64,000 bases of DNA from Heteronotia binoei (Eukaryota): assembly GCF_032191835.1 (NCBI RefSeq), contig NC_083236.1, forward strand, positions 72,292,001 through 72,356,000. The letters are read 5' to 3'. The translations under genes were made by a program, and so were the position numbers. Every line of letters starts with the position of its first letter. Within the stretch, counting starts at the first letter, position 1. Under the pieces are notes generated by a model. The model was given only the letters and a program-made list of their open reading frames with translations, made no database searches and had not been told where the DNA came from. This document shows, piece by piece, positions 1-64,000 of this stretch.

Positions 1-233
1 CCAAAAGAAAAGCCCTGGAGGCCGGGCCGAAGCAGGTGGGCAGAGGGGCCCTGGGCAAGAGGATCTGAATCCACTCAGGTGACAGGTGACACCAGCTCTC
101 TGGGACAGCAGACCTTCCACAGTTGGCGTAGAAGTGTCCCCCCACATCCCTCACGCAAAGTGGTCCTTCCCCACAGACAGCTCCCCCCTGGGGAGAGTGG
201 GCTCCATTTTACAGCTCAATAGATCTGCGAGTG

Positions 234-3200
234 GGGGTGGGGGGGCTCCCTCCTTGGTGTTCTGCCCCCCCCGGGTAAGTGCATGTGCAATACATCGCCT
301 CTCCTTTCCCGGTGTAGTGCACGCTGCGTGGTCACTGTCTGGCTATGCCTGGCAGATGGTCACTGCAATGGCCTCTCCTACATTACTGCATCCGTGGCAA
401 CACCTTCTCGCTGGTCCCCCCCGTTTTCACAGAGTTTGCCACGTCATGGTGCTACCGAATGTCCGGCGGTATAACCGGATGGGCAGGCTGCGCTCACCAA
501 CCTCGCCAGCCAAGAGAAAGAAAACTCTAACATCAAGCCCGGGCAGACAGAGCTCGTTAATGTAACATCTACCACCTGGAGGACTCTCTGCCGGCATCCC
601 GGCTTACTGGCCATGGCAGATGACCCCATGGTGAAAGGGTGGAGCCAGTACTGCGCACACTGCGCTTCACCTAAAAATTCTTCTGCGCAGGTCTGAAAGG
701 TATCCACATCCACAACCCACAACATACCAAGTCCTGCAGCGATGGGCAAGGGGCGAAACGGCAGGTGGAAGATGCCACTGGAAGCCGCAGTCCCGATCCT
801 GCATGTAGGCGGTTCAGGGTATTGGTCGCCTGATGCTGACCCGGAGACGAAAGCATTTTTTGGCAGCACCCTGAACGACCAAGCAGCCTTATTTAGGGAC
901 AGCACTGCTTGCTCTGTATGGAGAGGGGCCTAGAAAAGGTGGCCTAAACAAAGCTCATCTCCCCCCCCCCCCCCACTTGGATAGCCGCGGTCAACGGGCA
1001 TCCTTACTTGCGGTTGAAAAATAACAACAAAGAAAAGGCATGCACCTGCCTCACAAAGTGTGCAAAGACTAAAGCTTGCTTGTTGGAACATCAGAACCAT
1101 GCTTGACACAGTAGACAGTGGTCGCCCTGAACGACGCTCTGCTCTAGTTGCCCACGAACTTCTCAGGTTGAATATTGAAATAGCAGCTCTCAGTGAGGTC
1201 CGTTTCCCTGAGGAAGGTAGTCTTCAAGAACACGGTGCTGGCTATACCCTTTACTGGTCGGGTAAGTCAAAGGCTGAGAGCTGCCTTTCTGGCGTTGGCT
1301 TCATGGTCAGGAATTCCATTGCCTCTAAATTCGAAAACCTGCCAACAGGTCACTCGGATCGCATCATGTCTATGCTCCTCCCTCTTCAAAACAAGCAGCA
1401 TGCAACACTCTTCAGTGTGTATGCCCCAACCCTTCAAGCAGATTCTGCAGAAAAGAATAAGTTCTATGCTGATCTACGCAACCTCGTACGGAAGACCCCT
1501 ACGGAGGACAAGGTGATCATCCTTGGCGACTTCAATGCCAAAGTAGGTAAAGACTCGGAAGCCTGGAAAGGAGTACTTGGCAAACACGGCATTGGCAACT
1601 GCAATGATAACGGGCGCCTCCTGCTAGAATTCTGCACAGAGCATCAGCTCACCATTACCAACATTATCTTCCAGCAGAAGAACAGTCTGAAGACAACCTG
1701 GATGCACCCACGGTCCAAGCATTGGCACCTTATTGACTACATTCTGGTGCGCCAGAGAGACCTTCGAGATATCTTACACACCCGAGTAATGCCCAGTGCA
1801 GAATGTCATACGGATCATCGTCTTGTACGCTGCAATCTCCGTCTTCACTTTAAATCTACACTCAGGAGAGGCGGTATCCCCCGGAGGAAGTTTCAGGTCG
1901 GCAGCCTTCAGTCAGCCGAAGTTAGAGCTGCCTTCCAGGCAAAACTCCAGACAAGAATTGAGGGCCCCAGTTGCCTCACAGATCCTTCTCCAGAAGCAAT
2001 CTGGGAACACCTAAAAACTACCATCCTGTTGACTTCTGAAGAAGTCCTCGGGTTCTCCACAAGGAAGAACAAGGACTGGTTTGACGAGAACAATCAAGAG
2101 ATCCAAGAATTACTGGTGAAAAAGAGATCTGCCTACCAAGCACATCTTGCTCAGCCCTCCAGTCCTGGGAAAAAAGCAACCTTTCGCGCTGTATGTAGCA
2201 ACCTCCAGCGCAAGCTTCGAGACATTCGGAACGAGTGGTGGACCAAGCTTGCTGAGAGAACCCAGCTGTGTGCAGACACTGGTGATTTAAGAGGGTTCTA
2301 CGAAGCCCTGAAGCAGTATATGGTCCATCATATCAGGCTCAGAGTCCCTTGCGTAGTGCAGACGGCCAAGTGCTCCTCACAGACAAGGCATCCATACTGA
2401 ACCGGTGGTCGGAGTATTTTCAGGTTCTCTTCAGTGCCAATCGCGTAGTTCAAGATTCAGCAATCCACCTCACCCCACTTCAACCAGTGAAAACAGAGTT
2501 GGATGAGATCCCCACCCTAGAAGAGACTGTTAAAGCCATCAAGCAACTGAAAAGTGGCAAGGCAGCGGGAGTTGATGGAATCCCACCAGAGATCTGGAAG
2601 CATGGGGGCATAGTACTACATAGCACTCTTCACAAAGTACTTGTCACCTGCTGGGAACAAGGCAAACTACCACAGGACTTTCGCGATGTAATCATCATTA
2701 TTCTACATAAGAACAAAGGGGAAAAGTCAGATTGCTCCAACTACCGGGGGATAACCCTGCTCTCCATCGCAGGCAAAATCCTTGCTAGAATACTCCTGAA
2801 CACACTGGTGCCACCATTGCAGAAGAACTCCTCCCAGAGAGCCAGTGTGGCTTTAGAGCTAGCAGGAGCACCACCAACATGGTATTTGTTCTCAGGCAAC
2901 TCCAAGAGAAATGCAGGGAACAGAACAAGGGTCTATATGTGACTTTTGTCGACCTTACCAAAGCTTTTGATACCATTAGCAGGAACGGCCTGTGGCAAAT
3001 CTTGGAATGTTTAGGATGTCCCCCAAGGTTCCTCAGTATGGTCATCCAGCTACATGAAGACCAGCGAGGCCAAGTTAGACACTGCAACGATCTCTCGGAG
3101 CCCTTCCCAATAGGCAGAGGTGTAAAGCAAGGCTGTGTTCTCGTGCCAACTCTTTTTACGATCTTCTTTAGCATGATGCTTCAAAGAGCCGCAGTAGATT

Positions 3201-4308
3201 TAGATGACGACGATGGTGTCTACATCCGCTATCGCACCGATGGCAGCCTGTTCAACCTGAGGCGACTAAAGGCCCACTCCAAGACAGTGGAAAAACTTAT
3301 CCGAGAGCTACTGTTTGCTGATGATGCTGCACTTGTCTCCCACTCGGTATCAGCTCTGTAGCATATGATGTCCTGCTTTGCAGAGGCTGCCAAGCTATTC
3401 GGCCTAGAAGTTAGTATGAAGAAGACAGAAGTTCTCCACCAGCCTGCACCCCAGGAAGATTATCACCCTCCTTGCATCACTGTGGGTGAATCAGTTTTGA
3501 AGACAGTCCAGCAGTTCAGCTACCTGGGGTGCATCATCTCCTCAGACGCCAAGATCGACAAGGAGATTGACAATAGACTGGCAAAGGCAAGTCTATTGGC
3601 CGACTGCATAAAAGAGTGTGGAGCAATAAGCATCTGAAAAAGGGCACAAAGATCAATGTTTACAAAGCGGCTGTGATGACAACCCTCATCTACGGCTCCG
3701 AATCGTGGGTATTATACCGTCATCATCTGCCACTCCTTGAGCGCTTTCATCAGCGCTGCCTTCGCACCATCCTCAACATCCACTGGAGTGACTTTGTGAC
3801 CAACACTGAAGTCCTCAAGCGGGCGGAGGTTACAAGCATCGAGGCACTGCTGTTGAAGACGCAGCTGCACTGGGCAGGGCATATCTCCAGGATGGAAAAC
3901 CACCGCCTTCCCAAGATTGCCCTGTATGGCAAACTTTCCACCGGCCATCAAAATAGAGGGGCACCAAAGAAGAGGTACAAGGACTCCTTGAAGAAATCCC
4001 TTGGCACCTGTCACATCAACCATCACCAGTGGTCTGACCTAGCCTCAGATCGCAAAGCATGGAGGCACACCATCCACCAGGCTGTCTCTTCCTTTGAGGA
4101 CGCACGCATAGCTGGTCTTGAGGACAAAAGGAGATTGAGGAAGAATCGTACTGCTACAGCACCAACCCCAAATCAGACTTTTCCCTGCAGCCACTGTGGC
4201 CGGACCTGCCTGTCCCGCATTGGTCTTGTCAGCCACCAGCGAGCCTGCAGCAGACGTGGACTACTGCACCCTTCTTAAATCTTCATTTGCGAAGTCAAGC
4301 CGAGAGAG
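234..4308 (+). mobile_element. Full-length RTE-clade LINE (APE endonuclease, reverse transcriptase, C-terminal C2H2-like finger), inactivated
   Basis: ORF pieces 1060-2400 (ACWNIRTM, AALSEVR, YAPT, ILGDFNA, IDYILVR, TDHRLV), 2349-2942, 2879-3361 (VDLTKAFD, GVKQGC, LFADD) and 3616-4278 (CSHCGRTCLSRIGLVSHQRAC) are separated by frameshifts and a stop. (GA)n tail. 13-bp TSD AGATCTGCGAGTG at 221-233 and 4309-4321. Confidence 0.93.
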
Positions 4309-5974
4309 AGATCTGCGAGTGTTGTGGATGCCACTTGGCCTTTTTTGCATGACCTGTCTAAGCAGATAAACGCCACTTCTTTTCAAAGGAGGAGCTCTTG
4401 GCCCCGCCTTCAGCTGCCTGTGCATGACCTGCCCTGTGCGAGAGCCCAGGTAGGAAAACGGATCCCTTCATGCCAAGTCTCTAAGCCCTCTTTAATCCAT
4501 CGGCAATGAACTGACCAGATCCAACAGTCAGCACCCCTGGAGAACAGCTCATATTTCAAACAAATCTTGAAAAACCTGTAGAAGCAAACCTCACCTCCAA
4601 CACCCAGGCAACCCCCCCCCTGATCTGCACTGCGGGAGGATGGAACAATGAGGACACTGTTGCGATGGACCACAACAGTAGCTGGCCCTCTTCACTTCTA
4701 CCGTTGTTCAGAGCTGTGTGAGTAGCCCCTTGCCACAAGAAATGCCCTTACCCACCAAGTAATCAGCAAACAGGCAGGCTTGCCCTCAGATGGCGTTGGT
4801 GGTCAAGAGAATGCTTGCGGATAGAACTACACCATGGAAGCCAGAGGGACTCTCCTTTACAGGGAGGTGTCTGCAGCACTTTGAATTTAGACAGCATATC
4901 TACATCAAACCTCCATTTAAAAGGTAAAGGTAGTCCCCTGTACAAGCACTGGTTATTACCGACCCATGGGGTGGTGTCACATCACAGCAGAGCTGCCCCC
5001 TCACCGAAGGAGTGGCTGAAGGCAGAACTGCGCTGGGCAAGAGGAAATACAGAAGAGATGCTGCTGCTGGTGGTGGGGGAGGCCCAACCAATCAGCTCTT
5101 TGGTTGGGAAGTCCCTGATCTTGCGGAGGGCCCCCTCCCCGCCCGACTGCCTCCCAGTCCTAATACCAGGAAACCAGCAGACTCTGTCTGTGGAGGGCTT
5201 TTCTAACTGACTTTCAGATCAGATTACCTCCAAGTGCTTTATGTGGGAGGAGCATTCCTGAAGACAGACTAGGGACTGCTGTTGATCCAGAACATGTTTG
5301 CTGAAAGGTTTAATTGTTGTGCACACAGAACGTCTGCCTTGTTCTCAGACTTCTGCACTGGCAGGCAGCCTTGTTTCCTGCTTGCTTGCCTTGACCTTCA
5401 AAGCCCCCTCGACAGCCTCTGTGTGAGCCAGAGACTCTGCCATGTAAGCCCTGACCTGGGCACCATCAGTTGTGACAGCCAGCCAGCCAATGTCCTCATG
5501 GCTTCACTAATGGCAGATATACGGGCTACAGCTCGTGGTTTCACCGATGCCCTGCGGCCACCTTCTCCATTCAGTTTTAGAAACTGTGACTTCTCACCGC
5601 TCTGACTCAAAACCACTTAGGAGCCAGTCAAAGAGGTCTGTGACAGGTGCTGCTTCTCACTTTAATCTCACTAGATGCATCAGCCTTCTAAGCGCCAAGG
5701 AGGGGTGGGGGTGGAGGTGCGGCCAGGGAAACGCTTCCAGCCAGACGGGCCTCTTAGGCCACAAGGAATATGTGCAGCCACTAGAAACAGCCCCCACGAC
5801 ATGTGCGTGGGCATCATGCCTACTTCACTGATGATGATGGAGAAAGACACACAGTGGCAGGGCAGGCCGCAGTGAGTGAGTGGGCTCTGCTGAGGCAAGC
5901 ACTCTTTCCAGAACCTGCACTGATGATGGAGAAAGACACACAGTGCACCTTCAAAGCTGAGTATGGGTAAGGTA

Positions 5975-6265
5975 GGAGCCCCGTGGCACAGAGAGGTCAG
6001 CTGCAGTACTGCAGTCCAGGCTCTGCTCACGACCCAAGTTCGATCACGGAGGAAGTTGGGTTCAGGCAGCCGGCTCAAAGTTGACTCAGCCTTCCGAGGT
6101 GGGTCAAATGAGTCTCCAGCTTGCTGGGGGGAAAGTGTAGTTGACCGGGGAAGGCAATGGCAAACCACCCCGTAACAAAAAGTCTGCCAAGAAAACGTCA
6201 TGATGTGATGTCACCCATGGGTCAGTAACAACTCTATGCTTGCACAAGGGACTACCTTTACCTTT
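5975..6265 (+). mobile_element. Sauria-type SINE
   Basis: tRNA-like head (GAGCCCCGTGGCACAGAG...GTTCGATC) and GGGACTACCTTTACCTTT tail. Same family at 41783-42075 (+) and 58515-58805 (-). Confidence 0.75.
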
Positions 6266-7876
6266 TAATGATTAAAGTATCTTTACCACCACCCCACAAT
6301 GTGTGGGTCAGAAGGCTTCTCGGGCTCCTCCATCTCCACCAGCAACTCAACAAGGGCACAAGAAAGATCCCAGGATCCCCACGAGATCTTTTGCTGGAAG
6401 CAACCAGGGCTGAGGGCAGCTTTCCATCCCTAGAAGGATGGTTTCTGTCCCTGAGTACCTTGCATTCCTTACGAGGTGCAGCGGCGGGTGGGTGGGGGCT
6501 TCTGCGGCTGCTGAAGGGTAAAGGCGCAGCCACTGAGTTTCCCTCTTGCAGAGGGCCAGAGACAAAGGCCTCCTTCAGGGAGCCAGAGCATCCAGTTCCC
6601 AGGAAAGAGGAAAGGGCTGTTTTGCTCTTCCGGCATTTCACGCCACAGGCCTTTTCCCTCCACAGCCCTCCTCCAATTGGAGATGGTGCAAGAATGGGAC
6701 AATTTTGTTTCTGGGAAGACCAAAAGGTAGATTAGGCGATGAGTGAGGCCAAAGCCATTAAAAGGTTTGAAGAGGGGAATATGAAAAGCTCCAAAACATC
6801 AGCAAACACCATTTTCACCCAACTGTCTGAATATTGGAGAAACCCAGCTAGCCAGTGTGAGCGGCAGACAGCACGCTGGTGCTTTAGACTCTGTGCTTGT
6901 CAGGAATTCAGCCAACTTGCTTACTGCAGAGCTGACTGGATGAGAAATACCACTTTCGGAGTTCTTTGGCATGCATCTGAAAGAGGCCTTGCTCACACAG
7001 TGTAGAAAGGCACAAGATGCAATTCCCAGCAGAGCAGCCCCGTAGTCAGAAAATTTTAGACGGGGGCCCCAGGGGATAAAACGTTAGGTGGGGGGGGGGC
7101 ATGGGGCACAAAATGACATCATAAACTTTTTTTAAACCCCCTGGGCAGCATGCATGCTTAGAGGCCTAGGGTGGGATTTGCCAAGGAAAAACAAACTCCT
7201 GGGGGAGGGGCTGCTTTTGGCCCTATAAATGGCACCGAGTAGTAGGAGTCTCATCCAACTATATTCCCCTCCCCCAAAAAACTCCTATCAACTACAGGAC
7301 AGCCTCTGATGCTGTAGCATTTGCAAAAACAGGAGACTCTGTTCCTTTCCAAGCCTGCTGGAGGTTTGTAGCAGGAGCGTGAAAGTGCCATTTGGAAACA
7401 AAACTGCCAATTCGCTCACCAGTCCTCCATTGCTCTTGATTCAGGCTGGTTTACATCCCTGGCTGAAAGCAAGAGCATTTCCATGGTGACCAGTCTTGTC
7501 CTCCAGTTCCCTCCCTGGAAATCTGGGAGACCAGAACAGAGACCACCTGGCCAAACGGTGCGGAGGAGAGCCGACTGGAGTAGCTTCCCGGGGGTGGGAG
7601 GGTGGGACAAAAATGTGGGCTGAAATGGAGGGTCCTCTTTGAAGGATATGAGCTGGCTCCCCCCACCCCAGGGCTCAGCCTGGCCACTCTGAGCTCCATG
7701 CCCTCCCTGCGGCTGGCCGCCTCCGAATGCCACTGCTGCTCTGAAGCTCTCCAGCAGGTAGAAGGGGAAGTTTAATGGAGAGGCCTGCCACCCCCATCCA
7801 ATAGCTGCAGGCCTGCAGCAGAGACTGAAACACAGCTGCAGTCTCATGTTGTAAAAAAAGGGCAGATTCATACAGT

Positions 7877-7882
7877 TTTATT
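7877..7882 (-). terminator. Probable TERF2IP polyadenylation signal (AATAAA)
   Basis: TTTATT on the + strand, about 355 nt past the TERF2IP stop codon. Confidence 0.55.
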
Positions 7883-7963
7883 GCCTGCTCAAAAGTAACC
7901 AAACAGCTGCCATTGTGATAACAAGAAATAACCCTGAGGGCGGGGTGTATGTGTGTTCTATAC

Positions 7964-8087
7964 CAGGGGTGGCCAACAGTAGCTCTCCAGATGTTTTTTG
8001 CCTACAACTCCCATCAGCCCCAGCCAGCAAGGGCTGATGCAAGTTGTAGGCAAAAAACATCTGGAGAGCTACCGTTGGCCACCCCTG
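7964..8087. mobile_element. Palindromic hAT-type MITE in the TERF2IP 3' UTR
   Basis: TIR CAGGGGTGGCCAAC. 57-bp arms with 3 mismatches and a 10-nt loop. Perfect 8-bp TSD TTCTATAC (7956-7963, 8088-8095). Confidence 0.9.
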
Positions 8088-8237
8088 TTCTATACAGTTG
8101 GCAGAATGGAGCCACAACAGTCCATTTGGTCATGGCGGAGATTCAGAGGCAAGTCCTTGGCCTTGGTCCTACAAGCCTCTACTCCCCACTCCCTCCCTGA
8201 AAGGAGAGTAACCCTCACAAAAGGCACTTCCCTCAAA

Positions 8238-11200
8238 CTAGGTCTTCCTGAATGCCACGCGGCTGTTCACGTTCTCTTCTCCGTATTTAGCTCTAAGCTT
8301 GCTTCTGAGATGATCGTCGCCTGCCAGCAGGTCGAGGTCATCCTGCCTGGTCCAAAGAGGCAGGCAGTCCTCTGAAGGCGAGCCAGTCTGCTGCAGACAG
8401 TGGGCTACGGCCGTGACTTCCCCACTGGTTTTCAGAAATGCTTGAGTCACGGTGGCCAGGTCCACACCAAACTCTTCCATGAGGCGTTTCATGTCTTCAA
8501 TTGCCGCTGCCACCTGCTCAGAAGGCCCAGAAGACGGGCTCCGAGGGACATCAGAACCTTCACTGGATGGGGCCCCTCCCAGCCGGACTCTGGGACTCCT
8601 TGGTGCTTCTTCCGATGTTCTGAGCTCAGGGTGTTTCAGGAGCATGCCCCCTGAACGGCTTGTGCTCTCGCTTTCCAACTAGAAGGGAGCCAAAGAAGAA
8701 CGTTTCAGGATGAACACGAGCTGTTTCTTGGTGGGATTCAGAATAACGCCATTGGCCCTTGTCCCCAGGAGACGCAACACCACTTGCAGAGCCCCACACT
8801 CCTAATGACACCATCCGCTGAAAGAGCTGCACCCCCCCACCCCCGTGCAGGTTCTGGAAAGAGAGGGTGCTTGCCTCAGCAGAGCCCACTCACTCACTGG
8901 GGCCTGGGGAGGGAAGAGGCAGAGGGGAGCAAAGGGCACACGGGCTTCCCCCTGCAGGAGCCTGTTGCGGCCGGACGAGCCTCAGAGCAGGACCCACCTG
9001 GGCACACCCCCTTCCCATTCCTTGCCAACTGGGGACTGTTTCTCCAGCTCAGGGGAGAATGAACAGCCAAGGCCTTCTGCCTCCTGCCAAAGGAAAAGCA
9101 ACGGATATTCAAGGCTTCCCGCTGCAGATGAATGCTGTGAGCCAGCCAGCCAGCCAGCAGTGGAGTCCCTCTGCATCCCTCTCAGCCTTGCCATACTCTC
9201 TGCAACACGAGGCTCAGGAAACCGGAACACTGCAAAGGCAGCACCCAGAAGAGAGCACGCAGGCTGTGGAGAAAGGGGTGCAAAACCATCCTCACCACTG
9301 CCCGTCCCTCCCCATACCTGTCCCTTGCGTGGCTGCTGCAGCGGTGGTTTTACTCTCTCTTCTCTGTGGCCAGCACCCTCTCTTCCAGGCAGCTTCCTGG
9401 GGTCTGGCACGAGAGCCCAGAGGCAGAGGAGAAGGGTGTTGGGCCCTAGATTTCCACGCCTGGCATAGGGCTGGCAGCTCACCTGTCTGCCAGCAGCAGC
9501 TGTTTCAACCACTGGTGGCCACAAGACCCACTGAGCAATGTCCCTTCCCTTGCTTCCTTAAAGCAAGGGCAAAGAGGACTTGGGGACATGGGGCTCAAAA
9601 GAGCCAACCTGACTTAGCCAGCATCAGCACATGCTGCGCACTGACTGTTCACAGCCCCGAGGGAGAAAGCCTGTGATTAATTAAGTAGCAAACACAGGGT
9701 GGAAGATGGAGACAGACATGGGGAGAAAATCTCTTTTAAGACAAGCTTCAAAAGCAAGAAGTCACCTTTGACAACTTGTTGTAAGAAAAAATACAGAACC
9801 AATGAAAATGACAAGTTTCATCTTTCTGTATTCCAACATCACAGATGATCTATATACTAATAGCCAAATCTCTGGATAATTGAATCTGTGGCTCAGGCCC
9901 ATTTACAAAGAAGTAAAAAATTTCTGCAAACTCTGGAGACTCCCCAGGCTTGCAGAAAAATCTTAACGCAAGAAAAAAGGCTGGGGGGAGGTGTACTACA
10001 GGCCCTAGAAATGGCAGCAGAGCTGCTGGAGGGGAGCGGAGGAAGGACTGTCCCTCCTATCAGCAGCTGGAGGAAAAAGATGGCTGGGCGGGAAGGAACT
10101 CTGGCGGCCTGCGGATGGGGGGGCTGCTCCACCCACCAGCAGCGCTCTCAAGAGGCAGTTGTGGCCCAGCTGAAGTCTGGGCTGAAAAGAGATGGCCAGG
10201 GAACCACATGGCAGCAACCCCCAGGGGCGGTTGGCAGCAGCAGGAGCTGGGAGAGTCCTGGGGAAGGAAGGGGGCAACAGCAGGGCAGCTTGGATGGGCA
10301 GGAGGGGGAGCGGTGCCCACTATCTGAAGCAGCTTCCTGGGAACCCCAAGAAGACAGCAGCCCCCCAGAGAACCATGACGCACTGGTGCAGAGAGGACTG
10401 GGGAGGCAAGCAGTGAGGAGCCCCCCCCCATGAATTCTGGAATGCAAAGAAAACAGGCAGACAGGTGGCAGCGGGTGGGGGGGGGGGGAGAGGAGCAGAA
10501 GAAAAGGAATAACAGTGTGGAAGGGTAAAAGTCTGACAGCAAGAGTGAAGTGAAATAGAAAAGAGACAAAGAGAGAAAAGGAATAACATTGAGTACGTTT
10601 GGAGGATTCATTGTGATATAGAAAGAACTGAAAATAAAACAATATCACAATGCCATGGTATTTATGGTAGATAATCCAGCTCTCGCAAAGGATATTGTAG
10701 AGCAGGAGTGGCCAAACTGTGGCTCTTTCACACATACAGTGTGGCTCTTGAAACCCCCACTATCCTGTTGGCTGGCTTGGAGAAGGTATTTGTCTCTTTA
10801 AATCACTTCTCTGAGCCAAGTCAGCCAGGGTCCTAGAGAACACAAAGTTAAAGTTGCTTTCTTTCCATCTCTTCCTTCCCCCATCTATTTGCCTGCCTTC
10901 CTGTCTTGCAACTCTCAAACATAGGATGTTCATGTCTTGTGGCTCTCAAACATCTGACATTTATTCTACGGGGTTTTTATGCTAAGCAAGTTTGGCCACC
11001 CCTGTTGTAGAGTCAACAAGGGTACTCTAGAGAGCACTTAAAATTTTCTGGAGTTAAACCATTCCCCGTTTAGAAAGGTGGAAGGTGCGGGGCATTAAAC
11101 ATACAGCGGCCATAGTCTGCAATGTCACATACAAAAGCAGAACAAGTGAAATGAATGAGCACCTCGCTGCCTTCAAATTCTTGATTAGCCAGCTGGAAAA

Positions 11201-11281
11201 TGCTAGGTGCCTTTGATCCTTCTGCGGAGCACCTTTGATCTTCTTGCTGGGGTACGTCCATTGCTGTCTTTCTTTGTGGTG
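8238..11281 (-). CDS. TERF2IP: TERF2-interacting protein RAP1, exons 2-3 only (C-terminal RCT domain); exon 1 not found
   Basis: Last exon 8678-8238 (TAG acceptor, phase 0) encodes MKRLMEEFGVDLATVTQAFLKTSGEV...PLWTRQDDLDL...KYGEENVNSRVAFRKT*, matching the RAP1 RCT domain. Exon 11281-11163 (119 nt, CAG acceptor, phase 1 to 0, GTGCTC donor) encodes ...IFQLANQEFEGSE. Head-to-head with KARS1 as in human. Confidence 0.9.
10703..11004. mobile_element. Non-autonomous hAT DNA transposon
   Basis: TIRs CAGGAGTGGCCAAAC / GTTTGGCCACCCCTG. Perfect 8-bp TSD TTGTAGAG (10695-10702, 11005-11012). Confidence 0.85.
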
Positions 11282-11384
11282 CTGTTAAAGAGAGTGGCAT
11301 AACCATAAAAAAAGGCTTCTAGCTTCAAAGAGTGGCTGTGTGGAGCTGTAATAGAAGACTTAGATTTGAATACAGGTGCACCTT

Positions 11385-11660
11385 AGAATCATAGAGCTGA
11401 AACTCACAAATACCTCTTCACACACATACACAGTGTGACCCCGGCTCCATGGCCAGAAGACGGCAAAAAAGAAAAAGAAGCGAACAAAAAAACCCCCTCC
11501 AGGATCCCTGGGGCCAAACTGGCCTGGAGAAAGGCTGCCTCATCCCGAAGTGGCAAAGAGCATCTCCCTGGGCGTGCGAGAAAGGGCCATGAGAACTAAG
11601 CCCTGGGGCAGCCTTTCCTGCCCTCCTTCTCAGGACCTGCCCAAGGTCACAGGGTCCTCG
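11385..11660 (-). mobile_element. CR1 LINE 3'-end fragment
   Basis: TAGAATCATAGAG terminus; body is similar to the CR1 3' fragments at ~24585-24745 and ~40070-40530. Confidence 0.6.
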
Positions 11661-11673
11661 TTTCTCTTAGGTA

Positions 11674-14600
11674 ACCATCCAGCCCCTGCTTGAAAACCTC
11701 CAGGGAAGCAGAGCCCGCCCCCCACCTCCCGGGGAGGAAGCCTGATGGAAACAGGGAGGGAAGGGACCTCCGGGGTCATCCAGTCCACCCCCCTGCAAAT
11801 GCAGGAATCCCACCAATCCCCCCCCTACATTCACAGGGCCCTCCTTGCTGTCAGGCGGCCATCCAGCCCCTGCTTGAAAACCTCCAGGGAAGCAGAGCCC
11901 GCCCCCCACCTCCCGGGGAGGAAGCCTGATGGAAACGGGGAGGGAAGGGACCTCCGGGGTCATCCAGTCCACCCCCCTGCAAATGCAGGAATCCCACCAA
12001 TCCCCCCCCTACATTCACAGGGCCCTCCTTGCTGTCAGGCGGCCATCCAGCCCCTGCTTGAAAACCTCCAGGGAAGCAGAGCCCGCCCCCCACCTCCCGG
12101 GGAGGAAGCCTGATGGAAACAGGGAGGGAAGGGACCTCCGGGGTCATCCAGTCCACCCCCCTGCAAATGCAGGAATCCCACCAATCCCCCCCCTACATTC
12201 ACAGGGCCCTCCTTGCTGTCAGGCGGCCATCCAGCCCCTACTTGAAAACCTCCAGGGAAGCAGAGCCCGCCCCCCACCTCCCGGGGAGGAAGCCTGATGG
12301 AAACAGGGAGGGAAGGGACCTCCGGGGTCATCCAGTCCACCCCCCCCCGCACAATGCAGGAACCCCACCAATCCCTCCCCCTACATTCACAGGGCCCTCC
12401 TTGCTGTCAGGCGGCCATCCAGCCCCTGCTTGAAAACCTCCAGGGAAGCAGAGCCCGCCCCCCACCTCCCGGGGAGGAAGCCTGATGGAAACAGGGAGGG
12501 AAGGGACCTCCGGGGTCATCCAGTCCACCCCCCTGCAAATGCAGGAATCCCACCAATCCCCCCCCTACATTCACAGGGCCCTCCTTGCTGTCAGGCGGCC
12601 ATCCAGCCCCTGCTTGAAAACCTCCAGGGAAGCAGAGCCCGCCCCCCACCTCCCGTGGAGGAAGCCTGATGGAAACGGGGAGGGAAGGGACCTCCGGGGT
12701 CATCCAGTCCACCCCCCTGCAAATGCAGGAATCCCACCAATCCCCCCCCTACATTCACAGGGCCCTCCTTGCTGTCAGGCGGCCATCCAGCCCCTGCTTG
12801 AAAACCTCCAGGGAAGCAGAGCCCGCCCCCCACCTCCCGGGGAGGAAGCCTGATGGAAACGGGGAGGGAAGGGACCTCCGGGGTCATCCAGTCCACCCCC
12901 CCCTGCAAATGCGGGAATCCCACCAATCCCCCCCCTACATTCACAGGGCCCTCCTTGCTGTCAGGCGGCCATCCAGCCGCTGCTTGAAAACCTCCAGGGA
13001 AGCAGAGCCCGCCCCCCACCTCCCGGGGAGGAAGCCTGATGGAAACGGGGAGGGAAGGGACCTCCGGGGTCATCCAGTCCAGCCCCCCCCCCCCTGCAAA
13101 TGCAGGAATCCCACCAATCCCCCCCCCCTACATTCACAGGGCCCTCCTTGCTGTCAGGCGGCCATCCAGCCCCTGCTTGAAAACCTCCAGGGAAGCAGAG
13201 CCCGCCCCCCACCTCCCGGGGAGGAAGCCTGATGGAAACGGGGAGGGAAGGGACCTCCGGGGTCATCCAGTCCACCCCCCCCCCTGCAAATGCGGGAATC
13301 CCACCAATCCCCCCCCTACATTCACAGGGCCCTCCTTGCTGTCAGGCGGCCATCCAGCCCCTGCTTGAAAACCTCCAGGGAAGCAGAGCCCGCCCCCCAC
13401 CTCCCGGGGAGGAAGCCTGATGGAAACGGGGAGGGAAGGGACCTCCGGGGTCATCCAGTCCACCCCCCTGCAAATGCAGGAATCCCACCAATCCCCCCCC
13501 TACATTCACAGGGCCCTCCTTGCTGTCAGGCGGCCATCCAGCCCCTGCTTGAAAACCTCCAGGGAAGCAGAGCCCGCCCCCCACCTCCCGGGGAGGAAGC
13601 CTGATGGAAACGGGGAGGGAAGGGACCTCCGGGGTCATCCAGTCCACCCCCCCCCTGCAAATGCGGGAATCCCACCAATCCCCCCCCTACATTCACAGGG
13701 CCCTCCTTGCTGTCAGGCGGCCATCCAGCCCCTGCTTGAAAACCTCCAGGGAAGCAGAGCCCGCCCCCCACCTCCCGGGGAGGAAGCCTGATGGAAACGG
13801 GGAGGGAAGGGACCTCCGGGGTCATCCAGTCCACCCCCCCCCTGCAAATGCGGGAATCCCACCAATCCCCCCCCCTACAGTCACAGGGCCCTCCTTGCTG
13901 TCAGGCGGCCATCCAGCCGCTGCTTGAAAACCTCCAGGGAAGCAGAGCCCGCCCCCCACCTCCCAGGGAGGAAGCCTGATGGAAACGGGGAGGGAAGGGA
14001 CCTCCGGGGTCATCCAGTCCAGCCCCCCTGCAAATGCAGGAATCCCACCAATCCCCCCCCCTACAGTCACAGGGCCCTCCTTGCTGTCAGGCGGCCATCC
14101 AGCCGCTGCTTGAAAACCTCCAGGGAAGCAGAGCCCGCCCCCCACCTCCCGGGGAGGAAGCCTGATGGAAACGGGGAGGGAAGGGACCTCCGGGGTCATC
14201 CAGTCCAGCCCCCCTGCAAATGCAGGAATCCCACCAATCCCCCCCACTACAGTCACAGGGCCCTCCTTGCTGTCAGGCGGCCATCCAGCCGCTGCTTGAA
14301 AACCTCCAGGGAAGCAGAGCCCGCCCCCCACCTCCCGGGGAGGAAGCCTGATGGAAACGGGGAGGGAAGGGACCTCCGGGGTCATCCAGTCCACCCCCCT
14401 GCAAATGCGGGAATCCCACCAATCCCCCCCCCTACAGTCACAGGGCCCTCCTTGCTGTCAGGCGGCCATCCAGCCGCTGCTTGAAAACCTCCAGGGAAGC
14501 AGAGCCCGCCCCCCCCTCCCGGGGAGGAAGCCTGATGGAAACGGGGAGGGAAGGGACCTCCGGGGTCATCCAGTCCAGCCCCCCTGCAAATGCGGGAATC

Positions 14601-16870
14601 CCACCAATCCCCCCCCTACATTCACAGGGCCCTCCTTGCTGTCAGGCGGCCATCCAGCCCCTGCTTGAAAACCTCCAGGGAAGCAGAGCCCGCCCCCCAC
14701 CTCCCGGGGAGGAAGCCTGATGGAAACGGGGAGGGAAGGGACCTCCGGGGTCATCCAGTCCAGCCCCCTGCAAATGCAGGAATCCCACCAATCCCCCCCC
14801 TACATTCACAGGGCCCTCCTTGCTGTCAGGCGGCCATCCAGCCCCTGCTTGAAAACCTCCAGGGAAGCAGAGCCCGCCCCCCACCTCCCGGGGAGGAAGC
14901 CTGATGGAAACGGGGAGGGAAGGGACCTCCGGGGTCATCCAGTCCACCCCCCTGCAAATGCAGGAATCCCACCAATCCCCCCCCTACATTCACAGGGCCC
15001 TCCTTGCTGTCAGGCGGCCATCCAGCCCCTGCTTGAAAACCTCCAGGGAAGCAGAGCCCGCCCCCCACCTCCCGGGGAGGAAGCCTGATGGAAACGGGGA
15101 GGGAAGGGACCTCCGGGGTCATCCAGTCCACCCCCCCCCTGCAAATGCGGGAATCCCACCAATCCCCCCCCCTACAGTCACAGGGCCCTCCTTGCTGTCA
15201 GGCGGCCATCCAGCCGCTGCTTGAAAACCTCCAGGGAAGCAGAGCCCGCCCCCCACCTCCCAGGGAGGAAGCCTGATGGAAACGGGGAGGGAAGGGACCT
15301 CCGGGGTCATCCAGTCCAGCCCCCCTGCAAATGCAGGAATCCCACCAATCCCCCCCCCTACAGTCACAGGGCCCTCCTTGCTGTCAGGCGGCCATCCAGC
15401 CGCTGCTTGAAAACCTCCAGGGAAGCAGAGCCCGCCCCCCACCTCCCGGGGAGGAAGCCTGATGGAAACGGGGAGGGAAGGGACCTCCGGGGTCATCCAG
15501 TCCAGCCCCCCTGCAAATGCAGGAATCCCACCAATCCCCCCCCCCTACAGTCACAGGGCCCTCCTTGCTGTCAGGCGGCCATCCAGCCGCTGCTTGAAAA
15601 CCTCCAGGGAAGCAGAGCCCGCCCCCCACCTCCCGGGGAGGAAGCCTGATGGAAACGGGGAGGGAAGGGACCTCCGGGGTCATCCAGTCCACCCCCCTGC
15701 AAATGCGGGAATCCCACCAATCCCCCCCCCTACAGTCACAGGGCCCTCCTTGCTGTCAGGCGGCCATCCAGCCGCTGCTTGAAAACCTCCAGGGAAGCAG
15801 AGCCCGCCCCCCACCTCCCGGGGAGGAAGCCTGATGGAAACGGGGAGGGAAGGGACCTCCGGGGTCATCCAGTCCAGCCCCCCTGCAAATGCGGGAATCC
15901 CACCAATCCCCCCCCCTACATTCACAGGGCCCTCCTTGCTGTCAGGCGGCCATCCAGCCCCTGCTTGAAAACCTCCAGGGAAGCAGAGCCCGCCCCCCAC
16001 CTCCCGGGGAGGAAGCCTGATGGAAACGGGGAGGGAAGGGACCTCCGGGGTCATCCAGTCCACCCCCCTGCAAATGCAGGAATCCCACCAATCCCCCCCC
16101 TACATTCACAGGGCCCTCCTTGCTGTCAGGCGGCCATCCAGCCGCTGCTTGAAAACCTCCAGGGAAGCAGAGCCCGCCCCCCACCTCCCGGGGAGGAAGC
16201 CTGATGGAAACGGGGAGGGAAGGGACCTCCGGGGTCATCCAGTCCACCCCCCCCCCTGCAAATGCGGGAATCCCACCAATCCCCCCCCCTACAGTCACAG
16301 GGCCCTCCTTGCTGTCAGGCGGCCATCCAGCCGCTGCTTGAAAACCTCCAGGGAAGCAGAGCCCGCCCCCCACCTCCCAGGGAGGAAGCCTGATGGAAAC
16401 GGGGAGGGAAGGGACCTCCGGGGTCATCCAGTCCAGCCCCCCTGCAAATGCAGGAATCCCACCAATCCCCCCCCCTACAGTCACAGGGCCCTCCTTGCTG
16501 TCAGGCGGCCATCCAGCCGCTGCTTGAAAACCTCCAGGGAAGCAGAGCCCGCCCCCCACCTCCCGGGGAGGAAGCCTGATGGAAACGGGGAGGGAAGGGA
16601 CCTCCGGGGTCATCCAGTCCAGCCCCCCTGCAAATGCAGGAATCCCACCAATCCCCCCCCCCCTACAGTCACAGGGCCCTCCTTGCTGTCAGGCGGCCAT
16701 CCAGCCGCTGCTTGAAAACCTCCAGGGAAGCAGAGCCCGCCCCCCACCTCCCGGGGAGGAAGCCTGATGGAAACGGGGAGGGAAGGGACCTCCGGGGTCA
16801 TCCAGTCCAGCCCCCCTGCAAATGCGGGAATCCCACCAATCCCCCCCCTACATTCACAGGGCCCTCCTTG
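11674..16870. repeat. Tandem satellite, ~28 copies of a 184-193 bp GC-rich unit derived from a CR1 3' end
   Basis: The anchor GATGGAAAC recurs at 11745, 11929, 12113 ... 16579, 16767 (28 counted). Unit length varies mainly through poly-C runs. The unit's reverse complement aligns with the CR1 copy at 62720-62865. Confidence 0.97.
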
Positions 16871-17086
16871 CCATCCAGCCCTGGGAAGCAGCGGTCTCCG
16901 CCCACCTCTTCCGCTCGGAGCCGCAGGAAGTTCTTCCTCAGGGAGCCGGAAGTTCTTTCATCCCCCGACACCCGACTCCCGGCGAGGGAGGGAAGGTGGG
17001 CGGGGCTAGAGGCTGTGCGCATGCTCATAACTCCTCCTCCCCCGCCCACGTGGCTTCCGCTTCCGGGAGCGACCGCTGCCGGCAAG
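16871..17086. promoter_or_regulatory. KARS1/TERF2IP bidirectional CpG-island promoter
   Basis: ETS CCGGAAGT 16946-16953, GC box ~16998-17005, NRF1-like TGCGCATGCTCA 17016-17027, E-box CACGTG 17047-17052, tandem CTTCCG 17054-17066, YY1-type CAAGATGGCG overlapping the ATG. Confidence 0.75.
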
Positions 17087-30594
<13,508 letters not shown>

Positions 30595-30660
30595 CCCACC
30601 CGGCTGCAGAGGAGGAGGCTCTTTGGAGACTTGAACACAATTGCATTTTTTCCAGTCAAG

Positions 30661-30666
30661 AATAAA
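30661..30666 (+). terminator. KARS1 polyadenylation signal AATAAA
   Basis: AATAAA about 66 nt after the TGA. Confidence 0.65.
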
Positions 30667-31699
30667 GGAGATCTTTGCTCTCTCATCCTCACATCTTCAT
30701 TGCCATCATCAGTATATTTGATTCTCAGTGTGTCCCCTCCCATCTGCTTGGTGTCATATTGAGAACTGTAAATAATGTAGATCGAAGTGGCCAAACTTGC
30801 TCACTGTAAGAGCCACAAAGAATAAACGTCAGATGTTAGAGAGCCACAAGACATGAACGCCAGATGTGGGAAGGGAGGCAAATAGATGGGGGAGGGAGAG
30901 GTGGAAAGAAAATAACTTTGAATGCATTCTCCAAGCTGCCGGCTGGCTTGGGGAAATGATTTAGAGAGAAATGCCTTCTCCAGGCTGGTGGGGGCTGCAA
31001 GAACCACACGTGGCGCCTCAGCTGCAGTTTGGCCAGGCCTGATGAAGATCAATACTTGAAGCCAGAGATTGGGACCACGGAGGGACAGGACTGAGAAACG
31101 TCTTAGCTTTGCAAAAAAAGGAAAAGTGCCTGTAGTGTCAAGACATGAGTGCCCACAGTAGCTATTGCTAGGCAGCCTTTCTGGCCTTGGTTTCTGTCAG
31201 CAAAAGTTGAGGGGAGGGGGTGCCAAGGGCTGATTTGGCTCATGGGAGGGAGGACACGTGGGGCCTGAAACCACATGGCTGTCCTTACTCAGCCAGGCAG
31301 CTGCCCCCCACCCCTGGAAACCAGTGTGATGTAGCGACTGGTGCTTCAGGGGAGGATCTGGAAGACCCAGTTTGGAATCCCACCCCCTCCCCGTTTGGAA
31401 GTTTGCTGGGTGACTGGGCCTTTCAGAGGCAAAAGATGTGTGCCCCTTTGCCATCTCCAGTGAGGCTAAAGATGGAGGCATAAATGCAGTAATTATAAAT
31501 ATAGCTGAAGGCCAGAGACTGTTAGAAGAAGTGGAAAGTTGAGGATATACAGAGTAGAGGGGGCCCGAGGCCCCTGGGCTGGCAGCAGCTCCTTGGGGGA
31601 GGGAAGGGGAGGTGGGGGGGGGCTTTCAGGGAAGGCGGAGAGGGAACAGTCAAGAGGAAAGCGAAGATGCTCTTTGCAGGTCCTGCAGCAACCACGGGA

Positions 31700-31975
31700 G
31701 AGGTGTGTGACTTGTAGTGGGGCCGGGCACGGTCCCTGAGGGGCGGCTTGCTGCCCCTTCTAGTGCGAGGCGGAGCCACGTGCGCTCCTTCCGCAGGCGC
31801 AGACAGGGCCGCCGGGCTCCTCCCCCTCGGGCCTCTGTGGGCGGGGCCTGGGGAGAAGGAGGGCTGCCGCGATTGGTTGCCCGGGGGCGCCGTTTTCGAG
31901 CCGAGCCTGCCGAAGACACGCGGCTCGGCTGCGGAGGGACTGCGGGCCAGGGCGCCCTCCGAGTCCGGCGGTGAT
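31700..31975 (+). promoter_or_regulatory. Probable ADAT1 CpG-island promoter
   Basis: CpG-dense, with E-box CACGTG 31777-31782, a GC box, an inverted CCAAT (GATTGG ~31871) and CTTCCG. Confidence 0.5.
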
Positions 31976-32775
31976 GGGGGGCGGGGCACCGTCTCTCCTC
32001 GCCGTCAGTCAGTCTGAGGCCCCGCCCTCCCCCGTCAGTCTGAGGCCCCTCCCTCTTTCCGCCTCAGCCTGGGAGGAGGAGGAGGGGGGCTGTGGGGGCG
32101 GGGCACCGTTTCTCCTCCCTGTCAGTCAGTCTGAGGCCCCGCCCTCCTCCCGCCTCAGCCTGGGAGGAGGAGGAGGGGGGCTGTGGGGGCGGGGCACCGT
32201 CTCTCCTCCTCCCTGTCAGTCAGTCTGAGGCCCCGCCCTCCTCCCGCCTCAGCCTGGGAGGAGGAGGGGGGCTGTGGGGGCGGGGCACCGTTTCTCCTCC
32301 CTGTCAGTCAGTCTGAGGCCCCGCCCTCCTCCCGCCTCAGCCTGGGAGGAGGGGGCTGTGGGGGCGGGGCACCGTCTTTCCTCCTCCCTGTCAGTCAGTC
32401 TGAGGCCCCGCCCTCCTTCCGCCTCAGCCTGGGAGGAGGAGGGGGCTGTGGGGGCGGGGCACCGTTTCTCCTCCTCCCTGTCAGTCAGTCTGAGGCCCCG
32501 CCCTCCTCCCGCCTCAGCCTGGGAGGAGGGGGCTGTGGGGGCGGGGCACCGTCTCTCCTCCTCCCTGTCAGTCAGTCTGAGGCCCCGCCCTCCTTCCGCC
32601 TCAGCCTGGGAGGAGGAGGGGGGCTGTGGGGGCGGGGCACCGTTTCTCCTCCCTGTCAGTCAGTCTGAGGCCCCGCCCTCCTCCCGCCTCAGCCTGGGAG
32701 GAGGGGGCTGTGGGGGCGGGGCACCGTTTCTCCTCCTCCCTGTCAGTCAGTCTGGGGCCCCGCCCTCCTTCCCGC
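31976..32775. repeat. GC-rich minisatellite, ~9 copies of an ~87-92 bp unit, directly upstream of the ADAT1 ATG
   Basis: Unit GGGGGCGGGGCACCGT(T/C)TCTCCTCC(TCC)CTGTCAGTCAGTCTGAGGCCCCGCCCTCCT(C/T)CCGCCTCAGCCTGGGAGGAGG(AGG)GGGGCTGT. Confidence 0.95.
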
Positions 32776-32802
32776 CCAGCAGGGGGAGGTGGCCAATCCG
32801 GG

Positions 32803-35800
32803 ATGTGGGGCGCGGCGGCCGAGGCCTGTTTCCGCCACTACGAGGCGCGGCTGCCCAAGCGGGGCAAGCCCGACCCCGCCCGCGGGCAGTGGACCCTCCT
32901 GGCCGCCGTCCTCAAGCTGCACGACGCCCCGCCGGGGGCAGCAGAAGGAGGAGGCGAGGCGGCGGGTGAGTGAGGAGCCCTGGGCAGGCAGGCCGGCCTT
33001 CCCCTTCCCGTGTGTGGCGGGGCACCCCTCCCGCCAGGTGACGGAGGAGGAGAGGAGAGCCGGGAAGAAGCCGGCGGGAGAGGCTGGCAGAGCCTTCCCC
33101 CCCTGGCGGCTCCCAAATCCCTCCCCCCGCTGCTGCAGCCTCCCACACAGGGACTCTCCGCCTTGAGCCTACCGTCTTCTTCACCCTGCACACTTCTCTC
33201 TCCTTCCCTCTTCTGCCTGACATGGTTTTCTTTTGTAGCTATGGAGGTTGTTGCCATGGGAACTGGGACAAAATGCATAGGACACTCCCAGATGAGGAAG
33301 ACTGGTAAGCACAGTGCCTCCCGCCCTGCCCCCAGCTGCTGGCCCCCCGGGGCTTAGTCCCCCCCCCCCCCGGTTGACTTGGGTGCTGGTCTTGCAGGGG
33401 ACGTTCTCAACGACAGCCATGCCGAAGTGGTGGCGAAGAGGAGCTTCCAGAGGTGAGCAGGAACTGCAGGGTTCTGAAAGGCTGATCAGTCTCTCATCCA
33501 GCGGGAGTCTTCCTTTGGGGCTCCTCATGGGGCTTGCCAGGAGAGCATGGTGCCACTTGCTGCAACATGTGGGCTACTAAAGAGCTGTCAGAATGTAACA
33601 GGTGAAACACTGGCATGCACACGTCCCCTTCTGTTAGTCGTGCAGCTAATTTCTGGGGGACATCTGTGGACGATGTCTCCACTTTTGAGTCCTGGCTCAC
33701 CTGTCTCTCACTAGCAAAGACTCAGGTACCTGACTTTAAAGAGACCCAGGAGTGAAGAAGTTGCCTGGGAGCTGCTCTTTCTAGAATCACTTGGTTGTAT
33801 ATGGAGGAGAACGACAGCAATGCTGGGGGTGGGGGTTGCTCCCTGGGGACTGCCTTCTCTCTCTTCAGGGGGGAAGGACAGCAGTACTTCCTGGTACCTT
33901 TGTAGGGAGACCCAGGAACTGTGTCGGGCGCGGAAGGGGGGCAGGGTTGGTTCTTTGTCTCCTGAGGAAGTGATTCTCTCTCCCACTAGGTACCTCCTTC
34001 ACCAGCTGTGGCTAGCAGCCATGCAACAAGAAACCAGCATCTTTAGCCCAGGAACTAAGCAAGGGATGTGGATTCTCAGACCACACATCACCTTTGTTTT
34101 TTTCTCTAGTCACACCCCTTGTGAGTATGTTGAGTTGGTCTTTGGGCCTTCTCTTGCCCCCCACCGGAGTAGCCATCTCCAGTGGGGAGGGGGGTTAAGT
34201 CTTGGGGGTTAGCTCTAGCAAGGAGGCTGCAACACATCCTCCCCTCCCTTCCAGACGAGCAACTGGAGGGCTCTGGGCCCTGATCTACTTCTTTCAGCCT
34301 GAGGGACTTGATTGGGGGAAGGGGAGTGAAATGAGGCACAGAACCTGGGTAAATCAGAGTGAACTCTGTGAATTGAGGGCTGCGGGTGCCTCTGATGTGG
34401 ATTGGAGGGCTCTCTGCCACCGATGGTGAGTGTGAAGGAGACGGGAGTGTTTCACGCAGGGCTGGCTGTAGCCTTGGTATTGCATTTTGCTTTCATGCTT
34501 TTGGACAGCTGATCTGTCTGGAACTGGCCGCATCTCATACTCCTGTGATTTCCCTCCCCAGTGCTGCTGGTGAAAGCAGCATGCATGCTTGAGTGATGTT
34601 TCTGATGCTGCATCATGGACACATTCCCAAAAGCATGCCTGTGTTCCTGAATCTGCCTGGGGGTGGGGAGAATGGTGCCTCTGGCCCTGCTTCCCCTCCC
34701 CCCTCTGGCAACCTTGGTGATGCCTGTCCCCAGGAGAGTCTTTCTCTGAGCTGCTTTGCCATTTCTTCCAGGTGGGGATGCCTCCATAATCCCAGTGACA
34801 GAAGAGGAGGCCCAGCCATGCCAGCCCCTGAGCCCAGTGCTGGCTCCCAGGGACAGCACGAACTCTGGAGGGCAGTGGAATGAAAAGGAGGCTGAAGAGA
34901 CTGCAGTTGGCCCTTACCCCAAGAGAATAAAAGTGGATGCCCTGCATTCAGCACAGGGGTTTGCCCGTCCACCTGCCCTGGGTGCTGCTGAGTGCCCTGC
35001 AGCTGTCTGCAGCCCTGCCCAAGCAACGGATGTCCACAGGACTGGGGCAAAGTGTGTCCCAGGAGACGCAGGTGACTCCCAGCAGCCTGGCAGCGGGTAC
35101 CACACGACGGGGCTCCTGCGGGTCAAGCCAGGCCGTGGGCCCAGAACTGCCTCCATGTCTTGCAGTGACAAGCTGGCTCGCTGGAATGTGCTGGGCTGGC
35201 AGGGCGCCCTCCTGATGCATTTCCTCCAGCAACCCATCTACATGTCAGCTGTGGTGGTGGGTGGCAAATGTCCTTACAGCCAGGAGGCCATGGAGAGGGC
35301 CATTGTGGCACGGTGAGTGAGTTGTGAGGAAGCCATCCTGAAGAACTGCTAAACCGGGGGTGCTCTGGCCTGCAGGGGCCATTTCCATCATCCTGCCCTG
35401 CTGGGTTTTTCTCTGCCGCCGCTACCACGTAACCTTCGTAAGGAATGGCCCACTGGGAGGTTGAGGGTCTTGAGGCCTGGCCTCTGTGTCTCTCGCTGCT
35501 CAGCAGCACCTGGTCGTGGCGGGGACATCTTGCTGGAGGAGGAGCCGCTTGCCAACTGCTGGCCTTGCCCTGGCCCTTCTAAAATAGCACGTCCAAACTG
35601 GTGGACGGCGATGCGGCACAGAGAACTGCTCCCAGCATCCAGAGTTGCAAAATATTTATTAAAAATATTTAAAAGTTTACAAGCATGCTTCTAACACAGC
35701 ACCAGGTTGAGCAAGGGATACCAGAAGAAATTGGTACAACACAAGTCCTCTGTCCCTTTCTTTATACATGCCCTATCAGATTTTAGAATACAGGACAGCC

Positions 35801-38800
35801 TCTTTTTATTTAGGATGTTACAGATCCCTATAGAGTGACCTTTACTTTGAAACTTGCTCCAGCTCTTGGTTGAGCATATGGTCAATGACTGCCTTCCCAG
35901 GGAAGAGGTCTGTGTGCTCTTCTGGAGTCAGCACCCAAGGAAAAAGACCTCCTTCCTGCAGCAAGGAGTTTTTATCATATCTGTTTCTCCTCCCCCTGGC
36001 CAGGTTAAGGGAGCTTTTTCTCTTTCCTGGAGAATTTGTAGCATTCCGTTCTTCCAAAACTCTGTTCCCTGCTTGGAGAAAGGGAAGATTGTGATCTCTC
36101 CTGTTAGATCTATTAGCATTGGAATGAAGGGGGGGTAGAAGTACATCTAAGAAGCAATTGCACAACTCTTCCCCATGCCTGTTCTCTGCCCGGGGGGGGG
36201 GGGTGTGAAACAAAATGCACAGTGGAGGCTTTGCTCATCTCAGACCTCCCAGGAGGAAAAAGAATGCAGTTCTTCACATCTGGTCCATCTGCTTGCTTGC
36301 AACAGCTGCTGAGCAAGGCCTGGTGGCCCAGCCCATTCCACTGGGGATGTGTCAGTGAGGCAGGGGAGGCAGATGCCCCTTGACAGCCGAAAGTGGCTTG
36401 GGGGGCCAGTGAGGAAGAAGATTTGGAGCACCAAGCGTGTGGTTGGGTTTTTGCTTCCTGAAATGCGTCTTTCTGCCGCTGCTCTCTGATTTTCCCCCTG
36501 GAGGCTTATTTCTGGTGGCATTTCTGAGGCTTGGCCCCCTCTGCTGTCAGTGGTGGTGGCAGCAGCGAGGGGGGGTCCCCTACCTCAAGGGGGGAGGAGC
36601 ACTTGGACGCAGAAGGACAATGGCTCCTGTCAGCCCCAATTGGTCTGTGGGGCAGACTTCCCGGGCAGCTCTCTCCTTTGCCTTGGCAGAGAGCTGCATC
36701 CCAGGGAGGGGCAGGTAGCCAAAAGGGCCTTTCCCCATTGCCATCTCATAGGAGGGACCGTCTTGGACAGGGCTGAGTTTGGAGTGCTTCCGCAAGCCTG
36801 GGTAGTCTTTAGGCTTGACTACTGAAATGTATGCTGTTCGAGGCTACCCTTGAAGACATTTGGGAAGCTTCAGTCAATGCAGGAGGCGGCTGAGGCAGGA
36901 GCAGAGCAGCTAATCTGGAGTCCCGTAGCTCCTGAGAGATCCACAGGGTTTTGGGGTATAACAGCCCCTTTATCAGATGCTTCCGTTTCAAAAGCTTCTG
37001 CCCTCGTATCTACAACTGGTTATTGATATGCTGTGCCCTGTCTGCTGGTGGTGTGTTTTATTCATTGCTTTTACTATTAATTTTAATTTGGTGTTTGATA
37101 TGTAGGGTTTTATTGTTATTTTTATATGTTGTGATCAGCCTTGAGCCCGTTTACGGGAAAAAGGCAGAATATAAGCCGACCAAATAAATAAATCTAGCTG
37201 CTCCACTGCAGACCAGGCAGCAGTTTCATTGGCCACCCCTCTGTGTTTCACTTTGGTTCAAGGCACTGTGGTGATCTTGGGAAGCTGTTCCACCCTGTGG
37301 GGATCCTACAGATACGGTCCTTCCTCTTGGGCCTCTTCTGGCCTATGATAAGCCTTCTAATCCATTAAACTGCTGGCTTGAGGAACCAGGGAAAATGTAG
37401 AAATATACCTGCTGGATGGAAAACAGCAGGAGAGGAGCATCTGTTAACCAACTGGTATCTTTAAGGCTACTGGCAGTGAGTTCCGTAATGTAATTCCTTC
37501 TTGAGTACAGGAGGCCTCCTGTTTGCCTCTCCTGAACCTATTGCCCATCAGCTCAGTTGAGTGCCCCTGAACTTGTTATGGGGAAGAGGCAAAAGGTTTT
37601 CTCTGCTTTCTCCATGGCCCACCCCCTCCCCCCTGGCAGGCTCTGAAAGGTCCCAGGCCCTTCCACCCTCCAGCCATTCCAGTGCCTTCATCACCTTGGG
37701 GGTGCACTTCTGCAACAGCCTGTGATGATGCCACTGCCCTGCCTTCTGGAGCTTGGGAGAGGAGGTTTGTTTCATTCTTCTGGATGTTGTCTTTTGCCTG
37801 CAGGTGTCGGCACATTTTTCATTTACCAGATGGCTTCCAGGTTTACCCGGTGAAAATCCTGCAGTCTTGTTTGCGCTTCAACCACAGCCGGCAAGCAGTT
37901 GAGGACAACCATCTTCAGAGCCAAGGCAAGGTGGTTCCATGTGGGGCAGGTGAGTGAGCACTAAGGCCTGCCTAAGCAGAGAGCAGCTGAGGAGAGGAGG
38001 GGTCCCTGGGATGATGGGGGAAGTTGCCTGGATGCAGTGGGAGCCAAATTGCTTTGAAACTGCAGCTCACCCATCTCCCCAGCATAAGCAGACATGTGGC
38101 GGCTCAGGGCTGGGAGGAAGGCTGTGGATAAGAGAAGCCTCTGCTCTGAGCTTGGACAGTGTGGGTGGGCTGTTTGCAGGGCTTTGGGAGGGGGGAGGAT
38201 GGCAACAAAGACTGCACGGGAAAGGCAGGCTCAGGGAGAGGGAGAGGTGGTGCCTTTGAGGAATGGGAGGGTGCAGAAAGGAGCTGGGGGATGCTGGGTG
38301 TTGTGCTCTGTGTGCCTAGCAAGTAACTCCTGCTTGGTCCTCTGTTGATCAGCCATCAGCTGGAGCAAGATTCCTGAAGACCCACTGGACGTCACTTCCA
38401 ACGGCTTCAAGCAGGGGACCACCAAAAAAGCGGTTGGCAGCCTGAAGTGTAGGTGTGTTCATAGCCGGAGAGGAGTCTCAAAGAGACCACAGTCATGCTG
38501 GAGTCCCTCCTGCCCTTCTCTTGAAGGCTGGACACAGCACAACCAAAGACTCTGTGTGTGTGTGTGTGTGGTGCACACCCACTCCTGGGAGGGAGGGGTG
38601 TGAGAGAGCAAGGGCCATACCTGATTTACTGAAGCACGGATGGCTTTATGGTGGATGTTCGATTCTTCATTTACCCGCCACAGAGAGTTGGGGGTGGGGC
38701 TGTGAGTTTGCCAGGGAGGGGCAGAGGATTGGATTGGTAGTTTGGAGGCCCTCGGTGCAGAGGCAGTGTTGGGGCTGCTGGGCTGCACCAAAGAAGAGCC

Positions 38801-41800
38801 ATCTGGCATAATACTTAGTGGGCTGGATTAAGTTTGAGAAGCCTGGTGTCATCCTGGAAAAGATCTGGTGGCCTAGTGTGTGCACACCCCTTCCCCTCAT
38901 AACCTCATTTGGAAGGGCCAGACAGAGGAGCAGGAAGTCACATGCAATGCCGTGAGCTCTGTGGAGGAAAGGTGGGATAAAAATGGCATCGTAAGCACAA
39001 TGACAGGAACAGCTGAATAGCAGCCACCAAAGGGGGGCTCTGCATGCTTCATCCTGATCTCCTCCAGGTTTTGGACAGCCAGCTTATGCTTGGGAAACCT
39101 CTGCTGCTTGCTGACTGTCCTGCAGAGGTGGCAGGGTTGATCGTGTTCCTCTTGTCCTTGTGATGCATATTGGACAGGCCACCAGCTTGGTTGTACCCCA
39201 AAGCCCCCAAACTTTGACTTACCTTCGGTCCACCTGGGGTGTGTTGTGGGGCCTCTTGAAATTTCCTTTCTGTACCCCTTGAGGCAGGCAGCAGAACCAG
39301 TTTTCACTGGAGTGCTTTGTGGAGAAGGGGAAGTCACTCAGGGTGGCCGTTCAGGGCTGAAGCTGAGCCTCTTGGCTTCCTCCCAGAAACAGGCAACTGG
39401 GCTGCTGCATAGTTTTCACAATGGCGGCAGAGCCCCCGAGTGTCTTGATGGTCCCTTCAATGGGCAGAGGCACTGTCCTAATGCCTTGCAGTGGAGAATG
39501 TCCCGCTGCACTCTGGCAGCTCCCCATCAGGGAGGATGTAGCTCAGCAGACCTCAGGATACAGGAAGGGCGGCGGGGGGCAGTGGAGAGGCTGAAATCCT
39601 GGGGTGCTGCAACAGACACGGTGGAGCTCATGGGTCTCTGGCTATCTGTCAAAGGTAAATTGCACACTTGTGGAACCCTGATTTGGATCAGTCAATTAAC
39701 ACTTCTGTCTTTGCTTGGTTTAGTTAAAACCAGCCCCTTCCCCAAAATGTTTATTAACATTATAAAGGGAAGAAAGAAGGAATTTGATCTCTCTTTTGGC
39801 AGGTCTCGGATCTGCAAGGTAGAGCTATTCCATGAATTCCTGAAGATAGTGGCCCAAATTCCACAGGAGAATTTGCCAGGAACTCTCAGGTGGGAAAATC
39901 CTTCTGACTGGTGTGTTCTGGGTTTCCCTGGCCCGGGAGGGTTGCCTTTGTTTCCCTTCTCCCCATCTTGCCCCCCTCCTGTCCTTTCCTCCTCTATATT
40001 GCAGTTAAAGATGGGTGTTTTTAGGGAGCAGGCTGCTGCCACCATTCCTGTGCTCCACTTAGAAGAGATGTCCAGGATCATCTAGTCCAACCCCCTGCAC
40101 AATGCAGGAGAGTCACGTGCCTACCCCCAACCCCACCCCCAGTGACCCCTGCTCCATGTTCAGAAGGTGGCAGTAAGCCTCCAGGATCCCAGAGAAAACC
40201 TCCAAACTGGCCTGGAGAAAAATTGCTGACTGATCCCAAAATGTCGATCCCTAGGTGTGTAAGAAAGCCATGAGAATTAAGCACTTATGCAACCCTTCCT
40301 GCTCTCCCTTTCATTATCTGCCTAAGTTCACAGAGTCAACGTTGTTGTCAGGTGGTCCTCTAGCCTCTGTTTGAAAGCCTCTAAAGGAGCCCACCACCTC
40401 CCAAGGAGGCTTGTTCCACTGATCTTCCTGATGTTGAGCCAGAAACTTTTTAAATTTACTTTCAACCCATTGGTTTTGGTCTGACCTCCTGGGGCAACAG
40501 AAAACATTTCCACGCCATCCTTGTGGCTTGTCTTGGCAGGAACCAGCTCTGCATAGCTGCAGGCTTATCATAAGCGTTCCAGAAATGCAGATCTTTCTCA
40601 GCCTAGGAAATGGCTTGGGGCAGTTTGGCTCCTGCACCATCTGGAAGCTGGAGAGCCCAGGCCTGACTTCGATGCTGTGAGGGCAGTGCTTGTACTCTGC
40701 TGGCCAGGTGTCCGTTATGCAACTGATACATCCTGTCCCCATCATGTCCCCCCCAGCAGTTTGGCAATTTCCTGTGGAATTCTTAGAGTCTGTTGCTTGT
40801 TTCCCCTCTGTCTCTGTCCAGGAAAATGGGACTCAGTTGGTTTTGAGTAGAACCAGCCTTTCCTCCCTTTGACGGGGCCCGGGGGCTTAGTTCAGCAGAG
40901 TTCCCCAGTGGGTTGGGCCTTGATCACAGCAGTTCAAGAGCTCCGCGTGCAGTTGGCTGATCTTGATTTTCAAAAGGCTGCCTCCCCACTTGGCTCTGGC
41001 AGTCTCCCCCTTCTTTTGGCTGCCTTCTTTTACAGAGGGCTGGCTGAAATCTGTCATAGCTCCGGTGGGGAAACATGTTATAAACTGGATGCAGCTGGTG
41101 TGTGCCAGATGCTGTTTGATCATGTCCCCACAGGGTGGGCACAGACCCCTCATTTTCTTTGAACATGAATGTATGTAGTCTTTTCATGCATGCAAGGGTA
41201 GGTAGAGGCTTTCAGAGACAGCCAACAATAACTTCTTGCAGAAAGCACACCGAAGGGAATATCACAAGCATAGCAGTTAAGAAGAGGAGGAGATTGGAGT
41301 CATGTCCCACCTTTCACTCAGAGTCTCAGAGTGGCTTACAATCTCCTTCCCTTCCTCTCCCCACAATCAGCCCCTTGTGTGGTAGGTGGGGCTGAGAGAA
41401 TTGGGACCGACCCAAAGTCACTGAGCTGGCTGCATGTGGAGGAGTAGGAGATCAAACCCTGTCTGCTGCTCTTAACTGCTGCACCACACCGATAGGGATA
41501 GCCCTGCTGGATCAGAGCAGTAGTCCATCTAGTTCGGCATTCTGACACAAAAAAGCATGGACGCTGAGGCCTTCTCCTGACATCTCCTGGTATCAGTATT
41601 CAGAGTCTTACTGCCTCTAAATGTGGTGTCCTTGAGTCACCAGGGATAACATCTGCTGATAGAGCTCTCATCCATGAATCTGTCTCATCCCCCTTTAAAG
41701 TCATCTATACCTGTGGCCATCGCTACTTCCTCTGGCAGAGAATGCCACATATTAATGGTTCTGTGTAAATAAGTAAATAAAGAAGAGCCCTGTGGCGCAG

Positions 41801-43465
41801 AGTGTTAAAGCTGCAGTACTGCAGTCGGAACCCTTTGCTCACGACCTGAGTTTGATTCCAGCGGAAGCTGGTTCAGGTAGCCGGCTCCAAGTTGACTCAG
41901 CCTTCCGAGGTCAGTAAAATGAGCACCCAGCTTGCTGGGGGGAGGAAGTGTAGATGACTGTGGAAGGCAATGGCAAACCATCCCGTAAAAAGTCTGCCGT
42001 GAAAGCATTGTGAAAGCAACGTCAACCTAGAGTCGGAAATGACTGGTGCTTGCACGGGACTACCTTTACCTTTTTAAATAAGTACTCCTTACTGCCCATC
42101 AAAAGTCATTGGTTGCCCTTGAGTTCTGGTATTTTGGGAGAGGCGGAATTCTATTTACTCTCTCTACCCCATGAATATTTTTTTAAACCTTTCAAGTTAT
42201 CTCCCTGCCCACCCCCACCCAGTCATCTCTTTTCTAAAAGGAAAAGTCCCAGACTCTTCCTCATATGAAAATTACTCTCCAAGCCTTTAATCATCTTCTG
42301 CACATTTTCCAGCTCAGCAATGTCCCTTTTGAGATCTGTACAGGGGAAGGTAGAATATTTTGTCCCACTGTGCATCATCTTAGATGTACCTCTATGGTTG
42401 GAGAGATCCTCCTAGAGTTCTTCATAGTTGCCCTTGGTTTTCAGCTTCCTGTATAATTCTGTGTTACTGGCAAACTCAGCCACTACACTGCTCATCACCA
42501 CTATCAAATAATTAATGAACAAATTAAATAGCACTCTCCCCTTCCCCCCCCAAAAATCCTTCTGGGAGCCCACTGCTCACTTCCCTCCATTGTCCAGTGA
42601 TTCCCACACTCTCCTTTCTGTTACTGTTCACCAGTTTTTAATCCTTAATAAGAGGAACTGTCCTTTTGTCCCCAGCTAAGAGGACTCAGGAGCCTTTCCA
42701 AAGTTCTCCTCCATAATCCTTCCTCTGGGATCCATTTGAAAGAGAACAAGGAGCCTCTTCTCCTGACCCGTGTTCCCTCTAAACTGCAGAGTCTTGTCAG
42801 CAAAATTCTACATTCAAGGTGTGAGCTCCGGCATTATTTCGTGTGCTCTGGGGCCATTCTTCCTGAGCTAAGACAAACATGTGAGCTGGAGGCTAAAAAT
42901 CTGTGAGCTGGCTCATGCTAACCCAGTTTAGAGGGAACACTGCTCCTGTCCTCATTTTGTGACCTCCTCCCTCTCCCACTGGTCTGCCTCTGGTGAACCA
43001 GGCTGCGTTGCTGCACAACTGAAAGGTGACAAGTGTTGCTTGGGCAGCGGACCCTCCTGATAAGTGTGAGAGTTTTCTGCTGGCTTCAGGTGTGAAGAGC
43101 TGTGGAGTGTCTCACCAGGTGGTGGTGGTGGGGTCCATAGGGTAGTGTTGACCAGTTGTTCAGAAAGGGGGGCCATTGCTCAGCCAGGAAGCCCCATGCC
43201 AGAGCACTCTCGTAGGTGGCCTCCTCTAGGCCAAGGCCTTTGCCGAAGGGGAAGTCTCCTTTTGTGTTTGGGAGGGGGTGGCAGAGGGAGAGCCAGTCAG
43301 GGAAATGACACCCCCCGCCCCCTCCTCTTCAGATCTAAGAGACTGCAGACCTACTGGGAGTACAAGGAAGCTGCCACCGGTTACCAAGAGGCTTGGCAAG
43401 AGCTGTGGAGCCAGGCCTTCTCTTCCTGGGTGAGGAATAGCCGGGGTTACCTGAACTTCACCTAG
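32803..43465 (+). CDS. ADAT1: tRNA-specific adenosine deaminase 1 (473 aa, 9 coding exons)
   Basis: Exons 32803-32965, 33239-33304, 33398-33452, 33990-34120, 34772-35312, 37804-37949, 38353-38452, 39803-39889, 43333-43465. GT-AG introns, 1422 nt in frame. Motifs [42 protein letters not shown]. Confidence 0.97.
35780..36140. repeat. Unclassified dispersed repeat fragment
   Basis: Collinear similarity to ~57480-57830 (CCCAAGGAAAA...AGCATTC...CAAAACTCTGT.CCCTGCT.GGAGAA...CTCCTGTTAGATC). Family not recognised. Confidence 0.45.
36790..37195 (+). mobile_element. L2-like LINE 3' fragment
   Basis: Degenerate RLDY...PLK.I.KLQ..QEAAA coding remnant, T-rich 3' UTR and AAATAAATAAA end. Confidence 0.45.
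40070..40530 (-). mobile_element. CR1 LINE 3' fragment
   Basis: The - strand reads ...[27 protein letters not shown]..., typical of the CR1 ORF2 C-terminus, followed by 3' UTR. Confidence 0.7.
41783..42075 (+). mobile_element. Sauria-type SINE
   Basis: GAGCCCTGTGGCGCAGAGTGTTAAAGCTGCAGTACTGCAG head and GGGACTACCTTTACCTTT tail. Confidence 0.8.
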
Positions 43466-43575
43466 CAGGAAGGAGCCATGCTGGCGAGAGAACGGATTCC
43501 CTCTGCTGCCTTGCTGCTGACAGGACTGCCTTTTCCACTTGCACCCGTCTGGATTGTGTTCCTATAAATGAGGTA

Positions 43576-43581
43576 AATAAA
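43576..43581 (+). terminator. ADAT1 polyadenylation signal AATAAA
   Basis: AATAAA about 110 nt after the TAG. Confidence 0.55.
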
Positions 43582-45029
43582 GTTCCACACATGCTGCAGG
43601 GCTCTCGATAAAGAGGTTGGCTCCTCAGCTCAGAGAATCATATTTGATGCCCCTTCAATTGTAGACACTGAAGAACAACAAAAAGAGGCACCAAAAGAGG
43701 TGATTCTTCAGTCTGCTGTTTTGAACCAAGGGAACTCGCCTAAAAGCGGAAGCTGCTGGAGAGAAAAGGATGAGATGGGAGTCTCCCGAGTGGCTCACAA
43801 TCTCCTTTCTTTTCCTCTTCCCACAACAGACATCCTGAAGGCTGAGGCAGGTGGGGCCAAGAGAGCTCTGAGAGAACTGCTCTGAAAGAATGTGTGACTG
43901 ATCTGAAGTCATTCAGCAGGTGCATGTGGGGGAGGAGTGGGGAATCAAACCTGGTTCTCCCAGATTAGAGTCTGTGCACTCAACCACTGCACCGAACTGG
44001 CTTTTCGCCAACCTTCAGGTGAAGGAGCTCTGACTGAAGGCACCTGCCAGGGGTGGCAGCAGCAGCACCTCCTGTGGGGGGAGAGGCTGGCCCCAGGCAA
44101 GCAGAGGCTGGCAGGTATCCGGCTCCCACTTCTGAGAGTTGCCGGTTTGACTTGTGCGTTCCTCGAGCTGTTCCCCAAGTGAGTCAGAAGAGCCATTCCA
44201 GCTGCTTTTAGCACAGTTGGGACCCTGCCTTGCCATGTTTAGGTGCCTCCTTATTCCTCACAAAGTTAAGGCTCTGCTGAACTCGGGAGGCCCAGAAACA
44301 TGACCCAGTGGGCCCTGTTTGTTTCCTTCATGTTCTGAAGCTGGGTGCGGCAGGAAGGAGCCCCACGCTTGGCTGAGCAGAATTCCCACCTGCTTTGTTG
44401 AGTCTGGGTGGAGGTGTTGAGAACACAGCCTCTGGCATGCCTCCTGGGGCAAGAGCAGCCGCTAGAAGCCCACTGCAATGCCTCCCTCACCCAAGCACGA
44501 AGAGGTGGAGGCTCCAGGTTCCCTGGGCCTGAGCCTTGGCTCTGACATCTGACATTTCTCAAGGGCTGTGCACATTTTGTGATGTCGAAAGCCCATGTGT
44601 CCTGCAGCTGGTTGCTGCAGAAACAGCAGTTGCCATATTAAATGGAAAACAAGCTGCTGCTTCACGTTGGGGCTTTGAAAAGAGAGAGATCATCCTGGAC
44701 ATGCATGCACATCCACCAGGGTGTCCAGTTGCCCCCACTCTGTTGCTGGCAGGCTGCCTTGGCGTGGGGGTCACCACTCCCCCTGCAGGCAGAGGCAAGA
44801 GGGCATCTCCTTTCCTGTGTCACGGCCCAGAAGCGCTGCCTGGTGCCAGCCTCTCTGTCAGCTAGGGAGGAGGCTCCAAGCAGCCCAGGGCACCCTGTGT
44901 CCACCCTGGGAAAGGAGGAGGCCGACCTGTGAGATGCACAGGGAAGCAGGGAGGGAGGGGGTACCACAAGTGGCAGTCTACCTCTGTGGGGTTTATTTTG
45001 GGGGGAGGGTCCTTTGTTAATAGAACCAC

Positions 45030-48000
45030 CGAGTTGGAAGGGGCCATAGAGGCCATCTAGTCCAGTCTCCTGCTCAAGAGCATCCCAGACAAGTGTTCAT
45101 CCAACCACTGCTTGAAGACTGCCAGTGAGGGTGGGGGCGCTCACCACCTCCCTAGGTAGCTGATTCCACTGTTGAACAACTCTGACTGTAAAGACAATTT
45201 TCCTATATCCAGCTGATACCTTCCCATCCTAGACCCATTATTGTGAGTCCTCTCCTCTGCTGCCAACTGGAACAGCGCCCCGCCCTCCTCTTGAGTGACA
45301 GCCCTTCAAAGACTTTAATTAAAGGGAGCAATCCTGTCCCCCCTCTTCTCCCAAGTCCCTCAGCCTTTCCTCCTCAGAGGCCCCTGGTCATCCTTGTCGC
45401 TCTCCTCTGCATCCGCTCCATTCTGTCTACATCCTTTTCGAAGCGAGGCCTCCAGAACTCCAGGTACAGCGGGACTGTGACATCTTGCAATGTGGATGTT
45501 ATGCCTCTGTTGATACACAAGATTGCAATTGCCTTTTTTGCTGCTGCATCACACTGGCTGCTCATATTTAACTTACAGTCCCCCCATACCCCAAGATCTC
45601 GTTCATCCAGTATGCATGTTGCTCATTTTGCCCACTTTCCCAACATGTTCAGATCTCGCTGAATTCTATATCTTTTGGTGTGTTCCCTACTCCTCCCAAT
45701 TTTGTGATATCTGCAGATTTAATGAGTAGCCTCTCCACATCCTCATCCAGATCATTTATAAGAATATTTAAAAGTACCCTGCCCAGAACCAAGCCCTGTG
45801 GCACTGCACCGGACTCCTCCCTCCACTGAGATGAAATGCCATTGACAACTACTCTTTGAGTGCAGTTCTCCAACCAGTTCCCTATCCACCTAATTAGCCT
45901 AGAGTCCAGTCCATGATCTTCTAGTTTACCCATCAGAACATCATGAGGAACCCTGCCCGAAGCTTTACTGAAATGCAGGTACACAACAGCAACAGCATCC
46001 CCTCGACCCAGGAAGCTCGTGACTCAATCAAAGGAGGAAATGAGGTCCTGGCAGAACCTGTTGGGGACAAATCCGTGCTGACTTCCTCAGATCACCAAGC
46101 AGTCCTTTAGATGCTCACAGATTGATCCCTTTAAAATCTGCTCCAGTATTTCCCCTGGGACAGAGATCAGACTGACTGGCCTCTAGTTTCCTGGGTCATC
46201 CCTCCACCCTTTTTTTGAAAATGGGGATAACATTTGCCCTCCTCCAGTCTTGTGGCATGTCTCCCGCCCTCCAATAGGTCTGGAAGACGATGGACCAAAA
46301 GTTCTCTAGAGACTTCTTTGAGCACTGGTGGGTGCATGCCATCTGGCCCGGGGGATTTGTACTCATTCAATGCAGCCAGGGGCTTCTCAGCTTTCTCTCT
46401 GCCCATGTCAACCAGGCAGCTTGGACGCTGTGCCTTGCCCACTCCCATCTCTAGATGAGCCTGTTCGCTTCTTCAGGGGGAAATCTGAGGCAAAATAGGC
46501 ATGAAGCTTTTCAGCTTTCTCTGTCCTCTGTCCAAGTTTCTCCATTTCCACCCAACAGTGGGTGTTGTAGCGAGCCTCCCTGGCCAGCTTTAGCGCAGTG
46601 TGCTTTGGCCTCTCCAACGGCTGACCTGCAGTGCCTACAACCCATCAGGCCTCAGAGTCAGTGGAGCTCCTGAATCTCTGAGAGTTCCACCTCCTTCTCC
46701 ATTGAATAGTAGGTGCAGCTGCATAACAATCCCTGGATGAGCTCCACCACCTATTTTTCTACAAAATGACCCCTGCAACCCATAGATACTCTTCTTTAGA
46801 GGTATGTCCTTGCTTCCATTTCTTGAACATTTCCCTTTTCTTCCCCCTTAGCACATCATGGAGCTCTGTCTTGGATCCCTACCAGGTTTCCTTCTTGTTG
46901 GAACGGCAATACCTTCAGCTTGCAAGACCTAAATAAAGTGCACAGTTGTATCATCCCAAAACCATCCCCCCCCCCCCCCCGGCGGTCTGTAGAAAAATTG
47001 TCTTTCACAGAGCTGGTCCTTGGTGCCAAAAAGGTTGGGGACCACTGGCCTAAAGCACCTGACAAATAATCATCCAGCTGTGTTTTGAAGACTGTCAATG
47101 AAGGAGGGCTTCCTAGGCAGCTGGCTCCACCTCTGATCTCTGTTAAAAAAAATTTTTCTTAATATCCAGCCGGTACCTTTCTGCTTGTAATTTGAGCCCA
47201 TTGCTTCGAGTCCTATCCTTGGCTGCCAAGTGGAACAGCTCCTTGCCCTCCTCTAAATGACAGCCTTTCAAATATTGAAAGAGAGCCCTCCTGTCCCCCC
47301 TCAATCTCCTCTTCTCCAGGCTGAACCTTCCCAAGGCCCTCCTCAGCCTTTCCTCAGAGGGCTCTTCCTCCAGGCTCTCTTCTGCACCCGCAGCCGTTCA
47401 TGAGCAGCAGTTCCACCACTTCATGTTTATGAGCAGCCATTCCACCCCTTCATCCAGATCATTGAAAAAAATGTTGAAAAGAACTATGCCCAAAACAGAG
47501 CCCTGCGGCACCTCTCTGGACACCTTTTTGCAATCTGACGAAACTCCATTGACAACCACTCTTTAGGTAGTCCTCTCCACTGAACTGTCCTATAGTCCAG
47601 TCTACAGTCCTCCAGGCTGCCCATCAGAATGTCACGGGGAACTGTATCAAAAGCTTTACTAAAATCCAGGTAAACCACATCAACAGTGCTCCCGCAGTCC
47701 AAACTATGCTTGCAGCTCCCATCACCTCCTGTTACAGTGAATTCCAAATATTAATCACCTTTTGGGGAAGAAGTACTTCCTTTTATCAGTTCTAACCTGA
47801 CTGCTCGGCAATTTCATTGAATGTCCAAGAGTTCTCATATTGGGAGAAAAGTGCCACTATCTCTACCTTCTCTATCCCATGCATAATCTTGTAAGCCTCT
47901 ATCATGTCTCCCCTCAGTCAATGTTTCTCCAAGCTAAAAAGCCCCAAACGTTTTAACCTTTCTTCATAGGGAAACTGTCCCAACCCTTTAATCATTCTAG

Positions 48001-48230
48001 TTGTCCTTTTCTGCACTTTTCCCAGTGCTATAATATCTTTTTTGAGGTGTGACCAGAATTGTACTTTTTTGAGGTGTGACCAGTATTCCAAATGAGGCTG
48101 CACCATCGATTTATACAGGGGCATTATGATACTGGCTGATTTGTTTTCCAATTCCCTTCCTAATACCTGATTAAAGAAGGAAATCAGGTTGGTCTGGCAA
48201 GACCTGTTTGAGACAAATCCATGCTTTAGC
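45030..48230 (-). mobile_element. Cluster of decayed CR1 LINE fragments (RT domain and C-terminus), with small hAT pieces interspersed
   Basis: - strand peptides KSPGPDGMHPPVLKE, YLHFSKA...VPQG.VLG..L.NI.INDL, DVVYLDFSKAFDTVP, FSLEKRRLRGD and SQCDAAAKKA. Confidence 0.85.
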
Positions 48231-48559
48231 CTCTGGCTCACACATTTTTGTCTTAGCTCAAGGAAACTAATTTCTGCAGGCTCACAAATTTAATGGCAGT
48301 ACTCACAAAGTAGAATTTTTGCTCACAAGACTCCGCAGCTTAGAGGGAACACTGCTGCCCAAGTGTGCTCTCTGTCCCCCTAACCCATATCTACCCTCCA
48401 TGAGCCAAAGGGTGTGGAATTGTTAGCCACACACCAGTCCTGCAGCATTCACCTGGAGGAACTGAAAAGGGAGAAAATGGTCAAGCTATGAAATGATTCC
48501 TCCTTTTGCCTCTGTGTTCATGACATACAATGAGGATAATGTACATCTGTTCCATGGTT

Positions 48560-49250
48560 ATCAGGCATTTACTCTGGCAAACGATCACATTTGAGTGCTA
48601 AAATGTCAATTATACCAGTGTGCATTTGCAATAAAAAAGGCCAACGCCATGCTTGGAATTATTAGGAAGGGAATTGAAAACAAATCAGCCAGTATCATAA
48701 TGCCCCTGTATAAATTGATGGTGCGGTCTCATTTGGAGTACTGTGTGCAGTTCTGGTCACTGCACCTCAAAAAGGCTATTAGAGGCATTGGAGAAAGTCC
48801 AGAAAAGGGCAACTAGAATGATTAACGCTTGGGACTCTTTAGCTTGGAGAAACGTCGACTGAGAGGTGACATGATAGAGGTTTACAAGATAATGCATGGG
48901 ATGGAGAAAGTAGAGAAAGAAGTACTTTTCTCCCTTTCCCACAATACCAGAACTCGTGGGCATTCGATGAAATTGCTGAGCAGACAGGTTAAAACGGATA
49001 AAAGTAAGTACTTCTTCACCCAAAGGGTGATTAACATGTGGAATTCACTGGCACAGGAGGTGGTGGCGGCCACAAGCATAGCCACCTTCAAGAGGGGTTT
49101 AGATAAAAATATGGAGCAGAGGTCCATCAGTGGCTATTAGCCACAGTGTGTGTGTATATATATAAAAATTTTTGCCACTGTGTGACACAGAGTGTTGGAC
49201 TGGATGGGCCGTTGGCCTGATCCAACATGGCTTCTCTTATGTTCTTAACT
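48560..49250 (+). mobile_element. CR1 LINE 3' fragment in the opposite orientation
   Basis: KANAMLGIIRKGIENK...[11 protein letters not shown] and LFSLEKRRLRGDMIEVYKI...RTRGHSMKL...FFTQRVINMWNSL. Ends CTTATGTTCTTA. Confidence 0.9.
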
Positions 49251-49404
49251 AAAAAAGCAGCATGCCACTGCATAATTGGTTAAAAAAAGATTTAAGAGTG
49301 AAAGCCAGAAGTTAAAGACTTGTTAGCTTACAATTTCTATCCTTTGTAAACTGCTAGAAAGTGTGGTTATGGTTATTTTGTGAAACATATCAAAGAACAT
49401 CCAC

Positions 49405-49410
49405 TTTATT
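49405..49410 (-). terminator. Probable GABARAPL2 polyadenylation signal
   Basis: TTTATT on the + strand, about 575 nt past the stop codon. Confidence 0.5.
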
Positions 49411-49985
49411 CAGAGAAAGAATCTGCACAAATTTTGCCAAAGCAGTTTGGTTGCCACTTTCCACCTCCAAAGCAAAAGAAGAGCCTGCCCTTGTCCCTCC
49501 ACCCCCACTGTAGCTCTGCTGAAGGGCAAGTAGAGCCACAGGAGCCTGCTCGTTAACACAAAGCTGGAAAATATAATGGAATCACCACAGGTTTGTGAGA
49601 GAAGTTTTAATTATCACAGCCTCTAGTGGAATTCACCAAGAGGAACATATACATCAACATATAAGTATCTTGATACTGCTGAGGATAACCAAGAAGCTCC
49701 CATGACATTAAATAATAATTAAACATTTCAAACCCCCCCCCTCCCAATTTCAACTACTTTGCTTCAATATGTAAACAATAATGCCATGAAATGTTTCTCA
49801 GGAAGGGAGGCGATGGAATTTACAGCCATGATAATGTGCAACAGAAATAAATTACTAGTCTTAACAAACCAAAATCTATCACTACATTAAATCAACCCAG
49901 TGGCGGATGCAGGATAAGCCAAGGGAGGGTCATGATCACAAACCACAAGCTATGTACAAGAAGAGGCGAAGGAGGGGAGATGCTG

Positions 49986-53964
<3,979 letters not shown>

Positions 53965-56900
53965 ATGCCGCCGGGGAGGCGCTCCCGGGCCGGGCTCTGC
54001 TCGCTGGCCGCCCTGGCGCTCGCCCTCCTGGCCGCCCTCACCGTCCTGCCGCCCCTGCTGCTGGCCTTCCGGAGCCACGGTGTGTGCGGGGCCGAGCGGG
54101 CCGGCCGGGCCGGGGATCCGCCTCCATCCCTCCCTGACGCCCCGCTCTCTCTCTCTCTCCCCCCGCAGGCTTCTGGCTGAAGCGCAGCAGCTACGCCGAG
54201 CAGCCCTCCGTCCGCTTCCTGCACCAGGGGCTCCTAGCCGCGCTCACGCAAGGCGGCGGCTCTCTGGGCTGGAGCTCCTTCGCCGCCTGCAACCGCCTGC
54301 TGGGCGCCCGCCTCCGCCTCCCGCGCCTCTCGGTACGCCGCCCTGGGGCTGGGGCTGGGGGGAGGAGCCTCGCCTCCCCTCCCTCCCTCCCCCCCTTCAG
54401 CTCCCTGGAGGGCGACCCCAGCACCGGCGCGCCACTCCCCCCCCCCCCCGAGGAAGCAGTGCAGGCTGCATGGGCGCTCATGCAGAAAGGGCGATGGGAC
54501 CACGTCCAACCACACACCAGGTGCAGGGCCAGTGGAAGTTGTTCAGTGGGTTGTTGTAGAGTCCTGCAATCCCCAGGTGTCCTCAGGGCTTCCCTGAAGA
54601 CCAGTTTCTCCTGGACCTCCAGATTGCCCTGCCCAGGCTAGTCGGGTCTCAGAAGCTGAGCAGGGTATTTGGATGGGAGACCAGGGGCGTGATCCAGAAA
54701 CCATCTCTGAATTGTCTCTTGCCTTGTAAACAAGTCTAGCTCAACACCTAGTGGGGCATAATGCTGAAAGAGCCAGAACTTCTGGCTGTCAGACAGCCCT
54801 AGGATCTTCTGGCTGTTCCATACACAATACCATACAACAGTTAATTAACATTGTGGTAGGTTATCCTGGTGACTACATTTCGACTGCTATCAGAGCTGTG
54901 AGATTGTGGACCCCAGGTGAGCTGCTGTGTGGGGTCAGTGTAGCGGCAGTTCCTTGTGTGGTCATCAAGGTGGGCTCTAGAGAAGCAGCTCTGAAACTGA
55001 GGTAATTGTCTCTAGAACTGTTCTGATCAAACCTTCCCTTTTGCTGCTTAGGCTAGAGAGGAAGACATCAATCAAGATGGCGTGATGGACCTATTACATT
55101 TTCAGCTGGAGCTTCCCCTACAATCCACAGAGCAAATACTTGGGATACAGCTCATTCTGACTTTCAGTTACCAGCTACAAGTGAGTATCCCAGAGGTCCG
55201 GCTGTTGTCTCTGCAACACGTCAAAGGTTCTGGGCTGCAGTTCTAAGGGCACTGGGTCGAAGCAACATGGGATTCTGAGTAGACCTTCTTCTGATTCCTC
55301 CTGATGTATGGGAAATGAGTGGCCTCGATCCTGTGGCTCAGCTAAGATGGTGGGTGGTTTACTTCTCTAGCCCATGCACAGCTAGCAGCATAAACCATAG
55401 AGTCTTAATGGGAGGGCTTATGGTCATCAAATATATGAGATATTTTCAGTGGATAAATATATCTGTATAAATAAAGAGCAGAGGCAAATATAAACAAAGG
55501 CCATTTATTATAAGAGGTTGTAGTAGATATGTGACGTTTTTGTGTGTAGCCAGAAAATATGGAAGACAGGAACAGCTATCAGTCCATAATAGATGTGGCA
55601 GAACAGGCCCACAGGCCCTGTTTCCGCCCTGCCCTTCTGGAGAGTATCTCTCTCTGTCTCATAACTACCGCCACCACCTGACCTTTGTATGGATTTGCTC
55701 TCTGGGAGGGTCAGGACTCCCACCTTCCCTTCCAAGTTCTGAGGCCTTGCCTCTATCTCCCACTGCCTAGCGCTTGAATACCATGGGGACAGTTTGCTGT
55801 GTGTGGCCCTGGGGGAGTAGCCACTTGCCTACTGCCTGTCTTCCCCCTGGTGCTCCTTTTAAGACAGCATAGCCAAAATGGTAGTGGTACAGAGAACCAC
55901 TCCCAGCACCCAGTGATAAAATATGTATCCTATATATGTCTCATCTTGGCAAATCCAAGCTCCCTCATTGACTGGGACTGGGTGGGACTGAAGTGCATCA
56001 ACCTGTGGCTTGTCAAGCCATCAATCAACTGTTCTTGCATAGCACTGGCTGACTCTGCTCTTGGCCTTGGGACAGATGAGGCCTGATTGGCCCTCTGGGG
56101 AAATTGCTAGGCAGTGGCTGCTGCTAGACAACTTATCTTGGTTCTCTAAGTAAAAAGCAACCAAGCTTGGTTCTCTCAGTAAAAGGCATGGGGGAGGCCC
56201 TTTCAAGTTCTGTTTTGGCTTTTGAGGGAAAACTCATTGGTTGACTCAGCTCCTTTCTCCCACCTGTTGCTTGCCAGCCAAGCCGCTTCTGTCAGTCAAA
56301 GGCAACCAACCTTGGTTCTGGCAGTTTATGGCTCTCCCATTGGCTATGCCACCTGTCACTCTGCTTTGCAGAGGAGAGAAAAAAAAGCCTTCCCTCAACT
56401 GGCTGAGGGATGGAGGAGGGAAAGAGTCATAGAGAAAGCCTCACAATTGGCTGAGGAACAGAATAGTAGGGACGGCTTTCTCTCGATTGGCTGAGGGCTC
56501 CCTTGATTGGCTGAGGACTCCACTGTCCTCCTCTGGAAAGGAAACAGACAGACAGGGGAATAAATGGCATCCTGTAGTACCAAGCCATATTCAGAGAGAG
56601 AGAGATAGGGAGAGAAAGCGAGAGACAGAGATTGAAGTCCTATACTTAAGAGAGGGAGCTTTATTAGAGAGGGAGTGTTGGTCTGAAAGGGGGCCGTTGG
56701 GGCCAGTCCTGACTAGGGCTGCCAGTTCCAGGTTGGTGGGAAATTCATGGCAATTCTGTGATGGAGTTTTGAGGAGGGCATAGGAGTTAGGAGCTTCAGA
56801 GTAGGGACTCCCAGACCCAGGTTCTTGCTATGGAAGCTGGCTGGGTGATTTCGGACCAGTCACAGACTTCCAGCTTAACCTGCCTCACAGGGTTGTTGTG

Positions 56901-59900
56901 CAGATCAAAGTGGGGAGAGGAGAATGATATAAGCTGCTTTGGTGCCCCCCCCTACTGTGGAGGAGGACTGTCCTTTTCTAATGTAGAGGTTGCAGGGAGG
57001 TGGAAGGCGATGGAAAGTTGAAGTCAGAGGGGCAGATAAAGGGAAGGAGATAGGGTTGCTAACTCCAGGTTAGGAAATTCCTGGAGATTTAAGGGGTGGA
57101 GTCTGGAGAGGGTGGGGTTTGAGGAGGGGGTGGGACCTCAGACAGGTACAGTGCCATACATCACCCTCCAAACCAGTAATTTCCTTCTTGGGAACCACTG
57201 TTGCCAATTTCCAGGTGACAGCGGGAGATCATTCAGAATTACAGTCACTCTCCAGATGGCAGAGATCAGCCCCCCCTTGAGGTGGGGGGAAGGGAATGAA
57301 TGCCTTCACATGGGTGGTGGGGCACTTTATTCCCAGTTAAAAAGAAAAAATGTAAAAACATACTGTTAGCGCAGCACCAGACTGAACAAGGGTTACAAAA
57401 GAAATGGGGGGAAATGCAAATCCTCAGTCCCACTCGCTATACGTGCCCCATCAGATGGCTCCTTTTACTTAGGCTCTTTTTGCTGAGGATGTTACAGATT
57501 CCTAGAGTTTCCTTTTTGAAGCCTGCTCTAGCTGTTGAGTAGAGCACATGGTCACTGGCTGTCTTCCCAGTGGAGAGTCTGTGTGTCCTCATGGATGCAG
57601 GGCCCAAGGAAAACAGACCTGTAGCACAGTGTTTTTATATCTGTTCTTCCCCTGACCAGGTCATGCCAGGTCAAAGAAGCATTTTCTGGAGATCTCTAAC
57701 AATCTGTTTTCTGAAGATTTCTAGCATTCTATTCCTCCCAAACTCTGTCCCCTGCTCGGAGAAGGAAAAAAGCTTAAGTCACCCATTCTTTCTCCTGTTA
57801 GATCGATAAACCCATTCTCATTAAGACCCAATCGAATGGAATCGGATTTGCTGAGAAATCCTTCCAAAGCAGTTGCCTTTTAGAGCTTTCTTTGAAGTCT
57901 TCATAACTGCGGCAGAGGGCCTGCGAGGATGAAGAACGTATGAATATATGAAGCTGCCTTCTACTGAATCAGACCCCCTTTGGTCCATCAAAGTCAGTAT
58001 TGTCTACTCAGACTGGCAGTGGCTCTCCAGGATCTCCAGCTGAGGTTTTTCACACCTATTTGCCTGGACTCTTTAGTTGGAGATGCCGGGGATTGAACCT
58101 GGGACCTTCTGCTTACCAAGCAGATGCTCTACCACTGAGCCACTGTCCCTCCCCAAGTGGGTGCCTGAAGCGTTTCCCTCTGACCTGTCCCTCTTAACAG
58201 TTTTCCACATGAGCAGTGTGTTCGGTCATTCCTTAGTGTTGAACTTACAGTCTGTGTGCTTGTAGGTGGCACGTGCGCATGGTTGGGAGGCAAGGACCAG
58301 TTCCATCACATGTCAGGATGAGCCTCTGCTCGTGAGGCCAATGTTATTAGGTTCTGTAGCAGCACCTTTGAGTGTACATATGATGCTACCTTATACCAAG
58401 GTGAACTGTTGAGTCTGCCTACTCAGTACTTGCTGCTCTGGCTGTGGTTCTCTGAGGCTGCAGCTTATGTTGGGGACAGAGCTGGTGCTGGGTTTGTTGA
58501 CAGGCCTGAAAAAGGTAAAGGTAGTCACCTGTGCAAGCACCAGTCATTTCCAACTCAGGTGACATCACATCACAATGTTTTCACGGCAGACTTTTTACGG
58601 GGTGGTTTGTCATTGCCTTCCCCATTCATCTACACTTTCCCCCCAGCAAGCTGGGGGCTCATTTTACCGACCTCGGAAGGATGGAAGGCTGAGTCAGCCT
58701 TGAGCGAGCTACCTGAACCCAGCTTCCGCTGGGATTGAACTCAAGTCATGAGCAGGGCTTGGACTGCAGTACTGCAGTTTACCACTCTACGCCACGGGGC
58801 TCTTGACGGGTATAGTCCCTGGATTTACGTCTCTGATTCCTGGTGAGGAGCCTCTGTAGATGAGATGCTGTCCGTAAGCAAGGAGAGACTGCCCACTCAA
58901 GCATAGTAACTAAGCAAATTCAAGAGGAAAAAATCTAGGAGTTGTAACTGTATTCTTCAGCAAACGAGGAACTCTTCCACTAATCATGATGCCAAACCAC
59001 TCCTGTGGCAAAAATGCACCAGTGGCATTCCTGTGCACTGTCTTGGGGAGTTCTCTCTGTCAGAGCTGCAGTGACAGAGAACAGGTTAGTAGACTAGATG
59101 GACCTTTGGTCTGATCCAGCACTGTCCCTCCCCCTCAAAATTTTGCACAAATTCCTGGCTGCTTTATCTACCTGATACATGCCCTTCTTCATGCAGTCTC
59201 AGCTCTTTGCACCAGTAAATCAGGCTGGCTGGCAAGCCTGGCTGAAGATGGCACTTGGCTACCTTAAACTATGGTCAGGGTTATCCAGTGCACACATTCT
59301 GAGAGGACAGAAACAAGGTGGGAGTCTTCCAGGGCGTAAGCTTGCTGCTTATAGTGAGCTTTGACTGGAGTGAATGCACAGGGCTGAGTTTTTGGTCTGC
59401 TAAGATGGCATCTGATATGCAGCTGGCGTCAGCTTCCTCTATACAGACGGTGCCTTATATAATTTAAAACATTTTTTTATTTATGGTTTTTTCATCTTCC
59501 TGCTCCAAGAAGGTTACAGCCCTCTTTTGGGGAGGGGGGGACTGCAGGGGGGGGGGGAAGAAAGAGAGACTGAAGGGCAGCAGGATGTTGGCCTGAGAAC
59601 TCAGTGCCTGTGCCAAAGGCTGGGTGCGACTGGAAGGAAGGACTGCTACTTCTCACTGAGCCGGAAGCAGCAGCATGCATGCATGCGCCGCTCGGGCCTG
59701 GTCAGCCTCTGTCTAGGAATGACTCTGGAGCCCACAGCATACCAAGAATACACTGCTGAAATATAGGCCGCATTCCCTCCAGAAGAGCCATTTCTTTTCA
59801 ACTGAGATGATACTAAATGGGGAGGGGTTGCAAACACAGAAGAAGACAGAAACAGGATACAGGATGACCTTGACAGGCTGGAAAACTGGGCTAAAACCAA

Positions 59901-62900
59901 TAAAATGAATTTTAACAGGGATAAATGTAAAGTTCTGCATTTAGGTAGGAAAAATCCAATGCATGGTTATAGGATGGGGAAGACTTGTATTAGCAGTAGT
60001 ATGTGTGAAAAGGATCTAGGGGTCTTAGTGGATAATACGCTGAACATGAGTCAACAGTGTGATGCAGTAGCTACAAAGGCCAATGTGATTCTGGGCTGTG
60101 TCAACAGAAGTCTAGAGTTCAGATCCGGTGAAGTGACATTGGGTTTTTCCTACCTGCATGGTTATAGGATGGGGAAGGCTTGTCTTAGCAGTAGTATGTG
60201 CGAAAAGGATCTAGGGGTCGTTCAGCCCAATCCAGAGAGCTGCTGTGTAGCTGCGCTCGAGTGCAGAACTAGCGCCTGCGGCCATAGTTGGCTCCCAAAG
60301 GAAAGACATTTCGAGGGGGAAGAGCGGCCTGATGAGCGAGAGAGAACCCTTTGCCATGGTGATTCTGCCCAGGCGCACGCCATTGGCCTGCTGCTGAGGC
60401 AGGGGTGGGGGAGGCACAGGCTCGCGCGGGACCACGGGATTGGCCAGCCCATTGTACGTGACCGGACGAGGGGACAGAAAGCCTGTGCCTGAGAGGCCGT
60501 CAATCCCCCCGCTCCCTCCCGCTGTCAGAGACTCTGCCAATGGCAGGCAGAGGCATGCGTAGACAAGCAGGAAGTCCCAAGTGCAGGAGTTCGCTATCCT
60601 AGACAGCGGCTGGAGTGTGTGTCTGGGAGTGGCCAGACCACGTCCGAAAGACACCACCACCCAGAGCCCTCCCCCGGTGTTGCCCTGCTGTCACCCCCTG
60701 CTATGTGCAAGGAACACCTCCCCTGGGGGCCGCAGAACTCAGAGTGCGAGCTGCTGGGCATGCATCCACTTCAGCAGCACCCTCCCCAGTGCCCTGCACA
60801 CAACAGCCCTGTGCGGTCGGGTAGGCCGTCAGCCCGGGCAGGCTGAAGGGAGCCACTCCCCCTCCCCTGTCCAGCCATGAGGGGGGCAGTGTGGCGGCTC
60901 ATAGCCCATTTCCCCCCACCCCAAGAACCAAGTCTGCCCACCCTCCCAGGCATTCCCTTGGAGAGGCCACTGACAGGGGGGGTTGCCCTGGGAATGCGCA
61001 GCAGATGCCAAGCAGGAGAGACAACAGAGGGCACAGCTCAGACTTTATTTTTTCAGAACAGAGTGCAACAGTTTCCCTGGAGCGCGCTGGGCAGTCTCGC
61101 CGTGGGTGGGGCTGCATTCCAAGTGGTGGGCAGAAACAGCTGAGGGAGTGGGGGGGCAGTGGAGTGACACACATGGAAGCCTCTGTGCTTGAGTCCCACC
61201 TGCAAAACAGAGACAGAAATCAAGAGCACCTGCAGGGGCGGTAGCTGGAAGAGCAAGCAGTTTCAGCCGGGCGCTCTCTTAAAGGGACAGTCTCTGACCC
61301 GCCTCCCCGCATCGGGGCAGCTGCCACCACCCCTCCCATGCCCTTCCAGGGGATGGGAATGCGGCAGAGGGCAGACCAAGGGAAGCAGGCAGCAGCACAG
61401 GAGAGCGGGCTCAGCCAGTGCCAACTGCCTGGTTCAAGTGCCAGGGACGCTCACACACCAAGCAGCCAAGAGCGAGGGAAGGGGAGGGGGAGGACGGGGG
61501 GGGGGGGACAATGAAACTTATCCAGCCGTGGGCGACCGTCCTCACTCACATGCAGAGCCTCCAGAAGCCCAGAACCAAGAGCTCTCCCCCTCGCAAGTCA
61601 AAGCTACTGTCAAAGCAACTGCGCAGTCAACACTCGTCACCAACGTGCCTGCCTGTCCCTCACTCTAAGTCTGTATGGCCGGGAGCTCGCCAGCAGAACT
61701 TCCCGCCATGCAAACCTGTCCCTAACAACTGAGTTGTGTGAGGCAGAGCAGAAGTATTTCTAGGAGGGGGGGGGGGCGATTGGGCGCTGGGGAGGGGGCT
61801 TGCCAGGCCGAGGGGTGAGGGGATTGGTGAGGCAATCACGCCGCTCCCTAAGGGGTTTGCAAGCTTCCGCAGTGGCGGAAGCAACCTTTGTTTTTGGTTT
61901 CAACGAGTGTCCATGGGACACGCCGCTATTTTTGCAGGTGTAACGTTGCGCCTCTCGAGGGAGGGGCGTGTCATGGGCCAAACTGCTCAGGAAGCTGCCT
62001 AAGCCTGGCCGCGCCCCCAACTCCACCCCCTCCTCTGCCTGAGCACCATACTCCGCCTCACTTCCGCCCATGCTCAGGTGCAGCTGCTCTCGGGTGGAGT
62101 GACGCTGGGGTGGCCCCCCGCCCACATAACTCCCCTCCACTGTGGCTGCACTGGTCATACGTCGGTGCAAATGCTTCTGGCGCCCATGTAGCGGCAAGTC
62201 CACTCCCAGAGTGCTTTCAGCCCCCCCCCCCCCCAGATTGTGCTGTTAGTGGATCATACACTGAACCTCAGTCAACAGTGTGATGCGGTGGCTAAAAAGG
62301 CAAATGTAATTTTGGGCTGTATCAACAGAAGTATAGTGTCCAGATCCCATGATATGATGGTATCGCTTTGCTCTGGTAAGACTTCACCTGGAGTATTGTG
62401 TTCAGTTTTGGGCACCACATCTTAAGAAGGATATAGACAAGCTGGAACAGATCCAGAGGAGGGCAACAAAGATGGTGAGGGATTTGGAGACCAAGTCCTA
62501 TGAGGAAAGGTTGAAGGAACTGGGGATGTTTAGCCTGGAGAGGAGGTGGCTGAGAGGTGATAGGATCACCATCTTCAAGTACTTGAAGGGCTGTCATATA
62601 GAGGATGGTGTGGAATTGTTTTCTGTGGCCCCAGAAGGTAGGACCAGAACCAGTGGTTGAAATTAAATCAAAAGAGTTTCCGGCTCAACATGAGGAAGAA
62701 CTTCCCGATAGAGCGATTCCTCAGTGGAACAGGCTTCCTCAGGAGGTGGTGGGCTCTCCTCTCCTTCTTTGGAGGTTTTTCAACAGAGGCTAGATGGCCA
62801 TCTGACAGCAGTGAGGATCCTGTGAATTTAGGGGGAGGAGTTTGTGAGTTTCCTGCATTGTGTGACACAGCAGGTTGAGCCAAAGACAGACACAAGAGGA

Positions 62901-63937
62901 GAGGAACAGGCCCAGGCAGGCAGTCTGTTGTGTGAGACAGCAGGTCAGGCCAAAGACAAACCCCGCTCCTTGCTTGCTGCTGCCGTTTCAGAGAATGTCC
63001 ACATTTGTGATGCAGAGCATGGCCTACCTCCAGTCCTTCTCCCCTGTGCCAGGGTCACGAGTCGTCGTGAACGGAGACCTGAAGCTGCGTCAGAGGCAGC
63101 CGCTTGGCCATTGTGGGCTGGACAACAGATACAATGTGAGTGCTGCCTGGTGTGGCTGGAGTGAAATGCTGTGCTCAGCGGGGGGAGGCCAGTAAAAGGT
63201 GTGTCTGCAGTAGTGCAGTCTGGTGGGAGGCTGTTATGACTCAGAAAAGGATAAGAGGGTTGGAAGGGCTGCTGCAGCTGCCTACAGTTCTTGGAATCAG
63301 TGGGGCAAATGCAGAATTACTGTTCCTGTCACATATTGTTTACAAGTGTGCATAAACATACAGCATCTTTTAAAATGGCAGAAATGTTACAGCATAATAA
63401 TCCACCTGTTGGGGTCCTTAGCACAGGGGATGGTATCAAGGATTAGTGCAGTTGCCAGAAATACAGAACAGCCTTGGTCAGAGGATGTCTGTACCACGGT
63501 TTTGAGGGCTCCTCAGCATCGAAGCGACTGGAAGCTCATAATGGGAACCTCTGTAGTTATCCCAGTTGACTGTAGCTGCTGTCTGAGAGTGTGGCAGGTC
63601 GTCCCTCTCAGGATGACTGTTGGTGCTCTTGTGGCAGGTATCGGTGATCAATGGCTCAAGCCCTTTTGCCCAGGATTATGATCTCCAGAACATAGTGGCA
63701 GCATATCAGGCGAGAAATGGTAAGCTTGCATGCAACACAACCTTTCCTAGAACAGCTTAGACTTGTCTGCATGTGTTCTTCCAGAATACTTTGGTTATTG
63801 ATGGCAAAATCCTGCTTTTTCTTTGCAGTCACAACAGTTTTGTCTACTGACACGGGCCCCATCTGGGTGGTTGGAAGAGCACCCAGTGACCCTTTTGTGA
63901 TCCAGGCCACCATCCATTACCCAGTGGAACTGATTGT
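53965..63937 (+). CDS. TMEM231: Transmembrane protein 231 (ciliary transition zone), exons 1-6; last exon lies beyond the window
   Basis: Exons 53965-54079, 54169-54332, 55052-55180, 62992-63135, 63638-63719, 63829-63937 with consistent phases. Peptides RAGLCS...[11 protein letters not shown]|[71 protein letters not shown]. Start codon less certain. Confidence 0.93.
57945..58154 (-). mobile_element. tRNA-derived SINE
   Basis: - strand has A box TGGCTCAGTGGT and B box GGTTCAATCCC, followed by a ~130-nt non-tRNA body. Confidence 0.75.
58515..58805 (-). mobile_element. Sauria-type SINE
   Basis: Reverse complement of the 41783-42075 family (AAAGGTAAAGGTAGTC...CTACGCCACGGGGCTC). Confidence 0.8.
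59830..62872 (+). mobile_element. CR1 LINE 3' portion interrupted by the TIR element
   Basis: [17 protein letters not shown]...[28 protein letters not shown] before 60220. Resumes at 62246 (TTAGTGGATCATACACTGAAC) through [11 protein letters not shown] to the 3' UTR. Confidence 0.88.
60223..62245. mobile_element. Unclassified ~2.0 kb TIR-bounded element, copy 2
   Basis: Starts CAGCCCAATCCAGA and ends CCAGATTGTGCTG. Splits a CR1 at GGTC^TTAGTG. Homologous to 19535-21684. Confidence 0.65.
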
Positions 63938-63947
63938 ATATCCTTTT
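63938..63947 (+). other. U12-type (minor spliceosome) AT-AC 5' splice site in TMEM231
   Basis: The exon ends ...GAA CTG ATT GT| followed by ATATCCTTTT, a match to the U12 donor consensus RTATCCTTT. Confidence 0.88.
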
Positions 63948-64000
63948 GACTGCTGGGCGGTCTGGCACACAGGAGAGCGGTAGGGCAGTTTTGAGTAGAG

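Follow-up and report, generated by a model that had tools for sequence, protein, structure and literature searches.

A likely RCT-only RAP1 (TERF2IP), lacking the BRCT/Myb-coding part of exon 1, in the gecko Heteronotia binoei

RAP1, the product of TERF2IP, is seen as the most conserved shelterin subunit, and BRCT and Myb as the parts of it that are conserved most (PMC8653790). Through both domains human RAP1 contacts KU and DNA, and DNA-PK is thereby prevented from recruiting LIG4 at telomeres (PMC12221994). Engineered RAP1 mutants (deltaBRCT / deltaMyb) neither bind KU nor block the recruitment of LIG4 by DNA-PK in vitro (Eickhoff et al. 2025, PMC12221994). Human RAP1 has 399 aa and carries both BRCT (PF16589) and Myb (PF08914), whereas the gecko protein described here has 179 aa and neither domain; the human and mouse genes resemble the gecko gene in their orthologous locus adjoining KARS1 and in their homologous exons 2 and 3. 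The full-length RAP1 of squamates (Zootoca vivipara, XP_034973529/30; Pogona; Phrynocephalus), like that of the tuatara, shares with the gecko the arrangement with KARS1 and exons 2 and 3, and differs by a 597-nt exon 1 with BRCT and Myb (HMM E=1e-87). We found no description in the literature of a truncation of RAP1/TERF2IP in geckos, lizards, squamates or reptiles.

The window, that is, the whole stretch of 64,000 nucleotides that was analysed, contains the true TERF2IP (RAP1) gene of Heteronotia binoei on the minus strand. Its position is that of the orthologous gene, head-to-head with KARS1, with a three-exon organization and exon 2 in phase 1. We consider it likely that TERF2IP of H. binoei truly lacks the BRCT/Myb-coding part of exon 1, and that a short RCT-only protein is maintained. 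RefSeq already contains the 179-aa model, and no paper discussing that model was found.

Exon 3 (8238–8678, minus strand; 146 codons plus the stop codon at 8238–8240) was delimited by its open reading frame and by Pfam Rap1_C, and encodes the RCT domain and, before it, a Ser/Pro-rich linker; its acceptor is ttctAG. The 3′ UTR extends below 8238, and an RNA contig reaches 8062. Intron 2 (8679–11162, minus strand, GT..AG) is about 68–69% identical to the Gekko intron 2 across about 1.9 kb in blastn, and contains TE copies at about 10684–11049 that are high-copy within the RNA runs. Exon 2 (11163–11281, minus strand, phase 1 at its 5′ end) was matched by lizard RAP1 proteins in tblastn; it has the acceptor ttaacAG/CA and the donor GAG/gtgctc, and it encodes the conserved helix motif KAPSIFQLANQEFE. 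Both the phase and the acceptor of this exon are conserved. RNA runs X4 and X5 both contain the exon 2/3 joint at 8678/11163 (CT..AC, equivalent to GT..AG on the minus strand), as does a 723-nt RNA contig of run X1. The RNA depth of TERF2IP is low; in X4 and X6 it is several-fold in the bin of exon 2 (11172–11293) and about zero in the upstream bin 11294–11415. A population indel after position 8519, seen in the RNA data, keeps the frame. The first-pass annotation, made from the sequence alone, had reported intact exons 2 and 3 with canonical splicing, an ATG in exon 2 that opens a 179-aa protein, and the retention of RCT, and each of these statements is upheld: the exons are joined in three RNA runs, and the spliced product, read from the ATG at 11259–11261 (context GCAATGG), has 179 aa and is identical to RefSeq XP_060109658.1.

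This product belongs to the Rap1_C family (PF11626; E=4.2e-11, with 43.2 bits where the cutoff is 24.2), and was assigned neither to the Rap1-type Myb (PF08914) nor to the N-terminal BRCT (PF16589) family. Gecko RAP1 would be a protein of about 175–210 aa composed of an exon 2 helix (IFQLANQEFE), a disordered acidic Ser/Pro-rich linker and a six-helix RCT. In the AF2 model, RCT is a helical bundle predicted with confidence, and residues 21–30, over the exon 2 motif, form a helix. Residues 87–178 align with the human RAP1 RCT of the complex with the TRF2 RBM (PDB 3K6G; 3k6g_A, E=4e-20), which was also the top Foldseek match, with probability 1.0 but a modest TM of 0.47. At the position of human I318, a residue important for TRF2 binding, the gecko protein has a hydrophobic residue, Met96. 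The conservation of RCT suggests that gecko RAP1 may still be recruited to telomeres via TRF2 and still modulate TRF2, while the contacts of BRCT with KU70/80 and of Myb with DNA would be out of its reach. The gecko protein is a natural equivalent of a double deletion of BRCT and Myb, with RCT retained (PMC12221994). Unlike the engineered mutants, it is the only form found at its locus in geckos, where purifying selection has kept it over dS of about 0.6–0.8.

The statement that no RAP1 N-terminal peptide occurs in any frame of the window was confirmed by two approaches. The window has zero Ns, and tblastn with 11 representative RAP1 proteins, at least 4 of them with BRCT and/or Myb, found no BRCT/Myb peptide in it. 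A BRCT+Myb profile HMM, built from 28 sequences and run in six frames, gave E=7.5 as the best match of the window, that is, none, with positive controls at E=1e-87 and 7e-86; as domain controls, Zootoca, tuatara and possum presented BRCT. The same tblastn and six-frame HMM searches found no BRCT/Myb in Sphaerodactylus townsendi or in Gekko kuhli, whose loci are also free of gaps. A protein database search with the RAP1 N-terminal half, over matches of 207–658 aa, returned no gecko among the best 120 of 254 matches; the matches listed were from lacertids, Pogona, turtles, birds and mammals. The corresponding C-terminal search (207–658 aa) returned a 208-aa protein of G. kuhli as its sole gecko, with at least five gecko annotations represented in the searched database. 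Two Logan contigs with BRCT and Myb were considered as gecko sequences and rejected. One of them, L004, has KNSG in the place of KTSG and is without the extra Pro before LW, and its RCT is 53–59% identical to all squamates alike, which indicates a non-gecko source; the nearest relative of the other, L006, is Pogona.

On the other side of exon 2, the proximal part of intron 1 (11282–11646, minus strand, 365 bp) is unique or TE-like in blastn and gave no BRCT/Myb signal with the profile HMM; homology to the Gekko loci ends about 18 bp upstream of the exon 2 acceptor. It is followed by a satellite of 5.2 kb (11647–16871; 28 copies of a 184-bp period, 97% matches), and then by the bidirectional KARS1/TERF2IP promoter (16872–17086), recognized by alignments. 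Of the elements that the first-pass annotation placed between exon 2 and KARS1, the 5.2-kb satellite and the 215-bp promoter are confirmed, and 11282–11646 would be its putative CR1 fragment. KARS1 exon 1 (17087–17143, plus strand, ATG at 17087) is head-to-head with TERF2IP, an order also found in Zootoca, Tiliqua, Varanus, Hemicordylus and Thamnophis; KARS1 was called beside TERF2IP in every fetched locus having that flank.

In the gapless loci of S. townsendi and G. kuhli, KARS1 is followed by a mini exon 1 of 16–22 codons and then by exons 2 and 3, with 870 bp (S. townsendi) and 1427 bp (G. kuhli) from the KARS1 ATG to exon 2. Both species are RCT-only and without BRCT/Myb at the locus that the first-pass annotation proposed to compare; together with H. 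binoei, three gecko assemblies are without gaps at the syntenic locus and have no BRCT/Myb there. The annotated gecko RAP1 proteins, in a sample without Eublepharis and pygopodoid geckos and with the longer isoform used for S. townsendi, were RCT-only in 5/5 cases (174–209 aa). In G. japonicus, exon 2 was seemingly only 300 bp from KARS1, but what was called as the end of KARS1 resembles a TE, and a gap of 892 Ns interrupts the sequence about 1 kb upstream of exon 2; for both reasons this locus is uninformative.

Within the promoter are a CCGGAAGCGGAAGC block, which is conserved, and, at about 17012–17030 (minus strand), a GAGCATGCGCACAGC motif that is the source of the mini exon 1 ATG in S. 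townsendi and G. kuhli. In H. binoei, the region 16872–17086 is, by its sequence, the putative site of the first exon. Four candidate donors (16972, 16906, 16858 and 16852) were scanned, and none of them is in frame with exon 2. Since no scanned donor frames the upstream ATGs with exon 2, the RefSeq prediction of the exon 2 ATG as the start fits, and translation in H. binoei would begin there.

All four geckos for which DNA was available have an intact TERF2IP open reading frame, and every indel is a multiple of three. Among the geckos compared (dS 0.26–0.8), overall dN/dS by NG86 was 0.30–0.39 in a first alignment and 0.33–0.43 in a second; in RCT it was 0.19–0.28 (NG86; bootstrap 95% upper bounds of at most 0.53), and in the linker it was fairly high, 0.34–0.73. 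The RCT values are close to those of lizards with full-length RAP1, such as Zootoca against the full-length-bearing contig L004 (0.16). Lineages with the RAP1 N-terminal half evolve faster there (omega 0.28–0.55) than in RCT (0.12–0.16). The motif KAP(S/G)IFQLANQEFE of exon 2 is invariant in the same four geckos save one S/G site. None of the marks of a pseudogene (frameshifts, stops, dN/dS near 1) was found, and these coding-sequence comparisons indicate that RCT and the open reading frame are under purifying selection in geckos.

The first-pass annotation saw three possible explanations: the lineage naturally makes a minimal RAP1, the gene is decaying, or its exon 1 was lost in assembly. For an assembly artefact, a GC-rich exon 1 must have been dropped near or within the satellite, or systematically from gecko assemblies. 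Where lizards keep exon 1 its GC is indeed 0.60–0.78; short sauropsid RAP1 models are common in annotations (192 aa in Pelodiscus, 222 aa in Crocodylus) and probably come from gaps; and G. japonicus has its N gap at the expected place. However, the window is N-free, the KARS1 promoter and first-exon kilobase that adjoins (GC 0.68) did assemble, as did the satellite with its 65–66% GC, and a long-read assembler cannot excise an internal segment without a break. Exon 1 has a GC content no higher than that of the assembled KARS1 kilobase, which counts for a true absence. Assembly loss is also made unlikely by S. townsendi and G. kuhli, whose gapless loci, with 0.9–1.4 kb between KARS1 and exon 2, likewise have no BRCT/Myb. 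Moreover, the decay of Myb in situ in Varanus shows that such domains do erode in squamates. We regard the artefact as very improbable.

A gene that was split or duplicated, with a BRCT-Myb half or a full-length retrocopy elsewhere in gecko genomes, is improbable to a slightly lesser degree. The evidence of absence comes from syntenic loci and from proteins of 207–658 aa, the best 120 of 254 matches, which leaves some room for it; on the other hand, no gecko is found among the top matches, where the squamate N-termini rank (E of about 1e-50 to 1e-60), and a BRCT-Myb fragment without RCT would have no TRF2 tether. The least probable of all is a transcribed pseudogene heading for loss after exon 1 was lost. 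Two of three domains are gone, the linker has dN/dS of 0.34–0.73 and RNA depth is low, but the four geckos have an intact open reading frame with only in-frame indels across dS 0.26–0.8, conserved splice sites, a near-invariant exon 2 motif, and dN/dS in RCT well under 1 and similar to that of full-length lineages. Of the three explanations, loss in assembly and decay are improbable, and the natural minimal RAP1 is favoured by the RCT-only state in two more gecko genera, purifying selection and RNA splicing. Under a natural minimal RAP1, the deletion most likely preceded the split of Gekkonidae and Sphaerodactylidae, and the gene would then have continued with a mini first exon in the promoter shared with KARS1, followed by exons 2 and 3.

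A long-standing RCT-only RAP1 in a vertebrate clade would be a natural separation-of-function allele, and would reveal the indispensable activity of RAP1 as that of RCT plus the short exon 2 helix. It raises the question of how chromosome ends escape classical NHEJ without the contact of BRCT/Myb with KU. Such an allele could be studied directly by expressing gecko RAP1 in RAP1-null cells, by asking whether the acidic patch of KU70/80 has co-evolved, and by looking for compensation through TRF2.

The minimal state appears to be real but not confined to the lineage for which the first-pass annotation proposed it. Both BRCT and Myb are missing from the loci of the skink Tiliqua and the snake Thamnophis; the cordylid Hemicordylus capensis is without Myb, with BRCT kept; and Varanus komodoensis keeps BRCT, with Myb decayed in situ to a remnant with an in-frame stop. 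As in geckos, N-terminal domains were lost or decayed in these four and RCT was kept; geckos differ from Varanus in having no remnant at all, and from Varanus and Hemicordylus in the loss of BRCT. Recurrent loss of the BRCT/Myb module across Squamata, beyond geckos, is a reading that we put forward tentatively, at a little under even chances. If it were recurrent, end protection by RAP1 through KU and DNA-PK would have become dispensable, or have been replaced, early in the history of squamates; a function that depends on RCT, probably the regulation of TRF2, would have remained essential. Short RAP1 models in squamate annotations are not necessarily assembly errors.

The satellite presents, in addition to its 184-bp unit, a higher-order period of 372 bp; a 30-mer from the unit has 28 occurrences in the window, all inside the array. 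It would lie within intron 1, and a displacement of exon 1 by the satellite was considered and rejected: the 184-bp satellite is absent from the introns of S. townsendi and G. kuhli, and since these geckos are without both satellite and exon, the satellite is not the cause of the exon loss. Its unit has a 49-bp motif in common with a dispersed element of G. kuhli, and the array is probably a later, Heteronotia-specific expansion of a TE-derived unit in intron 1.

The TERF2IP gene of Heteronotia binoei lies on the minus strand. Exon 3 (8238–8678) contains 146 codons and the stop, with a ttctAG acceptor; exon 2 (11163–11281; acceptor ttaacAG/CA, donor GAG/gtgctc) has its 5′ end in phase 1 and carries an ATG at 11261 in the context GCAATGG. 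Unique or TE-like sequence (365 bp) lies between exon 2 and a satellite upstream of it, and 215 bp of promoter separate the satellite from the KARS1 ATG (17087, plus strand). Exon 3 matches Pfam Rap1_C (E=4.2e-11), and residues 87–178 of the product align to the human RAP1 RCT (PDB 3K6G, E=4e-20); the gene is orthologous to TERF2IP. The first-pass annotation had described both exons as having canonical splice sites and the expected phases, which is confirmed by the two acceptors, the phase 1 end and a joint in RNA-seq. The 179-aa product that it predicted from the exon 2 ATG is identical to H. binoei RefSeq XP_060109658.1, obtained here from the spliced CDS of exons 2 and 3; the short RAP1 model is already present in RefSeq.

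No BRCT/Myb coding sequence was found in the window by tblastn with 11 RAP1 proteins from a representative search, including those of Zootoca, tuatara, possum, Hemicordylus and Varanus, which matched only exons 2 and 3. With every filter disabled, a profile HMM of 28 BRCT+Myb N-termini was run over all stop-to-stop segments of the six frames. It recovered both positive controls, the Zootoca locus L007 at E=1e-87 and L004, a non-gecko Logan contig, at 7e-86, while its best match in the window, at E=7.5, is noise, and the earlier observation that no N-terminal RAP1 peptide occurs in any frame therefore holds. In database searches limited to proteins of 207–658 aa, the Zootoca N-terminus matched lacertids, Pogona, turtles, birds and mammals, with no gecko among the matches listed (120 of 254); with the Zootoca C-terminus, the sole gecko match was a 208-aa model of Gekko kuhli. 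Both results support the absence of BRCT/Myb. All the annotated gecko RAP1 proteins (H. binoei, G. japonicus, G. kuhli, Sphaerodactylus townsendi isoforms X1 and X2, and Euleptes europaea) have 174–209 aa and contain Rap1_C alone.

The missing exon had been attributed, as one possibility, to assembly loss next to the repeat. The locus of G. japonicus, interrupted by 892 N at 1 kb upstream of exon 2, is uninformative. The window has no N, and the loci of S. townsendi (21.8 kb) and G. kuhli (24.6 kb), also free of N, both lack BRCT/Myb signal, which argues against this explanation. In S. townsendi, the KARS1 ATG is at 9883, and TERF2IP has an exon 1 of 22 codons (10001–10067; donor CCCC/GTAAGC, phase 1), exon 2 at 10753–10872 and exon 3 at 11401–11841, so that the entire gene spans 1.84 kb. 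In G. kuhli, exon 1 has 16 codons (10001–10049; donor AGCA/GTGAGT, phase 1), and exons 2 and 3 are at 11298–11420 and 14163–14621. Where lizards retain exon 1 its GC content is 0.60–0.78, judged not to exceed that of two regions assembled in the window, the kilobase with the KARS1 promoter and first exon (0.68) and the satellite (0.65–0.66). BRCT/Myb has been lost at the TERF2IP locus in three gecko genera of two families, Gekkonidae and Sphaerodactylidae. The other possibility, a decaying remnant, is contradicted by the ORF, which is intact in H. binoei, G. japonicus, G. kuhli and S. townsendi with all indels in multiples of three, and by the dN/dS of the RCT. Pairwise NG86 dN/dS ranged from 0.30 to 0.39 for the whole sequence in a first alignment and from 0.33 to 0.43 in a second; values were 0.34–0.73 in the linker and 0.19–0.28 in the RCT (bootstrap 95% upper bounds ≤0.53). 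The latter resemble the 0.16 of Zootoca versus L004, both with the full gene, and show purifying selection on the RCT.

Exons 2 and 3 are expressed and spliced. Their joint (8678/11163) was seen in the RNA-seq runs X4 and X5, and also within a 723-nt contig of run X1. Coverage in X4 and X6 is several-fold over the exon 2 bin (11172–11293) and drops to about zero one bin further upstream (11294–11415), consistent with an internal acceptor at 11281. Relative to the reference, all four RNA runs have an in-frame AGA insertion after 8519 in exon 3, which adds one codon to the Ser/Pro-rich linker, as well as several substitutions; they therefore represent a diverged lineage under the same species label. 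Repeat copies at 8000–8121 and 10684–11049 show very high summed RNA depth, with many inverted joints and loose ends; they resemble high-copy SINE-like elements and do not look like part of TERF2IP expression.

The promoter motif GAGCATGCGCGCAGC contains the ATG that opens the mini exon 1 of S. townsendi and G. kuhli, which is in frame with exon 2 and encodes peptides with no conservation past MRAA. The motif is conserved in the window (about 17012–17030, minus strand). Counted from the upstream ATGs (17028 and 17022), four candidate promoter-proximal donors for exon 1 of H. binoei (last exon bases 16972, 16906, 16858 and 16852) all fall in phase 0; exon 2 requires phase 1, so an upstream start is predicted to be out of frame, in agreement with the RefSeq choice of the exon 2 ATG.

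The satellite (11647–16871) has 28 copies of a 184-bp period with 97% matches; one 30-mer of the unit was found 28 times in the array and at no other place in the window. Between Heteronotia and Gekko, exons 2 and 3 and much of intron 2 are homologous, up to a point about 18 bp upstream of the acceptor of exon 2, and so is a 48-bp block (17053–17100) that takes in the 5′ end of KARS1 exon 1 and promoter sequence next to it. The first introns of the other geckos (0.7 and 1.25 kb) lack the array, and a dispersed element at another position of the G. kuhli locus matches part of the unit. On these grounds the satellite is a TE-derived expansion within intron 1, specific to the lineage. Its role as the remover of exon 1 was rejected, since the other geckos lack that exon without having the array.

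Among other squamates, the gapless loci of Tiliqua scincoides and Thamnophis elegans also lack BRCT/Myb coding sequence beside KARS1; the entire T. elegans gene spans 755 bp, and 267 bp separate its start from the KARS1 ATG. T. sirtalis and Ahaetulla retain an intact RCT. Hemicordylus capensis keeps BRCT alone, and Varanus komodoensis (L010:5001–5843) keeps BRCT and an in-situ Myb remnant in the same frame, preceded by an in-frame stop at 5412–5417 and altered in its core from HSWQAMRDRY to HSRQAKHNCC (W to R; RDRY to HNCC); splicing of the annotated mRNA skips this remnant. Where the N-terminal half is kept (Zootoca, two Logan contigs, Hemicordylus and Varanus), NG86 omega is 0.28–0.55 for BRCT+Myb, values that are rough because dS is near saturation (near 1), versus 0.12–0.16 for the RCT, a reversal of the conservation that RAP1 usually shows. 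Taken together, these loci suggest that constraint on the N-terminal module is relaxed across Squamata and that the module was lost several times independently. The N-terminal extension of an Ahaetulla prasina protein (P0253, 442 aa) resembles an antisense translation of a KARS1 exon, as compared with the window minus-strand ORF 17006–17896, and is likely a misannotation, not a real RAP1 N-terminus.

The AlphaFold2 model of the gecko protein presents a helix at residues 21–30, disorder at 31–86 and a confident six-helix RCT at 87–178. The best Foldseek match was 3K6G (probability 1.0), with a TM of only 0.47, so the fold assignment is based mainly on sequence. The helix corresponds to the exon 2 motif KAPSIFQLANQEFE (KAP(S/G)IFQLANQEFE; 11190–11231, minus strand), which is conserved, one S/G position aside, in the four geckos with DNA and recognisable in turtle, crocodile, snake and skink RAP1; alongside the RCT, this motif may form a further functional element.

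The RCT binds the TRF2 RBM (3K6G), and gecko RAP1 should thus still ride on TRF2 at telomeres. Engineered RAP1 that lacks either BRCT or Myb no longer binds KU or stops DNA-PK from recruiting LIG4 (Eickhoff et al. 2025, PMC12221994); by analogy, gecko RAP1 should be incapable of both, and end protection from classical NHEJ would then have to rest on other means. BRCT and Myb have been described as the most conserved Rap1 regions, present in all metazoans, and the RCT as much less conserved (Myler et al. 2021, PMC8653790); geckos invert this pattern, with the RCT kept and BRCT/Myb lost. No description of a gecko RAP1 truncation was found in a non-exhaustive literature search.

Elsewhere in the window, a LINE (1060–4278, plus strand) has endonuclease and reverse-transcriptase ORFs in four pieces, split by frameshifts or stops. 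An ATG-initiated ORF in KARS1 intron 1 (17170–17320, plus strand) lies where we would expect the alternative exon of the mitochondrial KARS1 isoform.

Follow-up and report, generated by a model that had tools for sequence, protein, structure and literature searches.

Satellite-like repeats containing CR1 LINE sequence have been described in birds. In chicken, CR1-derived tandem repeats include the HinfI repeat and the centromeric Cen2/3/4/7/11 repeats with CR1-C fragments, as set out in a review (PMC6947457), and in the barn owl the satDNA PbaSat02-1308 is 87% identical to CR1-J2_Pass (PMC13582039). Papers on parrots and duck and a satellitome paper on a trogon contained no CR1-derived satellite relevant to this case. 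The recognition module at the CR1 3' end consists of a hairpin and the 8-bp microsatellite ATTCTRTG (Suh 2015, cited by PMC8665684). In snakes, CR1-L3 LINEs are known for 'microsatellite seeding' (PMC8303610).

To the CR1-derived satellites already known in birds, an array in the gecko Heteronotia binoei adds one, lineage-specific case of transposable element (TE) fragments becoming satellite DNA. As in the chicken repeats, a part of CR1 has become the monomer or a portion of it, presumably with amplification by DNA-level unequal exchange. In contrast, the chicken repeats are bird satellites, some of them centromeric, that are far larger and have long composite units, while the gecko unit corresponds exactly to the 184 bp at the CR1 3' end and forms a single 5.2-kb euchromatic block within a gene-dense, head-to-head promoter interval. 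The barn-owl satellite also has a monomer recognizable as CR1, but this monomer is 1308 bp long and known from short-read satellitome clustering. With the CR1 3' module and the seeding in snakes the array shares the origin of tandem repeats at the CR1 3' end, its unit having the hairpin and ending at the terminus; in snakes, however, a tail motif of a few bp expands as a microsatellite, while the repeat unit in the gecko is a block of 184 bp that is in part coding.

Within the window (the whole stretch of 64,000 nucleotides that was analysed), Tandem Repeats Finder (TRF) reported one tandem array with a period of 184 (372 was also scored), 28.1 copies, 97% matches and 1% indels (Table 1). The sequence-only reading had rightly seen an array of about 28 head-to-tail copies, although the span it gave, 11674–16870, began 27 bp too far to the right (TRF start 11647). 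We use 'satellite' loosely and for this one 5.2-kb array, the head-to-tail monomers of which, delimited by cutting at the anchor TCACAGGG, are uniform in length and highly similar, with a mean pairwise difference of 2.9%. On the minus strand each monomer comprises the end of CR1 ORF2, a stop codon, a short 3'UTR with a hairpin, and the terminus, and in the monomer alignment every internal junction is identical (…GTTTCCAT followed directly by CAGGCTTCC…).

Table 1. Positions in the window of the array, the CR1 copies compared with it and the neighbouring genes.
Feature	Position	Strand	Basis
Tandem array: 28 full monomers of 184–193 bp and a 19-bp partial copy	11647..16871	-	TRF, monomer alignment, BLAST and shuffle tests against CR1 tails, monomer difference matrix
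Second, older CR1 copy ('A'): long 3'UTR and terminus (…CAGCTCTATGATTCTA)	11385..11646	-	Alignment; homology with the CR1 at 40040–40335 in its long 3'UTR
Hybrid edge of m01, the first monomer, continuing into the long-UTR CR1 tail	11647..11675	-	Monomer alignment
Diverged CR1 ORF2 (AAAGAACTTCCGGCTC..CTGAGGAAGAACTTCC) located 5' of the unit boundary, followed by the unit's first ~70 bp in degenerate form with an internal deletion	16872..16958	-	Alignment
Dispersed CR1 3' portion with short 3'UTR; best comparator of the unit	62300..62860	+	Alignment, shuffle test
Dispersed CR1 3' portion whose 3'UTR is long (a ~215-bp insertion separates stop codon and hairpin); comparator of the left flank	40040..40470	-	Alignment
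Dispersed CR1 3' portion with natural terminus (…ccccttccaactcggtggttctatta)	45020..45440	-	Alignment, shuffle test
KARS1 exon 1, coding part	17088..17143	+	Sequence, spliced transcript contig, tRNA-synt_2 domains of the called gene
Further KARS1 exons	17410–17527, 17759–17922, 18963–19058	+	Spliced transcript contig
Core promoter block conserved among geckos, upstream of the KARS1 ATG	17012..17087	.	Motif scan, CpG profile, conservation with Sphaerodactylus and Gekko kuhli
TERF2IP (RAP1) exon 2, with start codon of the annotated 179-aa protein	11163..11291	-	tblastn with gecko and other squamate RAP1; H. binoei TERF2IP
TERF2IP exon 3, Rap1 C-terminal domain	8241..8675	-	ORF list, phmmer, Pfam PF11626 on relatives, tblastn

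Comparison with three CR1 tails elsewhere in the window confirmed that the array unit represents the 184 bp at the 3' end of a CR1 LINE. With the minus strand read in the direction of CR1, the consensus of the unit is 78% identical to 62730–62859 across 133 bp (E = 6e-24), matches 40409–40321 and 40109–40062 as two pieces, and also aligns with 45152–45036; all three comparators are genuine CR1 tails, in which the C-terminal coding region of ORF2 is followed by the hairpin UTR. Local alignment scores of the unit against the three tails were 111 versus 18.0 ± 2.5 for shuffled sequence (z = 37), 52 versus 19.8 ± 2.6 (z = 12.5) and 40 versus 17.2 ± 2.1 (z = 10.7), and for each tail the real score lay above all 500 dinucleotide-preserving shuffles of the unit. 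An origin from the terminal ~180 bp of CR1 had already been proposed from collinearity with the CR1 at 62730–62835 and a match to the CR1 terminus at ~40075–40108; both alignments held, and the unit fits CR1 better than its own shuffles do, a comparison on which that proposal had been staked.

The unit also retains the C-terminal motif of ORF2 and its stop (…RLPPREV… and …SLEVFKQGLDGRL…, ending SLEVFKQGLDGRLTARRAL-stop), spread over two frames by one frameshift, and the CR1 comparators show the same coding region after the conserved ORF2 C-terminus. The 3'UTR hairpin is followed by a terminal tail of the ATTCTRTG type: the 3' end of the unit, GTTTCCAT, is a degenerate, single tail motif, comparable to GGTTCTAT in the 45-kb copy and to CTATGATTCTA in the left flank. 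The hairpin itself (CCTGCATTTGCAGG) is intact in 16 of the 28 monomers, and a T>C change disrupts its stem in 11, so the array does not maintain the CR1 recognition structure. No reverse transcriptase/endonuclease ORF of a whole element is linked to the array, beyond which there is only ~90 bp more of ORF2 (16872–16958). The source copies were severely 5'-truncated fragments, so the array is CR1-derived DNA rather than an element.

Older CR1 sequence in the same orientation brackets the array on both sides. The left flank (11385–11646), which aligned with the CR1 long 3'UTR at a local score of 104 versus 19.6 ± 2.6 for shuffles (z = 33), is the tail of a different CR1 subfamily and ends in CTCTATGATTCTA. 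The right flank (16872–16958) scored 44 against CR1 62560–62770, versus 15.9 ± 2.2 for shuffles (z = 12.9), and represents more 5' ORF2, so that CR1-derived DNA extends past the array toward the promoter. At both edges of the array the switch from homogenised to diverged sequence is abrupt, and m01 differs from the array consensus at nine positions within its first ~30 bp and at one in the other 154 bp. The CR1 flanks, including the long-3'UTR tail of the second subfamily, had been overlooked in the sequence-only reading.

The array lies within the 5' part of TERF2IP, with the KARS1 core promoter on one side and TERF2IP exon 2 on the other, in a conserved interval that the two genes share head-to-head. 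The housekeeping promoter that had been recognized beside it belongs to KARS1 (lysyl-tRNA synthetase), the downstream gene, which has tRNA_anti-codon and tRNA-synt_2 domains and a spliced transcript contig on its exons, and the ATG of which (17088) lies 217 bp past the last array base. The conserved promoter block, ~140 bp from the array, contains GCGCATGC (NRF1-like), a GC box, CACGTG and two CTTCCG (ETS-like) motifs, with an extra GC box just outside it at 16998, and the promoter region is a CpG island (observed/expected 0.78–0.81). The TERF2IP side of the array's position had previously gone unremarked. A BRCT/Myb-coding TERF2IP exon was found nowhere in the 64-kb window, with the Hemicordylus BRCT and the Rhineura Myb end as positive controls; deletion of TERF2IP exon 1 by CR1 or the array was considered and rejected, as Sphaerodactylus, Gekko kuhli and Gekko japonicus are without the exon at array-free loci.

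From KARS1 exon 1 to TERF2IP exon 2 the distance is 5.75 kb in H. binoei; Sphaerodactylus townsendi has 0.80 kb there and Gekko kuhli 1.38 kb, and the orthologous interval of these two compared geckos contains no CR1 unit. Judged from this absence, the array is lineage-specific. The earlier reading of the locus had missed that other geckos are without it.

Relationships among the monomers, which the sequence-only reading had missed, point to DNA-level unequal exchange. Identical, zero-difference monomers (m12 = m19, m13 = m20 = m26 and m15 = m22) are arranged at offsets of 6–7 monomers, at which mean monomer differences also drop, and together with the additional TRF period of 372 they give the array a block or higher-order structure; m2, m10, m18 and m24 are likewise identical to one another. 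Such non-adjacent identity, in blocks of 6–7 monomers, indicates duplication of DNA blocks after insertion. For the beginning of the array we infer a founder dimer, in which two 5'-truncated CR1 LINEs would have come to sit head-to-tail on the minus strand, in the then still short stretch that separates the shared KARS1/TERF2IP promoter from TERF2IP exon 2. The 3'UTR would have been short in the upstream copy ('B') and long in the downstream one ('A'). Each would have had a ~100-bp ORF2 end, and these ends would have formed direct repeats spaced by the short 3'UTR of B. Unequal exchange between the direct repeats, by meiotic or sister-chromatid crossing-over or by replication slippage, would first have produced the 184-bp unit of ORF2 end, B's UTR and terminus; repeated exchange would then have amplified and homogenised this unit to 28 copies, the recent duplications of 6–7-monomer blocks included. 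A unit whose 3' boundary coincides with the natural CR1 terminus or adjoins it, with identical junctions throughout, is what a single founder junction predicts and what duplication of a random segment does not. It seems to us fairly probable that this locus-specific, satellite-like, TE-derived array was amplified in situ from a founder CR1 dimer by unequal exchange and has no further function.

The same boundaries could have been set by the CR1 reverse transcriptase, had it repeatedly jumped during target-primed reverse transcription from a point ~184 nt upstream to the 3' end of the CR1 RNA, so that most copies came from one insertion and DNA exchange only shuffled them later. The unit does end at the CR1 3' terminus and begin at a single fixed internal point, and the CR1 3' hairpin and microsatellite are the proposed recognition site of the enzyme (PMC8665684). 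However, 27 separate jumps to exactly one nucleotide are hard to expect, and the identical blocks of 6–7 monomers imply that much of the present copy number arose by DNA duplication. Moreover, a multimer of this kind would have the same tail on all copies, the 3'-most included, and involve no second element, whereas the 3'-most copy of the array runs into the different, long 3'UTR of another CR1 subfamily, for which a second template or element is needed. We consider this origin unlikely. Equally doubtful is the idea that the Heteronotia CR1 lineage multimerises its tails systematically, with the reverse transcriptase jumping end-to-end between the 3' ends of CR1 RNAs and seeding, genome-wide, head-to-tail tails that later expand to satellites of kilobase size; in that case, a jump between the RNAs of two subfamilies would have seeded the KARS1/TERF2IP array.

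Reads from two whole-genome shotgun (WGS) runs under the same species label were mapped to 16500–22400, which contains two reference monomers and unique flank. Depth on the two monomers was 54–65x and 32–35x versus about 0–1.5x on adjacent unique bins, a figure that includes other CR1-like copies; 32599 of 33026 reads aligned only in part, sampled depth was ~0.2–1.4x on unique bins, and GC-rich bins were near zero depth. Much of the pile-up on the unit probably comes from dispersed CR1 tails that match part of a read. At 16707, 16826 and 16844 the reads of another individual mostly carry bases that differ from the assembled monomers (at 16707, 17 of 18 have a T, which no assembled monomer has there), indicating that related copies or arrays exist elsewhere or that the array varies between individuals. 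The H. binoei locus identified through the TERF2IP protein was rejected as a second assembly, since it follows the window throughout with an unchanging offset and is the same record.

These reads bear on whether the 184-bp satellite formed elsewhere and was imported, either through ectopic recombination or gene conversion involving a solo CR1 fragment already at the site, or as circular DNA that reintegrated. On the one hand, the unit is covered 40–60x over single-copy depth in another individual, with variants missing from the assembled monomers, which speaks for related sequences elsewhere, and the diverged CR1 on both flanks could have supplied homology. On the other hand, the partial alignments suggest that much of this excess is due to dispersed CR1 tails, and the hybrid edges are already accounted for by amplification in situ. 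Import appears quite improbable.

Base composition sets the array apart from its neighbour, with a CpG observed/expected of 0.29 versus 0.78 in the adjacent promoter. Such depletion is a signature of germline-methylated, non-promoter DNA, and the G-rich block is thus probably methylated in the germline. The array contains 30 G-quadruplex (G4) motifs in 5.2 kb, versus 32 in the remaining 58.8 kb, with one canonical motif per monomer on the plus strand, as well as one GGGGCGGG box per monomer on the minus strand; a motif scan found no CTCF-like motif within it. Strong transcription of the satellite was not seen, RNA depth on array bins being 1.2–1.6, with 28 copies collapsed onto two reference monomers, versus 5–12 on KARS1 exons. 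The boxes and G4 motifs in each monomer, and the closeness of the array to the KARS1 start codon and conserved promoter block, might suggest a block co-opted to act on the KARS1/TERF2IP promoter as a GC-box/Sp-KLF platform, a G-quadruplex array or an insulator between the divergent genes. We judge such a role very improbable, given that the low CpG content implies germline methylation unlike that of the adjoining CpG island, that the same promoter operates without the array in other geckos, and that the monomer variants, the disrupted hairpin among them, look neutral. Taken alone, the array is an ordinary and probably neutral expansion of a repeat, and its effects would be limited to a ~4- to 7-fold longer TERF2IP 5' intron or leader and a G-rich block ~130–220 bp from the KARS1 start codon.

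That the array or its length is a mis-assembly of a GC-rich region is scarcely credible: the locus is represented by one assembly, and short-read depth confirmed neither copy number nor junctions, but the variants and block duplications are structured and non-random, unlike a collapsed or stuttered repeat, both edges meet CR1-homologous sequence in register, independent WGS reads carry unit-like sequence well over single-copy depth, and 5.2 kb would lie below typical long-read length.

The anatomy of satellite birth is unusually well kept at this locus: the putative founder elements stand at both ends, the unit boundary is a LINE terminus, hybrid edge monomers mark the points of exchange, and the orthologous sites in other geckos are empty. 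The locus is thus a useful teaching and test case for how TE fragments become tandem arrays. Should CR1 tail multimerisation be systematic in Heteronotia, a LINE enzyme would itself give rise to satellite DNA, directly and repeatedly, promoters included. For the two genes concerned, the array has stretched the conserved bidirectional-promoter interval between KARS1 and TERF2IP from about 1 kb to 5.75 kb, and TERF2IP transcripts from the shared promoter would have to cross 28 sense-oriented CR1 tails.

The tandem repeat of CR1 tails forms a single array at 11647-16871, for which Tandem Repeats Finder reported a period of 184, 28.1 copies, 97% matches and 1% indels, with a period of 372 scoring equally. 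The sequence-only reading had placed it at 11674-16870, and this span was correct except for its start, which lies 27 bp further left. Cutting the assembled array at the anchor TCACAGGG gave 28 full monomers of 184-193 bp each (m01-m28) plus a 19-bp partial copy. Almost all of the variation in monomer length is held by two poly-C runs. Every internal monomer boundary has the identical junction, ...GTTTCCAT running directly into CAGGCTTCC.... The array region is 66% G+C, and its plus strand is strongly skewed towards C over G.

We compared the unit consensus in minus-strand orientation, rotated so that CAGGCTTCC comes first, with three dispersed CR1 copies in the window. It aligned over 133 bp with 62730-62859 (the 62-kb copy) at 78% (E = 6e-24), in two blocks with the 40-kb copy (40409-40321 and 40109-40062), and also with 45152-45036 (the 45-kb copy). 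All three comparators are real CR1 3' portions: in each, the conserved region coding for the ORF2 C-terminus is present, together with a stop codon and the hairpin of the UTR (...CCTGCATTGTGCAGGGGGTTGGACTAGATGA...). Aligned locally with these tails, the unit scored 111, 52 and 40, and shuffles preserving dinucleotides (n = 500) scored 18.0 +/- 2.5, 19.8 +/- 2.6 and 17.2 +/- 2.1 (z = 37, 12.5 and 10.7); the CR1 origin proposed from sequence alone thus survives comparison with shuffled sequence. The unit retains coding remnants in two frames (...RLPPREV... and ...SLEVFKQGLDGRLTARRAL followed by a stop), and after the stop comes a short 3'UTR of ~80 bp with the palindrome CCTGCATTTGCAGG. Its terminus, GTTTCCAT, corresponds to the natural CR1 terminus, which both the 45-kb copy (...GGTTCTATTA) and the left flank (...CTCTATGATTCTA) show. 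The CR1 recognition structure is reported to consist of a hairpin and an ATTCTRTG-type tail (PMC8665684). Because 11 of the 28 monomers carry a T>C change in the hairpin stem, this structure is not being preserved.

Older CR1 DNA, also in minus orientation, brackets the array on both sides (see the table). Homology of the left flank to the long 3'UTR scored 104 versus 19.6 +/- 2.6 (z = 33), and the AAAGAACTTCCGGCTC..CTGAGGAAGAACTTCC segment of the right flank matched CR1 ORF2 upstream of the unit boundary (44 versus 15.9 +/- 2.2, z = 12.9). The long-UTR form, with about 215 bp between stop codon and hairpin, occurs in the left flank and the 40-kb copy and the short form in the unit and the 62-kb copy, so that sequence of two CR1 subfamilies is present. 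The array opens with a hybrid monomer, which has 9 differences from the consensus in its first 30 bp, the ORF2 end adjoining the long UTR, and 1 in the other 154 bp. At the opposite edge, the 19 bp of the last partial copy are identical to the consensus and divergence is abrupt thereafter.

Features flanking the CR1-tail array
Feature	Coordinates	Strand	Description
TERF2IP (RAP1) exon 3	8241-8675	-	left of array
TERF2IP (RAP1) exon 2	11163-11291	-	left of array
Left flank	11385-11646	-	homologous to long 3'UTR of 40-kb CR1; terminus CAGCTCTATGATTCTA
Right flank	16872-16958	-	degenerate, internally deleted copy of unit start, then AAAGAACTTCCGGCTC..CTGAGGAAGAACTTCC
Gecko-conserved promoter block	17012-17148		holds GCGCATGC, GC box, CACGTG, two CTTCCG motifs
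KARS1 exon 1	ATG 17088, exon end 17143		right of array; tRNA-synthetase domains in called gene

The flanks, the hybrid edge and the uniform junctions fit a single founder pair. This would have consisted of two 5'-truncated CR1 copies in head-to-tail order along the minus strand, B then A, where B was the longer copy with a short UTR and A a copy truncated at CAGGCTTCC with a long UTR. The ORF2 ends of B and A would have formed direct repeats with B's UTR between them, and unequal exchange between these repeats would produce a unit made of the ORF2 end, B's UTR and B's terminus; the same exchange would account for the hybrid edge and for the CR1 body that continues beyond the opposite edge. The pair could have arisen when a second CR1 inserted into the first one's tail, as CR1 probably primes on tail-like sequence, or when the template switched from one CR1 RNA to another within one insertion. 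With low probability, a retrotransposition-linked step may have seeded the array. Later amplification at the DNA level is visible in the monomer matrix. There, zero differences were found within four sets (m12 and m19; m13, m20 and m26; m15 and m22; m2, m10, m18 and m24), one difference each separated m21 from m27 and m16 from m28, and differences were lower on average at offsets 6 and 7 (overall pairwise mean 2.9%). It is less likely that the tandem tails are purely a multimer made by reverse transcription, which requires 27 jumps, all at one nucleotide, and leaves the foreign long UTR at the array's 3' end unexplained.

In two WGS runs, both from another sample with the species label Heteronotia binoei, array bins reached 54-65x and 32-35x and neighbouring unique bins ~0-1.5x, in a pile-up where 32599 of 33026 X14 reads matched the stretch over part of their length only. 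T is the base in 17 of 18 reads at 16707, and the assembled monomers have C or G there but never T; all reads have A at 16826 and T at 16844, the latter T occurring in one assembled monomer only (m04). Either the pile-up is dominated by related CR1 copies or arrays elsewhere, or that individual's array differs in fixed variants. The variants at these three positions may be concerted-evolution differences between individuals or come from reads of related arrays elsewhere.

KARS1 and TERF2IP stand head-to-head, ~120-200 bp apart, in Hemicordylus, Rhineura and Sphaerodactylus, as they do in human. Heteronotia binoei has 5.75 kb between KARS1 exon 1 and TERF2IP exon 2; the corresponding intervals of Sphaerodactylus townsendi (0.80 kb) and Gekko kuhli (1.38 kb) gave no match to the unit. 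Both the CR1 pair and the array are thus lineage-specific additions, placed within the TERF2IP 5' intron or leader. CR1-derived DNA stops at ~16958, about 54 bp short of the promoter block and 130 bp from the KARS1 ATG, and the array proper is 217 bp from that ATG. A spliced transcript contig backs the KARS1 exons beyond the first. At 17145-17400, in the gap separating the first two KARS1 exons, is an alternative exon-like ORF (47 residues not shown) that includes a CAG run and is consistent with the mitochondrial-isoform leader of vertebrate KARS1.

Gecko TERF2IP is seemingly without the first exon, coding BRCT and Myb. We compared 8241-11291 (minus) of the window and the relatives' loci L003, L005 and L006 against L001 and L002. 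The 64-kb window contains no match to the exon, and none was seen in the segment from KARS1 to TERF2IP exon 2 of Sphaerodactylus townsendi, Gekko kuhli and Gekko japonicus (with N gaps in the last); Hemicordylus capensis gave a match to BRCT, and Rhineura floridana one to the end of Myb. Annotated gecko TERF2IP proteins have 174-209 aa and the Rap1 C-terminal domain only (179 aa in Heteronotia binoei by protein search), and the exon 2 start Met is common to Heteronotia and Sphaerodactylus. The Heteronotia binoei locus reached through its protein (GCA_032191835.1, record CM063338.1) aligns collinearly to the window with an unchanging offset, which makes it identical with the window's own record. 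Either this shelterin component could be truncated throughout Gekkota, or a GC-rich exon could be hidden.

Nothing indicates a function for the array. Its CpG observed/expected ratio is 0.29, versus 0.78-0.81 in the adjoining CpG island, a composition suggesting that it has behaved as germline-methylated DNA with a sharp boundary at the island. RNA depth was 1.2-1.6 on two reference monomers, which gather reads from all 28 copies and other CR1 tails, versus 5-12 on KARS1 exons. A GGGGCGGG box on the minus strand and a canonical G-quadruplex motif on the plus strand recur in every monomer, at ten times the level seen elsewhere in the window; this enrichment is a property of the CR1 tail sequence itself and a functional lead only.

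Other repeats occur in the window. A 79-bp x 5 tandem array at 28973-29366 (94% matches) is built from a Sauria-type SINE, namely its internal tRNA-like/B-box part (...GGGAGAACCGGGTTTGATTCCCC...). At 32034-32780, a GC-rich 87-bp x 8.4 array, also with periods 175 and 352 and with many GC boxes (GGGGCGGGG / CCCCGCCC), sits within a CpG island (73% G+C), probably at the promoter of KARS1's downstream neighbour. The Sauria-type SINE inside KARS1 intron 3 (18273-18666) belongs to a very abundant family, as its depth was 450-2000x from WGS reads sampled at ~1x; reads over 18456-18597 have internal joints that 'go back' or 'skip', which suggests variable internal repeats within the family. Downstream of TERF2IP, at 1060-4278 (plus), is a long ORF2 of a non-LTR retrotransposon. 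It is nearly intact, though split into 446, 197, 160, 90 and 220 aa; its N-terminus resembles an endonuclease, and it has RT-like motifs.

It is well known that transposable elements can give rise to satellites. Those that stem from CR1 include, in chicken, the HinfI repeat and the Cen2/3/4/7/11 repeats of centromeres (PMC6947457, table) and, in the barn owl, a satellite with 87% identity to CR1-J2_Pass (PMC13582039), and in snakes microsatellites are seeded by CR1-L3 tails (PMC8303610). Our literature search found no account of gecko CR1-tail satellites or of H. binoei repeats. Given the established class and its avian examples, the array is another case of a CR1-derived satellite, and its value lies in the founder anatomy that it preserves and in its location, within a bidirectional-promoter interval that is conserved.
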